Shown here in pieces: positions 1 through 64,000 of a DNA stretch of 64,000 nucleotides. Numbering within the stretch: the first letter of the stretch is position 1; each line of letters begins with the position of its first letter. Source of the DNA: an uncultured Acidobacteriaceae bacterium (GTDB taxonomy: Bacteria; Acidobacteriota; Terriglobia; Terriglobales; Acidobacteriaceae). The DNA lies in NCBI GenBank assembly GCA_963734675.1, contig CAVTHZ010000008.1:131513-195512 (forward strand), read 5' to 3'. The translations under genes were made by a program, and so were the position numbers. The notes below the pieces were generated by a model. That model was given only the letters and a program-made list of their open reading frames with translations. It did no database searches and was not told where the DNA came from.

Positions 1-1
1 T

Positions 2-349
2 GTTTACACGGAAACGAGGAGCGGATGGTCGGGTTCTATTCTTACAGCTTCCGATGCGGCAGTCGGAAATGAGTTTGGGACTTCCGTGGCCATCAGTAAC
101 AACACGATTATTATCGGGTCGCCTGGTAATCAGGTCGGTTCGAATGTTGTTCAGGGTGCTTCGTATCTATTCGTGAAACCGGCGACTGGTTGGGCGACCA
201 TGACCGAGACAGCAGAGATCTTTGCCTCAGATGGGACTGCTAATGATAACTTCGGCTCTTCGGTTGCAATCTTTGGGAACTATGTCGTGGCAGCCGGTGG
301 CTACAGCACTAATTACAAGAACAGTGCCGTCTATGTTTTTGGTCCCTAA
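2..349 (+). CDS. FG-GAP (integrin-alpha-like) repeat protein, C-terminal fragment; 5' end lies outside the window
   Basis: Frame 2 is open from the window edge. The translation shows repeated FG-GAP-type units (DAAVGNEFGTSVAIS, SDGTANDNFGSSVAIFGNYVV). Stop at 347-349. Confidence 0.7.
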   Translation, partial: VYTETRSGWSGSILTASDAAVGNEFGTSVAISNNTIIIGSPGNQVGSNVVQGASYLFVKPATGWATMTETAEIFASDGTANDNFGSSVAIFGNYVVAAGGYSTNYKNSAVYVFGP

Positions 350-746
350 TGCGGCGTCCGCTCATATGTGGCTATCGCGTTATTCCCTAATCTCGGGTAC
401 CACTTGTGCGCCGAAGGAATTCTTTCTCAAAACTCGCTTTTCTATCATGCGTCGGACCTCCCGTGTTGCCTATTTCAACGGATTTCCGTAGCTGTCTGAT
501 TAGCTTTGGCGGGTTATAGTGCCAAATCTAGACATCTAATAGCCACTTGAGGCGATATCGTTGCAAACTGTATTCATCTGCATCAGTTCTGCTTGACACC
601 GAGCGCAATGAGTGACACAAGTAAAGACGCAGGCCCGGTTTGGAAAGTTCCCGCTTCTGTCGGTCGCGCTATTGTTCGAGGGCCCGCCGGGACAGGCTAC
701 GAGCCAAAGTATCGCATACCTTTAGACTTGCGGAGGTCGACATCCC

Positions 747-1535
747 ATGAAAACCTTCTTTGTCGCAGGAGTATTGGTACTTCTACTTCTCACGGTAACT
801 CTCGCGAGCAGCCAAGTATTGAATGTTGACACGAGTGGAAACGTCACTCAAGCGGGTAATCTTACAATCCAAAATCCAGGTACTGCGCCGGTTATTGACC
901 TTTCAAATTCCAACTGCGCTGGCGCCGCCTGCGTCACGGCAAACGAGTTCTTGCAATTTGGCTGGGACGGTACCAATTCCGCTTTTCAAATCACAACCAA
1001 GGCAACTGGAACCGGGACAGGGCGGAATATCGAAATAACTCCGAGCGGATCGCCGACAAGCTACGTTGCGAATACCTCTGGCGGCTTCACAAATGGTAAG
1101 TGGACTGTTGGGTCTTCCGGAATATTCACGCTATACAACAATGTGACGACCGCCGGTATCGGCACTGCGGCAGTTGTTGGTGTCACTGACCTTACCAACC
1201 AGACTGCCAGTTTCACAGCGACCAACATTGTACCTTCCACACCTGCATCTGGACACTATGAGATTCGCTACTATGCGGACATAACCTCAGCTTGTACAAC
1301 TGGCTCTGCTACGTGGACCTTCGTCTTCGGTTGGTCGGACGCGACTTCTGCCCGCACGCTCACAACTACGTTGAATGTGGGAACCTCGCTGTCCGCAACT
1401 TCCTACATTGAGGGGGTAATTCCGCTCTATGCTCAAAGCGGCAGTGCCATTTCCGTTACTGAAACCCGGTCTCCAGTTTGCGGTTCCGGAACGCCTCACT
1501 TCGACATTCACGCCGACGTCGTCTGGACTGCGTAG
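747..1535 (+). CDS. secreted hypothetical protein (Thr/Ser/Gly-rich, beta-rich)
   Basis: 262-aa ORF with an N-terminal signal peptide (MKTFFVAGVLVLLLLTVTLASSQ). No recognisable catalytic motif. Confidence 0.6.
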   Translation: MKTFFVAGVLVLLLLTVTLASSQVLNVDTSGNVTQAGNLTIQNPGTAPVIDLSNSNCAGAACVTANEFLQFGWDGTNSAFQITTKATGTGTGRNIEITPSGSPTSYVANTSGGFTNGKWTVGSSGIFTLYNNVTTAGIGTAAVVGVTDLTNQTASFTATNIVPSTPASGHYEIRYYADITSACTTGSATWTFVFGWSDATSARTLTTTLNVGTSLSATSYIEGVIPLYAQSGSAISVTETRSPVCGSGTPHFDIHADVVWTA

Positions 1536-2896
1536 CACCGAAAAAGCCGGATGCTGGATGGTTCGCCGAAATCATCCCTACGTATTACATAAGGATCAAG
1601 CAAACCGAAGACTCATTGTTCGAGAGGCCGATTCCGGGCACCAGATTGATGCCTTGTTGGCGTCTCATTGATTTTGTTGTCTCGCGCATGGAGTGATCTG
1701 GACGTGCAAGTTGTTCTTTGTGATTGGGTTGGCGACCATTTTAAGCATGGGTCTGCAGATTCGTTTTGAAGCTGCCTGGCACACAACCTTCCGCCCCCGC
1801 AAGCCGCTTCCCCTGCACATTTGAAGTCTCCCAAGCCTATTGGTGTCCAATGGCATACAATCTGTACTTGTATAGTGTCCCAATGGAGTACGAGAGAATT
1901 GTGCGGCGCGGTTTTTTGTGTTTATATCTGGCGCAACGAGAGTCTTCCGGTTTTTCTTGTCACCGTTTTCCGAAGAATGAGAAAGAAAATCTGTCGATGT
2001 CAGAGCGCAACACGCTTAAAGAAAAGAGCCGATAGTATTTTGGAGACCTACGGGAGCTAGCATGAAAACGCAATTCGAGCAGATGATTCATGTACTTTGC
2101 TCACCATCATCGACGAGAATCCCGCTGACGTGCTCACCGCGCTTGATTCCCGCTGCCGTTTGCAGCTGCTGTCGGCTCTTCTAACCCCAGCGCCGTCTGC
2201 GGGCGTGGTAGAAGGCGTCAGACGCCTAGTGGCATTACAAAACGGAAGGAATATTCTGCTGAGGGCGGAAGAGAATCACGAAGTGAAACTGAAAAAGAAC
2301 TGCTTCCGATTCGCGACGAGACTCGTGATCGAGCGTACGAGCGACGAGTTCTTGAACCCGTGACTTCAACCCACGATCGTCACGTCTCTAACGACTTTTC
2401 AAGGACTTAGGCGGCCACCCAGAGTCACTTAAGTTGTTGAAACTACGAGATAACGTAGCACTGAAAAAACTACGTTCTAGTTCCGGGCGATCCAGTCCGT
2501 GTGGCCTTAGTCTTTCAACGTAATCGACGCAGAGCGCCTCTTCCATTACTCCAAGAAACTGCACCGGATTTTGCACCGACTGCCTGCATCCGGCGCTTAC
2601 CGGCGCCTACTGGCCATGCCGAAGGACCTTGTCGGAAGTGATAGAGGCGAAAGGTAGAAGGTTAATTATCAGAAGTTTGTAGAGGATTTCTAAAGCGACA
2701 CGGTTAGATGGTGTGTCTGCCAGTTCCACCACTTCCGCACGGATGTGAAACCACACTCGAAGGGCAAGCTGGATTATAGCAGAGAGGCTTCAGCAAGAAC
2801 CGCCCCAAGCGCAGATAATGGGCGAGGATTTCGACTTTCGATCGTCCCTGAAAATCCCCCCCCACGAACTTTGATGGCAGCACGCTTCGCGACAGG

Positions 2897-3139
2897 CTAC
2901 GCGACGTTCGTCTTGCGGAAGCGCTCCCACCACACCTTCGGGTCATCAGGTTGGTTGAGCATCTGGGAGAGTTCCTCCTTGATCTCGCGCAACCGATTGG
3001 CGCGCAGCTCAAGAGCGGTTTGATCGTGCTCGCTGTGAATGCCATTCTTGCTGACCAGGGCATTCGAGTTGCGCAAAGAAGTAATTTCCCGGCGAAGGCT
3101 GGAGAGGTGCTCTGAGATGTATGGCATCTCCTTTATCAT
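2897..3139 (-). CDS. small hypothetical coiled-coil-like protein
   Basis: ORF 2897-3214 trimmed to the internal Met (MIKEMPYISEHLSSLRREITSLRN...ELRANRLREIKEELSQ). Heptad-like charged sequence. The start is uncertain and no family is recognised. Confidence 0.3.
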   Translation of the reverse strand: MIKEMPYISEHLSSLRREITSLRNSNALVSKNGIHSEHDQTALELRANRLREIKEELSQMLNQPDDPKVWWERFRKTNVA

Positions 3140-3317
3140 ACCCTGTATTGGCAGGATTGACGGGTAATTCGGCGGCACGCGCGACCCCCACCTCTTGCGC
3201 AGAACGCAAAACAAGCACGGGACAGTTCCATATGAGGAGATGTTAATCGGGTAACACCCCTAATTTTCGATCCACCAAAAAGCCCGCCCACAGCAAAGCT
3301 TGGGACGGACACACTCC

Positions 3318-3857
3318 TCAGGATTCGAAGTGATCTAAGGCCGCGCCGGGCCACTCGCCAACCTCGCTCAACAACTGCCAACCCTCCCGATAAACTTCGT
3401 ACTTGGAACGTCGTCTCCGGGGCACCGGATACAGCTTTATGCCTTTGATCTTTCGGAACACGGTTACCGGAACCACGTACCACAAATCCTCCGGGACGAT
3501 GTATGCCACCAGCACGTCGATTTCTTCCAGGCTATAAGTTTTCTTGGTATTGCTCCCACTTGCCCGAAACGCGTAGCCGCCCTGATCGCTGCCCCGGGCA
3601 GCCGATTTCACCTGCACTCGCCACAACCTCGTCCCCGAATCCACAATCAAGTCGTAAGGCTCGCTGTCGCCCCACGGCTTCGATACCCCAAATCCCATCC
3701 TCGACGCCTTATGCAGAAATGCTGCCTCCGCCATCTCTCCGCGCCGTTTCCGCGTAAGCCCAGCCCACCAGGCCGCATCCCGAGCCCGCCACTCCCCAGC
3801 CTCCGCCACTGCCATCAAATCCCCAATACAAACACCCATACCCATCATCCTCTCCAC
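3318..3857 (-). CDS. PD-(D/E)XK nuclease superfamily protein (resembles the group-I-intron-associated PDDEXK_5 type)
   Basis: Motif string GEMAEAAFLHKASRMGFGVSKPWGDSEPYDLIVD...LWRVQVKS fits the D...(D/E/Q)xK core of small stand-alone PD-(D/E)XK nucleases. The true start is probably an internal Met. Confidence 0.55.
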   Translation of the reverse strand: MERMMGMGVCIGDLMAVAEAGEWRARDAAWWAGLTRKRRGEMAEAAFLHKASRMGFGVSKPWGDSEPYDLIVDSGTRLWRVQVKSAARGSDQGGYAFRASGSNTKKTYSLEEIDVLVAYIVPEDLWYVVPVTVFRKIKGIKLYPVPRRRRSKYEVYREGWQLLSEVGEWPGAALDHFES

Positions 3858-3874
3858 GTTCCCGATAAAGTTTT

Positions 3875-3945
3875 GTCATCCCGAGCGGAGAAGGCGGGCC
3901 GCGTAGCGGACCGTCTTCGCAGTCGAGGGACCTGTTGTTCTTGTG
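3875..3945. repeat. GTCATCC(C/T)GAGCG-type intergenic repeat copy (degenerate)
   Basis: GTCATCCCGAGCGGAGAAGGCGG...CGCAGTCGAGGGACCTG. Same family as the copies at 7171, 15167 and 35379, with a partial copy near 12270. Confidence 0.6.
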
Positions 3946-4206
3946 CGCCGCCACCAATGTCGCTCGCCACCTTCTCCAGCCCAAAAAACCAAAAGCCCCA
4001 ACCGGAAAACCGGATGAGGCCGAATCGATCACATTTCGCGACGATACATAAATCATCCCACGGAGAGGGACATAGCGTCAAGCAAATTCGCAAAGGCACA
4101 CTATAGCCTGTTGGACTTCGCTGTAATTCCCGTCACTTAGAACGCAAGCAGACCACGGACTTACTCAATGATCCAGCTCAGCGTTGTTCCGATCCGGGAA
4201 CCCAAA

Positions 4207-4291
4207 ATGTCTGTCAGGACATTTGAGAATAGCCCGGCGCTTCAGCGCCGGGTAAGCTTACCAACGTGTGAATCGCGTCCCGGAGAGACGC
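4207..4291. repeat. cluster of REP-like hairpins upstream of the truncated RAYT gene
   Basis: Three short stem-loops: AATGTC-TGTCAG-GACATT (4207-4224), CCCGGCGC-TTCA-GCGCCGGG (4233-4252) and GCGTC-CCGGAGA-GACGC (4275-4291). Confidence 0.55.
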
Positions 4292-4313
4292 CTGATCCTC
4301 TCGGAGCCATCTA

Positions 4314-4544
4314 ATGTCGCATACTTACGTTTCCTGCCTGATTCATTGTGTATTCTCCACGAAGAATCGCCGCGATTTGATCGCTGAAGAGGTTCAACCT
4401 CAACCCTGGGCATTCCTGGGCGGGATAGCGGGAAAGAACGGCTTCAAGTCCGTGATAGGCGGCGGAACAGCGAACCATGTTCACACTCTCCTGTCATTAC
4501 CCGCGACACTGCCGCTCGCGAATTCGACAAGAGAGCGAGCATAG
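4314..4544 (+). pseudogene. REP-associated tyrosine transposase (IS200/IS605 TnpA-like, Y1 HUH), C-terminally truncated
   Basis: MSHTYVSCLIHCVFSTKNRR...GGTANHVHTLLSLPATLPLA carries the HUH motif (HVH). It stops after 76 aa, before the region that would hold the catalytic Tyr helix. Downstream sequence is REP-like, not coding. Confidence 0.65.
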
Positions 4545-4622
4545 CAAAGCAAAGGTCCGGAGGGACCACCAATAATAGCCCACCAGTTCACTGGCGGGAA
4601 AACGTCCAGCAAAACCCCAACC

Positions 4623-4639
4623 GCGTCCCGTAGGGACGC
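4623..4639. repeat. REP-like perfect hairpin downstream of the truncated RAYT
   Basis: GCGTCCC-GTA-GGGACGC (7-bp stem). Related to the GCGTCCCGGAGAGACGC hairpin at 4275-4291. Confidence 0.55.
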
Positions 4640-4730
4640 CTGAAACCAACCGGAAGCATCCGGGGCAGCTCTCGGCGTTACGACCGCTCTCACACTTTGT
4701 TTACGTTCGCAATTTCGGTAGACTCAGACC

Positions 4731-5045
4731 ATGGCACGCATCCCCACTAACCGGAAACGCCACGCCCACGACCTGATCGACCGCATGGCGCCGGCACAGC
4801 TCTCAGCCGTGGTCAATCTATTGGAGGTCATGCTCGATCCGCTCGCATCCGCGCTGGCGAATGCGCCCGACGACGATGAACCAATCGGCGAAAAAGAGGC
4901 CCGCGAAGCGGAAGAATCCAAAGCTGCCCTGGCCCGTGGCGAGGGTGTTCCGCACGAAAAAGTTCTGGCCGATTTTGGGCTCAGCGCCGAAGACTTCGAG
5001 CGCATGGGCAGTACGCCCCTAAAGGCCGAGCGCCGCAAGCAGTAA
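4731..5045 (+). CDS. type II antitoxin (partner of the RelE/ParE toxin)
   Basis: 104-aa acidic protein. Its stop lies 1 nt before the start of the RelE/ParE-like ORF. The conserved-looking C-terminal HEKVLADFGLS segment is typical of antitoxins paired with RelE-family toxins. Confidence 0.65.
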   Translation: MARIPTNRKRHAHDLIDRMAPAQLSAVVNLLEVMLDPLASALANAPDDDEPIGEKEAREAEESKAALARGEGVPHEKVLADFGLSAEDFERMGSTPLKAERRKQ

Positions 5046-5046
5046 A

Positions 5047-5298
5047 ATGCCCAAGAAGATCATCTGGAGCGAACGCGCCCAGGCCCAACTTCGAGCAATC
5101 GACCAATCAACAGCGCTTCGCATCCTTCACGCCGTCGCCCGCGCCGCCTTCACTGGTGAGGGTGATATCAAGCGGCTCAAAGGAATCGAGCCTCCCGAGT
5201 TTAGGCTGCGCGTCGGAGATTACCGCATTCGCTTTCGTGAGCCGGAGAATTCCGTCGATATTATCTCTGTGAAGCACCGCCGCGAAGCCTATCGTTAA
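5047..5298 (+). CDS. RelE/ParE-family type II toxin
   Basis: 83 aa. IIWSERAQAQLRAI...FRLRVGDYRIRFREPEN..IISVKHRREAYR matches the RelE/ParE fold signature (RxGDYR, trailing R..AY). Confidence 0.8.
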   Translation: MPKKIIWSERAQAQLRAIDQSTALRILHAVARAAFTGEGDIKRLKGIEPPEFRLRVGDYRIRFREPENSVDIISVKHRREAYR

Positions 5299-5312
5299 CC
5301 ACCTCAAGGAAC

Positions 5313-5346
5313 AAAAAAGCCCCGCTCTCGCGAGCAGGGCTTTTGA
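5313..5346. terminator. bidirectional rho-independent terminator between relE-like and groEL
   Basis: AAAAAA-GCCCCGCTC-TCGC-GAGCAGGGC-TTTT. The GC stem is flanked by an A-run and a T-run and sits between convergent gene ends. Confidence 0.75.
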
Positions 5347-5384
5347 GTTTGCTGAAAGCTGACGGCTGATAGCTGGAAGCTTTC

Positions 5385-7084
<1,700 letters not shown>

Positions 7085-7170
7085 TTACCTGCGGAAATTT
7101 CTTTTGAGGCTCTCAGCTGTCAGCCGTTGAGCTTTCACGTCCTGGTTTCGAGCTTCGAGCTAAACCGTTT

Positions 7171-7215
7171 TTCATCCTGAGCTGCGCTCTTTTGCGTTGC
7201 GAAGGACCTTAGGGA
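7171..7215. repeat. GTCATCCTGAGCG-type repeat copy inside the groES-groEL spacer
   Basis: TTCATCCTGAGCTGCGCTCTTTTGCGTTGCGAAGGACCT. It lies in an unusually long (217 bp) groES-groEL intergenic region. Confidence 0.6.
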
Positions 7216-7271
7216 ATTACCGCGCGTCAGCCCGCGAAGCGGAATGACACTAACGCGCAACGCGCCCTCCA

Positions 7272-7607
7272 TTATTTTCTCGAACCAGCGAGTTCCTTCT
7301 TTGCAGGGTTCGCAGCTCCGGTCAGAATGCCGAGGACTTCATCTTCTTTCATGATGATGTACTCTTCGCCGTCAATCTTGATTTCGGTGCCGGAGTATTT
7401 GCCGAACAGGATGCGGTCGCCCTCTTTTACAGCCAGAGGAAAAGTCTTGCCTTCGTCGTTGGTGCGGCCTTTGCCGGTGGAGATGACTTCCCCCTCCTGC
7501 GGTTTGTCCTTCGCGCTATCCGGAATAATGATGCCACCGCGGGTGGTGGTCGCTTCTTCCACGCGCTTTACCAGAATGCGGTCGTGTAGTGGGCTGAATT
7601 TCGCCAT
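7272..7607 (-). CDS. groES: co-chaperonin GroES
   Basis: [45 protein letters not shown]...[30 protein letters not shown] is a canonical GroES. It carries a short C-terminal extension. Confidence 0.95.
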
Positions 7608-7681
7608 ATTGCAACTCCTTTCATGCTTGTAGAAGGTTGAGGTACTTGAACATATGAATTTGTTGGGAAATAGGCAGGCTG

Positions 7682-7708
7682 TTAGCAGTCTCGCCTACTG
7701 AGTGCTAA
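7682..7708. promoter_or_regulatory. CIRCE operator (HrcA binding site) upstream of groES
   Basis: TTAGCAGTC-N9-GAGTGCTAA, one mismatch to the consensus TTAGCACTC-N9-GAGTGCTAA. About 75 nt upstream of the groES start. Confidence 0.9.
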
Positions 7709-7737
7709 TTATAGGGATGTGAGCGGGGCATTGTCAA
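7708..7737 (-). promoter_or_regulatory. sigma-70 type promoter of groES-groEL
   Basis: On the minus strand: TTGACA (7737-7732), 18-nt spacer, TATAAT (7713-7708). The last T of the -10 box is the first base of CIRCE. Confidence 0.75.
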
Positions 7738-8060
7738 GGGGTGCATGTTCCACAATTCTGCAGGTTTGCGCTCAGTGGAGGATCGCACAATTTGCAAACC
7801 GAACGACCTAGGGATTTGTCGGCACAAACGGGGAACGGGCACCACGTTGTGGGCTTCCCTGCTTCATGATGACAAAGCCGTTCGGTCGATCGCGGTTGTG
7901 CCGTCGGCTGAGGGAAATTGGTTTTTTTTGCCCGCAACGAAGCGCGATGTTATATTCGCCCGCCCTGCACGGCTTTTTCGCTTGTCTCAGGGCACAATCC
8001 GGAATCACAAGGATGGACGGTCGACAAGACCCTGACTAATGGGCAATCTCAGATCCTCTC

Positions 8061-8089
8061 TTGAATTAGTTAGTCAACGGATCAATAAT
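8061..8089 (+). promoter_or_regulatory. possible promoter for the small Cys-rich peptide gene
   Basis: TTGAAT (8061-8066), 17-nt spacer, AATAAT (8084-8089), about 85 nt upstream of the ATG at 8176. Sequence match only. Confidence 0.3.
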
Positions 8090-8175
8090 CGCCTTACCGC
8101 TGCAAGCAATTCACCGTTGGTCACGTGGCGGCTTGCGCAGCTTCGTCTTATCTCAAAACAAAGTAAGGAGCGCTT

Positions 8176-8337
8176 ATGAAAAAGCAGACGAAACTGGCAC
8201 TTAAGAAGATTACATTGAAGGACCTCGATGAGGCCAAGCTGGATACGATGGCTGGCGGCCTCTCGGATACGGGATGCACGCGGTGTCCGACTGCGTACAA
8301 AACTTGTTTTGGCCCGAGTTGCCCGGACGTGTGTTAA
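8176..8337 (+). CDS. small secreted-peptide precursor with a double-glycine leader and Cys/Ser/Thr-rich core (candidate RiPP/bacteriocin precursor)
   Basis: Not in the ORF track (53 aa). AAGGAG at 8165-8170 lies 5 nt before the ATG. Translation: MKKQTKLALKKITLKDLDEAKLDTMAGG LSDTGCTRCPTAYKTCFGPSCPDVC. Stop TAA at 8335-8337, followed by a hairpin terminator. Confidence 0.6.
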   Translation: MKKQTKLALKKITLKDLDEAKLDTMAGGLSDTGCTRCPTAYKTCFGPSCPDVC

Positions 8338-8359
8338 GCGGGATTTCAGGGAATTGGAA

Positions 8360-8395
8360 GCCCGTTCAGGCTTTGCCTGGACGGGCTTTGTTTTG
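8360..8395 (+). terminator. rho-independent terminator after the small peptide gene
   Basis: GCCCGTTCAGG-CTTTG-CCTGGACGGGC (one mismatch) followed by TTTGTTTTG. Confidence 0.7.
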
Positions 8396-8540
8396 CGGTC
8401 CGCAATGGTTTGAAGCCCTCGGAAACGTGAGCCTAGTTGGCATATAAGCGGGCTCTATTCGAGGCTTTCATTATTAAGAGAGATGCGCCGAGCGATTGTT
8501 TCGGCACGCTAAAGTCATGCCCTTACTGTATTCTGCGCAC

Positions 8541-8578
8541 AAAAACCGCTTCCCCTTCCTTTTGGGAAGGGGAAGCGG
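8541..8578 (-). terminator. rho-independent terminator after the FG-GAP protein gene
   Basis: Stem CCGCTTCCCCTTCC / GGAAGGGGAAGCGG (8546-8578), with a T-run on the minus strand (complement of 8541-8545). It starts about 35 nt after the stop at 8614. Confidence 0.75.
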
Positions 8579-8613
8579 TTAGTGCCGGTTTGTGTGACCA
8601 CTTATCGCGCTGT

Positions 8614-11600
8614 TTATTGGACGATTAAGGTCACGTTCATCGTGTGAACAGGCGCGCCATTGCCCGATCCGGTGGCAGTTACCGAAATGGTGTACTGGCC
8701 GGCAGGAGTACCAGGCGTGCTTCCGTTATTGTTGTTGTTCGAAGAGCTGCTCCCGCCGCAGCCCACCAAAGCGAACATAGTGATCAAGAGAGCGACTCCG
8801 AGAATCGCCATGTGCCCACGGCCACGCTTAGAGCCTGCGCTCACGAAGACCAGGCCGAAGAGGCCAAAGCCGCCGAGACTGGCCAGGAGCATGGGATCCG
8901 TCGGTTTCGAGTTGGGCAGCACGGGCGGGGTGAGCGACGCCGTGCTGGCCGCTGTAGTGGTCAGGGTGAGTGTAGTCGACGAATACGTTCCGTTCGATGG
9001 CGTCAACGATGCCGGGCTGAAGCTGCATCCCACCTTCGAAGGCAAGCTTGCCGGGCAGTTGAAGGCTACAGTGCCGTTGTAACCCCCGCTGGGGGTGATG
9101 TTGAAGGTATAAGTAGCTGACTTACCCGGAGTCACAGTCACCGACGGATTCAGCGTGCCGAAAGCGAAATCCGGAGTGGCCGTAATCACCTCGCTCAGGG
9201 CTGAAGACGTGCGCGCGTGGAAGTTGGCAGTGCCGCTATAGACTGCGGTGATGTTATGCGTACCGACGGCCAGTTTTGCGCTGGTGAAGGTAGCTACGCC
9301 GTTCGCCAGATTCGCGCTGCCCAACGTGGTGTTCCCATCGAGAAAGCTAACGGAGCCGGTTGGAATCGCGGTTACGCCGCGGACGTTCGCCGCAATCGTC
9401 GCGGTGAAAGTGACCGACGCGCCGAGAACAACGGGGTTCGCAGAAGACTTCAGAGCGTTGGAGCTGCCGGTAGCATTCAGCAAGACCGTCGCCCCAGCGT
9501 AGTTGTAGTTGGCGGTGACTACGTCCATTGCGCCGTCGTTGTTTACGTCAGCCAACGCAATCGCGTTAGCGGTGTAGTTTGCCGCACCGCTGCCAGCAGG
9601 AGTCTCAACCGGATCGTAGAACATTCCAGCCGCGAACAGGTTGGTGCCAGTGTTGTAGAGAACTCCGATCGTTCCGTAGCCGGAGTTGCTGTAGATCACG
9701 TCAAGCTTACCGTCGCCATTGAGGTCGAACATCTTGACATCGCCAGGTGTCGGCGGGACCAACAGGGCGTTCTGCAGAGTGGTGGAGAAAAGAACGGGCG
9801 TTTTGAACGTGCCGTCACCATTCCCCTGCGCGATCGCTAAGCCCTCGTTCGGTGCGACGTGATCGGCTACCGTGACAGCGATGTCCAGTTTGCCATCGCC
9901 CTTCAGATCGCCGAGAGCCACGTTACCCAGGTTGTTAAAGGCGAAAGTGGAAGTCTTGGCAGCCTGGAATGTTCCGTCGGAGTTTCCAAGAAAAACATCC
10001 ACGCCCTGATTGCTTTGCGGCACAACTAAGTCAAGGATGCCGTCGCCGTTTACGTCGGCTGCGGCGATACCAGTTCCGGTGCCGTTAGTGGCATAAGTCA
10101 CTGCGGTTCCGAAGTTGCCAGTGCCGTCGTTAAGCAGGACACTGATGTTGTTGCTTCCGGTGTTCACAATGGCAAGGTCAGGATGGCCATCGCCGTTGAA
10201 ATCGCCAGCAATGATTTTGAATGCATTCGTGCTGACGCCTGGGAAGAAGGTATTCGCTGGGAAGCTACCCTTGCCATTGCCGTAATAAATTTCCACACCA
10301 TTGTTGCTTTCGTTTACGGTGGCGATATCAAGATTGCCGTCGCCGTTGAAGTCAGCTACCGCAACGCCTTCAAACGATCCGCCTTTACCGAGGTTGATTC
10401 CCGGCTGCAAGCTGCCATCCGGGTTGGAGAGAAATACCGTGACGCCGATGCCGCTGCCATTCGGCGGATTGAAGCCGTAGTTGCCGACGACAAGATCGGG
10501 ATAACCATCACCGTTTAAGTCCCCGACGGCGATAGCGGTTGCACCAGCGCTAAAGCCTCCCGGAACCGGAGCGTAGAAATCCTGCGCGCCGCGAAAAGTG
10601 CCGTCGCCATAGCCTTGCAAATAGGCGAAACTGAAGTTGTCATCCGGAACCACGATGTCCGGGATCCCATCGCCATTCAAGTCTTGCACGATGGCTGAAG
10701 TCTTCGGTGTGCCTCCGGCGTTGTAGCCGACCGTGGGCACGTTGACCGTTCCATCGCCATTGCCGAGGAGCACAGTTACATCGCCGGCATCGTGATTGGA
10801 GACAACGAGGTCATTCTTTCCGTCGCCGTTTACATCGGCAATCGTAACCGCGAGAGGAGAAATGTTGGCAGCAGTGTTGTCGGTAGTTTCGGTTCCAGCC
10901 GAGTAGTAGACACCAGCCTTGAAAGTGCCGTCGCCGTTATTAACGTAAACCGTCAAGTTGCCCGCCGCGCCTGAGGCGCTGCAATTGGCGGCGATCAGCT
11001 CAGGTTTGCCATCGCCATTCAAATCACCGGCGGCGTTGTTGCAAATGTCATAGAGGCCATCGGGATTGGTGAGCGGAGTTCCGGCGACGAAAGTTCCATT
11101 GGCATGGCCGAGGTAAACGACATCTTGAGTGCCGGTAATTGCCGCAAAGTCGAGAATGCCGTCGCCATTGAAGTCGTCGAATATGACGTTCGAAACTTTG
11201 CTGCCGAGAGCCACGGATGTGGGCGCCTGGAAAGTGCCATCGCCGTTACCCAACAGAGTCCAGACATTGGCCGGAGTGTGCGCATCAACAAATACGAGAT
11301 CGAGATTGCCATCGCCATTAACATCGAACACCGCGCCGCCAACCAGGAAGTTTGCCGTGATCGTAGTGGGACCGGTGCTGGGCACAGTGAATGTGCCATT
11401 GCCAGTAGGAACCCACAGTTCGAACGTTGCCGGATTAGTGCCATGCACAACGATCAGATCCTGCTTGCCCGTGTTATGGAAGTCACCATACAACAACTGG
11501 TCGCCGTCGACGCCATTGGGATTCGGGATCAGCACGCCGGGCTGGAAGGTGCCATCGCCATTGCTAAGCGCGATCGAAATCGCGTAAGAGTTCGTGCTCC

Positions 11601-11934
11601 CTTGCACCGGCGCGGCCAGGTCAACGATGCCATCGTTGTTGAAGTCTGCAGCAATGGCCGACCATTGCGCGAGGCCGTTGGCCGGAATCTGCGTGCCACT
11701 CACAAATCCGACGGGATTGCCGATCGGGTTACTGCCGCTAACCAACGGCTTGCTGCGTGCCGCGTGCATTTTTGTGGTGGCGGACGGTGCTGCGCTGGCG
11801 TGCGCGGCTAGTTGCTTGGCCGTAGGCGCTGAGAATCGGCTTGAGGGGCCTGTGCCCGCCAGGAGCGGAATAGAGGCCAGCGCGAGGAACACAAAGGATG
11901 CAAGGAACTTCTTCATAGAGTTGAAACGCTCCAT
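8614..11934 (-). CDS. large secreted FG-GAP/VCBS repeat protein with Ig-like domains and an unusual two-helix C-terminal module
   Basis: 1106 aa with a signal peptide (MKKFLASFVFLALASIPLLAG). About 14 repeats of the type 'DFNGDGxxDLxV...NxVxVLLGNGDGTF'. Ig-like segments follow (VTFTATIAAN.., NITAVYSGT). See findings for the C-terminal module. Confidence 0.9.
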   Translation of the reverse strand: MERFNSMKKFLASFVFLALASIPLLAGTGPSSRFSAPTAKQLAAHASAAPSATTKMHAARSKPLVSGSNPIGNPVGFVSGTQIPANGLAQWSAIAADFNNDGIVDLAAPVQGSTNSYAISIALSNGDGTFQPGVLIPNPNGVDGDQLLYGDFHNTGKQDLIVVHGTNPATFELWVPTGNGTFTVPSTGPTTITANFLVGGAVFDVNGDGNLDLVFVDAHTPANVWTLLGNGDGTFQAPTSVALGSKVSNVIFDDFNGDGILDFAAITGTQDVVYLGHANGTFVAGTPLTNPDGLYDICNNAAGDLNGDGKPELIAANCSASGAAGNLTVYVNNGDGTFKAGVYYSAGTETTDNTAANISPLAVTIADVNGDGKNDLVVSNHDAGDVTVLLGNGDGTVNVPTVGYNAGGTPKTSAIVQDLNGDGIPDIVVPDDNFSFAYLQGYGDGTFRGAQDFYAPVPGGFSAGATAIAVGDLNGDGYPDLVVGNYGFNPPNGSGIGVTVFLSNPDGSLQPGINLGKGGSFEGVAVADFNGDGNLDIATVNESNNGVEIYYGNGKGSFPANTFFPGVSTNAFKIIAGDFNGDGHPDLAIVNTGSNNISVLLNDGTGNFGTAVTYATNGTGTGIAAADVNGDGILDLVVPQSNQGVDVFLGNSDGTFQAAKTSTFAFNNLGNVALGDLKGDGKLDIAVTVADHVAPNEGLAIAQGNGDGTFKTPVLFSTTLQNALLVPPTPGDVKMFDLNGDGKLDVIYSNSGYGTIGVLYNTGTNLFAAGMFYDPVETPAGSGAANYTANAIALADVNNDGAMDVVTANYNYAGATVLLNATGSSNALKSSANPVVLGASVTFTATIAANVRGVTAIPTGSVSFLDGNTTLGSANLANGVATFTSAKLAVGTHNITAVYSGTANFHARTSSALSEVITATPDFAFGTLNPSVTVTPGKSATYTFNITPSGGYNGTVAFNCPASLPSKVGCSFSPASLTPSNGTYSSTTLTLTTTAASTASLTPPVLPNSKPTDPMLLASLGGFGLFGLVFVSAGSKRGRGHMAILGVALLITMFALVGCGGSSSSNNNNNGSTPGTPAGQYTISVTATGSGNGAPVHTMNVTLIVQ

Positions 11935-12326
11935 TCGATTGACTTCAAAAAGACAAGATCAGCAACAAGGTGCTGCTATTTGGGGGGCCGACATCGGGGG
12001 AAATGGCATTAGGGCTCGCAAACAGTCTCCAGTAAAGTTACCCGGAGAGGAATGGCCCTAACGAGTGGGGCACGAAAGTAACAGATATCCCCTTACTCGT
12101 GGAAAGAACAAGTGCTCGCGAAACCCGGATTGATCGCCCCCTGCAGGAAAGTATTAGGAGGAACTTAATTTTGGGAGGGTACGAAGGTACTGGCTTGGCG
12201 TGGGTACTACTGTGGCTGTACTTGATGGTTCATGTGCCCGGAGGATTTACTCATGGTGTGATGACGATAGGGATTCTTCGACCTGGGCTCCATGGCGCTC
12301 GCCGCTGCACTCAGAATGACAAAGGG

Positions 12327-13563
12327 CTACCTGGTCTTCAGAGCTTGTGCTGCGGATGATAGTGCTGCGGCTAGAGATGTGGAGTTTGGGACGCCGCCCT
12401 GGGCAAGATCTTTGCTGCCGCCCCCGCGGCCGCCGTGGCTTGCGACTGCCTGCTTGAGAAGGGCGGCCATATCGTTGGGCTGGCCGGGTGATTGCGCGAA
12501 GATGAGAACCGGTTGCGGCGATTCGGCGGCGAGAAGAACGATTGCGTTCGAGGCTTGCCGTGTCAGCCGTTGGGCAAGCAGTTTTAGGAAGTTGAGATCG
12601 CGATCCGGAAAGGTATGGAGGATCAGCCTGCGTCCGCCATTCTCGGGGGTTTCAGCGAGCAGGCGGCCGGCCTGAGCGGTTGCGAGTTCGCTGGAAATTT
12701 GCTCGTGCTGCTTGCGAAGCGATCTTATTTCGTCAAGCGATTTGCGGGCTTGCGTAGGCGTGTCGTAAATATGGGCGGAGAAAAGCGCGGCGGTTTCACT
12801 TAGGGTGTTGGAAATCGCGGCGGGCGACGGACACGGCGCGCTGCCCGGCTACGAATTCCACGCGCCATCCCTGGCGAACTTTCTCGAATTTGCGGCAGAG
12901 CAGGCCGGCAATTTGTCCCGTGCTGTTTACGTGCGTGCCGCCGCAGGCGGAGAGGTCGAAGTTCTGAATGTCGATCAGACGGAGTTGGTCGCGGCCTTCG
13001 GTTGGCGGTTTGCGAAGACCTAGACCTGCGGCTTCTTCGCGGGCTACGTAGCGGATGCTTACGGGGCGATTTTCGAGAATGATTTCATTGGCGCGCCGTT
13101 CGGCGGATTCTACTTGGGATTGGGTCAGGGTTGGAGTGTTCAGGTCGCTTAAGTCCAGATCGATGGAGCAGTAGTCATCGGCCATATGAAAGGAAACCGT
13201 TGGCATATCGAAGAGCTCGATGAACGCGGCGGATAGAACGTGTTGGGCGGAATGTTGCTGCATGTGGTCGCGGCGGCGAGCGGCGTCGATTTGGCCGTGG
13301 ATGCGGGTTCCGGCGGAAACGTCTAGTGGCGCTTCTAAATAGTGAACGACGTGGCCGTCTTCGGTGTCAGCTACTTCCGTGACGCGGAATTTGTGGTCGC
13401 TATTGGCTACAGTAATGTGTCCGGAGTCGTGAATCTGGCCGCCGCTGGTGGGATAGAAAGCCGTGCGGTCGAGGATCAGCGACGGCCGGGGGAGTCTTGG
13501 ACTTCGCGGACTTCGGCGTCGAAATCGTAGAGGAAGGAATCGTTGTAGTAGAGGCGGTCGGTC
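12327..13563 (-). pseudogene. alanyl-tRNA editing protein AlaX-L-like (tRNA_SAD plus DHHA1-like tail), two frameshifts
   Basis: MTDRLYYNDSFLYDFDAEVREVQ (start 13563), shift in a C5 run near 13490. Then PSLILDRTAFYPTSGGQ...HMQQHSAQHVLSAAF...CGGTHV (HxxxH and CxxxH editing-site motifs), shift near 12801. Then LSETAALFSAHIYDTP...GGRGGGSKDLAQGG, stop at 12327. Confidence 0.8.
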
Positions 13564-13707
13564 ATGTTTTCAGAATAAGTAGCTGGGCGGTTGGGTGCAA
13601 GTTTAGGTGGCGAATGGAAATAACAGGGGACATAGAGGTTCACAGAGGTAAGGCTTTCGGTTCGTCGGTGTGATTTCCGGCGGGGGTGCGGTAATCTCAA
13701 AGCTTCC

Positions 13708-15144
13708 ATGAATATTTTAAGAAAATTGTTCGAGGAACATTTTCACGGACCCGCTACTCGCGTGCTGCCCCTACAGGGTGAATTGGGCGGATCGGGGCGC
13801 AAAATCATCCGCTTGAGTAACGACGAGGCAAGCGCCATCGGGATTTTGTATGGCGTACGCGAGGAGAATGCGGCGTTTCTGGAATTCTCTAAACATTTTC
13901 TCGGGCACAATCTGCCGGTGCCGGAGATTTATGGCGAGGATCTGGATGAGGGAGCTTATCTGGAAGAGGATTTGGGCGACGTCACTCTATTCGACTTTCT
14001 TTCGAACAACCGACAAGGGGAGAACATCGCGCCTGTAGTAGGGGAGGCGTACCGGAAGGTCATAGCAGTGCTGCCCCGGTTTCAGATCGAAGCGGGGCGG
14101 GATTTGGATTACAGCAAGTGTTATCCACGGGCTAGTTTTGACCGGCAGTCGATTAATTGGGATTTGAATTATTTCAAGTATTACTTTTTGCGCCTGGCGG
14201 GGATTTCTTTTAGCGAGCAGGCGCTGGAGGATGATTTTGAGAGCCTGACGAATTTTTTGTTGAGCGCGGATCGCGATTACTTCATGTATCGCGATTTTCA
14301 GTCGCGCAATATTATGCTGCGCGGCGGCTCGCCATTTTTTCTTGATTATCAGGGAGGGCGCAAAGGAGCGTTGCAGTATGACGTCGCTTCCCTGCTCTAC
14401 GATGCCAAGGCGGATTTGCCGCCGGAGTTGCGGCAGCAGTTGCTGGATTTGTATATCGAGCGGGTGCAGGAATTCGTTCCACTTGAGCGCGAGAAGTTTT
14501 TGCATTACTTCTACGCCTACGTTTATGTGCGGATTTTGCAGGCGCTGGGGGCCTACGGGTTTCGCGGATTTTATGAGCGCAAGGCGCATTTTCTGCAGAG
14601 CGTGCCTTATGCGCTGAAGAATCTGCGCTGGTTGTTGCATAACGTGAAGCTGCCGATTGCTTTGCCGACGCTGATGGAGGCGTTCAATTCCATGCTGGCG
14701 TCGGAGAAACTGCAGGGGCTGGCTTCTTCGGGGGAAAATCTTAGGGTGCGAATTTTTAGTTTTTCATTTCATCGGGGTTGGCCTAAGGATGAAAGCGGAA
14801 ACGGCGGAGGGTTTGTTTTCGATGGGCGGAGCTTGCCGAATCCGGGGCGTGAAGAACGCTTTAAGGCTCTAACTGGAAAAGACGCTACGGTGATCGAGTA
14901 TTTGAATCAGCAGGAGAGCGTCCATCAGTTTCTGGCTAGTGTGATGTCGCTGGTGGATGCGAGCGTTCACAACTATCAACAGCGCGGATTTAAGGATTTA
15001 ATGGTTTCGTTTGGGTGTACGGGCGGCCAGCATCGGTCGGTGTATTTGGCGGAGCAACTGGCGAGGCATCTGCGGGCGCGGAGTGGAGTGGATGTGGTAG
15101 TAAAGCATCGGGAGTTGGAGGCGGCGGGTGGCGAGAATCAATAA
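13708..15144 (+). CDS. AmgK-like anomeric sugar kinase (APH-fold phosphotransferase) fused to a RapZ C-terminal domain
   Basis: The N-terminal ~330 aa is of the aminoglycoside-phosphotransferase/AmgK type (FMYRDFQSRNIML, LDYQGGRKGALQYDVASLL). The C-terminal ~130 aa aligns by eye with E. coli RapZ residues ~160-284 (FVFDGRSLPNPGR...LTGKD..V..YL...GCTGGQHRSVYLAEQLA). A MurU-like gene lies immediately downstream. Confidence 0.8.
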   Translation: MNILRKLFEEHFHGPATRVLPLQGELGGSGRKIIRLSNDEASAIGILYGVREENAAFLEFSKHFLGHNLPVPEIYGEDLDEGAYLEEDLGDVTLFDFLSNNRQGENIAPVVGEAYRKVIAVLPRFQIEAGRDLDYSKCYPRASFDRQSINWDLNYFKYYFLRLAGISFSEQALEDDFESLTNFLLSADRDYFMYRDFQSRNIMLRGGSPFFLDYQGGRKGALQYDVASLLYDAKADLPPELRQQLLDLYIERVQEFVPLEREKFLHYFYAYVYVRILQALGAYGFRGFYERKAHFLQSVPYALKNLRWLLHNVKLPIALPTLMEAFNSMLASEKLQGLASSGENLRVRIFSFSFHRGWPKDESGNGGGFVFDGRSLPNPGREERFKALTGKDATVIEYLNQQESVHQFLASVMSLVDASVHNYQQRGFKDLMVSFGCTGGQHRSVYLAEQLARHLRARSGVDVVVKHRELEAAGGENQ

Positions 15145-15166
15145 GGAAGGTCGCGTCGCGCTTTAT

Positions 15167-15248
15167 TGTCGTCCCGCTTCGCGGCACGACGCGCGGTCGC
15201 TCCCCCAGATCCTTCGGCGACGAAAACCGTGCCGCCTCAGGATGACAA
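15167..15248. repeat. GTCATCCTGAGCG-type palindromic repeat (degenerate) between amgK-like and murU-like
   Basis: TGTCGTCCCGCTTCGCGG...GATCCTTCGGCGACG...GCCGCCTCAGGATGACAA. It fills most of the 108-bp intergenic gap. Confidence 0.6.
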
Positions 15249-15252
15249 TGCA

Positions 15253-16011
15253 ATGAAGGCGATGATTTTGGCTGCGGGGCTGGGGACACGGTTACGGCCG
15301 CTGACCAATGATCGTCCGAAGGCGCTGGTGGAAGTGGGCGGGCGGGCGCTGCTGGAAATTACGCTGGCCCGGCTGCGCGAGTTTGGGATTCGCGAGGTAA
15401 TTGTGAACGTGCATCACTTCGCGGACATGGTCGTGGATTATCTGAAGGCGAATGACAATTTTGGAATGCGGATTGAAATTTCGCGCGAGGACGAGTTGCT
15501 CGATACCGGCGGCGGCTTGAGGAAAGCTGGGTGGTTTTTTCTGGAGAACTCTTCCGAACGCGAAGAACCATTTGTTTTGCATAACGTGGATGTGATCAGC
15601 ACGATTGATTTGAATCGCATGGTTGCGTTTCATCGGGAGCGTCGCGCGCTCGCTACGTTGGCAGTGCAGGAGCGGGAGACTTCGCGGTACTTGCTTTTTG
15701 ACGAGGGTGGGAGGCTGTGCGGGCGTCGAGCGGGACAGGATGGCAAGCTTGAGATTGTGCGGGGAGCGGAGGATGGATCTTTGCTGAGCGCGCTCGCTTT
15801 TTCGGGCGTACACGTTATTTCGCCACAATTTTTTTCTTTGCTGACGGAAGAGGGAGGGTTCTCCATCGTGGCAGCATATCTGCGACTCGCAGGTCAGGGA
15901 GAAAAAATCTGCGCGTTTCGCGCCGACGAATGCTACTGGCGCGATTTGGGACGGCCGGAGAATATTGCGCCGACGTCGCGGGATTTTCAGGCTAAAATTC
16001 TGTCCTTTTGA
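15253..16011 (+). CDS. sugar-1-phosphate nucleotidyltransferase, MurU-like (N-acetylmuramate-1-P uridylyltransferase)
   Basis: MKAMILAAGLGTRLRPLTNDRPKALVEVGG is the classic NTP-transferase N-terminus. Adjacent to the AmgK-like kinase. The ORF-track start at 15166 lies inside the repeat, so the start was moved to 15253. Confidence 0.8.
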   Translation: MKAMILAAGLGTRLRPLTNDRPKALVEVGGRALLEITLARLREFGIREVIVNVHHFADMVVDYLKANDNFGMRIEISREDELLDTGGGLRKAGWFFLENSSEREEPFVLHNVDVISTIDLNRMVAFHRERRALATLAVQERETSRYLLFDEGGRLCGRRAGQDGKLEIVRGAEDGSLLSALAFSGVHVISPQFFSLLTEEGGFSIVAAYLRLAGQGEKICAFRADECYWRDLGRPENIAPTSRDFQAKILSF

Positions 16012-16032
16012 GCGAGGCGACCCGGCTAGTTT

Positions 16033-17937
16033 TTAGTTGTTAAATCCTACCTTTTTCAGCAGGTCGTTGAATCTTGGGTCTCCGCGTAGAATGTCGAAGC
16101 CGGGGTCAACTTTCAGGTTGGCTAGAGCAGGATCGTGTTGCTGATAGGCCTTCTCCAGGAACGCGAACGATTTTTCCTTTTCTCCGAGCATGGCGTAGGC
16201 CCAGGCCAGATAGCCGGGCGGGATATAGCCATGGCTTGTGCCGGCCATTCGCTGATTGCTTTCCAACTCCGCCAGTATTTTTAAGGCCGCCGCATGATCG
16301 CCGGAACGGTCTAGCGCTGCCGCCTCAGTAATGAATCCATTCAGATCGTCCGGATTGGCGACCTTGGGCATTTTCAGCGTCTCAGCATACCGTCCCTTGA
16401 AGATGTAGGCGTGGGCGAGGATGATCCAGCCGACTTTTTGATCCGGCATGTTAAGAACTGTAGAAATCGCATCATCGTAGCGGTGCGCATCATAGAAGTT
16501 CTCCGCCAGGCCCTCGGTGATCATCGGAGAGAGAGGATCGAGCACTTGGGCTCGCCGGAACTCGGTATCTGCGGCCGCGAACTGGCCGAGTTCCATATAG
16601 TTGAGTCCGGCCCAGTGGTGGGCCGGGGCATAGTTGGGATCGAGTTCGGTAGCTTTGCGAAAATCCTGCTCGGCCTCCTGCCATTTCCACTCGCATTGGG
16701 ACTCGAGCAGGCCTTCGGTTGCATAGGCCCGCGCGAGATTGGGATCGAGTTCGAGCGCATGCTGCAATGCGGCTTTGGCGCGGGGGACGGCTTCCGCAGG
16801 CGGCATTTGCGAGTTGATGGTCATCACCGTGTAGCTGTCGGCCAGCCCGGAGTACGCCAGGGCGTAGTCGGGATCATCTTTTATGGCGCGCTCAAACAAA
16901 CTTATGCTTTCCTGCATGTCCGGGAGTTGGCGGGTATTCCATAAATATCTGCCGTGCAAGTACAGGACGTGGGCTTCGGAGTTATCCGTATCGCGCTTGA
17001 GGGGGCGAAGGCCGGCGTTAACGGGAATGCGAAGGACTGTGGCGGTTTCCTGAAGAATATTCTGCTCGGAACCTGCCAGGTCGGCAGGCTGAATGTCATA
17101 GCCCTTCGACCAGAGATGAAAGCCGTTTCTGGTGTCGATGAGCTGGGCGTCGATGCGCAGGTTTCCGTTGGACTGGCTGATGCTTCCTTCGAGGAGGGCT
17201 TCTGCGTTCAAGGCCTGGCCGATCTTGCGGACGTCTTCGGCTTTGCCTCGGAACTGAAAAGCGGACGTGGCGGCTACTACGCGGAGACCTTTCAACTGGG
17301 CGAGGCCGGTGGTTAATTCTTCTGCGACTCCGTCGGTTAGGTACGCTTCGCCGGGCTCAGAGGTTAGATTCAGGAACGGCAGTACCGCGATTGACGTGGG
17401 CGTGCCGCGGCTCGGATGACGGAATCGAATGTAGTAAATCGCACCTATGGCGAGTACGGTGGCGAGAGCTACAACTGGTACTTTTCCGAGCAACCAAGTT
17501 TTTGGTTGGTCGGATTTCTGGTTTCTGGAGCTCGCGATCTCCAGTTGCGAAGTCTTGCGCCCGAAGGTAGGAACATAGCCGCCTCTGGGCACCTCGATAA
17601 CGAGAGGATCATTTCGTCCGGGTCCACCGTAGTATTCTCCGAGCTTTTTCCGAAGGCGTCCCGCTTCGATCCGCACCACTGGGTCGTCTTTGGGATCGTA
17701 AGCTTGGGGACGGCCGAAGACCTCGACCCCCAAAACATATTCCTTGATCTGACGGTCTTTGCCCGCAAGCGAGGTCTCAACGATGAAACGGAGGAACTGG
17801 CTTGGGCGCTGGGCGTTGAGGAATAGGTCCGATGCGAGGATGCGTTGCAGCTGGGCACGGATTGACTCCGACGACAGGCCGTCATCAGTTTCGACTTCGT
17901 AGCCCGCCGCGAGGTTGCGCCTCTGGCTCATGCTCAT
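16033..17937 (-). CDS. membrane-anchored regulator-like protein: winged-helix-like N-domain, one TM helix, TolB-like and TPR repeats
   Basis: N-terminal segment IRAQLQRILASDLFLNAQRPSQFLRFIVETSLAG...IKEYVLGVEVFGRP..YDPKDDPVVRIEAGRLRKKLGEYY, TM helix (VVALATVLAIGAIYYI), then C-terminal TPR units. Start set at MSMSQ. Confidence 0.65.
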   Translation of the reverse strand: MSMSQRRNLAAGYEVETDDGLSSESIRAQLQRILASDLFLNAQRPSQFLRFIVETSLAGKDRQIKEYVLGVEVFGRPQAYDPKDDPVVRIEAGRLRKKLGEYYGGPGRNDPLVIEVPRGGYVPTFGRKTSQLEIASSRNQKSDQPKTWLLGKVPVVALATVLAIGAIYYIRFRHPSRGTPTSIAVLPFLNLTSEPGEAYLTDGVAEELTTGLAQLKGLRVVAATSAFQFRGKAEDVRKIGQALNAEALLEGSISQSNGNLRIDAQLIDTRNGFHLWSKGYDIQPADLAGSEQNILQETATVLRIPVNAGLRPLKRDTDNSEAHVLYLHGRYLWNTRQLPDMQESISLFERAIKDDPDYALAYSGLADSYTVMTINSQMPPAEAVPRAKAALQHALELDPNLARAYATEGLLESQCEWKWQEAEQDFRKATELDPNYAPAHHWAGLNYMELGQFAAADTEFRRAQVLDPLSPMITEGLAENFYDAHRYDDAISTVLNMPDQKVGWIILAHAYIFKGRYAETLKMPKVANPDDLNGFITEAAALDRSGDHAAALKILAELESNQRMAGTSHGYIPPGYLAWAYAMLGEKEKSFAFLEKAYQQHDPALANLKVDPGFDILRGDPRFNDLLKKVGFNN

Positions 17938-18234
17938 ACTCGGCTCTAGACAACGATTTCGGGGGACGAATGCTAGATTGCCGGATGTCAGGGGACCAAC
18001 GACCTCGGCAAAGTGCAAGATACCACAGATTGATACCGTAACAATACCCCATGATTCTTGCACCCTCTTTCCGACCAAGGCATTCTTTCATGCCGACAGG
18101 CTCGTGGAGTGGGGCCCTGTAGGGGGCGCGACTAGCTATATGTGCAGTTTGTTGCGCACTCTCCCTGTTTCTACGCGGTTCGAACTTTGCAAAATCGACC
18201 GGGCTTCGAAGCACACCCTCTCAGGAGAATGAAA

Positions 18235-19170
18235 ATGAGAACGTTACAAATCATGCTATTACTCGGAACGATTTCGGTGGGAGTGGCACAGGCACAGTCG
18301 ATAACTTACTCGACCTTTTTGGTCCCTGAAGCCGCGCCGAACATGCTGAACGTACAGGGCATCAGCCGCTCCGGTGAGGTTGATGGATACTTGACCGACA
18401 CTTCTGGCAATCTGGAGGGATGGATTCGGGACAAGAACGGCGACATCACCCTGCTAGTCGATCCGCTGGATACGGGCACGCCGTCAGCGACCGTGGCTTA
18501 TGGTTTGAGTCCGTCGGGGATTGCAATCGGCTATTTCTTCGACACTTCGGCGAATCTCTACTATGGGTACTTTTACAGTGGAGGCAACTACCAGACTTAC
18601 AGTGTGCCTGATCAGCCATCGGGGACGGACACGACTGTGGGAGGGATCAGCAGCCCGGGAATGTTCTGCGGGTCTTTGCTTCAGCCTCCCTACACCACGT
18701 ACTTGAACTATGTGAGCATTAAGGGTCAAGTAACGGTTTTCCAGGTGGAAGGATCGAATGACGAAGATTGCCTCGGCATCAACAGCGCCGGCACCTCCGT
18801 CGGATCCTACGTCGATGATGCCGGGGTCGATCACGGATGGATACGTGACGTATCGGGGAAGGTCACGACGGTCAATGTGCCGGCTGCATCCACGACTGCG
18901 GGTACGGCTCCGTGCATATCTGGCATTGTCGGCGGCACGACGATAAATGGCATCAACGATCAGGGATTTATTTCAGGCCATTATTGGGACAGGAAGTATA
19001 ACGAGCATGGGTTCATCCGCACTCCGAGCGGGAAATTTATCACACTGAATGTCCCCGGGGCATACCAGACGGGAGGAGGCAGCATTAACGCCAACGGGGA
19101 GATGGTCGGTCATTGGGCCACCGATACTTCCTGCGATGACCAAGGTTTTATCGCTACCATCAATCAGTAG
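18235..19170 (+). CDS. secreted repeat protein (HAF-like 'GIN..G..VG' repeats)
   Basis: Signal peptide MRTLQIMLLLGTISVGVAQAQS. Repeated motifs: GLSPSGIAIGYF, CLGINSAGTSVGSY, INGINDQGFISGHY, SINANGEMVGHW. AGGAG lies 7 nt before the ATG at 18235. Confidence 0.65.
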   Translation: MRTLQIMLLLGTISVGVAQAQSITYSTFLVPEAAPNMLNVQGISRSGEVDGYLTDTSGNLEGWIRDKNGDITLLVDPLDTGTPSATVAYGLSPSGIAIGYFFDTSANLYYGYFYSGGNYQTYSVPDQPSGTDTTVGGISSPGMFCGSLLQPPYTTYLNYVSIKGQVTVFQVEGSNDEDCLGINSAGTSVGSYVDDAGVDHGWIRDVSGKVTTVNVPAASTTAGTAPCISGIVGGTTINGINDQGFISGHYWDRKYNEHGFIRTPSGKFITLNVPGAYQTGGGSINANGEMVGHWATDTSCDDQGFIATINQ

Positions 19171-19221
19171 ATCGCGGCATTAGTTTGGTTCGGCGAAAGG
19201 CTTGGGCTGGCTTGTTCGGGG

Positions 19222-20281
19222 GGGTTAGCTGTGATCTATCAAGACGTTGTACCCACCGGAGCGCGGCTGATAGGTGGAGCGTAACCGAGACTACCATGCG
19301 GGCGGTGGAGGTTGTAGTGCTCCAGCCAGGGTAAGAGTTGCTGATCGCGTTCTTCTGAGTTGCGGTAGTGGCGAACGTAAGCCCACTCGCGCAAGGCGGT
19401 TTGGATGAAGCGTTCGGCCTTGCCGTTGGTGCGCGGAGTGTAGGGACGTGTGAAGCGGTGCTGGATGCCGAGTTCAAGGCAAGCAGCGCGAAAGTGGCGG
19501 GAGCGATAGCAGGAACCGTTGTCGGTGAGCAGGCGGCGAATGGGGATGCCGAGCTGGGCATAGAAGGCGACGGCGGCCTGCAGAAAGGCGATGGCGGTTT
19601 GGTTTTGCTGGTTGGGCAGCATGCGGGAGAAGGCGAGGCGGGAGTGATCGTCGATGGCGACGTGCAGCGCCTGCCAGCCGGCGAACTGAGGGCGGCCGCG
19701 ACGGCGGCCGTCGCCGCGAATAGAGACCTGCTGATAACGAGTCATGCCCTTGATATCGAGGTGGAGCAGATCGCCGGGAGCGGGATGTTCGTAACGCACG
19801 ACGGGCGGAGCGGGATGGAGATGACGCCAGCGGTTGAGATGAGCGCGCCGAAGAATGCGGCTGACGGTGGCGGCGCTGAGGTGAGTGGATTGGGCGATCT
19901 GATAGGCGGGCTGCAACTGGCGGCGCAGTGCGATGACCTGCGCCGTCAACTCCGAGGAGGTTTGGCGCGGGCAACGGAGAGGCCGCGAAGAACGATCGCG
20001 CAATCCAGGCAAGCCCAAGGTGCGGTAGCGGCGAAACCACTTCGCAGCGGTTTTTCGGCTGACCTGGAAGGCGGCTGCAGCCGCCTTCAATGTCAGCCTC
20101 TCCATCATGATCTTATGGGCTAAAGCCTCTCGACAGCGAAAACTAAGTCGGGCATTCTGGTGAAGGTCCATCCGATCGACTCCTGGGAAGCGGATTGGTC
20201 AGCACCATCAGCTTCTCCGGTCTTGCTCGAATGGACTATTCACTTCTTGGGAACAACGTGTTGAAAGACCACAGTTAGCCC
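19222..20281 (-). mobile_element. IS481-family insertion sequence, apparently intact (~1.06 kb)
   Basis: Imperfect terminal inverted repeats, about 26/32 matches: GGTTAGCTGTGATCTATCAAGACGTTGTACCC (19223-19254) versus the reverse complement of 20249-20280 (GGCTAACTGTGGTCTTTCAACACGTTGTTCCC). They enclose a single DDE transposase ORF. Confidence 0.85.
19239..20171 (-). CDS. IS481-family DDE transposase
   Basis: 310 aa with an N-terminal HTH (LTLKAAAAAFQVSRKTAAKWFRRY). Integrase core: HLDIK...VAIDDHSR...LLTDNGSCY...TRPYTPRTNGKAERF. Confidence 0.9.
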   Translation of the reverse strand: MDLHQNARLSFRCREALAHKIMMERLTLKAAAAAFQVSRKTAAKWFRRYRTLGLPGLRDRSSRPLRCPRQTSSELTAQVIALRRQLQPAYQIAQSTHLSAATVSRILRRAHLNRWRHLHPAPPVVRYEHPAPGDLLHLDIKGMTRYQQVSIRGDGRRRGRPQFAGWQALHVAIDDHSRLAFSRMLPNQQNQTAIAFLQAAVAFYAQLGIPIRRLLTDNGSCYRSRHFRAACLELGIQHRFTRPYTPRTNGKAERFIQTALREWAYVRHYRNSEERDQQLLPWLEHYNLHRPHGSLGYAPPISRAPVGTTS

Positions 20282-20314
20282 GAGTCTCTTTCTGATTCCT
20301 TTATCCCCGCTTTC

Positions 20315-21535
20315 TCAGTAGGGGCCGATGATTCCGGCGATGGCGCGGGAAGCGGGCGAGGGCGGCCGCTCCACGTTACTCGTATCAAGCACGTCCAAAT
20401 ATTTCAGGCCGGAGCCGGTGTTGAACAGGACTACGGTATCGTCCGGCGCAAAGAAGCCGCTGGCCAACAGCTTTTGATACGCGACCAGAGTGGCTGCGCC
20501 TTCCGGGGCCGCGAAGATGCCCTCGATCTGTGCCCAGTGGCGCGTGGCAGTGAGGATTTCCGCGTCGGTGGCAGAGATGGCGAGGCCACCGCTTTTCTTC
20601 AGAATATCGAGTATCAGATAATCGCCGTAGGGCTTTGGCACGCGCAGCCCGGCCGCGATGGTCGAGGCGTTGGGCCACATCTCGGATTGGCTGCGGCCTT
20701 CATCCCATGCTTTAACGATGGGCGCGCATCCCGCAGACTGCACGCTGATCATGGTTGGCCGTTCGGAACCGATGAGGCCAAGCCGTTCCAGTTCCTCAAA
20801 AGCCTTCCACATGCCGAGCAGACCAACGCCGCCGCCGGTGGGATAGATGATACTGTCAGGAAGTTTCCAGCCTAATTGCTCTGCGACCTCATAGCCCATG
20901 GTCTTTTTGCCTTCGACGCGGTAGGGCTCCTTGGTCGTCGAGACATCGAACCAGCCGTCTTTTTTCCAAGAATCGGAATCCTTGAGAGCTGCGACTTTCT
21001 TCGCGCAGTCGGAGATCAGACCATCGACCAGCGTGACGTGCGCGCCGTAGTAATCGCACTCCACGCGATTCGCCAACGGGACGTCTTTGGGCATAAAGAT
21101 GTGGGCCTCAAGTTGAGCTGCAGCGGCGTAAGCGGCCAAGGCGCTGGCGGCGTTTCCCGCGGAAGGGAGAGCAAGCTTCCTGAGTCCGAAGTGGCGGGCC
21201 ATGGTGACCGCGGCAGAGAGTCCGCGAGCCTTGAAAGAGCCGGTAGGGTTGAGGCCTTCGTCCTTGATGAGGACGTTCGGGTATTCGCGGCTGCGCAACA
21301 TTGGGGTGAAACCTTCGCCAAGCGTCACGGGCGCGGCTTCCGGAAGAACGGCATCGTAGCGCCACATGGTGGGCGCGAGGGGCAGAAGAGATGCAGGTGT
21401 GAAGGTTTTCTTGATAGCTGCAAGATCGTAGCGGGCGTAGAGAACACCGCCATCTTTAGGGCAAACGGTTTGGGGGCGGTCGGCGGGATAATGCTCGCCG
21501 CAGCGGGTACATTCGAGGTAAGTTGGGCGGGGCAC
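20315..21535 (-). CDS. thrC: threonine synthase
   Basis: N-terminal Zn-ribbon-like CTRCG...CPKDGG, PLP-lysine motif PTGSFKARG, and a glycine-rich loop PTGGGVGLLG. Confidence 0.85.
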   Translation of the reverse strand: MPRPTYLECTRCGEHYPADRPQTVCPKDGGVLYARYDLAAIKKTFTPASLLPLAPTMWRYDAVLPEAAPVTLGEGFTPMLRSREYPNVLIKDEGLNPTGSFKARGLSAAVTMARHFGLRKLALPSAGNAASALAAYAAAAQLEAHIFMPKDVPLANRVECDYYGAHVTLVDGLISDCAKKVAALKDSDSWKKDGWFDVSTTKEPYRVEGKKTMGYEVAEQLGWKLPDSIIYPTGGGVGLLGMWKAFEELERLGLIGSERPTMISVQSAGCAPIVKAWDEGRSQSEMWPNASTIAAGLRVPKPYGDYLILDILKKSGGLAISATDAEILTATRHWAQIEGIFAAPEGAATLVAYQKLLASGFFAPDDTVVLFNTGSGLKYLDVLDTSNVERPPSPASRAIAGIIGPY

Positions 21536-21773
21536 GAAGAGAGTTTAGCAGCGCGAGGTAGTCGTACGCGTAAATTTACTGGTGCGGTAACCGCGCCATG
21601 ATTGCTTCGGCGAGGACTCGGAAGGTATCTCGCAAGTTGCAGCATGTGTCAAGGGATTCGGGCGCAAAAACAACCGGGGTGGAGAGCATCCATCGCTCCG
21701 CTTTGAAGCTCGAACCGATTCCGATGACAAAGGCGCCGCCTGCTTCGCAAGAGGATGGAGTACGCTCACCGCT

Positions 21774-22793
21774 CTACCGAACCGGCGCCTGGATGATGCT
21801 GCGCCAACCGTCCTTCATACCTACAAATGTAAACTTTGCGCCATCGTAGCAGGCGACCGCTTCGCCGAGGTCCTGCGTGACTTTGTAATCTGTAATCGCC
21901 TGCCCCGAATCATTATCTACGAGCCGGATGCGCGTGCCGCTCACGTCGGGCGACTCGGGGAAATCAAACTCGACGGCCACGCGTCCGCTGTGCTCAAGCA
22001 ACGCAACCGGAATTGCTCCTTTTCCGGGTGGCTGAATCGTCAAGGTGCGCTCGAGACTTCCTCCGGGAGAGATTACGTAGACCACCGCCGGGCTTTCAGC
22101 TCGCATCATGTAAAGATTTCCGTCATCGCCAACGACGGTTCTGCCGAAATGCACGGCCCGATTCTGCGAGCCGCTCAGATCTTGGCTCTGCAACGGCTCG
22201 TTTAGACGACCTGAGTCTTTCTTGAACCGAATCTCTTTCAGTCGCCGGCCGCTGTGGTCGTAAAGAGCGTTAAAGGGTTGCCCGGCCTGACGACCAGCCT
22301 TGTCGCCAACGAGCGTACCAGAGATAAATAACACGTCCCGCGGCAGAGCCTCGAGTTGTGCAGGAATAAACGGCTCAGGGGCCTGCAGTTCATCTCTCTC
22401 CTCGAGTCGCCCATCCTCGGAAAAATGTAAAAGAAGAATGCGGTGACCCGATGCCCTCAGCAATTCATACATTTCTCCGTGTTCGCTTTCGGAGTTTGCC
22501 AGGAGACTGTCGTCCTTTAAGTCCGCTACACCGGAATAGCTGTAAACCGATTTCTGCGATCCGTCGGGCGCAATTTTCACAACATCAAATCGGCCTGGCC
22601 CGCGCGCGGAAACTCGGAAGTAGACGTTCCCCTGGTCGTCGCACTTCACGGGGAACACGATTTGGACAGGTTCCGTAAGAGGGTGGTAGTCCGAGTCGGC
22701 CAACTGCAGGACCGTCTGACCATACAAAGCGCAGCCGAGCACCAAGGTCCACGATGCCCAAGCAACCACGCGGAACTTTGGCCGGGCAATCAT
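21774..22793 (-). CDS. secreted hypothetical protein
   Basis: 339 aa with N-terminal signal/anchor MIARPKFRVVAWASWTLVLGCALYGQ. No recognised domain. The start lies 7 nt after the stop of the upstream Cys-rich ORF. Confidence 0.55.
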   Translation of the reverse strand: MIARPKFRVVAWASWTLVLGCALYGQTVLQLADSDYHPLTEPVQIVFPVKCDDQGNVYFRVSARGPGRFDVVKIAPDGSQKSVYSYSGVADLKDDSLLANSESEHGEMYELLRASGHRILLLHFSEDGRLEERDELQAPEPFIPAQLEALPRDVLFISGTLVGDKAGRQAGQPFNALYDHSGRRLKEIRFKKDSGRLNEPLQSQDLSGSQNRAVHFGRTVVGDDGNLYMMRAESPAVVYVISPGGSLERTLTIQPPGKGAIPVALLEHSGRVAVEFDFPESPDVSGTRIRLVDNDSGQAITDYKVTQDLGEAVACYDGAKFTFVGMKDGWRSIIQAPVR

Positions 22794-22799
22794 CGCGAG

Positions 22800-23168
22800 C
22801 TACTTCCGGGACGGTGGCTGACCCATTAGGATCGAGGACGGCAATGAATCCGACTTGAGGTCGCTCCAGAATCTGCGGGCATCTCTGGTTCCAGTAAGTC
22901 CGGTTGTGCAAGCGAACTGCACAGACGCAACGTAGCATGTGAAGTGCCCTGACGAACCGCAGTACGTCCCCGGCAGACTCACGGCGCAATCAGGGCAGCC
23001 GTACTGACAATCACTCGTATCGCAGTACTGCGTTGTAATCGGCTTATTCGTGCAATCGCAAGTGGTCTGAAATTCCGTGGGTATGCCAGGGCACGTTACC
23101 GCCTAGGCTAGGGCCGCCTGCAGGAAAGCGCCAATGGCGAGGAGAGGTACTCGTTTGCGGAAGGTCAT
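22800..23168 (-). pseudogene. Cys-rich small secreted protein interrupted by an in-frame TAG after the signal peptide
   Basis: GGAGGAG RBS, ATG at 23168, MTFRKRVPLLAIGAFLQAALA, TAG (23105-23103). The same frame then continues AVTCPGIPTEFQTTCDCTNKPITTQYCDTSDCQYGCPDCAVSLPGTYCGSSGHFTCYVASVQFACTTG... (10 Cys) to the stop at 22800. Confidence 0.5.
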
Positions 23169-23246
23169 ATAACTCCTCCTACATAACTCACCACGCGAAT
23201 TTACCCCCCGCCTATTCAAGTCAAGTAGAACTTACTAAGTAGATTC

Positions 23247-24749
23247 CTACTTCACCTTACGCTTAGCTGAGTGCTTCGAAGGCGGTTTTATGCCTTTTTC
23301 TGGGCTCTCTTTCTCGATTGGATCAGACAGATGGTGCAGCGGCTTGTCGTTCTTGGACGAGAGTTGCGGACCTTCTTCTTTCACGATGAGGCCTTCTGCC
23401 GTGTACATGGCCTCGCTGAAGGTGCTGCCGGATTTTGCTGCGGCTACCGCGAAGACTCCGTGGGGCACGCCATTGCTGAAGGCCGTGGCGATGTAGTCGC
23501 CGACCATCAGTCCGTTCTGCGAGTTGGGCAGCCAGGTGAGCTTCATGGGTCCGGCGAGCTTAACGGGAGCATTCCAGGTTGACCCGCCGTTATGCGAGGA
23601 AATATAGCCGACGTAGAGCTGGCAGGTCGACTGGCTGCAGTTACTCTTGGGATAGAAGTAGTAATGAACCGCCACGTGCGCGGTGGCGCCGGACGTAGTT
23701 GGGTCGATTCCAATGCCGGGGATGAAGTGGTCGATGGTGCTGGTAATCGGATCGATGGGAATGCGAGCGACCTTCGACCAGTGAATACCGTCGGCGGAGC
23801 TGCTGAAAACCAGATCGTTGGTCGAGCACTTGGATCGGAAGCGGCAATCCTCCCACACAATGTAGACGTTGCCTGCGCCGTCGGCCGCCGCCGAAGGGAG
23901 CGGGCCGCTGCGGATGCCGCCTGCATCAGTATGGCTTTGAATATTCGAGACGGTAACCGGCGCGGACCAGGTTGCGCCGCCGTTAGTGGAATTGAAGGCT
24001 GAGATTCCGTTGGTTTCAATCGGAACTACGACGGTGCCACTCGGCTGCACCAGCGGCAGCCCGCCGATACCGAAGGATTTATTCGCGGTCGGCGTGGCCG
24101 GACCCCAGGTGAGTCCGCCGTCACTCGAGGTGCTCATCAGGATGCCGTCACCCGTATCGGGATTGTCCCACTCGACGTAGCAGTTGCCGTAGAACGGGCT
24201 GGTCGAATAACTATCGCACGCGATCCAGTTCTTGTCGGAGCTGATTACTTTTGGACCGACGCTGACGGGGTTATCCCAAGTGAATCCGCCGTCGGTGGAG
24301 CGGCTAACGACGACGGCCGGTGTTTCAGAGGTGTTCGAGATCGGCAGGCTGGCGACCATCCAGACGCCGTGCTTCGCGTCGTAGGCGACAGCTGGGTCGC
24401 TGGCGGCGTCATAAAGGCCGCCGCCATTGCCTGTAGTCAGACCCGGGAGAAAACCATGAGACCAGGAATTACCTCCATCCGTGGACGTGGCCCAGCCGAT
24501 GGCGGTTGCGCCGCCGGGGGCGATGCGGCCGACTTGGAATGCGGAGACTTGAGTGGTGCCGTTGGAAAGAATGTGCGGTTCAACTTCGGTGGCGTGCTGG
24601 CCGGGGCCAACGGTGAAGGGATCAGAGCTGATTTGGGTGAGGCTTACGCTGGGAGCTTCTTGTCCGTAAACCATAATGGCAGAAAAAGTGAAGAACGCGA
24701 GACATACGAAAGAGACAAGCGTGCGGCGTGCAGATGGAATTCGATTCAT
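23247..24749 (-). CDS. secreted BNR/Asp-box repeat protein (sialidase-like beta-propeller)
   Basis: Signal peptide plus six Asp-box motifs: STDGGNSW, STDGGFTW, SSDGGLTW, STNGGATW, SADGIHW, SHNGGSTW. Confidence 0.8.
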   Translation of the reverse strand: MNRIPSARRTLVSFVCLAFFTFSAIMVYGQEAPSVSLTQISSDPFTVGPGQHATEVEPHILSNGTTQVSAFQVGRIAPGGATAIGWATSTDGGNSWSHGFLPGLTTGNGGGLYDAASDPAVAYDAKHGVWMVASLPISNTSETPAVVVSRSTDGGFTWDNPVSVGPKVISSDKNWIACDSYSTSPFYGNCYVEWDNPDTGDGILMSTSSDGGLTWGPATPTANKSFGIGGLPLVQPSGTVVVPIETNGISAFNSTNGGATWSAPVTVSNIQSHTDAGGIRSGPLPSAAADGAGNVYIVWEDCRFRSKCSTNDLVFSSSADGIHWSKVARIPIDPITSTIDHFIPGIGIDPTTSGATAHVAVHYYFYPKSNCSQSTCQLYVGYISSHNGGSTWNAPVKLAGPMKLTWLPNSQNGLMVGDYIATAFSNGVPHGVFAVAAAKSGSTFSEAMYTAEGLIVKEEGPQLSSKNDKPLHHLSDPIEKESPEKGIKPPSKHSAKRKVK

Positions 24750-24949
24750 TTAAATACGTCCCCGGGTGCGAAGAGTGATGGTTCTATTCCCTTTGCAATT
24801 GGCAGGGTTTTGCAAAGGCAACGATCACGGATAGTAATCGCGCGCTGAAGATATCGCGGAAGCTTGAGGAGTGTCAATGTGAAGGAAGTTGCAACTTATT
24901 ACAGCACGGGGATGGATCGCTCCAAACCCGTGCCGGTTGCGCTTGTTAA

Positions 24950-26359
24950 TCAGCCAGTGACGCGGAATGACACGTTGCTTTTGAGCGTGGCATGGGGAGT
25001 CGTGACTTCAATCTTGCCCGTTGTTGCTCCGCTTGGAACCGTAGCAGTAATTTCCGTGTTCGAAACTACAGTGAAGGTCGCAGCGGTGCCATTGAAGCTG
25101 ACAGCGGTCGAACCCGTGAGATTGTTGCCGAGAATAATGACCTTGGCTCCGACCTTCCCCGAGGTAGGAAGAGGTGATACGAATGGGCCGAGCTTTAGCG
25201 AGAGGCTATAAACCGTGCCCTCGTTCGAGGGTCCACCTTGTTGAGTCGTGCCATACAGAATGCCATCGGTACCCTGCAACAAAGCCGCAAAGGGGAACGC
25301 GCCGTTGGTTTGGTCAAAATCTTCCAGGACGGTGAAGGTTCCTGCGGTGCTGATTTTGAAGATTGTGCCACAGCCTTCCGTGCAACCCGAACTGACTTCC
25401 CCGTCTGAATTTGCAGTGCCGTAAAGATTGCCGTCCGTTGCTTGTATGAGGGGATCCGCAAGGCCGCCACCGTCGCTGCCACCGTTCAAACTATGGAGCA
25501 GGGTCACGGTTCCGGTTGAAGTCATCTTGAAAATAGAGCCGAAGTCCTCGGTTCCGCCCTCCCATGTAGTTCCATAAAAGCTTCCATTCGCGGCTTGCAC
25601 CAGTCCGGCATAGGGCTCAGTTCCGTCCGAGGGATATCCGCTGAAACTGTGCAGGCTGGTGAAGGTTCCTGTCGGCGTGATTTTGAATACGGTGCCGAGG
25701 CGGTCGGCGCCACCCTGGTAAGTGGTTCCGTAGAAGTTTCCGTCCGTACCCTGGTAGAGCGACCCCATCGGATAAGCGCCATCACTGCTATCGAAGCTAT
25801 GCAGCGTCGTCACCGTGCCGTTAGAAGTCATTTTGAACACGGTGCCGTAGCCGTTCGCCCCGCCGGATTCAGTCGTTCCATAGAAGATTCCATTCGAAGC
25901 CTGAATTAGGGCTGCGACGCATGTTGCCCCGTCAGTGGAATCGAAGGCGTGCAGCGTGGTCAGCACACCTTTGGGCGTGATCTTGAAGACAGTGCCATAA
26001 AAATTATTCGCGCCGCCGTATCCCGTCGTGCCGTAGAAATTGCCGTCGAGGCCCAGAAGAAGTCCAGCGTAGGGATATCGTCCATCGTTCCCATTGGTAA
26101 AGCTGTAAAGAGTGACCAGCTTTCCGGCGGGAGTAATCTTGAAGACCTCCCCGTTTCCCAAGCTGCCTCCAAAGACGGTTGTACCGTAGAAATTGCCATC
26201 GGTTCCTTGCACAACTGCTGGATAAGGCTCGCTGCCATCGGTACCGTCAAAGGTGGCGAGCGTGGTCAGGGTTTGCGCAAATGCGAGCGTCGCCGATGCG
26301 GCAACAATTACGATCAAAAACAAAGTGGTCTTCCAAATGCTCTGCCTGTGAAAACTCAT
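24950..26359 (-). CDS. secreted GloVer-type tandem-repeat protein with C-terminal IPT/TIG domain
   Basis: About 8 repeats of 'L.SF....DG..P...L.Q..DGNFYGTT..GG....GTVFKIT..G'. C-terminal GKVGAKVIILGNNLTGSTAVSFNGTAATFTVVSNTEITATVPSGATTGKIEVTT is IPT-like. Confidence 0.8.
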   Translation of the reverse strand: MSFHRQSIWKTTLFLIVIVAASATLAFAQTLTTLATFDGTDGSEPYPAVVQGTDGNFYGTTVFGGSLGNGEVFKITPAGKLVTLYSFTNGNDGRYPYAGLLLGLDGNFYGTTGYGGANNFYGTVFKITPKGVLTTLHAFDSTDGATCVAALIQASNGIFYGTTESGGANGYGTVFKMTSNGTVTTLHSFDSSDGAYPMGSLYQGTDGNFYGTTYQGGADRLGTVFKITPTGTFTSLHSFSGYPSDGTEPYAGLVQAANGSFYGTTWEGGTEDFGSIFKMTSTGTVTLLHSLNGGSDGGGLADPLIQATDGNLYGTANSDGEVSSGCTEGCGTIFKISTAGTFTVLEDFDQTNGAFPFAALLQGTDGILYGTTQQGGPSNEGTVYSLSLKLGPFVSPLPTSGKVGAKVIILGNNLTGSTAVSFNGTAATFTVVSNTEITATVPSGATTGKIEVTTPHATLKSNVSFRVTG

Positions 26360-26465
26360 CGCTTTACCTCAGTCATAAGATCTATTTCTAAGTCGGTTCT
26401 GCGCCGGCCGGACTCGAAATCCCTGAATTACTCGCCGAGAAGATACCCCGGAAACACGATGATGG

Positions 26466-28142
26466 TCAATATGAAGGGATTTGCAACTTTTGCCGGCGTT
26501 CGTTGCCTGTGGCCGACGTTTTAGATGTGAAAACGACAGCTACTTCGTCCGAGTAAATTGGCTGCCATCGCGGAGTTTCCAAAAGGATATTGGCGAGAGC
26601 GGAAGACTTGGGGATCAGCAATATATTTGCCGGATATTGGTCGATAAAATCCTGCCACCCGGGTTCGACGTGAATTGTTTTCAGGTAAGACTTGAGGAAT
26701 GGCTCGCCGTAGAGATCATGGCGGTCGTCGATTACGACCTTGGTTTGGGGATAGAGGCGATAGATCAGATAGCCGCCCCAGAAATCAGGAGCGAAGATGG
26801 GACCGCGAATATTGTGGCGCTCCACATAATCGACCGAAGCGACAGGAAAGCGCGTCGAGTCGAAATGAGCATTCATGAGGGTAGATGTGCCAGCCTTGCC
26901 GCCATGAAAGGCAATCCACGCGGAGATCGCGATTGCGGCGATGACCCAGACATGACCTCGCAGACCCGAATCGATGGCCCGCATTCGCTGAAGGAAAGAT
27001 TCGGCTGAAACTTTTGATGTGCCTGCTACTGTTCTGGTGAAGCTTTCTGATACAAAGTTCAGCGCGCGCGACAGTTTCGGGCCTATCACCCAGATTAGAA
27101 GCAGCGAGGACACCGGAATGTTGCGTGCTGCATATAGCCCGGAATAGGCAGCGAAAAGTATGAGAAGCAGTTCGGCGTGATTTTTACTGTCATCGATTTT
27201 GTCTGCCGCCAGCGCCAGTAGCGTAAGAATCAACAATAGGGCAAAGCATTTTTGTGCGACACCATGAAAGTTCGGAGATTGAAATTCGTCGATGTGATCC
27301 ATCAGGAAGCGATTGGAGAGATAGCGGTAGATGTGAATATGCAGTTTCCAGCCATAAGGATTTACCAAAGTCGCGACGGCAGATAGAAATGCAATTCCCG
27401 CGAGATCGCGAGCGCGCTTCCCTGCTCTGAGTTTTTCAAGAACCGCTTCAAAGTGATTCCCGCGCGAGCGAAAACTTTGCCAGATTGCGCTTAGCCAATA
27501 AATCGCGAGGAGAGCAAAGCCCACCAGAAATCCTCCGTGGACGTTGACCCAGATCAACATTGAAAGGGGGAGCAAAAACAGAATGCGGCGATTCTGCCAG
27601 GCGCCCGAATTACTTGTGCCGTGAGACTGCTCAAGGCGGTCCAAAATGCAGAGCCATAGTACTGCGAAGAGCCAGGTCACCACGTGCGGGCGCGCGAAGA
27701 AGTGGATCATCGACGCTGAGGCGGCGAACAGCAGCAATAGCAACGCGACAATGAGATTCGTCTTGCGACGTATAAGCAGGAGAAATATCCAGGAGAAAGT
27801 CGCCGCGATAACGATTGCGGTGAAGACCACCACGGCGTTCAGCCCGGCCGCTTGATCGAGCCATCCCACGACTACGTCATATAGCCATTCCCAGGCAAAC
27901 CAGGGATGGCCGGCCATCGAGGAGGAGAAAGGATCAACGTGAGGAATGGAGTGCGTTGCCAGGATCAATTGCCCGGTGCGGATGTGCCAGCCAATGCCGG
28001 CGTCACCGAGCAAACGCACGGATAAGTTGGTGAATGCAAGGACGCCGAGAAATGCGATGAAGATCAGATCTGCAATCGATGGCAAAAGCCATTGCGTGGG
28101 GGAACGATTATTGTTTGCAGAACTTATGGAACTGGTGTCCAT
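26466..28142 (-). CDS. polytopic integral membrane protein (about 12+ TM helices), function unknown; possibly GT-C-like
   Basis: 558 aa with many hydrophobic helices and a soluble C-terminal ~150 aa. No catalytic motif that I can name. Confidence 0.5.
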   Translation of the reverse strand: MDTSSISSANNNRSPTQWLLPSIADLIFIAFLGVLAFTNLSVRLLGDAGIGWHIRTGQLILATHSIPHVDPFSSSMAGHPWFAWEWLYDVVVGWLDQAAGLNAVVVFTAIVIAATFSWIFLLLIRRKTNLIVALLLLLFAASASMIHFFARPHVVTWLFAVLWLCILDRLEQSHGTSNSGAWQNRRILFLLPLSMLIWVNVHGGFLVGFALLAIYWLSAIWQSFRSRGNHFEAVLEKLRAGKRARDLAGIAFLSAVATLVNPYGWKLHIHIYRYLSNRFLMDHIDEFQSPNFHGVAQKCFALLLILTLLALAADKIDDSKNHAELLLILFAAYSGLYAARNIPVSSLLLIWVIGPKLSRALNFVSESFTRTVAGTSKVSAESFLQRMRAIDSGLRGHVWVIAAIAISAWIAFHGGKAGTSTLMNAHFDSTRFPVASVDYVERHNIRGPIFAPDFWGGYLIYRLYPQTKVVIDDRHDLYGEPFLKSYLKTIHVEPGWQDFIDQYPANILLIPKSSALANILLETPRWQPIYSDEVAVVFTSKTSATGNERRQKLQIPSY

Positions 28143-28169
28143 TGCGCTGAATCTTATAGACAGAACCGA

Positions 28170-29456
28170 ATGGACGGCAAGACTACCCCTCGAGTGGTGA
28201 TTGTGGGCGCGGGATTTGGCGGCTTAAACGCAGCCACGTCATTGACGAGCGCGCCGGTGAAGATCACAGTCATCGACAAGAAAAATTACCACACGTTTCA
28301 GCCGCTGCTCTATCAGGTGGCGACGGCCGGACTGTCTCCGGGCGAGATTGCTTCTCCCATTCGCTCGATTCTGCACGGACACAAGAATGTTGAAGTGTTA
28401 CTGGGTGAAGTGGTGGAATTCGACTTGCAAAGGCGAGTAGTAAAGGCCGCAGGTCAGGAGGGTGAGTATGAGGTCGGTTACGACTATCTGATCGTTGCAG
28501 CTGGAGCCAGCCATGCTTATTTCGGCCACGAGGAGTGGGAGACGCTAGCTCCGGGGTTGAAGACAATCGAAGATGCGCTGGAGATTCGAAGACGTGTGTT
28601 GCTGGCCTTCGAAGTGGCGGAGCGACGTGCATTCGCGGGTGAGGGGGATGATCCGCTGAACTTTGTCGTGGTTGGCGGAGGGCCGACCGGCGTGGAGCTG
28701 GCGGGCACGTTGGCGGAAATCTGCAGGCATGCTCTGGCGGAGGATTTTCGCTCGATCGATCCACGGCGCACGCATATCCGGCTGATTGAAGGCGGGCCGC
28801 ACGTCTTGCCCTCGTATCCCGAAGACCTTTCGCGCAGCGCGCTAGAGCAGTTGCAGCGCCTGGGCGTCGAGGTGCTGACTTCGACGATGGTGACGGGGGT
28901 CGAGCCGGGCGTCATCGTGATGGGCGAAACACGGATGAAGGCTACGGTCATCCTATGGGCCGCGGGCGTGGCGGCTTCGTCTCTGGGAAAGAAATTGGGC
29001 GTGCCGGTAGACCGCGCGGGCCGCGTGCTCGTGCATCCCGATTTAAGCGTTCCGGATCATCGGGAGATTTTTGTCATCGGCGATCTGGCGGCTTTGAAAG
29101 ATCAGCATGGCAAGCTGCTTCCGGGTGTCGCTCCGGTAGCGATTCTGGAGGGGCGGTATGTCGCGAAGGTGATTCGGCGGGAAGTTACTCACGGATTTTC
29201 TTCAGAATCTCGCAACGCTTTTCACTATTGGGATAAGGGCAGCCTGGCAACGATTGGCCGCGCGGCTGCGGTTGCCGAGTTTGGCAGGATTCACATTTCC
29301 GGATACATTGCGTGGCTGGCGTGGCTATTCATTCATATTTTCTTCTTGATTGGGTTTCGCAACCGGCTGCTGGTGTTTATTCAGTGGGCCTGGTCGTATT
29401 TCACGTATGAGCGAGGAGCGCGCCTGATCACAGGGAGTTCAAATTTGCCTGAGTGA
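28170..29456 (+). CDS. ndh: type II NADH:quinone oxidoreductase (NDH-2)
   Basis: Two Rossmann motifs (VVIVGAGFGGLNAA and FVVVGGGPTGVELAG) and a C-terminal membrane-anchoring helix. Start moved to MDGKTTPRVV. Confidence 0.85.
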   Translation: MDGKTTPRVVIVGAGFGGLNAATSLTSAPVKITVIDKKNYHTFQPLLYQVATAGLSPGEIASPIRSILHGHKNVEVLLGEVVEFDLQRRVVKAAGQEGEYEVGYDYLIVAAGASHAYFGHEEWETLAPGLKTIEDALEIRRRVLLAFEVAERRAFAGEGDDPLNFVVVGGGPTGVELAGTLAEICRHALAEDFRSIDPRRTHIRLIEGGPHVLPSYPEDLSRSALEQLQRLGVEVLTSTMVTGVEPGVIVMGETRMKATVILWAAGVAASSLGKKLGVPVDRAGRVLVHPDLSVPDHREIFVIGDLAALKDQHGKLLPGVAPVAILEGRYVAKVIRREVTHGFSSESRNAFHYWDKGSLATIGRAAAVAEFGRIHISGYIAWLAWLFIHIFFLIGFRNRLLVFIQWAWSYFTYERGARLITGSSNLPE

Positions 29457-29499
29457 GGAGGCTACCGCACCGCGAGACGCCCACGTTTAAGCGGATAAA

Positions 29500-29928
29500 T
29501 CAGCCCTGGGTGATTTCGATTTTTCTTGTATTTTCGCCTTCGGGCTCAAGAGAAATTTCCACATCCCGCTGGCGTACAAGATTCGGAAACTTCTCACCCC
29601 ATTCAATTAGCAGGATGCTGTCTTTTGTGCGCAAATCGTCTAGGCCCAGGGTTTCGAGCTCGCGCGGCGTATCGATCCGGTAGAGATCAATGTGGTAGAG
29701 CGTGACCTCCGGTCCGCGATATTCATGCACCAGAGTAAACGTCGGACTGGTGACGTCCTCTTCTTCGCTGGCATTGAAACCGGCGGCAATTCCCTTGACC
29801 AGCGTGGTCTTCCCTGCGCCAAGGTCCCCGCGCAGCAATATGAGTTTTGGCGGCGTCAGCAGTTCGACGAGCTTTCGGCCGAGGGCTACGGTTTCTTCCG
29901 GGGAATGTGTCGTCGTCTCTCGCGTCAT
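29500..29928 (-). CDS. tsaE: tRNA t6A37 biosynthesis ATPase TsaE
   Basis: 142 aa. Walker A GDLGAGKTTLVKG, SPTFTLVHEY and YHIDLYR motifs typical of TsaE/YjeE. Confidence 0.85.
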   Translation of the reverse strand: MTRETTTHSPEETVALGRKLVELLTPPKLILLRGDLGAGKTTLVKGIAAGFNASEEEDVTSPTFTLVHEYRGPEVTLYHIDLYRIDTPRELETLGLDDLRTKDSILLIEWGEKFPNLVRQRDVEISLEPEGENTRKIEITQG

Positions 29929-30048
29929 GATTGCGGCCGGCGCTTATGCGTGACCGTTCAGTATAGCTAGAGGCGACGAGACTTTGACGGTACGGGGGTT
30001 CTTCGCTCGCGGTGTTTCGCTCGCCCGGACTCGCGAAACTCTGCGGAG

Positions 30049-30447
30049 CTAGATCGTTTTCGGCGTGACGAAGACCGACGACTTGAGCCCGAGCAGGTTA
30101 TTGCGATCGACAACATGGTCGACGGAAGTGCGCAAGCGGCGGTGGTCGTCGTCTTCGAACGCGACGAAACGGAACGGTTGCAGCGTTCCATTCGGCGCTT
30201 TGCGCATCGGTTCCAGGATCTCGGCCATCCCGTGCACTGGACCGGCTTGGGTTTGAAAGGCTAGTTCGACAAAAGATCCGCTTCCGAGGGGATGCTGCAG
30301 TTGCAGCAGCCCTCCGGTCACGGAAATCGATTGCAGTCTTGCTTTTGTGCGCCGGCCATCTTCTAAACGAATCGCAGCTAGAACGGAAGCTCCAAGCTGG
30401 ACCCTGGCCGCGCGCCTCGAGGGGTGCGGTTGGGGGAAGTGAGTCAT
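30049..30447 (-). CDS. PilZ domain protein (putative c-di-GMP receptor)
   Basis: RRAAR (RxxxR) followed by LQSISVTGGLL ((D/N)xSxxG-like) about 25 residues later. 132 aa. Confidence 0.6.
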   Translation of the reverse strand: MTHFPQPHPSRRAARVQLGASVLAAIRLEDGRRTKARLQSISVTGGLLQLQHPLGSGSFVELAFQTQAGPVHGMAEILEPMRKAPNGTLQPFRFVAFEDDDHRRLRTSVDHVVDRNNLLGLKSSVFVTPKTI

Positions 30448-30612
30448 AACTGAAGATACTGTGGCACGACGCGAGCACCGACAACAGGTTACGGAAGAAG
30501 AGGCTGGAGTCCGCTCTGGAGGCCGGGTTTCGGGTGGTCGAACAGTTGCAGCGTCAAGGAGATGGCGAGGGTTTACTGATAGGTTAATGTCCGATAGTAC
30601 AGTTGGCCTGGT

Positions 30613-32181
30613 TCAGAACTGGACTGTTTTTTCTCGCGCCTTGCGTTGCATGCGGCGGAAAGCTTCGGGCAGGCCAGTAAGAAGGTCGGTGGCGATTAAG
30701 GAATGCTCGCCCAGAGTTTCGCGCATCACGTCGCCGGCGAGGCCGTGAAGGTGAACTGCGGCGCAGGTTGCGAGAAACACATCTTTGTTATCGGCATGCT
30801 GCGCAATCATTCCCGCGACCATCCCCGTGAGAATGTCGCCAGTGCCGCCGGTGGACATGCCCGGATTGCCGGTGGTGTTCACCCAGGCTTCGCCGTCTGG
30901 ATGCACTACCAGCGTTCGATGGCCCTTGAGAACAACAATCAGCTCGTGCTCGCGCGCAAATTTTCGGGCTACTCCCAGTCGATCTTTTTGGACGTCAGGA
31001 ATGCTCATGCGGGCCAGACGCGCCATCTCGCCGGGGTGCGGTGTGATCACTAGCGTTTTTCCTGCGCCGTTTAATTCGTCGGCGCGGTTTTCGAAGGCAT
31101 TCAGACCGTCGGCATCGAGAACTACAGGGGTACGTGTTTTGGCAACCAGCGCGCGAACGAGTTCGGAAGTTTCGGGGTTGCGCGAGATTCCGGGGCCAAT
31201 GGCCAGGACGGTTTTGTTCTCGGATAATTCTTCGATTTGAGCGAGGGCTGCAGCGGAGATCGTGCCTGCGTTGGTTTCGGGCAGCGGTTCGGTCATCAGC
31301 TCCGGATGGAAGCTGGCGACAGTGGGCAGAGCGGATTTTGCGGTTGCTACCGTCGAGAGGCCCGCTCCGGAGCGCAACGCGGAAATGCCTGCCATGGCTG
31401 CGGCCCCAGCTTTGCCCAGCGAACCGCCGATCACGAGGACGTGTCCGTAGTTGCCTTTGTTCGATTCGGCGGGACGTGGGCCGACGAGGCGAGACAAGTC
31501 GGGAGGTGTAATTACGTTCAGGTGCAGATTGGAGACGATTGCTTCGTCGGGAGAACCGATGGGGGCGACTATCGTTGGTCCAGATGTCAGCAGGCTGAAG
31601 ATATGGGCGGGACGCGGGGCTGTGAAAGTGACGATGGCGCTGGTTCGGACGATGGTGCCGGTTTGCGGGCTGGTTGCGTCGGCGTCCGCGCCGGAGGGGA
31701 TATCGACAGCGATCACCGGCGCTGAGGTTTCATTCAATCCTTCGATCGCGCCGGCGTAGAGGCCCGTTACTGGCGGCTTGACGCCTGTACCCAGAACTGC
31801 GTCGATGTAAAGGTCTGCGTCGAAGAGAGAACGCACGCGCTCGCTTTGCACCTCGTCTATCGAAGTGGCGCTGATTGCTGGCTTCGGAAATTTCTTGAAC
31901 ATGGCTGCGGCATCGCCGCGGAGATCTTCGGGCTTCGCCAGCAGGAGTATTTGTACTCTTCTTCCCTCCTCGTACAGATCGCGAGCCGCTACAAAACCGT
32001 CGCCCCCGTTGTTGCCTTTGCCGCAGACGACTGTAATACGCTTCGCGTCGGGATACTGCTTCAAGACAAAATCGGCTACGGCGGTCCCGGCATTTTCCAT
32101 CAGCGTGAGCGAGGGTACGCCAAAGCGCTCGCTGGTAGAGCGGTCGATGGCGCGCATTTCTTCTGCCGAGACGATTTTCAT
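30613..32181 (-). CDS. nnr: bifunctional NAD(P)H-hydrate repair enzyme Nnr (epimerase/ADP-dependent dehydratase)
   Basis: N-terminal YjeF_N (MKIVSAEEMRAIDR..., GKGNNGGDGFV). C-terminal carbohydrate-kinase domain (GNYGHVLVIGGS, GGTGDILTG). Confidence 0.9.
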   Translation of the reverse strand: MKIVSAEEMRAIDRSTSERFGVPSLTLMENAGTAVADFVLKQYPDAKRITVVCGKGNNGGDGFVAARDLYEEGRRVQILLLAKPEDLRGDAAAMFKKFPKPAISATSIDEVQSERVRSLFDADLYIDAVLGTGVKPPVTGLYAGAIEGLNETSAPVIAVDIPSGADADATSPQTGTIVRTSAIVTFTAPRPAHIFSLLTSGPTIVAPIGSPDEAIVSNLHLNVITPPDLSRLVGPRPAESNKGNYGHVLVIGGSLGKAGAAAMAGISALRSGAGLSTVATAKSALPTVASFHPELMTEPLPETNAGTISAAALAQIEELSENKTVLAIGPGISRNPETSELVRALVAKTRTPVVLDADGLNAFENRADELNGAGKTLVITPHPGEMARLARMSIPDVQKDRLGVARKFAREHELIVVLKGHRTLVVHPDGEAWVNTTGNPGMSTGGTGDILTGMVAGMIAQHADNKDVFLATCAAVHLHGLAGDVMRETLGEHSLIATDLLTGLPEAFRRMQRKAREKTVQF

Positions 32182-32270
32182 GGAATTCAGGGCCTAAAGG
32201 TCTGCGCCCAGGCTAGGAAAGACTGACGAACCGCATCGTTCGTTTTTCTGGTCCGGCCCTCGCCCTGAAA

Positions 32271-33782
32271 TTAGTCTGCCATGGATGGCGAAGGCTTCGC
32301 CACCGTGGACGCATCTCGCGCCTGCACTTTGCTGTGCTTCTGCCCGTAGCTGAAATAAATGACCAAACCGATGATTAACCACACGATCAACCGGAGTTGC
32401 GTCCAGTAGGAAAGCGAAATGATAAGCACGGTGGAAAAAACAATCGCGAGAATCGGCACCAGCGGCACCATGGGAGTCTTGAAGGGGCGATTCAAGTCGG
32501 GGTGGCTCCTGCGCATGACCCAAACTCCGGCGCTTACCAGCACAAAAGCAAGCAGCGTGCCCACGCTCGTCATCTCGTCGAGCACGCTGAGCGGAACCAG
32601 TGTGGCCAGTAGAGCTACAAAAACTCCGACTACGATGGAACTGATATAAGGTGTGCGAAAGCGGGGATGAATTTTGCAGGCCCACGGCCACAGCAAACCG
32701 TCGCGTGACATGGAATAAAACACGCGCGACTGGCCGAGCAGCATCACAAGCATTACCGTGGCGAGCCCCCCAATGGCGCCTAATTCCACCAGGAACGTCG
32801 CCCACTGGTGACCCGTTACTCGAATACCGACGACCACGGGATCGGGAACCATGAGTTGATCGTAAGGAACAAGGCGCGTGAGCAACCCGGAAACCAGGAT
32901 GTAAAGAACCGTGCAAATTACCAGCGAACCCAGGATGCCCAACGGCATGTCTTTTTTCGGATTCTTCGCTTCCTGTGCCGCCGTTGAAACGGCGTCAAAC
33001 CCAATATAGGCGAAGAAAACCACCCCGGCCCCGCGCAAAATTCCGGACCAGCCAAACTCACCTCTGGTGCCCGTATTCGGCGGAATGAACGGATGCCAGT
33101 GGTTTGGCTGCCCGCCGTGCGAGAATACGAAGTACCCAGCCATTGCGATGAACATGCACACTACGGCGACTTTCAAGATCACGATCGCGGTGGTGAAGTT
33201 TGCCGATTCTTTGATTCCAATCACTAGAATCGCGGTGATGGCCATAATCACCAAGAACCCGATGTAGTCGTACTTCAGGTGCACGGGATATCCAAACATC
33301 AAGAAATCGGAGGATGGCATTGCGGGCAAGCCGACGCCCAGGTCTTTGAGAAAGGCTCGAAAGTGGCCGCTCCAGCCCACGGCCACGGTGGCTGCGCCGA
33401 AGGCATACTCCAGAATCAGGTCCCAGCCAATAATCCAGGCAACAAGTTCACCGAGAGTGGCGTAGGAGTAGGTGTATGCGCTGCCCGCGATCGGGATCAT
33501 GGAGGCAAACTCAGCGTAGCAAAGTCCGGCAAATGCGCACGCGATGCCAGCCAGCACAAATGAAATCACGATCGCTGGCCCGGCAAACTGCGCGGCCGCC
33601 TGGCCGGTAATTACGAAAATGCCCGCCCCGATAATCGCGCCGATGCCGAGCGTCAACAAATTCAACGGTCCGAGAGCGCGCCGCAAACTGTGCTCGTCGG
33701 TTTCGGAGGCCTCCTTCATTAATGTGGGCAGGTCTTTTTTTGCGAACAGATTCGCCATGCTGAGTTTCTCCTTGGGTTCCAA
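32271..33782 (-). CDS. APC-superfamily amino acid permease (cationic amino acid transporter-like)
   Basis: LGPLNLLTLGIGAIIGAGIFVITG is a TM1 signature. 12-14 predicted TM helices. Confidence 0.8.
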   Translation of the reverse strand: MEPKEKLSMANLFAKKDLPTLMKEASETDEHSLRRALGPLNLLTLGIGAIIGAGIFVITGQAAAQFAGPAIVISFVLAGIACAFAGLCYAEFASMIPIAGSAYTYSYATLGELVAWIIGWDLILEYAFGAATVAVGWSGHFRAFLKDLGVGLPAMPSSDFLMFGYPVHLKYDYIGFLVIMAITAILVIGIKESANFTTAIVILKVAVVCMFIAMAGYFVFSHGGQPNHWHPFIPPNTGTRGEFGWSGILRGAGVVFFAYIGFDAVSTAAQEAKNPKKDMPLGILGSLVICTVLYILVSGLLTRLVPYDQLMVPDPVVVGIRVTGHQWATFLVELGAIGGLATVMLVMLLGQSRVFYSMSRDGLLWPWACKIHPRFRTPYISSIVVGVFVALLATLVPLSVLDEMTSVGTLLAFVLVSAGVWVMRRSHPDLNRPFKTPMVPLVPILAIVFSTVLIISLSYWTQLRLIVWLIIGLVIYFSYGQKHSKVQARDASTVAKPSPSMAD

Positions 33783-33789
33783 GCAAACG

Positions 33790-35259
33790 TCAGGTGCGGC
33801 TTACGTTCCGCTCCCCACTCCGCGACCAAGCGTAATAAACCGGAATACCGATCAGGACGACGATCAGCCCCGGCCAGGTGTATTGCGGCTTATAGCGCAA
33901 TAGTATGACATCGACGAACGCCGCCATCAGTATATAAATCGCCGGCAGAACCGGATAGCCAACGGCCCGGTAAGGTCTTTCGGCATTTGGACGCTTGCGC
34001 CGCAGCACGAAGAGTCCGGTGATTGTCAGAATATAAAAGACCAGCGCAGCGAAGATAATGTAATCGAGAAGCTGGCCGTAGCTGCCGGAGATGCAGAGCA
34101 GGCAGGTCCAGATTAGTTGCACCATCAGCGAGACGACCGGCGTTTTATACGTTGGATGCAGATTGGCTACTCTGCGGAAAAAGAGGCCGTCTTTGGCCAT
34201 CGCGTAATAAACGCGGGCACCGGAAAGGATGAGGCCGTTGGCGCAGCCGAAGGTTGAAATCAAGATGGCCCCGGCCATCAGCAGGCCGCCGAGGGGGCCG
34301 AACATTTGCGTCATGGCGGCGGTGCCTACGCGGTCCTCTATGGCGTGCTGGATGCCGCGGCCTAACACGGTTGTGGCGGTGGCGCTGCCTTCGAGTGGAA
34401 GTGTGTTCAGATAGACGAAATTGCAACCCATGTAGAGGGCGATTACTACGATCGTGCCCAGCGCCAGCGAAATGGGGAGATTGCGGCTGGGATTTTTTAC
34501 TTCTCCGGCGGTGAAGGTTACGTTGTTCCACGCGTCCATGGAGAAGAGCGAACCTACCTGCGCTACGGCGAGGATGGTCAGCGTGCCCACCATGACGACC
34601 GGTCCGCCAACCCCGACCTGCACTGCGTGCTGCGCGCCGAGAGCGGCGTTGCGCCAGAAGTGTCCGCTGAAATTTGCCGCGATGGCGGTTGCGTTGCGGC
34701 CGAGAGCTACGCCGAGCAGAGCGAGCGCGAGAAGACATGCGGCCTTGGCTGCGGTAAAAACGTTCTGAATCATCGCGCCGGTCTTGACGCCGAAGATATT
34801 TATTATCGAAAGGAAGATCACGATCACGATCGCGACAAGATTCTGGGTGTTGATGCCGACATCCATATTGCCGAGAACCATGGGTCCGATTGGAATCGGA
34901 GGAACTTTCCAGAAGTGGAGAATCCAGTGAGTCGAAGAGATTGAGGGAAAGAAAACGCCGAGGAACTTGCCGAAGGCCACGCCTACGGCGGCGATGGTGC
35001 CGGTCTGGATAACCATGAACAGCGTCCAGCCGTAGAGAAATCCCCAGAGCGGGCCGAGCGACTCGCGCAGGTAAACGTATTGGCCGCCGGCGCGGGGCAT
35101 CATGGCCGCAAGTTCGCCATAACTGAGGGCAGCGATGATCGTCATCACTCCGCCCATGGCCCACGCGGCCAGTAGCAAAGCGGGCGAGTCGACTTCGCGG
35201 GCGATATCGGCGGAGACGATGAAGATGCCGGAGCCGATCATCGAGCCGATGACCAGCAT
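33790..35259 (-). CDS. APC-superfamily amino acid permease; 5' end unresolved
   Basis: MLVIGSMIGSGIF is a TM1 signature. The frame stays open and protein-like upstream (DKELVKGLGLTSAT) but has no ATG/GTG/TTG. See findings. Confidence 0.7.
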   Translation of the reverse strand: MLVIGSMIGSGIFIVSADIAREVDSPALLLAAWAMGGVMTIIAALSYGELAAMMPRAGGQYVYLRESLGPLWGFLYGWTLFMVIQTGTIAAVGVAFGKFLGVFFPSISSTHWILHFWKVPPIPIGPMVLGNMDVGINTQNLVAIVIVIFLSIINIFGVKTGAMIQNVFTAAKAACLLALALLGVALGRNATAIAANFSGHFWRNAALGAQHAVQVGVGGPVVMVGTLTILAVAQVGSLFSMDAWNNVTFTAGEVKNPSRNLPISLALGTIVVIALYMGCNFVYLNTLPLEGSATATTVLGRGIQHAIEDRVGTAAMTQMFGPLGGLLMAGAILISTFGCANGLILSGARVYYAMAKDGLFFRRVANLHPTYKTPVVSLMVQLIWTCLLCISGSYGQLLDYIIFAALVFYILTITGLFVLRRKRPNAERPYRAVGYPVLPAIYILMAAFVDVILLRYKPQYTWPGLIVVLIGIPVYYAWSRSGERNVSRT

Positions 35260-35378
35260 AGTGGCGCTGGTGAGGCCGAGGCCTTTGACCAGTTCTTTGT
35301 CCTGGTGGGTGTGGACTTCCCAGTCTGTGGGGGTGGTCGGGGTTGTGGGTGGGTGCAGGACTCCTCCCGGTAATTTCT

Positions 35379-35464
35379 GTCATCCTGAGCGCAGCGGAAG
35401 ACCTAGGCAATTTGCCGCTGCCGGCCGCCGAAATGCATGGATCCTTCGCTGCGCTCAGGATGAC
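35379..35464. repeat. best-preserved copy of the GTCATCCTGAGCG palindromic repeat (86 bp, two ~25-nt arms)
   Basis: Left arm GTCATCCTGAGCGCAGCGGAAGACC (35379-35403). Right arm GGATCCTTCGCTGCGCTCAGGATGAC (35439-35464). The arms are near-perfect reverse complements. Confidence 0.75.
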
Positions 35465-35508
35465 AAGTGAATGTTAGATAACAGTGAGCGTCGGCGCTCC
35501 TGAGCACT

Positions 35509-36123
35509 TTACCTCAAGATGCGGAAAAATTCCTCTGCTGATTTGCGGGGGCCTTTTAATAAATCGGAGATCACGGCTACGGAGTCGGCTCCCGCCTCGA
35601 TCACCGAGGCAGCGTTGGCGCGCGTGATACCGCCGATTGCGACCAGCGGCTTGCGGGTTAGCTGGCGGGCGCGGCGGACTCCTTCAAGGCCTACGACTGG
35701 GTCTGGATTTTCTTTGGTTGACGTGGCGAAAACCGGACCGATGGCGAGGTAGTCGGCCGAGGTTTGATCTGCTTCAGCTAATTGCTCGGGATTGTGGGTG
35801 GAGACTCCGAGCCAGCGATTGGGGCCGATAATTCTGCGGACGGACTCGGGCGAGAGATCGTCCTGGCCTACGTGAACGCCGTCGAAGCCGGTGGCGAGGC
35901 AAAGATCGGCGCGGTCGTTCATGATTAGCTTGACGGATGCGGGCAGGCGATTTCTCAGTTCACGGGCGTGGTCGAGCATTTGGCGGGCGTTGTTGGATTT
36001 GTTGCGGTATTGGAGGAGGGTGCAGCCGGCGGTTACGAGCTCTTCCGCGGCGGTAAACAATGAGTTGGCTTGGGGAAAGCACTGACCATCGAGAATGGCG
36101 TACAAGCGAGAAAACCGCAACAT
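35509..36123 (-). CDS. thiE: thiamine-phosphate synthase
   Basis: LYAILDG...LLQYRNK...DGVHVGQDD...YLAIGPVFATSTK...VAIGGI are typical ThiE motifs. Confidence 0.85.
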   Translation of the reverse strand: MLRFSRLYAILDGQCFPQANSLFTAAEELVTAGCTLLQYRNKSNNARQMLDHARELRNRLPASVKLIMNDRADLCLATGFDGVHVGQDDLSPESVRRIIGPNRWLGVSTHNPEQLAEADQTSADYLAIGPVFATSTKENPDPVVGLEGVRRARQLTRKPLVAIGGITRANAASVIEAGADSVAVISDLLKGPRKSAEEFFRILR

Positions 36124-36232
36124 ACGTTCCTACAGTGTATCGGTTGCTAATTGCCTCGGCGAGCAATCCCAGCATTTCCGCTTCTCAAGGGGATCCCGAG
36201 GCATGAGCTAGATCGCGTGATAAAGTGCTCAA

Positions 36233-36952
36233 ATGTCGACCATCGTATTGGTGCACGGAGCATGGCAATCGGCTGGCACTTGGGACCTGCTAGCTCCGCT
36301 TTTGCTAAAACACGGTCATGAAGTTATCACACCGGTATTGAGCGGACTCGGTACAGACCAAGGACGTCTATCTCCCGAAATTACACTGGCGCAGCACGTG
36401 GAGGACGTGACGACACAACTAAAAAACCTTCCAGACAAAAGTGTACTCGTGGGTCACAGCTACGCTGGCATGGTCATAAGCGGCGCGGTGGAGGCCGTGC
36501 CAAGTAAGGTGCGTAACTTGGTTTTTCTGGACGCGTTCATTCCAGAAAATGGGCAAAGCGTGTTGGATGTGCTTCCGCCTGAGACTGGTGCGTATTTTCG
36601 CCAAGTCGCGGTGGAGCATGGAGAAGGCTGGCGTCTGCCCGGTGGCGAGCCACAACTCGATCTCTGGGGGTTAAAGACTGGCGAAGCCCGCGACTTTGTT
36701 CGGTCCAGGCTTTGTGATTTCAGTTTAGAGTGCTTTGAAGAACCACTTTCTCTTCCTGCCAATCGAAAGGCCGGCTTCGCTGCCACATACGTGAGTTGTG
36801 TTGCGGAGACATATCCCGCTAGATCATTCTTCGAGCCGTTCGCCAGCAAGGCTCGCAATGCGGGCTGGCGCGTCTTCGAGTTGAAGACTGGCCATGACTG
36901 CCATGTCGAACGACCCCAGGAGGTAGCGAATATCTTGCTTTCTGTAGCTTAA
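36233..36952 (+). CDS. alpha/beta-fold hydrolase (esterase-like)
   Basis: IVLVHGAWQSAGTW, nucleophile elbow GHSYAG, C-terminal His (TGHDCHVERP). Confidence 0.7.
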   Translation: MSTIVLVHGAWQSAGTWDLLAPLLLKHGHEVITPVLSGLGTDQGRLSPEITLAQHVEDVTTQLKNLPDKSVLVGHSYAGMVISGAVEAVPSKVRNLVFLDAFIPENGQSVLDVLPPETGAYFRQVAVEHGEGWRLPGGEPQLDLWGLKTGEARDFVRSRLCDFSLECFEEPLSLPANRKAGFAATYVSCVAETYPARSFFEPFASKARNAGWRVFELKTGHDCHVERPQEVANILLSVA

Positions 36953-36961
36953 GCCAACGAC

Positions 36962-38314
36962 TCACTTCCCGTTCTTCGCCAGAAATCTCTCGATGAATCC
37001 CGTATCGAAATTCCCTGCACGGAAATCTGGATCGGCGAGAATCTTGCGATGCAGCGGAATCGTTGTGTACACGCCTTCCACTATGAACATCTCCAGCGCG
37101 CGCGACATGCGCGAGACAGCTTCGTTGCGGTCTTTGGCGCGGACGATCAGTTTGGCGATCAGAGAATCGTAATAGGGCGGGATCACACCTTCGGCGTAGG
37201 CGGCGGTGTCGACCCGCACGCCCGTGCCTCCGGGAGGATTGAACGTCGTAATCTTTCCTGCGGAGGGCGTGAACTTCTCGGGATGCTCGGCGTTAACGCG
37301 GCACTCGATGGAGTGGCCGCGATGCACGATGGGGCCTTGCAACACTTCACTCATGCGAGCGCCAGCGGCGATCATGATCTGGCTCTTGACCAGATCGACG
37401 TCGGTGACCATTTCCGTAACCGGATGCTCAACCTGGATCCGCGTATTCATTTCGATGAAATGCAACCGGCGGTCCTTGCCCATGAGGAATTCGATTGTGC
37501 CGGCGTTGGTATAGCCGATTTCCGCGAGCGACTTGCATAGGATGCCACCGACTTCGGCACGCAGCTCTGGCGTAACCTGGGTTGATGGCGATTCTTCCAG
37601 CAATTTCTGGTGGCGGCGCTGGATCGAGCATTCGCGCTCGCCGAGACTGACTACGTTGCCGTGCTCATCCGCCAGCACCTGGAATTCGATATGCCGCGGA
37701 TGCTCGACGTACTTCTCCATGTAGAGATCGCCATTGCCGAATGCGCCTGCGGCTTCAGATTGCGCGGCTTTGAACAGGCCGGGGAGTTCTTCTTCATTGC
37801 GGACGATTCTCATGCCGCGGCCTCCACCGCCGGCGGACGCTTTTACGATCACGGGAAAACCGACTTGTTTTGCCCACTCTATAGCTTCGCCGTCGGAGGC
37901 GATGATTCCATCTGATCCCGGAAGAATTGGCACCCCGGCGCGCTTCATGGCGGCGCGCGCTTTTTCTTTTTCGCCCATCAGCCGCGTGACTTCCGGGCGC
38001 GGGCCAATGAATTTGATGCCACTGGTTTCGCATACTTCGGCGAAGTTGGCATTTTCGGCGAGCAGGCCATAGCCGGGATGGATGGCGTCGACGTTGGCGA
38101 TTTCGGCGGCACTGATTACGGCCGGAATGTTCAGGTAGCTGTGCGCAAGTTGAGGCGGACCGATGCAGATGGCTTCGTCGGCAAAGCGCACGTGCAGAGA
38201 GTGGCGGTCGGCTTCGCTGTAAATAGCTACTGCGCGGACGCCAAGCTCTTTGCAGGCGCAAATGACGCGCAGGGCGATTTCTCCGCGATTGGCAATGAGG
38301 ATCTTTTTGAACAT
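36962..38314 (-). CDS. accC: acetyl-CoA carboxylase, biotin carboxylase subunit
   Basis: [25 protein letters not shown]..., ATP-grasp motifs ([24 protein letters not shown]). Confidence 0.95.
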
Positions 38315-38320
38315 GAAATC

Positions 38321-38391
38321 GAGTTATGAGCTATGAGCGGTGAGTTGCGAGCAAAATCATCAGTCGGTTCAACTCACAACTCGGTACTCAC
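38321..38391. repeat. low-complexity GAGYTRT-type spacer forming a hairpin between accB and accC
   Basis: GAGTTATGAGCTATGAGCGGTGAGTTGCGAG...TCAACTCACAACTCGGTACTCAC. GGTGAGTTG pairs with CAACTCAC. Confidence 0.4.
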
Positions 38392-38433
38392 GGGTTGAAA
38401 TGGCGCCTTCGGCAGGCATTTGAGAATTCCAAA

Positions 38434-38919
38434 TCACTTCTGGGGCCTTATAGCGAACAGTTCCTGGCCATATTCGATGGGCTGTCCGTTGCTGGCTAGC
38501 TTTTTAACGATTTCACCGGCCACGTCGCATTCAATTTCGTTCAGGAGCTTCATGGCTTCGACGATGCAGACCACCTGGCCCACTTCCACGGTATCGCCGA
38601 TTTTTACGAAAGGCGGAGCTCCGGGCGAGGGTGCTTCGTAAAACGTTCCTACGATCGGCGATTTCACCATCTGAAGGTTTTCTTCGGCTGCGGGGGCCGG
38701 CGATGAAGCGGGTGGCGCGGCAGCCGATGAGGACGGTTGCGCCTGGGCAATCGCGAGCGGAACAGAAAGCGGCGGCGCGGCGACAACCGGCGGATACACA
38801 ACTGTGTGTTCACCACCGCGTTTTATTTTTACTTTGACATCGCCGCGTTCCAGTTCAAATTCGGTGATGTCTTTTTCAATTAAGAACTCGATGAGTTCTT
38901 TCAGCTCTTTTTGGTTCAT
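38434..38919 (-). CDS. accB: acetyl-CoA carboxylase biotin carboxyl carrier protein
   Basis: Ala/Pro linker and biotinylation motif CIVEAMKLLNEIE. Confidence 0.9.
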   Translation of the reverse strand: MNQKELKELIEFLIEKDITEFELERGDVKVKIKRGGEHTVVYPPVVAAPPLSVPLAIAQAQPSSSAAAPPASSPAPAAEENLQMVKSPIVGTFYEAPSPGAPPFVKIGDTVEVGQVVCIVEAMKLLNEIECDVAGEIVKKLASNGQPIEYGQELFAIRPQK

Positions 38920-39013
38920 GTATTAAGGATGAAGCCCCTGTACTTTGAAACCTCGCATGTGGCCTCTCCGCAGGAGAGGGGCGCGCTGCATATCCTGCTG
39001 CAGATGCTGGAAA

Positions 39014-40114
39014 CTATAACGCCAGGAAATCCTTCTTCGTCGGGGTCAGCACCTCGCAGCCGGTTTCGCTGACGACAACCATGTCCTCGATTCTCACACC
39101 CCACTTGCCGGGGAAGTATACGCCCGGTTCAATGGTGATGACCATGCCGGGGCGCAGCGTTTCTTTCTGGCCCGCGGCAATACGCGGGCCCTCGTGAATT
39201 TCCAGCCCTACACCATGCCCGGTCGAGTGAGTAAAATAGCGGCCAAGGCCGGCTTTCTTCAATACCTTGCGCCCCGCAGCATCGACTTCTGCAACAGCTA
39301 CGCCGGGCTTTACCCAGGCAATCGAAGCCAACTGCGCCTCCAAAACCGAATCGTAGGCGTGGCGGGCGGCGTTAGGAACTGAACCGGACGCACCACTAAC
39401 CCATACAGTGCGCGTCTGGTCTGAACAATAACCACCGAGTATAACACCGAAATCGCAGACCACGAATGATCCCGCTGGAACGGCTTGCCCGGAGGCGCGG
39501 CCATGAGGCAAGGCAGATCTTGCTCCGGAAGCGATGATCGTCTCGAACGACATGGCTTCGGCCCCGGCCCGGCGGGCGGAGAATTCCATTTCGGCAGCCA
39601 CGTCGGTTTCCTGCACGCCCGGCCGTAAGACCTCCAGAGCGCGGTCGAATAGTGTGGCGCCCAAGTTCACAGCCGCGCGGATGCCTTGCAGTTCGGCGCC
39701 ATCTTTCACCATGCGAGCGCGCTCGACGACCGCGGCGGACGGCCTGAGCCTGACGCGCGACGGCAGCAGGTCGATAAGCTTTTTGTTCTCCGCCAGGGTC
39801 ATGTGCTCGCCTTCGACTCCGATGGAGGTGGAGCGCGACTTCCTCCGGCTGCGCGTGATCCAGCCGGCGAGCTCTCGCAGAATCGGCTGGCGGGAAATCA
39901 CGACCTTGGCGGCTTTTACTTCCTGACGCGCTTGCGGGTCGTAGCGAACGTCGGTGATGAAGATGCTGGCAGATTCGTCGATGAGGAGGACGCCTGCACT
40001 TCCGGTGAAGCCACAGAGATAGCGGATGTTGGGCAGGTGGCTGATCAGCAGGGCGTCGAAGCGGGTGGTGGCAAGATGGTTGCGCAGCAGATTCTGGCGT
40101 CCCTGGTAGTTCAT
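39014..40114 (-). CDS. M24-family Xaa-Pro aminopeptidase
   Basis: Creatinase-like N-domain ([22 protein letters not shown]) and pita-bread metal ligands ([31 protein letters not shown]). Start set at MNYQGRQ. Confidence 0.8.
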
Positions 40115-40257
40115 CCGGGACGAGTTTAGCAGGAAGTACAGAGCCTGCGCGCCACGGGGCATGAGCTACGAGCAGGAACAGTCGGTTTTCGGGAACCTGG
40201 ACGAGTCAAGTGGAAGGCGGACCGCCCTCAATGCTCGTACATCGCTCCTGGTTGTCA

Positions 40258-40298
40258 AAGACAAAACCGCCGGCCTGACAGGTTCTTCGGGCCGGCGG
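40258..40298 (-). terminator. rho-independent terminator of the pil operon
   Basis: Stem CCGCCGGCC / GGCCGGCGG (40267-40275 with 40290-40298), then TTTTGTCTTT on the minus strand. It starts about 26 nt after the pilQ stop. Confidence 0.65.
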
Positions 40299-40323
40299 TT
40301 CGAATCTTCTGCTTGCGCTGCGC

Positions 40324-42465
40324 TTATGTCTGAATGATTCGCGGCGTGATGAAGAAGATGAGCTCCTGATTTTCGGTATTTACAGTCGTATGTTTGAACA
40401 GGTTGCCGAGGATCGGAATATTTCCAAGCACGGGCACCTGGTCGATGTTGATTGAGTTCTGCGTCTGGATCACGCCGCCGATCACCACCGTACCGCCGTC
40501 GGTGACGAGCACCTGAGTGGTGGCCTGCTGCGTAATCAGTTCGGGGTTGCCCTGCACTTCCTGTCCGAAGTTCGGGGTGGTGTTTTCCACGTCAACATTC
40601 AGGAAGATCGTGTTTTCCGAGGTAATTTGCGGAGTCACGGTTAAGCGCAGGAACGCGTCTACATAAGTGACCGTTGGCGGACCGCCCAACTGCGCCTGAG
40701 TCACGATTGGTACGCGGACGCCCTGTTTCACAAGCGCTTGAATGTTGTTCTGCGTGACCACTCGCGGACGCGAAAGAACTTTGAGCAAGCCGCGCGATTC
40801 AGCCATTGAAAGCACGGCATCGATTCGCACGGTATTGCTGGCATTGAGGAGCGTGAAGCCGCTGGTTGGCGAGGTCACGCCCAGGTTCGAGAACAGTGGG
40901 ATGGTCGATCCCGTAGTGGTACCGGTGCCCGGCAGCGTGATATAGCCGGGGGTCAGTCCGTTGACCGTTGTCGGAGAAGTACCGGCGGTCGCGTTTCCAC
41001 CGATAGCGCTGTGCCCATTGCCCCATCCGAAGCCGAGCTGCGTGCCGATGTCGCGGGCAAACTGTCGAGTTGCGGCTACGACGCGAGCTTCGATTTCCAC
41101 TTCCTGGGTCTTACGATCAAGCTGCGTCAGGAGGCGGTCGATGACCGGAATCACCTTCGGGATATCGTTAACGATGACGGCATTGGTACGCTCATCGGCG
41201 ACCACATCGCCACGCTGCGAGAGGAACTTCTTCACAGTTGCGATGGCATCCTTGGCGTGAGCGTAGCTGAGGAAGCGGGTAACGGAAACTTTTTCGACCG
41301 CCATGGCTTCCGCTTCTACCTGCGCGCGCCGGGCATCAGCTTCTTTCTTGAGCGTGTCGACGGTGGCGATGCGAAGAACGTTGCCTTCTAGTTCGCGGGC
41401 CAGATCGTTGTTCTTGAGCACGATGTCCAGAGCCTGATCCCACGGTACGTCATCGAGAACGATCGTCAGAGTGCCGTGAACATTAGGATCGAGCACGATG
41501 TTCAGACCGCTGATTTCGTGGATGAGGCGGAAGAAATCTTTCAAGTCGACATCTTTCAGGTTCACCGAGATCGGCTCGCCTGTGTACTTGGGACCAACCG
41601 AAGCAGGCTGCTGTCCAGATTGCGCTCTCTGTTCGGCGGCAAGATTGACCGCGGGCTGAAAACTAGGGGCCGCAGCGTTGCTTTGGGCCGACATCTGCGC
41701 ATTTTCGCTGACGGGCAACAGCTCGGGAGCAGTCTTGTCCGCAAACTTTGCGGCAGCTTCCTGGGCGCGGTCTGCGGGCTCAGCAGTGGCAGCGCTAGCG
41801 GAAGCGGCAGGGTTAGCTTTAGGCGTGTACGTTGGTTCGACGAATACAAAATCGTTGGAGGCGGCTGGAGCAGTCGCAGGGGCTGCAGCCGGCGCTGAAT
41901 TTTTCGTCTCGACATTCGCGCTCGGGGCCTTGACCTCGATTACGCGAGCGGCGAAAGGAGAAGGCTGCCTGGTCATCTGAACAGTGGCAACGTCGGCAAC
42001 CGTGGTTTTCGCAAGCGGCTTGGAAGCAGGGGCAGCGCTGGCGATAGTGTTGGACCCATGCAGAGTGAGCACCAGCTGGCCATCAGCGGAGGGCGCGAGC
42101 TCATAGCGGCAAGAGTGCTCGAGATCCACGACGACACGCGTGGTGGGCGGATTCTGGCCGTCCATGCCGATGCGCACTTCTTTCACGTCGGCACTGCCCA
42201 CGGTGATGTGGCTTTGACGCGTAGCCATGATCGTCCCGGGCAGATCCACGATTAAACGCTTCGGGGAATCCGCCGTGGACAGCTTTGGCGTCACCGTGCC
42301 GCGCGCATTGATGACGACGCGGATTTCATCCGCGCCGCGCACCACACTGACGCGCTGCAGCTCGTTTCGTTGGCCCGCCGCCGGCGCAGCCGGGGTGTCT
42401 GTAGCTGAAGCCATCAGCCCAGTGAGCAGCAACGATAGGAATACACTCAGCAGTTGCTTTCGCAT
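40324..42465 (-). CDS. pilQ: type IV pilus secretin PilQ (AMIN domain plus secretin)
   Basis: Signal peptide, AMIN-like N-domain (RVSVVRGADEIRVVINARG...LIVDLPGT), Ala/Pro-rich linker, STN/secretin N-domains, and C-terminal secretin motif VPVLGNIPILGNLFK. Confidence 0.9.
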   Translation of the reverse strand: MRKQLLSVFLSLLLTGLMASATDTPAAPAAGQRNELQRVSVVRGADEIRVVINARGTVTPKLSTADSPKRLIVDLPGTIMATRQSHITVGSADVKEVRIGMDGQNPPTTRVVVDLEHSCRYELAPSADGQLVLTLHGSNTIASAAPASKPLAKTTVADVATVQMTRQPSPFAARVIEVKAPSANVETKNSAPAAAPATAPAASNDFVFVEPTYTPKANPAASASAATAEPADRAQEAAAKFADKTAPELLPVSENAQMSAQSNAAAPSFQPAVNLAAEQRAQSGQQPASVGPKYTGEPISVNLKDVDLKDFFRLIHEISGLNIVLDPNVHGTLTIVLDDVPWDQALDIVLKNNDLARELEGNVLRIATVDTLKKEADARRAQVEAEAMAVEKVSVTRFLSYAHAKDAIATVKKFLSQRGDVVADERTNAVIVNDIPKVIPVIDRLLTQLDRKTQEVEIEARVVAATRQFARDIGTQLGFGWGNGHSAIGGNATAGTSPTTVNGLTPGYITLPGTGTTTGSTIPLFSNLGVTSPTSGFTLLNASNTVRIDAVLSMAESRGLLKVLSRPRVVTQNNIQALVKQGVRVPIVTQAQLGGPPTVTYVDAFLRLTVTPQITSENTIFLNVDVENTTPNFGQEVQGNPELITQQATTQVLVTDGGTVVIGGVIQTQNSINIDQVPVLGNIPILGNLFKHTTVNTENQELIFFITPRIIQT

Positions 42466-42560
42466 TTCGCCTCTCCCAGACTCGCGGGTCTGCCCCGCGG
42501 GTCCCTTGCCAGAATTCGTCTTTCGCGGCGCTCCGGTTTCCCTCGCGCCTTTATTTCCAA

Positions 42561-43529
42561 CTAAACAGCCGGCGTAGAGATTCGCTTGACAACTTCACGC
42601 GTCAGCGCTTTGCCCAGCTGGTCCGTATAAGTTTCCTGGAACACAACCGTGTCGCCGGTAATGCGCACAACGTAACCGTTAAATACGGGATCGTTTTCCC
42701 GCAGGAAATATGCTTTGCCCAGATTGTTCGTGACCACCGCAATGAAGCCGCTATCGGACTTCACCACGCCATGCAGATTGATCGAGCCGATTTCGAGACA
42801 TTTTTTGCCAGTGGAGCAACCTGAGCCTGTCGGCTGCTGTACCACCGGGCTGAAGAACGGATCACGCTTGCCGTTCATCGCCCACTTTTTCTCCTCGGGC
42901 TTGGGTGGCTTGGCCGCTTCGGCAGTCTTGGCTACGACGACTGGAGCTGTCTCGGCCGGAGCTTTCGGCGCGGCGGAAATCACGGTTTTTTCATGTTTCT
43001 TCTCGCCGGGCTTCGCAGTTCCCTTCGGACTCGCTGCAACGCTTATCTTCTCGGCGGGTTTTGCACTTGCACTTACTTTTACGGCCGGCTTCGCAGTTGC
43101 ATTCGTGCTTATCCCCACGACCGGCTTCACGCTTGCCTTCGTGCTGGCTTTACTCGCCACTTGCTTTACAGCCACCGTTTTGGGTTCTGCGTGCTTGTCC
43201 GCAACTGCAGTCTTGGGAGCCACCGCACCAGACTTGCTTGCCGGGGCAGCCCCTTGTGCTTTCGCGGGCGCGGCAGCCGGAGCAGGAGTATTTTTGGCGG
43301 CCGAAGGCGCTGCCGGATTTGCAGCCTTCGCGGGAGCACCCGGGGCAGGCTTCGCTGCTTGATTTGGACTCGACGCGTTCTTGATCCCCAGGGCAGCATT
43401 TGAATCGGTCGTTTTCTGCTGCTGCACCGAGTTCATGGTGTTCTGCACGCTTTGGATGACGTTCGGATTCTGTGCCCAGAGTTCGCCCGCCATCAATCCC
43501 ACTGCGAGAAGTGTTGTCGTTAGCTTCAT
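42561..43529 (-). CDS. pilP: PilP-like pilus assembly lipoprotein with a ~200-aa Ala/Pro/Lys-rich insertion
   Basis: Signal peptide, long low-complexity AKP-rich region, and a C-terminal PilP-type beta domain (GKRDPFFSPV...INLHGVV...AVV......YFLRENDPVFNGYVVRITGDTVVF). Confidence 0.7.
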   Translation of the reverse strand: MKLTTTLLAVGLMAGELWAQNPNVIQSVQNTMNSVQQQKTTDSNAALGIKNASSPNQAAKPAPGAPAKAANPAAPSAAKNTPAPAAAPAKAQGAAPASKSGAVAPKTAVADKHAEPKTVAVKQVASKASTKASVKPVVGISTNATAKPAVKVSASAKPAEKISVAASPKGTAKPGEKKHEKTVISAAPKAPAETAPVVVAKTAEAAKPPKPEEKKWAMNGKRDPFFSPVVQQPTGSGCSTGKKCLEIGSINLHGVVKSDSGFIAVVTNNLGKAYFLRENDPVFNGYVVRITGDTVVFQETYTDQLGKALTREVVKRISTPAV

Positions 43530-43537
43530 AGCGATTC

Positions 43538-44176
43538 CTATTTGGCTCCGGGCGCTTTGGCTCCCGGCCCAGCACCGGCCGGCTCCAGGTCGTGACTGAA
43601 GAATGTAGTTGCGGTGAAAGTCGCGACCACACTCTCATTCGGCGCGTACTGATATGTATGCTTGGCTTTGGCGTCCGCCGGATTTTTCGTATTCCCGACC
43701 ATCAATCCGCTGATGTTCACGATGCGCTCGAGTTTGCCGACGCGATCGAAGAAGTTCAGCATCGAGTAGTAGGGTCCATCTAATTCCATGTCGAATGGAA
43801 GCTCGGAGTAATAATCCCTGGCGGCGACGGGCTTTGCGGTGTATCGGCGAAGTTCCACGCCGGCTTTCTGCGCTTCCCCGTCCATGGTCTGGATGAAGGT
43901 ATCGACATCCTTGTCGTCAGGAACGATGCGCCGCTCGATTTCGAGCTGCTGCTTCAGGTTGGCGAGCTGGCGTTCCATATCCTTGAGCTTGGGACGATAG
44001 GATTCGAGTTCGTTGTTTTCCCGAACCTTCGTCTGTAAGGCTGTTTGCGCCGTCGCATTCTTGTCACTCATGCTCTTGAACATGGTGAAGTACAGTGCCG
44101 CGGTCACAATTGCCCCGCCGGCAAGCACTGCGCCCCACTGCTTCAAGCCCGAGAGTTCGCTGAAATTGATCGCCAT
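43538..44176 (-). CDS. pilO: type IV pilus assembly protein PilO
   Basis: Single N-terminal TM helix, a coiled coil (LANLKQQLEIERRIVP) and a ferredoxin-like C-domain. Position between pilN and pilP. Confidence 0.8.
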   Translation of the reverse strand: MAINFSELSGLKQWGAVLAGGAIVTAALYFTMFKSMSDKNATAQTALQTKVRENNELESYRPKLKDMERQLANLKQQLEIERRIVPDDKDVDTFIQTMDGEAQKAGVELRRYTAKPVAARDYYSELPFDMELDGPYYSMLNFFDRVGKLERIVNISGLMVGNTKNPADAKAKHTYQYAPNESVVATFTATTFFSHDLEPAGAGPGAKAPGAK

Positions 44177-44187
44177 AGGTCTATTCC

Positions 44188-44781
44188 TTACGACTTTCCC
44201 TTCACGCAGCTGAGTGTGAACTGAAAGGCCTGCATGTCTTTAATCGTGTCGTCCTGAAAGGTCTCTTTCATTTCCACACTCGAGAAGAATCCGGTCTTTT
44301 GCAGATTGCCAATCAGATTAGCCACCGCATCGGTGCTCAGAGCGGTGCCTTCCACGTTCAAGCTCGGTCCGGTGTCATCCATTTTGCGCAGCCAAACCGC
44401 TTCGGTGCCGTTGACGGTTTCACCCATCATGGCCAGCAGATTCACCGGGCCAGCCTGGCCGTCGCGGAGCTTATCGATCACATCAACGCGCCGCTTGTAG
44501 TTGTCGGCCTGGCGTTGACGCTCGAGGAAGCGCGCCTTGACGTCGCTGAGTTCGCGATTCTTCAGTTCGGCAGCCTGCATTTGCTGTGCGATGCTTTTGC
44601 CCTGCCGGTCAAGCCGGTACCAGTAACCGAAATTGATGACGCCCGCGACCAGCAAAATCACGAGCACCTTGAGCTTGGGCGAGCCAAGGTCGCCCATCTC
44701 CATGCTTGGCATCGAGGGACCGCCGCCGCCGGCGCGCTTGCCCTTGCTCTTTGCCGTTTCGAGAAGATTGATTTTGATCAT
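44188..44781 (-). CDS. pilN: type IV pilus assembly protein PilN
   Basis: MIKINLLE N-terminus (the PilM-binding motif), one TM helix, and a 4-nt overlap with the pilM stop. Confidence 0.85.
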   Translation of the reverse strand: MIKINLLETAKSKGKRAGGGGPSMPSMEMGDLGSPKLKVLVILLVAGVINFGYWYRLDRQGKSIAQQMQAAELKNRELSDVKARFLERQRQADNYKRRVDVIDKLRDGQAGPVNLLAMMGETVNGTEAVWLRKMDDTGPSLNVEGTALSTDAVANLIGNLQKTGFFSSVEMKETFQDDTIKDMQAFQFTLSCVKGKS

Positions 44782-45833
44782 AGGGATTCAAAGCTCCTCA
44801 AAGCCAAGCCCACAGCCACAGCCAGCTGGCCGGGATTCTGCTCCACCAGTTGCACGCCCGGACCTTCCGCGGGCGGCACAACGCGCTGAAACGGATTCAA
44901 CAAATCCACCGGCATCGAGAACTCCTGCCGCAGCGCTTCCATCAAGCCGGGAACTTTTGCCGAGCCGCCGGCCAGATAGATTTTCTCGATGTGCTCGCCA
45001 GCCGCGCTGGCGCGGAAGAAATCGAACGTCTTTTGAATTTCGAGCACGATGATTTCCGTCACTTGTTGCAGGATCGGCCCCTTTGCGTCTTCGCTGACCG
45101 TTCCCACTTTCTCGCCGAGCTTTAACTTCTCGGCATCATCAAAATTGAGATCGAGTTCCTTCTGGAGCGAGTCCGTGTACTGATGGCCGCCGACGCTGAC
45201 GTCGCGGGGGAAGAGCGGCGTTGTGCCCTTGACGATATTGATGTTCATGACGCTGGCGCCCAAGTTCAGCAGCGCCACCACCTGGCCCGGCGCCGGCTGG
45301 TAGTTGTACTCGTAGCAGTTCTGCAGCGCCAACGCGTCGATATCGACAATAGCCGGGGTCCGGCCTGCCATCGAGAGTACGTTGGTGTAGTTCAAAATCT
45401 TGTCCTTCTTCACGGCGACCAGCAGAACGTCCATCTGCGGGCTGCCCGGCTCTTCGGAAAGAATCTGATAGTCGAGGCTGACATCGGCGAGATCGAAGGG
45501 AATGTGCTGCGCAGCTTCTTTTTCGATAGTTTCGGCGAGTTCCTGATCGCTCATCGAAGGCAGCGAGATCTTTTTCACGATGACCGAGTGTCCGCTGACT
45601 GCGGTAGCGACTGCTTTCGTCTTGATGAGGCAATCGGTGAACAGTTTGGCGATCGCACTCGAGACGGTGCCCGAGTCGACAATCATTGAGTCGACAACGA
45701 TGTCGGAGGCCAGCGGCTCGAGGCCCAAATGAGAGACTTCGATGTTGCCGCCCTTCTTTCTCAACTCCACCGCCTTAATGCTCGAAGAGCCCACATCCAG
45801 ACCTACAATCGACTTCGATCCCATTCCAAACAT
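44778..45833 (-). CDS. pilM: type IV pilus assembly ATPase-like protein PilM (actin-like fold)
   Basis: IVGLDVGSSSIKAVEL..., GASVMNINIV, LAGGSAKVPGL are actin/FtsA-like motifs. Start set at MFGMGSK. Confidence 0.9.
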   Translation of the reverse strand: MFGMGSKSIVGLDVGSSSIKAVELRKKGGNIEVSHLGLEPLASDIVVDSMIVDSGTVSSAIAKLFTDCLIKTKAVATAVSGHSVIVKKISLPSMSDQELAETIEKEAAQHIPFDLADVSLDYQILSEEPGSPQMDVLLVAVKKDKILNYTNVLSMAGRTPAIVDIDALALQNCYEYNYQPAPGQVVALLNLGASVMNINIVKGTTPLFPRDVSVGGHQYTDSLQKELDLNFDDAEKLKLGEKVGTVSEDAKGPILQQVTEIIVLEIQKTFDFFRASAAGEHIEKIYLAGGSAKVPGLMEALRQEFSMPVDLLNPFQRVVPPAEGPGVQLVEQNPGQLAVAVGLALRSFESL

Positions 45834-45884
45834 GTGCCCGCCTTTGCTGTGTGGCGCGGGCACTCTTGCCCGCGACGTTTTTGT

Positions 45885-46115
45885 CTACGACTGTCCGGCA
45901 GCTTTCGCGGCCGCCTTCGGTTTTCGTTTCGGTTCGATCTGGCTCGATTTCTCTTCCATCCACTGGTCGAGGCGCGACTTTTTGAAGCGCCATCGGTTGC
46001 CCAGTTTGAATGCGGGAATTGTCTGTTCGCCGACGTACTTGTAAAGCGTGTCGGGGCTCACGCCCAGGTACTGCGACGCTTGCCGAATATTCATCACTTC
46101 CCGCGAATCGGCCAT
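45885..46115 (-). CDS. excisionase-family (MerR-like) helix-turn-helix DNA-binding protein
   Basis: MNIRQASQYLGVSPDTLYKYVGEQTIPAFKLGNRWRFKKSRLDQWM is a typical excisionase-family HTH, with a basic C-terminal tail. It lies directly upstream of pilM on the same strand. Confidence 0.7.
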   Translation of the reverse strand: MADSREVMNIRQASQYLGVSPDTLYKYVGEQTIPAFKLGNRWRFKKSRLDQWMEEKSSQIEPKRKPKAAAKAAGQS

Positions 46116-46584
46116 AGCTTCCTTGCCACTTCCGCCAGAACTCCCGTGCCGGTCCGGCCACGAGATTTCCTTTGCGACTCTTGAAAACCTTCGGCAAAAC
46201 TCTCCGAGAGCTTTCGTGTCCAGAGCATATATCAGGCCCAAAAAACCGAAACTCGAAGCGAGTTTCCGGTATTTGCCCGGTTTTTTAGGGGTTTGCTGGA
46301 AATGGGAATCGGGCCGGATTGGGTGAATTTCTATATATTGTGGTTTTGGGAGAGTGTGTGTCGATTAGGAGGGGTCACCGCGCACATCGCCGTCGGTGAC
46401 TTTGGAACCCATAACCGAAGTACTACAGACGGTACGGAAGTACTTGGACGATGGCGGAAGTGTCTGAGAGCAGAAGGGTTAATTTGACCCCGGGCTTGAT
46501 GAGTACATTCAGAGCGGGACCGAGTTAAGGCTCTTCAACGGCATCTTGCGAGTTCGGGAATGGCAACGATTGGTTCTCGCACGG

Positions 46585-47700
46585 TTAGCGTGTTGCTACG
46601 ATTCCGCCGGGGCCTCCGGGCTGGGGTAGATCGGGCGGGGGAATGTTCGGGGGCGGAGCTGCGCCGTTGGCCGGTTTGGGAACATTGTCCTGATCTTCTC
46701 CCGGTCGGCGAAGGCTGGGTGCAGTTGCCGGACGGTCTTCCTCCTGTTTTTTTGCTTCCTTGTTTTTGTCCTGATCGAGGAAGACTTCTTTCTGGGTGCG
46801 GACAATCTTTTCGCCGTCGACCTTCATGGTCTCGACACGCACCACCTCATCGCCGATGAAGCGAACGAAGTTTACATCTGCGGGCATTTCACCGTAGATC
46901 CATTCTTCATACATGGTGTCGCCCGCCTGCTCGCGGTCTTTCTTAGGAGGCTTGCCCATGGCGTGCAAAACCATTTCCTGATTCATGCCCACGAGCACGC
47001 GGTGCTGCTGAATGGCCTCGCTGACTTTTGGAGGGAGCGAATCGAGGTAGGCCTGCTCTTTGTTGTGGGCAGCGAAGTCCAGTACTGGATAAAGAATTCC
47101 GCGCAATTGCGCGGCGGTCATTTCGGGAACGTATTTGTCGAAGTAGAGATCCAGGTAGGAGCCATGAGGATTGGTCTGGGGATTATCAGGGCTGGTGGTG
47201 ACTGGGCCGTCGCCGCCGGAAATCTCGATGCGCTGGTACCACTTCTGCCGGTGGACGGGACCGCCATTGATCTCGAAGTGGATGTGGTCGGGCTTGATCT
47301 GGATATACGAGATGTGGGCGGGATCGCCGGGCTTGATGGATGGACCCCAGAGATTCAGTGTCTGTTGCATCTCTTCGCCATTGGGAGAGATGACCCCATC
47401 TTTCAAAATCAGCCCCTTGGTTCCCATGGGGAAATTGGTGCGCGAGTAGACGAGAAGAGTTTCGAAGTCGTGGATGATTTCGTAACGCGTGCGCCGCTCC
47501 ATGCGAGGGGCGTTGGGAGCGATGGGGGTGAAAACAGGTGGACCTGGCGCGGAATCGGCTGAGGTTTGGTCGTCCGAAGTGGCCGGCCGCGCAATAGAAG
47601 TGCGCAGCTTTCCAGAATCGCTGGTTTGCGCACACACGATACACGCGCTATTGAGAAGGCTGAAAATCGCTAGAAGCGCGAAACCCCGAAGCTGCTGCAT
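46585..47700 (-). CDS. secreted hypothetical protein
   Basis: Signal peptide MQQLRGFALLAIFSLLNSACIVCAQ and a Pro/Gly-rich C-terminus. No family recognised. Confidence 0.55.
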   Translation of the reverse strand: MQQLRGFALLAIFSLLNSACIVCAQTSDSGKLRTSIARPATSDDQTSADSAPGPPVFTPIAPNAPRMERRTRYEIIHDFETLLVYSRTNFPMGTKGLILKDGVISPNGEEMQQTLNLWGPSIKPGDPAHISYIQIKPDHIHFEINGGPVHRQKWYQRIEISGGDGPVTTSPDNPQTNPHGSYLDLYFDKYVPEMTAAQLRGILYPVLDFAAHNKEQAYLDSLPPKVSEAIQQHRVLVGMNQEMVLHAMGKPPKKDREQAGDTMYEEWIYGEMPADVNFVRFIGDEVVRVETMKVDGEKIVRTQKEVFLDQDKNKEAKKQEEDRPATAPSLRRPGEDQDNVPKPANGAAPPPNIPPPDLPQPGGPGGIVATR

Positions 47701-47780
47701 ACCGCACCACCAAGCCCTTGGCAATGATTATATGCGATGGAGGCAAGGCTGGAGGGGTTGCAGCGAACTTTCGGTACCCT

Positions 47781-48038
47781 TCAGGCGCTCTCGGGAGGGC
47801 GCTTCTTATGCTGCTGGCACTTCTTCATGATGGCCGAGCGGAGACGAGAGCGGAGATCTTCGGGCAGTTCGTAGAGTTGGGAGTCGCGATAAATCTCGAT
47901 GGTCTTCTTGGTTGTGTCGCAGACTACGTAACAGTTATGGCACCAGGAAAGATGGTTCTCCAACTCCACCTTTGTAGGTTCATCGATAACGCCGTCCAGG
48001 TAATTGGTCAGCTCGTTCAAAAACTCAGAGCATTTCAC
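47781..48038 (-). CDS. anti-sigma factor, zf-HC2 type
   Basis: MKCSEFLNELTNYLDG...HLSWCHNCYVVCD (H-x3-C-x2-C zinc motif). ATGA overlap with the upstream ECF sigma gene. Confidence 0.75.
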   Translation of the reverse strand: MKCSEFLNELTNYLDGVIDEPTKVELENHLSWCHNCYVVCDTTKKTIEIYRDSQLYELPEDLRSRLRSAIMKKCQQHKKRPPESA

Positions 48039-48691
48039 CGGTTCCCATCTCCAGAAACGACATTGTCTCGTTTATCTCCATTCTCACGCCGTTGGAAGTA
48101 CCGTCCGAGCCTCTCGCGAAGCTGCAGCCTTGCGCGGAGCAGCCGCGACTTCACTGCAGGGACGCTCAACTCCAGCGCAGCTGCGGTTTCTTCGGTAGAT
48201 AACCCTTCCACATCCCTTAACACAAAAACCGTCCGGAAGCCCGGGGGAAGCCCCTGGATCGTCTTACTCAAAATCTCACTCAATTCAGCTTGCGTATATT
48301 GCTGTTCCGGATTCGGGCTCCAGTCCGCGATTTCCCGCGGAAGCGAGTCGTCTTCCGTCTTGATGTCTTCATCCAGTGAAACCGTGCGCTCCGGCTTCTT
48401 GCGCCGCAGCTTCATCAAGGCTTCGTTGACAGCAATCCGGACCAGCCAGGTATAAAACTTAGACTGTTCCTGAAATTTTGCCAGATTACTGTAAGCCTTA
48501 AGAAAAGCCTCCTGTACTACATCTTCTGCGTCTTCGCGGTTTTGCGTGATGTGTTGCGCAATGCGAAACACATTACGGTCGTAACGGCGGACAAGCTCTT
48601 CAAAGGCGGCGTCATCGCCTCCTTTTGCGGCCCGTACCAGCGCTAGCTCTTCAGTGACAGGCTCTTCTAGTTTGTTTTGGATGGTTCCCAT
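48035..48691 (-). CDS. ECF-type RNA polymerase sigma factor
   Basis: Sigma region 2 (FEELVRRYDRNVFRIAQHIT.NREDAEDVVQEAFLKAY) and region 4 (FRTVFVLRDVEGLSTEETAAALELSVPAVKSRLLRAR). The 469-aa ORF in the track is an upstream run-on, so the start is set at MGTIQNK. Confidence 0.85.
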   Translation of the reverse strand: MGTIQNKLEEPVTEELALVRAAKGGDDAAFEELVRRYDRNVFRIAQHITQNREDAEDVVQEAFLKAYSNLAKFQEQSKFYTWLVRIAVNEALMKLRRKKPERTVSLDEDIKTEDDSLPREIADWSPNPEQQYTQAELSEILSKTIQGLPPGFRTVFVLRDVEGLSTEETAAALELSVPAVKSRLLRARLQLRERLGRYFQRRENGDKRDNVVSGDGNR

Positions 48692-49102
48692 TCTTTGGAC
48701 GATGCAGTATTTTGCGGTCAAAAAAAATGCTGCAAACGACAATTCCCATTTTAATGGGTGTGCGGCCTTTTTGCCCAATCCCGGGGGGTGTCGTTGCAAT
48801 AGTTTTCTTGCCGGAGGCTTCACGCCTAAATGCGAAGATTCGCTAAACCCGCTGCGGACTCGCAATCCGCAGAGATGGAGCTTACACGGCACTGTTACAG
48901 GGCGCAGAAATAGAGAGCGCAGAAAAGCCGTTAAATGCGGCGCGACCCTGCCGTAAATTTGAAGTTGTAATCCGATTCGAGTTGGGATAAAAAGGCTGCT
49001 TCGCGAGGTTGCGAACCAGAAAAAGGCAGCCAAACGGATCGGGCCACCCCTTCCTCCACCCCGATTCCCAGGCTTACTTTCGTCCCGAAAGGTGCCACAA
49101 GT

Positions 49103-52100
49103 ATGAGAATTGTTTGCCCCCTTTCTGCGCCCGAGTTGCGGAGCGCAGCGCTTCCCGCCGTTGTGACATTTTTCGTAATTATTGGCATGGCTTCGCCTGC
49201 GATGGCCCAGAGCAGCGGCGCAGTGCCGCATCCTTTGATCGAACAGGCGATCGACGAATCGCAACTCACAGTGTTGAAGGGCAACACGCATCCGCTGGCG
49301 AAACCGCAATTTGACCTCGGGATTGCGCCGGCCACGCTTCCCATGGAGCGCATGCAACTGGTGCTGAAGCGCAGCGCGGGCCAGGAATATGCGCTGCGGA
49401 AGCTGCTTGATGACCAGCAAGATAAACATTCGTCCAACTATCACAGGTGGCTGACGCCGACGCAGTTTGGCCAGCAGTTTGGACCGACGGACGCCGATAT
49501 TCAGACGATCACCGGGTGGCTACAATCGCACGGATTTCAGGTTGGCACGACAAAAGGCCGGACGGTGCTGGAGTTTTCCGGTTCGGCGAGCCAGGTGCAG
49601 GAAGCATTCCACACTGCGATTCACAAATACATTGTGAATGGTGAGCAGCATTGGGCAAATGCCAGCGATCCTTCGATCCCGACCGCGCTGACGCCAGCTG
49701 TAGCGGGAGTGCTGACGCTGCACAATTTTCTGAAGAGGCCAACAATTCGATTCACTAAACAGACTTATCCAGGAAAGATTCGACCCGGCAAACGGCCGAG
49801 CATCACCTTCAGCGATGGGTCGCATGGGATGGCGCCGCTGGATTTTGCCACGATCTATAGCAGCTCAGCTTATGCTGGCGGAGGTACGGGCGGCGGTGTC
49901 ATTATTGGAGTGATTGGGCGCAGTGATGTTTTCAATTCCGGGGCTGATATATCGGATTTTCGATCTTCGCAGATATTCAACGTTTGCTGCGGGAATTTCA
50001 CCACTATCGTCAACGGGGCGGACCCTGGCGACCTTGGCGGGGGCGAGGAAGTGGAGGCTACGCTGGACAACACATGGTCTGGTGCGGTTGCTCCGGCGGC
50101 GAATGTCGACTTTGTAGTTTCCGCTACGACCAACACAGCTGACGGAATCGACCTCTCTGAAATCTACATCATTGAAAATAATCTCGCCGACATCATGACA
50201 GAGAGCTTCAGTGGATGCGAGGCTGGTAGCACAAGCGCCGAGGCGGCTGGAGTTTCGGCTTTGGCCGAGCAGGCTGCGGCACAGGGTATCACTTATTTCG
50301 TTTCAACGGGAGACGCCGGGGCGGAAGGATGCGATGATCCGAATTCGGAAACGGTGGCGCAGGGACCGATTTCTGTAAACCTGCTGGCCGCTACCCCCTT
50401 CAATGTCGCGGTGGGCGGGAACGTTTTCAACGACACTGCTGATCCGACGAAATACTGGAGCACTACGAACACCAATCAGGAAAGCGCGCTTTCATACATT
50501 CCAGAGAATGTGTGGAATGACAGTTGCACGTCGACGGCTTGCGGAGCCAATGCCAACATCGCAGCGGGCAGTGGCGGGCAGAGTGCGTTTTTCACGAAGC
50601 CGGCGTGGCAGCAGGTAACTTATACGGGAATTCAGCTGTCAGACAACACGCGCGATTTGCCGGATGTCTCTCTGACTGCCGATGTACATGATGGGTATGT
50701 GCTCTGCCTGGACGCTTCCTGTGAGCCCAATTCGCAGGGAGAATTCTCTCTTTATCTGGTTGGCGGGACGTCTGCATCGGCACCCTCGTTTGCTGGAATT
50801 ATGGCGCTGGTGGATAGCGAGTTCGCGAGCGCAAATCCAGCTCTGGGTCCACGGCAGGGTCTAGCGAATTACGGTTTGTATAGGCTTGCGGCAGCGCAGG
50901 AGAATTCTATTCTTTCCGAATGCAATGGATCGAGCACTACCACCCCGCCGGCAAGCAATTGCATTTTCAACGATGTGACCGTAGGCAACAATGCGGTTCC
51001 GGGAGAAGTCAATTACGGCTCGCCGACGGCACAATTTCAGGCTGGGGTAGGCTACGACATGGCGAGCGGACTGGGGTCGGTCAATATTAGTAATTTAGTG
51101 GCGCAGTGGAGCTCGTTTACGTTCAATCCGACAACTACGATGCTTACGCTTGGACAGTTGACTGGAATTGTTCATGGGACATCGGTGAGCGTGAATGTCA
51201 CAGTTGCTCCGAGCAGCACCGGGGGCCCAAGTTCGATGCCAACTGGTGACGTTTCTTTGCTGACTGTGCCGAATCAGAATAATTGTTCGCAACCACCGAT
51301 GACCACGCTGGGATTCTTCACTCTGACGCCCGGAACGACAAATTCCACGATCGTTTCCTCGATTAGCGATCTCCCCGGCGGTAACTATAACGTATGTGCC
51401 TATTACAGCGGCGATACGAACTATTCTGGCGGCACGTCCGGCACTCAGCTAGTGACGGTGACCGCGCAGTCGAGCGCAACCGCTTTGTCCGTACTGTCGT
51501 TCGATTCGAACGGCAATCAATTCAACTTTACTGGCGGACCCTTTGGCAGCTTTGTTTACTTGCGCGCCGATGTTTCCGGGACTCCTCCTCCTGCGCAGGG
51601 CACGCCCACGGGATCGGTTACCTTCACCGATGCTTTTGGAGCCATCCCCGGCGGCGGCACGTATCCGCTGAATTCGGGGGATCAATTCCAAAACGGAAGC
51701 AACACCGCCACGCCAAACGGAATATTGACCTTCGACACTGGCAGGCACAGTATCTCGGCCAGTTACATCGGCGATGCGAGTTTCACCCCCAGCACTAGCA
51801 CGCCGGCGATATCCTTCTCTATTACCCCTGGATTTTTTGCTTCAATCGCGACGGCGCAGTCGACCGTATTAGTTTCCGCGCCGGGGAGTTCCGGGACGAC
51901 CTCTGTGTCGGTTGCCTGGTCCACAGGATTCAGCGGGGCGATCAGCCTGTCCTGTACGGGCCTTCCGACGGGAGCAAACTGTGCATTTAGTCCGGCATCG
52001 TTTCAGGGATCGGGCAAGCTGTCGACAGCTAATAGTTCCACCATCACCGTGACAACCACCGCAGCGACCACGGCCGTGGTACCGCCAGCGGGACCCAGCA

Positions 52101-52381
52101 CGTATACTCGCTCGCTGGCCTTCGGAGGCCTTATGCTGTTTTCGATGGTGCTGATTGGCCTCCCGGTGCGGCGGCGCTCGTCGGTTCTTCTTGGTGTGAT
52201 CCTCGGCGTGATTCTGTTTGCCCCGGCATGCGGAGGAGGCAGCAGCAACAGTGGAGGAGGGACGCAGACCAACGCACCACCACCTCCCACGCCGACTTCG
52301 GCGGGGAATTACAACATTACGGTGAACGCGACCAGCGGCTCTTCAACATACCAGACGGGTTTCACGCTGGTGGTGCAGTAG
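49103..52381 (+). CDS. secreted S53 (sedolisin/kumamolisin-like) serine peptidase with Ig-like domains and the same C-terminal two-helix module as 8614-11934
   Basis: Signal peptide and pro-kumamolisin activation domain (LVLKRSAGQEYALRKLLDDQQDKHSSNYHRWLTPTQFGQQFGP...ITGWLQSHGF). Catalytic Ser motif GGTSASAPSFAGIMALV. Several Ig-like segments follow (NVCAYYSGDTNYSG, ISASYIGDASF). Confidence 0.85.
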   Translation: MRIVCPLSAPELRSAALPAVVTFFVIIGMASPAMAQSSGAVPHPLIEQAIDESQLTVLKGNTHPLAKPQFDLGIAPATLPMERMQLVLKRSAGQEYALRKLLDDQQDKHSSNYHRWLTPTQFGQQFGPTDADIQTITGWLQSHGFQVGTTKGRTVLEFSGSASQVQEAFHTAIHKYIVNGEQHWANASDPSIPTALTPAVAGVLTLHNFLKRPTIRFTKQTYPGKIRPGKRPSITFSDGSHGMAPLDFATIYSSSAYAGGGTGGGVIIGVIGRSDVFNSGADISDFRSSQIFNVCCGNFTTIVNGADPGDLGGGEEVEATLDNTWSGAVAPAANVDFVVSATTNTADGIDLSEIYIIENNLADIMTESFSGCEAGSTSAEAAGVSALAEQAAAQGITYFVSTGDAGAEGCDDPNSETVAQGPISVNLLAATPFNVAVGGNVFNDTADPTKYWSTTNTNQESALSYIPENVWNDSCTSTACGANANIAAGSGGQSAFFTKPAWQQVTYTGIQLSDNTRDLPDVSLTADVHDGYVLCLDASCEPNSQGEFSLYLVGGTSASAPSFAGIMALVDSEFASANPALGPRQGLANYGLYRLAAAQENSILSECNGSSTTTPPASNCIFNDVTVGNNAVPGEVNYGSPTAQFQAGVGYDMASGLGSVNISNLVAQWSSFTFNPTTTMLTLGQLTGIVHGTSVSVNVTVAPSSTGGPSSMPTGDVSLLTVPNQNNCSQPPMTTLGFFTLTPGTTNSTIVSSISDLPGGNYNVCAYYSGDTNYSGGTSGTQLVTVTAQSSATALSVLSFDSNGNQFNFTGGPFGSFVYLRADVSGTPPPAQGTPTGSVTFTDAFGAIPGGGTYPLNSGDQFQNGSNTATPNGILTFDTGRHSISASYIGDASFTPSTSTPAISFSITPGFFASIATAQSTVLVSAPGSSGTTSVSVAWSTGFSGAISLSCTGLPTGANCAFSPASFQGSGKLSTANSSTITVTTTAATTAVVPPAGPSTYTRSLAFGGLMLFSMVLIGLPVRRRSSVLLGVILGVILFAPACGGGSSNSGGGTQTNAPPPPTPTSAGNYNITVNATSGSSTYQTGFTLVVQ

Positions 52382-52493
52382 TTGATGGCTGCAGTATCGA
52401 CGGGAAGATGGCTCGCGCGTGAGTATCGCTTGCACCAGTGCGCCGAACAGAACGGCGTTGTAGTGTACGATTGATTCGTCTCACCCGACGAGA

Positions 52494-53501
52494 ATGAAAC
52501 TTTCGGCAATTGCATCTGCTCTTGATGCGCGGCTGGAAAACGGCGCGCCTGACAGGGAAATTACAGGGATCAACGGCATTGAGCAGGCCGGATCCGCAGA
52601 AATCAGCTTCGTTGCCAATCCTAAATATGCCGCCGCCGCGCGGCTGACCAAGGCCGCCGCGGTCATCGTTGCGAAAGACTTTCCTGCCATTCCTGCCGCG
52701 ACCCTGCGCGTGGAAGATCCATATATCAGCTTCGCCCAGGCGCTGGAATTGTTTCACGAACCGCTGCGGTATCCGCCGGGCATTCACGCCACTGCGGTCA
52801 TCGATCCCAGCGCGAAGATTGGACGGGACGCGCACATCGGGCCTTACGTTGTGATCGGAGAGGATGTCGAGATCGGCGGGAACGCGGTTCTGCTGGCGCA
52901 TGTGGTGATCTACCGCGGAGTAAAGATCGGCGACGGTTTCTTTGCTCATGCGCACTCCACGGTGCGGGAAAATTGCCGGATTGGTAATCGTGTCACTCTG
53001 CATAACGGCGTGGTCATCGGCGGTGACGGATTCGGCTTTGCCAAGACGAGTGAAGGAACCTGGCGCAAGATTGCGCAGCCCGCGCCGGTGGTGATCGAAG
53101 ACGATGTCGAGATTCAGGCGAACTCGTGCATTGACCGGGCGAGCGTGGGCGAAACTCGCATTGGGCGCGGGGTGAAGATCGATAACCTCGTGCAGGTTGG
53201 GCATGGATCGCAGGTGGGAGAAGATGCTCTGCTTTGCTCGCAGGTCGGGCTGGCGGGGTCGACGGAGATTGGCAAGCGGGTGATTTTGACGGGCCAGGTT
53301 GGCGTGGTGGGCCACTGCAAAGTTGGAGATGGTGCGATTGTTACGCCGCAGAGCGGCGTGGCGCACGATATTCCTGCTGGGGCTCTCGTGAGCGGGGCTC
53401 CTGCAGTCGATCACAGAACCTGGCTGAAGTATTCGGCTTTGTTGCCGAAGCTGCCAGAGATGGCGAGAGCGCTGCGGGCCCGGATCACGAAAGGTAAGTA
53501 A
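52494..53501 (+). CDS. lpxD: UDP-3-O-acylglucosamine N-acyltransferase
   Basis: N-terminal LpxD domain (ISFVANPKY) followed by left-handed beta-helix hexapeptide repeats. Confidence 0.9.
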   Translation: MKLSAIASALDARLENGAPDREITGINGIEQAGSAEISFVANPKYAAAARLTKAAAVIVAKDFPAIPAATLRVEDPYISFAQALELFHEPLRYPPGIHATAVIDPSAKIGRDAHIGPYVVIGEDVEIGGNAVLLAHVVIYRGVKIGDGFFAHAHSTVRENCRIGNRVTLHNGVVIGGDGFGFAKTSEGTWRKIAQPAPVVIEDDVEIQANSCIDRASVGETRIGRGVKIDNLVQVGHGSQVGEDALLCSQVGLAGSTEIGKRVILTGQVGVVGHCKVGDGAIVTPQSGVAHDIPAGALVSGAPAVDHRTWLKYSALLPKLPEMARALRARITKGK

Positions 53502-53504
53502 GCG

Positions 53505-54242
53505 CTACGACGCCCCAGGCTCCGTGGCTGCAGGCCCGGAGCGATGTTCTTCCGGCAATCCGCTTTCAATCGCAGCTCTGACCTTCTCCATCAAGCGCTC
53601 CCGGCTTCCGAAATCCACCGGTTCGATCGGCGGATGAAAAATCACTCGCACCAAGCCCGGTTTTATTGCGAATCTGCCTTTGGGCATCACGTAGTGCGTG
53701 CCGGTAATCGTCAGTGGCACGACCGGCACGCCGCATTCCATCGCTAGATAAAATGGTCCCTTCTTGAACGGCAGCAGTTTGCCATCGAAGGAGCGCTTGC
53801 CTTCCACGTAAATTGTCATGTTGAGTCCCTGCTGCACCACTTGCTTAGCGCTCCTTACTGCGTCGATCCCGGCGTCGCGATTGCCGCGATCCACGGGCAC
53901 CAGAGACCCCATACGCATGGCTCTCCCGAGAATCGGATAGCGAAATAATTCTTTTTTCACCATGACGGAAGTTCGCTTGGGGATGAGCGGGATGGTGATG
54001 GGGGGATCGAGATTGGAAACGTGGTTCGACATGAAGATGTAGTTACGAGCCGAGTCGAGACGATCGAGGCCGACCGCTTCGACGCGGACTCCTGCGAGGC
54101 GCACGCCACCGTAGGCGCCAATCATAAACATTCGATACAAAAAGCGAATGTCGCCAGTGAGGAAGGTCCAAGGAAAGCCCGCCAATGCCGCGACCGGCGC
54201 GGCGAGGGACCAGAGGGTCAGCATGGCGATCGTTCGGATCAT
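53505..54242 (-). CDS. plsC: 1-acyl-sn-glycerol-3-phosphate acyltransferase family protein
   Basis: HX4D motif (SNHVSNLD), the FPEG-equivalent (YVEGKRS) and an N-terminal TM helix. Confidence 0.8.
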   Translation of the reverse strand: MIRTIAMLTLWSLAAPVAALAGFPWTFLTGDIRFLYRMFMIGAYGGVRLAGVRVEAVGLDRLDSARNYIFMSNHVSNLDPPITIPLIPKRTSVMVKKELFRYPILGRAMRMGSLVPVDRGNRDAGIDAVRSAKQVVQQGLNMTIYVEGKRSFDGKLLPFKKGPFYLAMECGVPVVPLTITGTHYVMPKGRFAIKPGLVRVIFHPPIEPVDFGSRERLMEKVRAAIESGLPEEHRSGPAATEPGAS

Positions 54243-54259
54243 GAGTGCTTTTTGTGAGT

Positions 54260-56089
54260 TTAATTTGAGGTGGATTTAGTCTTCTGCGATTCGCCTTTCA
54301 ACCAAGCCACGCGGCGCTGCCTTTGTTCGGAAGTAGTATTCTCCGCATTTTTGAGTTGGTATGATTACTTCGGCACGAGCCGCCAGCTTCCATTGAATTT
54401 CGCGCTCCCCTTCGCGGCGGGAGCGGATTTTGAGCGAGATTGTATCGCCGGGGTTCAGCCGCATCCAAATTCTCTGCAGAGGTCTGTCCCGTGTCCTTGC
54501 CATTGATTTGGAGAACGGTATCGCCTACTTTCAGACCGGCTTTTTCTGCTTCGCTGCCCGCGGCGACGGATTCGACTCGCATGGGACCATCAAAGTTGCG
54601 CGAGGCGGAAAATCCGGGATCGGCGACATCGGTGGTCTGCTGGAGAAGCTGCAGGCCAACCTCGCGGAAAAAATCGTTCCACGGGATTTCTTCTGTGCCA
54701 GAAATGTATTTCGAGAAGAACCAACCTAGATCGGAATGGCTGACGGCCTCGGCGGCTTCCCGCACACCGTCAGAGTCGGGAAAGAATCGTTTCTCCTTGG
54801 CGAAGTTTTGATTCATCCACTGGAAGACTTCGCGCAGAGAGGCTTGGCCGTGGCTGGCCTCGCGCACGGCCAAATCGAGCATCACGCCAAGCAATTCGCC
54901 TTTGTTGTAGTAAGAAATGCTGCGATCGGGACGGCGATAATAGGGATAGCCTTCGAGCCAGGCGTCGAGGCTGGAGTCTTCAGCGGATTGCGTCAGGTGA
55001 GCGGGGCGGCTTTCGAGTTCTGTAATTCCCGCAGCTAGCGAGCGTTCGAACTCGTGTTCATCGAGCAGGCCGCCGCGGAGCTGGATGATATCCGCCGCGG
55101 TGCTGGTGCATGCCTTCACTGAACCACAGAGCACGCGTGTAATTTTCTTTGCGTGTAGTCCACAGGCTCGAGGGTTCGGGGGCGAATGCGCTTCACGTTC
55201 CAGAGATGGAAGAATTCGTGCGCGGTTACACCGAAGAAAGAATTTCAGGCGAACGCGCCATGGCCTCGGCATTCACGTCAATGGCCGTGGAGTAGGCATG
55301 TTCCATGCCGCCCCCGGCTGGGCCGCGAGGGAAATGGTAGATGAACATGTAGGTCTGGAAGGGGCGATCGTCCATCCAACTGGTAGCGGCTGCGACGACT
55401 TTGTGTAACATGACGTCGATCTTTTCCATATCGTAATCGGCCGGTTCGGCGTCAATGACCACGCGATAGTGTCGGCCGCCCTCGTCGAAATCGGATTCGC
55501 GAAACGTCTCCGATCTCGACCGGTGAGTCGACCAGTGCGGTCGTAATTCTCTCCCGTGAATATTCCATCCGGCGAGAACTGCAAGGGCGTAGCGATTCGC
55601 CAACCGTTCGGAAGATTCGCGAAGCGTACCGTCATCGATTCTTGCCGGGCGTTTACGGAATACATCAGAAGCTGAGCAAGATTGAAGAACGCATGGTGCG
55701 CGTTCAGTTGGGCGCCGAACGGTCCGGCAGAATCGGCATACATCTGATAATCGACCGTGGCTCCGTTTCCGGCCCCGGAAATCTGCCAGAGACTTTTGTT
55801 CAGTTTGCGAACCGGAAGGGAGTGGCCAGCGCGATCTTGGGCGCGAACCCAATTCACGTATTGGGAAAAATCGCGGACCTGATAAAGGGCGTTCCACACC
55901 GGAAGCTGTAATTCGTCGAACGGCCTGCCCGGCGGGCAATTGGATTTGAACCTCCACGAGATGATGGGCGGAGTCCGCCAGAGAGACTGTGTAAATGGTC
56001 GACGAAAACGAAGGGCACGAACCAGCCAGCAGGAGCAGGAAAAAGGCAAGCAGTGAGTACGAGCGGCTGCGAAGAATCGAAAGAATCAT
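54260..56089 (-). pseudogene. M61 glycyl aminopeptidase with C-terminal PDZ domain, about 8 frameshifts
   Basis: Pieces found in all three frames: MILSILRS...VEVQIQLPAG / PFDELQLPVWNALYQVRDF...GENYDR / LVDSPVEIG / TFRESDFDEGGRHYRVV...GGGMEHAYS / [16 protein letters not shown] (HExxH) / [13 protein letters not shown] / TSTAADIIQLRGG...PDZ (AEKAGLKVGDTVLQINGKD) / PLQRIWMRLNPGDTISLKI / YQLKNAENTTSEQRQRRVAWLKGESQ, stop at 54260. Approximate shift sites: 55925, 55536, 55508, 55229, 55151, 55108, 54483, 54362. Confidence 0.85.
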
Positions 56090-57566
56090 TGCCGGGCCGC
56101 CGCGTTCGCCGACTTGGAATCAGCAGTTCCTCCGGCCAGCGACTGCAACCGTGCCGGAAGTTTTTCGTAGATGCCGCCGAAGCCGCCGTTGGAAAGAATG
56201 GCGACGACATCGCCAGCGCGCATTTCCGGAGCGATAATGTTTGACGATTTCATCGGCGTCATCAATCAGGCGGGCGCGTTTGCCATGTTTTTGAATGTCT
56301 TCGGCAAGCATGGGCAAATCCAGCCGCTCATTTTCCGGCACGGCATCTGAGCGGAAAACTGCCGCGACGACGATTTCGTCTGCGAAAGCCAGACTGCGCG
56401 CCAGATCGTTTTGAAGACATTCGACGCCGCAGAGTATTCGAGCGCGGCTCAAGAATAGCCCACAGGCGCGCCCCGGAATAACGCGCGCGCAATGCCTTCA
56501 GCGTGCCGGCGATCGCCGTTGGATGGTGCGCAAAATCGTCGATGATGGTAATCCCGTTGACCTGAGCTTTTACTTCAAGGCGGCGTTTCACGCTTTTGAA
56601 AGTTTTCAGGGCGCCGACGATTTCTTTGGCTGATATGCCATAAGCCGTGGCCATGGCGGCGGCGGCGGTGGCGTTCCACACGTTATATTCTCCGGCGAGT
56701 GAAAACTCGAAGTCGGCCCAAGGGCTGCCGTTGTGCAGGACGGTCCACGAGGTTCGGCCTGCACCGAATTTAAGGTCGGTGATTCTCCATTCGCGAGCGC
56801 TCGGCAGCACCGTAACGCTCGACCGGGCAAAAGGCTTTGCTTAGGCAGCGCTCCAGACTTGGGCTTCCGGACACTTCCCCAGCCACACCGTCAAAGGCGA
56901 CGATGCGGCCGCGTCGTGGAATCAGATTCACCAGGCGTTTGAATGCTGTCTCCACCGCATCGAGATCCTTGTAAATGTCCGCGTGATCGAACTCCACTGA
57001 GGTCAGAATGATGGCGTCGGGAAAGTAGTGCAGAAACTTCGGGCCTTTGTCGAAGAAGGCAGTGTCGTATTCGTCGCCTTCGAGAATAAAATGTTTTCCT
57101 TGCCCGAGGTGAAAGCTGCGAGCCGAAATTTTCCGCAATGCCGCCGATCAGGAAGGAAGGATCGAGTCCCGCAGAATGAAAAATCCACGGCGAGCATGGA
57201 AGTGGTGGTGGTCTTGCCATGAGTTCCGGCAACGACCAGCACTTCTTTGCCGCGCAGGAATTCGTCGTGCAGGATTTGCGGAAGCGAACAAAACGGAATA
57301 CGGCGGTCGAGGACGTGTTCGAGTTCCACATTTCCCCGGGAGATGGCATTGCCCACCACGACGAGATCGGGCGCAGGCTCGAGATTCTGCGCGCTAAAGG
57401 GTTGCGCCACCGGTATTTGAAGGCCGGCGAGAAAATCCGACATCGGCGGATAGGCCGCTGCGTCCGAACCGGTGACGCGGAAACCGCGCTCCTTGAGCAT
57501 TCCGGCGAGCGAAGCCATGGCGGTGCCGCAGATTCCAATCAGATGAATATGCTTGTTCTGGATCAT
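56086..57566 (-). pseudogene. mpl: UDP-N-acetylmuramate:L-Ala-gamma-D-Glu-meso-DAP ligase (Mpl), about 5 frameshifts
   Basis: MIQNKHIHLIGICGTAMASLAGML...VTGSDAAAYPPMS...AGTHGKTTTTSMLA / WIFHSAGLDPSFLIGGIAENFGS / SFHLGQGKHFILEGDEYDTAFFDKGPKF... / EWRITDL...DDFAHHPTAI...LEPRSNTLRR / ECLQNDLARSLAFADE... / IIAPEMRAGDVVAILSNGGFGGIYEKL. It aligns by eye to E. coli Mpl. Shift sites are near 57188, 57119, 56793, 56418 and 56236. The TGA stop overlaps the M61 ATG (ATGA). Confidence 0.85.
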
Positions 57567-57581
57567 GATTTCTTACGCGAA

Positions 57582-58574
57582 CTACGCGATCACCGCCGGC
57601 TCCAGCAAGTGTAACGATACATCGCTTCCCTGCACCGTCAGGCGCGCCTGCACGCCGATAGGCAGTGTAATATTTCGCCCGGCCACGTGTCCCGATCTTA
57701 GACCGAAGGCGACTGGAATTCGCAACGGGCTGACGATGCGCATGATGACTTCCTGAAGCGTGTAGTCCTGGTTCGCGGTTTGGATGCAATCGCGCATCTC
57801 ACCAAAAACAATTCCCCGTACCTCGTCAAGCGTGCCCGCGAGTTTTAGCTGCATCAACATGCGATCAATCTGAAACGGCTTCGCGGCTACATCTTCCAGA
57901 AATAAAATTGTGCCCACTGCGTTCATTTCATACGGCGTGCCCAGCGATGCCACCAGGATGGAAAGGCAGCCGCCAAAGAGAAGTCCTTCGGCTTCGCCGT
58001 CGCATAGTCCCGACATGCCGGATTCGGCATGCAGTTTTAAAGTCGGCGCTGTGCCGCCGAGAACCGCCTGCCACGACGGCAAGTCTACGCCATCCTTATG
58101 CGCCCAATCTTTGGTGACCATGGGCCCGTGAAAAGTTACGAATCCACGACTGCCGGAGAAACAAGCGAGCAGCGAGGTCAGATCGCTGTAGCCGACGAAG
58201 ATTTTCGGATGAGCCTTGATGGCTGCCAAGTTGAGTGCCGGGAGCAGATAGTTGGAGCCGTAGCCGCCACGCGCGCACACGATGGCACGCACATCGTCGC
58301 GGGCAAACATGGTTTCGAGTTCTTTCGCGCGCCGTTCCACCGATCCAGCAAAATAGAGATCACGGGACAGGATGGAATCGAGATAAAAAGGTCGATATCC
58401 GGCTTGCTGCAGGCGCTCGCAGCCCGCATCCAAGTCCTCGCGCTTGATGTTGCTGGCGGGCGCGACGATGCCGATGGTGTCTCCCGCGCGGAGGGCGGGC
58501 GGCCTGACCAACGGACTTTGAATCGAAGGGATCAAGTAGAAGCCTATGCAGCCAGAAAAAATTCTCCACGACAC
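57582..58574 (-). CDS. ldcA: LD-carboxypeptidase (S66, muramoyl-tetrapeptide carboxypeptidase LdcA-like)
   Basis: GDTIGIVAPAS, FAGSVERRAKEL, IVCARGGYGSNYLL and GYSDLTSL (Ser nucleophile), plus C-terminal FGH-type motifs. The true start may be the TTG near 58535, which would remove the overlap with dapF. Confidence 0.8.
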   Translation of the reverse strand: MSWRIFSGCIGFYLIPSIQSPLVRPPALRAGDTIGIVAPASNIKREDLDAGCERLQQAGYRPFYLDSILSRDLYFAGSVERRAKELETMFARDDVRAIVCARGGYGSNYLLPALNLAAIKAHPKIFVGYSDLTSLLACFSGSRGFVTFHGPMVTKDWAHKDGVDLPSWQAVLGGTAPTLKLHAESGMSGLCDGEAEGLLFGGCLSILVASLGTPYEMNAVGTILFLEDVAAKPFQIDRMLMQLKLAGTLDEVRGIVFGEMRDCIQTANQDYTLQEVIMRIVSPLRIPVAFGLRSGHVAGRNITLPIGVQARLTVQGSDVSLHLLEPAVIA

Positions 58575-59353
58575 ACTAACTGCGCCGGACCCCGAAGAAA
58601 CACGCTACCCTGCTCCACGCGCACGGTCTGCATGCCACCGATTGCATGTACCCGCACGGGAGACGCGGCTGCGTCCGCGACAATTGCCGCTATCGCCGAT
58701 GCACAGGAACCCGTTCCCGAAGATTGGGTTTCGCCGACTCCGCGCTCGAAGAATCGCACCGCGACATTATTTTTGTTTTCAACCAAAACCATTTCTACAT
58801 TGACCCCGTGCGGAAACTTCGAGCTGCGCTGAATTTCTGCCGCGCGGAGCTGCCAGTCTGGCGCGAATTCCGGCACGAATACGACATAGTGCGGATTCCC
58901 TAACGATACCGGAACGCCGCTTACTGTGCCCGCTGAGATGTGAACGTCCAGCAAATCGCCTATTTCGGCGTGGCCCATTTCGGCCTCGAATTCGTACTCG
59001 GACTCCGTTCGCGACATCAGCGTGCAGGTTTTCAGGCCCGCGCCGGTTTGAATCTTGATTTCTTCTTTGTCTCGTGTCGCGCAGATGTAAGCAGCGACAC
59101 AGCGCGTGCCGTTGCCTGAAATTTCTGCTTCCGAACCATCGGCATTGATCAGTCGAACTTCAACATCAGCCGAGGCGTGCCCAGACATCCATTCGACTCC
59201 GTCGGCTCCCACGCCCAGATGACGATCGCAGATATTGCATGTCAGTTCGGCGAGGTTGGCATCGCGCGGTAGATTCGCGAGGTCGATCAACAAAAAATCG
59301 TTGCCGCAGGCATTCGCCTTCACAAACGGAATTGCGAGTTGCGGCAGGCTCAC
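58544..59353 (-). CDS. dapF: diaminopimelate epimerase
   Basis: FVKANACGNDFLLID and the second catalytic Cys region (ETQSSGTGSCASA). 269 aa. Confidence 0.9.
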   Translation of the reverse strand: MSLPQLAIPFVKANACGNDFLLIDLANLPRDANLAELTCNICDRHLGVGADGVEWMSGHASADVEVRLINADGSEAEISGNGTRCVAAYICATRDKEEIKIQTGAGLKTCTLMSRTESEYEFEAEMGHAEIGDLLDVHISAGTVSGVPVSLGNPHYVVFVPEFAPDWQLRAAEIQRSSKFPHGVNVEMVLVENKNNVAVRFFERGVGETQSSGTGSCASAIAAIVADAAASPVRVHAIGGMQTVRVEQGSVFLRGPAQLVCRGEFFLAA

Positions 59354-59628
59354 TCCAACTCCAACGGCCCTAAGGATGTGAGACTTCCGAGTAAAAAAGA
59401 TGAGGTCGGCAGATCACGAAACAATTGCCGCTCTTCGCGATCACAGCCGGAAACATCGAATCGCATGGGCGCGAGAAGCGCCAGTAAGATGGCGCCAATC
59501 CCGCTCGCCATCCCGTGCCAGATGAAAGCCTCCATGAGTTGCCAGTTCATCGTACGTTGGCCGGATTTTATCACCGAGCGACGCAGCGCCTTGCGGTTCG
59601 AGGTAACGCCTCTGATTACCTTCTCAGT

Positions 59629-61302
59629 TCAGGGGGACGCGGTGCGGGTTTCGAAGATGAGACCCGGCGGCTGGCCGCTGGAGTGAATTTCGACTAAGGC
59701 CTTCAAATGGTGATCTCGCGCGGCAGTCCACACCGGGTCCCCCTCGAATGCAATAGCGAAGTCAGCGTATTTTGCCGGATCCGCCAGGGCTCGCTCCCAC
59801 AGGCCATCGGGATCGGATGGCTGCTTCCACACACGATGATTGCCTTCGTTAATCGTTCTGGCGAGTGGAATGCCTGCGCGCTCGAAAATTCCTGAATGCT
59901 GGCCTAGAAACGTCAGAAACGTGGTTGTCGGCGGCAGCGACTTGATCCAGTCGCCGATTCTGGTATCGAGCGCGACGAGGCCCCTCATGTTCCGATCGGC
60001 TTCGCGATAACAGATCGGATCCGCACGCCAAATGACCGCATCGCTCGATGCAGCAAGCAAAAAGATGAGCAGAACAGCCGCCGGGGAGGCCCATCGTTTA
60101 AGCGCGCCTTCGATGGAAGGAATTCTACTGGCGGATTCGATTAGAAAAGAAATTCCCACCGGAACGAGCACGACGAATGCGGGCAGCAGTTGCAAGCCGT
60201 AACGCACGTTATATAGCGAAAACGGCCACCACGTCGGTACAAAGATCGGGACACTGCCATACGCTACGGAAAGCGCATAGAAAACCAAAGGCAACGCCAG
60301 CAGCAGCAAGGTGACGCGATTGTGGCGGCGCCAGGCTGCGATCGCTCCCAGGATTGCAAAGAAAAGCCATACGCGGCCTTCCCAATTCGAGTTAGAGACA
60401 TTCAATTCTGCCGCTTTCAGAAAATAGGAGCCGGCGGCAAACAAGTTTCCCCGCGCCGGATTTACTGTGTGAGTTTTCTGTTCGATTGCGTGCGGAGAAT
60501 ACGGACCGTTCATGAACTCCAGAGGATTCCGGTAGACCGCTGCGTTATATGCGAGCCAAAAGATCGGTGCTGCCGAGGCGATCAGAATGAATCGGGCAAT
60601 CGAGCCGATGGCCATTTGATTCTTCGACGGAAGGCTCTCCTGTTTCTGCGATGAACGGACCCGCCATGAGCGAAATTTCATCGAGAGCACTAGGGCACTC
60701 AGAACTGCAGCCAGGAACCAACCGTCGTAGCGCGTTAAACACGCTGCCGCTACACAGAAGCCGCAGCGGTTAAGCGCCTTGGTGTTGCCTCGCGTAAACT
60801 CTGAGAAAAAAAAGAGGGACCAAATAAAACAAGCAAGATATAGAGACTCGCCCATCGCGGTCGATTGCAGGTAAATCAAGTTCGGGTTAGCCGCATAAAG
60901 AATCGCTGAAATCCACGCGCTGAGGCGGCCCGCTGAACTTTGCTCGTTGCCGAGAGTACTTCGAACCAGCTTGAAAATCCCGAGCGTACCGAGAACGAAT
61001 GCCGCCATGGATGGGATCGATCCGCCAGTGCCGCTTTGCCACATCTGTTTCGACACGATAAACGGCAGGATGAGCAGATGCGGCAGAGGAAGCCAGACGG
61101 TTCCCAGCTGCAAAAGTCCGGGAGTTCTGGAGTCAAAGACGCGGCGCGCGATGTTGATGTGAGCCACGGCGTCGCCGTAGAGCAGCACCTCTCCGTGGCG
61201 CTGATAATAGAGAAACGAGAAAACGGAGATGAAGATCGCCAGCCAGATCAGCCTGACGATTTCAATTTCCGGACCAGCTTTCTGAGAGGGTCGAGTCTTC
61301 AT
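59629..61302 (-). CDS. polytopic membrane protein, ArnT/PMT-like GT-C glycosyltransferase candidate
   Basis: 557 aa, about 12 TM helices, first periplasmic loop YGDAVAHINIARRV, soluble C-terminal domain. Family assignment is tentative. Confidence 0.5.
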   Translation of the reverse strand: MKTRPSQKAGPEIEIVRLIWLAIFISVFSFLYYQRHGEVLLYGDAVAHINIARRVFDSRTPGLLQLGTVWLPLPHLLILPFIVSKQMWQSGTGGSIPSMAAFVLGTLGIFKLVRSTLGNEQSSAGRLSAWISAILYAANPNLIYLQSTAMGESLYLACFIWSLFFFSEFTRGNTKALNRCGFCVAAACLTRYDGWFLAAVLSALVLSMKFRSWRVRSSQKQESLPSKNQMAIGSIARFILIASAAPIFWLAYNAAVYRNPLEFMNGPYSPHAIEQKTHTVNPARGNLFAAGSYFLKAAELNVSNSNWEGRVWLFFAILGAIAAWRRHNRVTLLLLALPLVFYALSVAYGSVPIFVPTWWPFSLYNVRYGLQLLPAFVVLVPVGISFLIESASRIPSIEGALKRWASPAAVLLIFLLAASSDAVIWRADPICYREADRNMRGLVALDTRIGDWIKSLPPTTTFLTFLGQHSGIFERAGIPLARTINEGNHRVWKQPSDPDGLWERALADPAKYADFAIAFEGDPVWTAARDHHLKALVEIHSSGQPPGLIFETRTASP

Positions 61303-62222
61303 TCAAGATGGGTAAGCTCGCGGAAGATCTGGAAGCGGGCGTCGATCTCTTCGCGCGTGAGGGATTGCAGGCGCTCAGTGCCGAAACTTTCCACCGCGAA
61401 CGATCCCATCACTCCACCATAAAAGAGGGCGCGTTTCAACACTTCACGGTTTAATTCGGGCTGCGAGGCGACGTAACCCATAAAGCCTCCGGCGAAGGAG
61501 TCGCCGGCGCCGGTGGGATCTTTAACTTCGTCGAGCGGAAGGGTGGGCGCGCGAAATGGATGGCGGCCGATCCCGAAAGCGCCTTCGCGGAAAAAAATTG
61601 TTGCTCCGTATTCGCCGTGCTTGATCACCAATGCTTTCGGCCCCATAGCCAGCACTTTCTTTGCCGCTCGCGGAAGGTTTGGCTCGTTGGCCAGCATTTT
61701 GGTTTCGGTGTCATTGATCAGCAGAACGTCGACCAGCCTTAGGGTTTCGGCGAGTTCGGGGCGCGCGCCTTTAATCCAGTAATTCATGGTGTCGCAACCG
61801 GTGAGGCGAACACCGTTCATTTTGCGGCGAACGTTCGCTTGCAAAGTGGGTTGGATATTGGCAAGAAACAGGAATTCGGAGTCTTGGTACTCCTTGGGAA
61901 GTTGTGGGTTGAACTTCTCAAAAACGTTTAGGTCTGTGAAGTCAGTTTTCGCTTCATTCAAATTGTCCGAATATGTTCCACCCCAGCGAAAAGTTTTTCC
62001 CGCGGCGCGCTCAATCCCGCGTGTATCTACATTGTGCTTTTTCAGAATGTCTTCGTACTCGCGAGTAAAATCGTCGCCGACAACCGCCACTACGCGCACT
62101 TGCGTGAAATAACTTGCCGCCAGCGCGAAATAAGTTGCAGCTCCGCCAAGGATGCCCTTCGCGCTGCCGGAGGGCGATTTTACGTCGTCGAACGCAACCG
62201 ATCCCACTACGACAATGCTCAT
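61299..62222 (-). CDS. PfkB-family ribokinase-like sugar/nucleoside kinase
   Basis: MSIVVVGSVAFDDV...GGAATYFA, and a C-terminal DPTGAGDSFAGGF anion-hole/catalytic Asp motif. Start trimmed from 62375 to avoid the overlap with mtnP. Confidence 0.8.
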   Translation of the reverse strand: MSIVVVGSVAFDDVKSPSGSAKGILGGAATYFALAASYFTQVRVVAVVGDDFTREYEDILKKHNVDTRGIERAAGKTFRWGGTYSDNLNEAKTDFTDLNVFEKFNPQLPKEYQDSEFLFLANIQPTLQANVRRKMNGVRLTGCDTMNYWIKGARPELAETLRLVDVLLINDTETKMLANEPNLPRAAKKVLAMGPKALVIKHGEYGATIFFREGAFGIGRHPFRAPTLPLDEVKDPTGAGDSFAGGFMGYVASQPELNREVLKRALFYGGVMGSFAVESFGTERLQSLTREEIDARFQIFRELTHLE

Positions 62223-62257
62223 TCGCTGGTCTGTTTCCTTTTGATTGAAATGGGAAT

Positions 62258-63130
62258 CTATGATTTCGCCTGCAAGTACTTTCCGAGGATCAACTTTAAT
62301 TTTCTCTTCGTGGCTGCCGGAATCATTTTGCGATCGGTGAGAATAGCGTGGGCAAGCGCCGAATTGCATTTGCAAGAGCGCCCGCGCGGCATCGCTGCCA
62401 CGGTCTGGCGGACTACTCTGCAGGCATTTTCGGCGTTCTTATTAAGCACGGCGATAATCTGGTCCACGCTCACCGAATCGTGATGCGGATGCCAGCAGTC
62501 GTAATCGGTGACCATGGCGACGGTTACATAGCAAGTCTCCGCTTCGCGCGCGAGCTTTGCCTCTTGCAGGTTCGTCATACCAATCACATCCATGCCCAGG
62601 CTGCGGTAGACGTTGGACTCGGCTTTGGTGGAGAATTGCGGCCCCTCCATGCACAAGTAAGTTCCGCCGCGCTTGGCATTGACTCCGATTTTTTGGCAAC
62701 TGCTTTCCACGATGGCCGCAAGTTCTCCACAAACAGGATCGGCAAAAGCAATGTGCGCCACCACTCCCGCCCCGAAAAACGTATCGATGCGGTGCCGGGT
62801 GCGGTCGAAAAATTGATCGGGAATCACAAAGTCTAGCGGCTTGTGCTCTTCCTTCAGCGAGCCCACAGCAGAGATGGAAATGATTCGCTCAACCCCGAGT
62901 TGCTTGAATCCATGAATGTTGGCGCGAAAATTCAGTTCGCTGGGAAGGATGCGGTGTCCTCGGCCGTGCCGCGCCAGGAACGCAACCTTTCGCCCTTCCA
63001 GAACGCCGCAGACGTAAGCATCGGAAGGCTTGCCAAAGGGCGTCGCGATGCGAAGCTCTTTTACCTTCGTCAGCCCCGGCATTGAATAGAGGCCACTGCC
63101 GCCGATAATTCCAATTTCCGCTTGGGGCAA
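62258..63130 (-). CDS. mtnP: S-methyl-5'-thioadenosine phosphorylase
   Basis: IGIIGGSGLY...FLARHGRGHR..PSE.NFRANI...ISAVGSL...MEGPQFST.AES are typical MTAP motifs. Proposed TTG start at 63130 follows GGAGGA. The ORF-track start is 63157. Confidence 0.85.
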   Translation of the reverse strand: MPQAEIGIIGGSGLYSMPGLTKVKELRIATPFGKPSDAYVCGVLEGRKVAFLARHGRGHRILPSELNFRANIHGFKQLGVERIISISAVGSLKEEHKPLDFVIPDQFFDRTRHRIDTFFGAGVVAHIAFADPVCGELAAIVESSCQKIGVNAKRGGTYLCMEGPQFSTKAESNVYRSLGMDVIGMTNLQEAKLAREAETCYVTVAMVTDYDCWHPHHDSVSVDQIIAVLNKNAENACRVVRQTVAAMPRGRSCKCNSALAHAILTDRKMIPAATKRKLKLILGKYLQAKS

Positions 63131-63255
63131 TCTTCCTCCGAGAGAAACACCGCACAACCATCTGCCGTTATTCCAAACCGCTGATTATAGCAAGCCGCGC
63201 GACGGGGCTTCTCTGCTTCGTTTCACCCGAGAGATTAAGCAGCTACAATCTCCGT

Positions 63256-64000
63256 GTGAAGGTGGCAATTATCATTTGTGTGCTTGCGATGCTAACCGCT
63301 CCAGTGTCGGCCCAAACTGGAGCAAAAGCTGGAGCTCCGGTGAAATCCGTCACCGTACCGATCACGCTCGATCACAACCGAGTTGTGGTAGACGTTTATC
63401 TTCCCTTGCCAAACGGTTCGACTAAGCGGGTGCGCGCTTGGGTGGATAATGGCAATCCCGATCTCACTCTCTCCAGGAATATTGCGACCCTTCTGGGTTT
63501 GAACGTCACCTGTGATGAGAAGGAATGCACCGCACCGCCGCCGGCTGCAATGACCATCGGCGAGATGAAGATTTCGCTTGAGGCGATCAAGCAGGCGAAG
63601 GTTCCGCTGAGACCGGCCGGCGCCGCGTCAGTTATGGCACCCGGAATGTCGGCGGAGATCAACATTCCCTCCACCGTGCTGCGCAATTATGAGGTGCTCG
63701 TAAATTTTCCAGACCGCGAGTTCACGATTGGCGAGCCAGGAAGTCTCAAGTTCAAAGGGGTAAGCGCCAAGGTCGCCGTGAATAAGGATAACGGCCTGAT
63801 TCAGGTTCCAAGCCGGATTGCCAACAAAAAATATAACCTTGCGCTCGATATTGGATCGTCGATCAGTTTTTTGAATGGCGAACTCTTCGCTCAGCTTGCA
63901 GCGGCCCACACAGATTGGCCGCAGATGCAGGGCGCAGTCGGACCCGCAAATATGTGGGGATCGCCGGACGAAGCCAATTGGAAATTGATGCGCCTTGACC
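63256..64000 (+). CDS. secreted retropepsin-like (aspartyl protease-like) protein, 3' end outside the window
   Basis: Not in the ORF track because there is no stop within the window. GTG start, signal peptide VKVAIIICVLAMLTAPVSAQ. Two D-x-G-type segments (WVDNGNPDLTLS and LALDIGSSISFL) are spaced as in bacterial retropepsin-like domains. The frame is open to the window end. Confidence 0.5.
   Translation, partial: MKVAIIICVLAMLTAPVSAQTGAKAGAPVKSVTVPITLDHNRVVVDVYLPLPNGSTKRVRAWVDNGNPDLTLSRNIATLLGLNVTCDEKECTAPPPAAMTIGEMKISLEAIKQAKVPLRPAGAASVMAPGMSAEINIPSTVLRNYEVLVNFPDREFTIGEPGSLKFKGVSAKVAVNKDNGLIQVPSRIANKKYNLALDIGSSISFLNGELFAQLAAAHTDWPQMQGAVGPANMWGSPDEANWKLMRLD

Follow-up and report, generated by a model that had tools for sequence, protein, structure and literature searches.

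The stretch of DNA analyzed here (the window, 64,000 nucleotides from an uncultured Acidobacteriaceae bacterium) encodes two large proteins that end in the same C-terminal module and are referred to below as its carriers.

8614-11934, minus strand: carrier 1, FG-GAP repeat protein of 1106 aa (open reading frame)
49103-52381, plus strand: carrier 2, S53 (sedolisin-type) peptidase precursor of 1092 aa (open reading frame)

A Pfam search identified FG-GAP_3 (E 9.6e-92) and a Big_3_5 Ig domain in carrier 1, and Pro-kuma_activ (E 1.1e-27) and Big_3_5 domains in carrier 2; no Pfam model was found for the tail of either protein. The presence of a Pro-kumamolisin activation domain and a GGTSASAP serine motif classifies carrier 2 as S53-like. 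A Sec-type signal peptide is present at the N-terminus of both proteins. LpxD and a PilQ secretin, both encoded in the window, identify the organism as a diderm.

The last ca. 185 residues of the two carriers could be aligned collinearly (BLASTP E 9e-11, 29% identity over 175 aa), and for the other ca. 900 residues only a weak Big_3_5 Ig similarity was detected (E 0.001). The C-terminal sequences given in a preliminary description of this DNA agreed exactly with the open reading frames, and the shared order it reported, with a helix, a basic patch, a second helix ending in Cys, a Gly/Ser/Pro linker and a β-tail, is present in both proteins. When an HMM of both tails was run against all six-frame ORFs of the window, no further carriers were found.

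The module contains an insert of 65-80 aa that interrupts the final Ig-like domain behind strand six, after which the last two strands close the protein. The insert is composed of a Pro-rich tether, a first transmembrane helix (TM1), a loop of 3-10 aa with a charge of about +4, a second helix (TM2) with the lipobox Cys, and a Gly/Ser/Pro linker. From N- to C-terminus, the features assigned to carrier 1 are:

8944-9174, minus strand: six-strand N-terminal half of the interrupted last Ig-like domain, aa 921-997 (PDFAF...TLTLTTTAAS); AF2 pLDDT >90, spliced-domain profile positions 2-81, hhalign to contiguous copies
8896-8943, minus strand: Pro-rich tether from the Ig strand to TM1, aa 998-1013; assigned from the sequence, variable in alignment A2
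8830-8895, minus strand: TM1, aa 1014-1035, PMLLASLGGFGLFGLVFVSAGS; AF2 helix 96-111, uncharged stretch with a family median of 22 aa
8812-8829, minus strand: basic loop KRGRGH, aa 1036-1041, predicted to be cytoplasmic; family loop median 6 aa, net charge +4
8758-8811, minus strand: TM2, putative internal lipoprotein-type signal helix ending in LVG-C; Cys conservation, weak lipoprotein-model matches
8758-8760, minus strand: lipobox Cys1059, residue 1059 of 1106
8701-8757, minus strand: Gly/Ser/Asn/Pro linker after the Cys, aa 1060-1078; AF2 pLDDT <50, model residues 140-148
8617-8700, minus strand: closing β-strand pair of the interrupted Ig-like domain, aa 1079-1106 (GQYTISVTAT...VTLIVQ); AF2 strands 159-169 and 176-185, profile positions 75-107, hhalign
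8614-8616, minus strand: stop codon

The six-strand half of carrier 1 includes two conserved Cys residues that are invariant in alignment A4. The corresponding features of carrier 2 are:

51827-52069, plus strand: N-terminal portion of the interrupted last Ig-like domain (aa 909-989), matched by the spliced profile at positions 3-82 with 76 bits
52070-52303, plus strand: whole insert, located between both profile fragments
52070-52111, plus strand: tether
52112-52168, plus strand: TM1
52169-52183, plus strand: RRRSS loop
52184-52228, plus strand: TM2, ending in APA-C
52229-52231, plus strand: lipobox Cys1043, residue 1043 of 1092
52232-52303, plus strand: Gly/Ser/Pro linker
52304-52378, plus strand: closing β-strand pair of the interrupted Ig-like domain, aa 1068-1092 (GNYNITVNAT...FTLVVQ); spliced profile positions 79-107

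By sequence match, the tails of both carriers belong to a family that is already catalogued, NCBIfam NF058595 (invert_tail, 'lipo-invert putative C-terminal anchoring domain'). With model NF058595.1 of NCBIfam release 20.0, which has 113 positions and a curated cutoff of 37 bits, carrier 1 scored 83.7 bits (E 1.1e-23, aa 986-1106) and carrier 2 scored 69.2 bits (E 3.6e-19, aa 978-1092). Both matches cover model positions 2-113 of 113 and reach the final residue of the protein. The 45 long homologues tested (45/45) also matched. The preliminary description had not recognized a described sorting domain here and had held that a match to a defined one would make the module known rather than novel; with scores well above the cutoff, the module is indeed a known family and not new. 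The window proteins are the same thing as the family and nothing sets them apart from it. NF058595 itself is a sequence definition that carries the word 'putative' for function in its name, and a literature search found no publications or experiments on the lipo-invert module, including its lipidation or cleavage. Literature on 'choice-of-anchor' domains contained nothing bearing on the module either. What we add is the split Ig-like domain, which may already be on the curators' record. For annotation purposes NF058595 already covers the module, and the 'tail' is best treated as belonging to the Ig-like domain instead of being a domain of its own.

Evidence for the split comes from proteins in which the same domain also occurs uninterrupted. 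Of the retrieved proteins, 17 module carriers have 1-11 contiguous tandem copies ahead of a last copy that is split at profile position ~79-81, and genome locus L005 has this arrangement as well. Alignment of the contiguous-copy profile to the module profile with hhalign gave a probability of 99.5% (E 3.3e-23), with columns 2-105 matching columns 4-188 and a single gap of ca. 80 columns. An AF2 model of the carrier 1 terminus displayed eight strands, consistent with an Ig-like sandwich that includes the tail strands. The pLDDT of these tail strands was 93-96 with the Ig half present, as compared to 77-81 in a truncation control without it. Foldseek alignments to Ig/MSP/ASH-type domains of ca. 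100-125 aa spanned ca. 180-200 query columns, although with an E of only ~4e-3. At the sequence level, spliced sequences gave sub-threshold Ig-like hits only when compared to Pfam, and the contiguous-domain profile gave only weak Ig-like matches in the PDB (E >= 0.027). The profile alignments and the model identify the conserved tail as the closing strand pair of the terminal Ig-like domain, which is split by the hairpin/lipobox insert. Packing of the tail strands with the Ig half is predicted from the pLDDT values, the truncation control and the Foldseek spans. The tandem 'PDF..C..C..TLTV..GTYTxTVT' domain of Terriglobia has no Pfam model at threshold.

These results change how the C-terminal end should be viewed. 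The conserved stretch of ca. 25 aa was originally regarded as an element of its own that could become a small lipidated tail domain; according to hhalign and AF2 it is a strand pair of an Ig-like domain starting upstream of the first helix, which makes the term misleading. On such a reading, cleavage by LspA would free an autonomous tail domain, and the passenger and the small lipoprotein would have independent fates. Such a process would be compatible with the lipobox conservation described below to the same extent as the explanation that we prefer, and the tightly constrained length after the Cys (median 45 aa) would also fit. However, contiguous copies of the same Ig-like domain end in two strands to which the tail is homologous, and the tail gains AF2 confidence only with the upstream half. 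Moreover, two strands alone would probably not fold independently, and the six-strand upstream half would stay incomplete. We consider an autonomous tail quite improbable.

Lipoprotein signal peptides of the signal peptidase II type have a positively charged n-region and an uncharged h-region of about 7-22 aa. The module has both: the median net charge of the loop is +4, versus 0.2 K/R in the 20 aa behind the Cys across the family, and the median distance from the last charged residue to the Cys is 18.5-19 aa (5-95%: 15-21). The Cys is invariant in alignment A2 (44/44) and was found in 182 of 187 carriers plus P0074. Position −1 is G, A or S in 178 of 182 carriers (98%), Leu is the commonest residue at −3, and a PS51257-like core is fitted by 149/182. 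Directly behind the Cys a GG(G)S sequence is nearly invariant across the family. The isolated loop, TM2 and tail gave weak matches to signal regions of N-terminal lipoprotein models. These sequence features support the proposal in the preliminary description that the second helix resembles an internal lipoprotein signal peptide. The curators' name 'lipo-invert' conveys the same idea. Relative to the lipobox pattern [LVI][ASTVI][GAS]-C, we agree that LVG-C of carrier 1 is canonical and that APA-C of carrier 2, with Pro at −2, is not, yet Pro at this position recurs in 14 of 182 family members.

Classical lipoprotein signals processed by Lgt, LspA and Lnt (PS51257) share with the module a positive n-region, an uncharged h-region, a small residue at −1, an invariant Cys and a flexible G/S-rich mature start. 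Their position is different. Instead of being N-terminal, the Cys is residue 1059 of 1106 in carrier 1 and residue 1043 of 1092 in carrier 2, so that the module's signal is internal, ca. 45 aa from the C-terminus and behind ca. 1000 exported residues. It would need a preceding stop-transfer helix for the right orientation, and the piece to be lipidated is a two-strand peptide and not a functional protein.

The same segment could also be a plain helical hairpin that fastens the last Ig-like domain to the inner membrane by one of its loops, with neither lipidation nor cleavage; the Cys and GGGS would then owe their conservation to something else, e.g., helix capping, flexibility or redox. Two transmembrane helices with a positive loop suffice for anchoring, the h-region has transmembrane length (median 19 aa), and with the Ig halves on one side the domain can fold without cleavage. 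A hairpin of this kind leaves unexplained the invariant Cys, the small residue at −1 and the Leu-rich −3 position, which are exactly the recognition determinants of Lgt and LspA. Furthermore, the C-GGG/S start is also found on N-terminal lipoproteins of the same genomes: in a crude screen of Terriglobia loci, to be taken as illustrative and not statistical, 5 of 34 candidates had C-GG[GS]. An anchor without processing is in our judgment unlikely, though by no means far-fetched.

Known C-terminal sorting and lipid-anchor signals include PEP-CTERM/exosortase (TIGR02595 and relatives), PGF-CTERM/archaeosortase A, LPXTG/sortase and eukaryotic GPI signals. These systems resemble the module in being modular C-terminal elements on diverse secreted passengers, with a transmembrane helix and a basic cluster, and in presumably retaining proteins at the envelope via the C-terminal end, in some systems by a lipid. 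Passengers with 'choice-of-anchor' domains are common to both, and NCBIfam domains of this type (D, Z, X, GloVer) were found on many passengers of the module. Helix 1 and the basic patch could instead form a sortase-type signal of the PEP-CTERM/exosortase, GlyGly-CTERM/rhombosortase or a similar class. A dedicated enzyme would cut there and release the passenger from the hairpin, and the lipobox might or might not be processed as well. The generic TM-plus-Arg/Lys architecture would fit, some homologues have P-E-P or G-G right before helix 1 (e.g., P0005, 'HPEPLNLLASLGG'), and 'choice-of-anchor' domains accompany such signals elsewhere. On the other hand, a search of whole carriers with the NCBIfam sorting-signal models at E up to 1 listed no PEP-CTERM-class model. 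In whole carriers and in isolated helix-1 segments (E up to 10) alike, no PEP-CTERM, GlyGly-CTERM, LPXTG or other sorting model reached threshold, the best being VPLPA-CTERM with 12.4 bits against a cutoff of 25.35. The likeness of helix 1 to a PEP-CTERM or sortase signal noted earlier is therefore generic only. In PEP-CTERM proteins the helix and basic cluster are located at the very C-terminus, whereas in the module ca. 70 residues follow the basic cluster. Conservation before helix 1 is poor and there is no signature motif. Inspection of the retrieved loci for a conserved neighboring gene that might encode a dedicated processing enzyme, such as a sortase-like protein, revealed none beyond local synteny of orthologous loci; a dedicated transpeptidase is neither implied nor found nearby. 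Finally, the chain receiving the lipid would be separate from the passenger, whose own C-terminus would not carry it. A sortase-type signal is as improbable to us as an autonomous tail.

For both carriers we favor, as on balance likely, an NF058595 module that is a two-helix hairpin with an internal lipobox in a split Ig domain, lipidated and cleaved by Lgt and LspA with retention of the tail. The passenger would be exported by its N-terminal Sec signal, and TM1 would act as a stop-transfer helix (out to in) that returns the chain to the cytoplasmic face. TM2 would then re-emerge in the N-in/C-out orientation of a normal lipoprotein signal peptide; the inversion of topology by TM1 is what would allow TM2 to serve as an Lgt/LspA signal. 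Lgt would place diacylglycerol on the Cys and LspA would cleave just before it. Since there are two transmembrane segments both Ig halves would be on the same side, and the lipidated tail of ca. 45 aa would provide the last two strands of the Ig sandwich and so stay bound to the passenger. The outcome would be a giant periplasmic or surface protein with its C-terminal end held on a membrane via hairpin and lipid. The proposed mechanism needs no dedicated sortase, which fits the absence of a conserved neighboring gene. Some observations argue against it. With a median of 19 aa, the h-region lies towards the upper end of the length range of signal peptidase II substrates, and the APAC box of carrier 2 is non-canonical. 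We know of no characterized case of Lgt and LspA acting on a signal after ca. 1000 translocated residues. Furthermore, after LspA cleavage the passenger would remain covalently joined to the TM1-loop-TM2 hairpin, so that the lipid may contribute little to the anchoring.

A more far-reaching version, which we regard as distinctly unlikely, is that the split Ig domain is the core of a new sorting route. After the LspA cut the lipidated tail would be locked into the last Ig domain of the passenger by strand complementation and a second cut would remove the transmembrane hairpin, giving a non-covalent 'C-terminal lipoprotein' anchor that Lol could carry to the outer membrane or surface. If true, this would be a Terriglobia-specific route for the display of large enzymes and adhesins that requires no dedicated sortase. 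Use of the internal lipobox would in any case extend the Lgt/LspA pathway to C-terminal, topology-inverted signals and create a natural two-chain Ig domain joined by strand complementation. Split-domain assemblies based on strand complementation are known, e.g., donor-strand complementation in chaperone-usher pili. By analogy, the Ig-like fold of the module would be completed by strands that after cleavage belong to another polypeptide. In contrast to the pili, both parts are synthesized as a single chain whose fold can already form ahead of cleavage, and neither a chaperone nor polymerization is involved; the comparison is by inference only.

The family is large, and the similarity of the two tails far exceeds what chance would produce: a search with the module profile yielded 13,476 representatives of 50%-identity clusters. 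A chance or low-complexity likeness, or an assembly or gene-fusion artifact in which a small lipoprotein gene located downstream became joined to a C-terminally anchored protein, is vanishingly improbable. The region is compositionally biased (T/S/G-rich), and in some members a Met is located right behind the basic patch, including carrier 1 (GH-M-AILGV). However, thousands of independent carriers have the same order and spacing, the internal Met is absent from carrier 2 and many others, and both domain halves match a single contiguous domain. The artifact reading is effectively refuted by family size, tandem contiguous copies, genomic hits and hhalign. An internal translation start for a separate small lipoprotein was ruled out as well because the Met is not conserved.

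Passengers are diverse and include FG-GAP, S53, S8, NHL, Kelch, sortilin/BNR, TIG and ASH/Cep192 arrays, and full-length homologous carriers have N-terminal Sec signals. This diversity supports the earlier view that unrelated passengers share a modular signal for anchoring or processing at their C-terminus. Genome scans indicated that the module is essentially confined to the class Terriglobia of the Acidobacteriota. One carrier, encoded at L090 3473-7369 on scaffold KB906737.1 of the cultured Acidobacteriaceae bacterium KBS 83, ends in ...GIVGC-GGGSDNGG...VTVQ. Terriglobia rank among the most abundant bacteria of soil, and little is understood of their ways of displaying large enzymes and adhesins. 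Because the module occurs on thousands of distinct giant secreted proteins, such as peptidases, β-propellers and Ig arrays, it probably serves as one of the main routes of envelope anchoring in this class. Genomic carriers were sought with a degenerate DNA pattern, and 111 of the 116 module hits obtained end at most 2 aa from a stop codon.

Two proteins encoded in the window carry the C-terminal module:

8614-11934, minus strand: carrier 1, 1106 aa, with FG-GAP repeats (Pfam FG-GAP_3, E 9.6e-92) and a Big_3_5 Ig domain
49103-52381, plus strand: carrier 2, an S53 (sedolisin-type) peptidase precursor of 1092 aa, with a Pro-kumamolisin activation domain (E 1.1e-27) and Big_3_5 domains

Both start with a Sec-type signal peptide, and carrier 2 contains the sedolisin-type serine motif GGTSASAP. 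The C-terminal order is common to both: a T.T.TTTA strand, a hydrophobic helix (TM1), an Arg/Lys patch, a second helix (TM2) with a terminal Cys, a Gly/Ser/Pro linker and a beta tail of ~25 aa closing with VQ and the stop codon. This anatomy and the two ORFs were as given in the preliminary description. The final ~185 aa of the carriers are collinear (BLASTP E 9e-11), and the ~900 aa before the tails resemble each other only weakly, through Big_3_5 (E 0.001). No further carriers were found among the ORFs of the window.

Both tails matched the NCBIfam model NF058595.1 (invert_tail), with 83.7 bits for carrier 1 and 69.2 bits for carrier 2 against a curated cutoff of 37 bits. The matches covered the entire 113-position model and ended at the final residue; an artefact or chance resemblance can practically be dismissed. 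The model is described as 'lipo-invert putative C-terminal anchoring domain-containing protein', and the two window proteins, which show every feature of the family that could be tested, are members. The preliminary description had not recognized a described sorting domain here and had stated that a match to a defined family would make the finding known; because the tails give such a match, it is known rather than novel. Pfam has no model for the tail of either carrier, and a full-text literature search on the family name and on internal lipoboxes or lipoprotein signals gave no match. As far as could be found, NF058595 exists as a curated sequence model whose function is putative and which no publication or experiment accompanies, so the module is a catalogued but apparently uncharacterized family.

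To the existing model the present analysis adds that the tail belongs to an Ig-like domain split by an insert, which consists of tether, TM1, loop, TM2, Cys and linker. A 107-position profile was made from the module alignment after this insert had been taken out. In every carrier it matched in two pieces: positions ~3-80 lie upstream of helix 1, and positions ~78-107 at the extreme end. At the genome locus L005 the profile also matches two uninterrupted full-length copies directly upstream of the module (aa 867-962 and 964-1069). Of the proteins retrieved, 17 carriers contain 1-11 such uninterrupted copies in tandem, after which comes a final copy that is always split at position ~79-81. When a second profile, built from contiguous copies alone, was compared with the module-containing profile by hhalign, columns 2-105 aligned with 4-188 (probability 99.5%, E 3.3e-23) around a single gap of ~80 columns, which coincides exactly with the insert.

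AlphaFold2 modeling of the final 186 aa of carrier 1 with a 44-sequence alignment predicted six strands with pLDDT >90, then two helices (residues 96-111 and 119-137) with pLDDT 56-79 and, beyond a disordered linker (pLDDT <50), two closing strands with pLDDT 93-96. When the upstream Ig half was omitted as a control, the closing strands fell to 77-81 and no residue reached 90. Foldseek aligned Ig/MSP/ASH-type domains of ~100-125 residues over ~180-200 query columns, albeit with a weak E of ~4e-3; these alignments therefore bridge the insert. Two invariant Cys in the upstream half would fit a disulfide, as in other exported domains. The two-piece profile match, the hhalign result and the AlphaFold2 control correct the earlier notion of a separate tail domain. 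They also contradict release of the tail as an autonomous lipoprotein, which we consider unlikely.

The lipobox Cys does not vary across the 44 aligned sequences, and 182 of 187 proteins have it. Of the five exceptions, four match via repeated Ig tail strands alone; the fifth, the retrieved homolog P0074, reads VVGC-DNDSS. Among the 182 carriers, position -1 is G/A/S in 178, position -3 is Leu in 86 and mostly hydrophobic in the rest, and positions +2 and +3 are Gly in 174; a PS51257-like core fits 149. The APAC box of carrier 2 is non-canonical, and Pro at -2 recurs in the family (14/182). Apparent bona fide N-terminal lipoproteins in the Terriglobia loci examined also start C-GG[GS]. The last charged residue precedes the Cys by a median of 18.5-19 aa (5-95%: 15-21). 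The inter-helix loop (median 6 aa) has a net charge of +4 (5-95%: +2 to +6), K/R average 0.2 in the 20 residues past the Cys, and the loop is positive-inside. The length after the Cys is tightly constrained (median 45 aa), with Gln as C-terminal residue in 143/182. The isolated loop, TM2 and tail kept the NF058595 match at 61 bits and showed weak likeness to signal regions of N-terminal lipoprotein models (LytA, LppK, YgdI/YgdR, LptM). Thus, while its novelty and tail domain did not hold, the internal lipoprotein signal proposed earlier as an anchor is well supported by lipobox conservation and agrees with the name chosen by the NF058595 curators. An uncleaved hairpin anchor would leave this conservation unexplained and appears rather improbable.

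The module is a modular C-terminal element on Sec-exported passengers, and its even helix number puts both Ig halves on the same side. We regard the following putative mechanism as fairly probable. TM1 would act as a stop-transfer helix returning the chain to the cytoplasmic side; 'invert' in the NCBIfam name presumably refers to this reversal. TM2 would then emerge N-in/C-out like an ordinary lipoprotein signal peptide, Lgt would lipidate the Cys and LspA would cut before it. The lipidated ~45-aa tail would stay bound to the passenger because its two strands are integral to the Ig sandwich. Weak points are the rather long h-region, the APAC box of carrier 2, and the fact that the passenger would remain joined to the hairpin after cleavage, so that the mechanism explains neither what the lipid contributes nor where the protein ends up. 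The putative function resembles that of an N-terminal lipoprotein signal, but the defining N-terminal position is absent. An Ig fold completed with strands of a possible second chain recalls donor-strand complementation, by analogy only. The split-domain architecture suggests a testable, possibly unusual anchoring mechanism.

PEP-CTERM, PGF-CTERM, LPXTG and GPI signals resemble the module only as modular C-terminal TM-plus-basic anchors; it differs from them in motif, HMM and terminal position. Isolated helix-1 segments matched no sorting-signal model at threshold, the best being VPLPA-CTERM (12.4 bits, cutoff 25.35), and no neighbor gene was conserved across the differing contexts of the module loci. 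Sortase-like cleavage at helix 1, for which there is no motif, HMM match or linked enzyme, is accordingly doubtful.

The module extends far beyond the window. A profile built from 24 sequences of the module was run against 1.84 billion representatives clustered at 50% identity, where 13,476 proteins passed E <= 1e-3 and 4,876 passed E <= 1e-10; nearly all of the 150 best-scoring among the 13,476 cover the full profile at the extreme C-terminus. Scanning the genomes of 185,579 species, one per species, with a degenerate DNA pattern (C-G-G-G ... T-P-A-G-T-Y) gave at least 120 loci. A true full-length module was present in 111 of the 120 listed, 110 of them from Acidobacteriota/Terriglobia (Acidobacteriaceae, Acidisarcina, Terracidiphilus, Ca. 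Sulfotelmatobacter, Ca. Acidoferrum, Ca. Angelobacter). Matches in Chitinophaga and Verrucomicrobia lacked the module. One of the carriers comes from a cultured strain, Acidobacteriaceae bacterium KBS 83. The sole true carrier outside Acidobacteriota among the 111 (L132, contig JAXMGQ010000053.1, 1987-4410, plus strand) has an FG-GAP passenger and lies in a MAG labeled Steroidobacteraceae (Gammaproteobacteria); it could reflect a mis-binned contig or horizontal transfer. At five loci (L023, L040, L072, L110, L126) a pair of module-carrying genes falls within 8 kb, and some pairs are immediate neighbors, which suggests local duplication or clustering.

Full-length carriers begin with Sec-type signal peptides, and their passengers are highly varied: FG-GAP, S53 and S8 peptidases, NHL, SBBP, Kelch, sortilin/BNR, TIG and ASH/Cep192-type Ig arrays. 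All 45 long carriers match NF058595, and NCBIfam 'choice-of-anchor' domains are frequent in them (D in 11, Z in 6, GloVer in 3, X in 1). Such domains occur elsewhere with other envelope anchors.

LpxD (52494-53501, plus strand) lies directly downstream of carrier 2, and next comes an acyltransferase ORF (53505-54242, minus strand), both being lipid A/envelope lipid genes; a long antisense ORF overlapping LpxD (52362-53414, minus strand) is probably spurious. A type IV pilus assembly cluster (40324-45863, minus strand) comprises a PilQ-type secretin with an AMIN domain (40324-42465), PilM (44778-45863) and, between them, probably pilN/O/P. LpxD and the secretin show that the host is diderm. An IS481-family transposase ORF of 310 aa (19239-20171, minus strand; LZ_Tnp_IS481, HTH and rve integrase core domains) is a mobile element within an otherwise housekeeping region. 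A 342-aa secreted repeat protein without the module or a Pfam match (18142-19170, plus strand) shares repeats with the passenger region of the carrier at locus L006 (BLASTP E ~1e-11). At 13708-16011 (plus strand), a 478-aa protein with an unusual fusion of an APH-type kinase domain to a RapZ C-terminal domain is directly followed by a nucleotidyltransferase (NTP_transferase), a pair that resembles AmgK/MurU-type sugar recycling genes.
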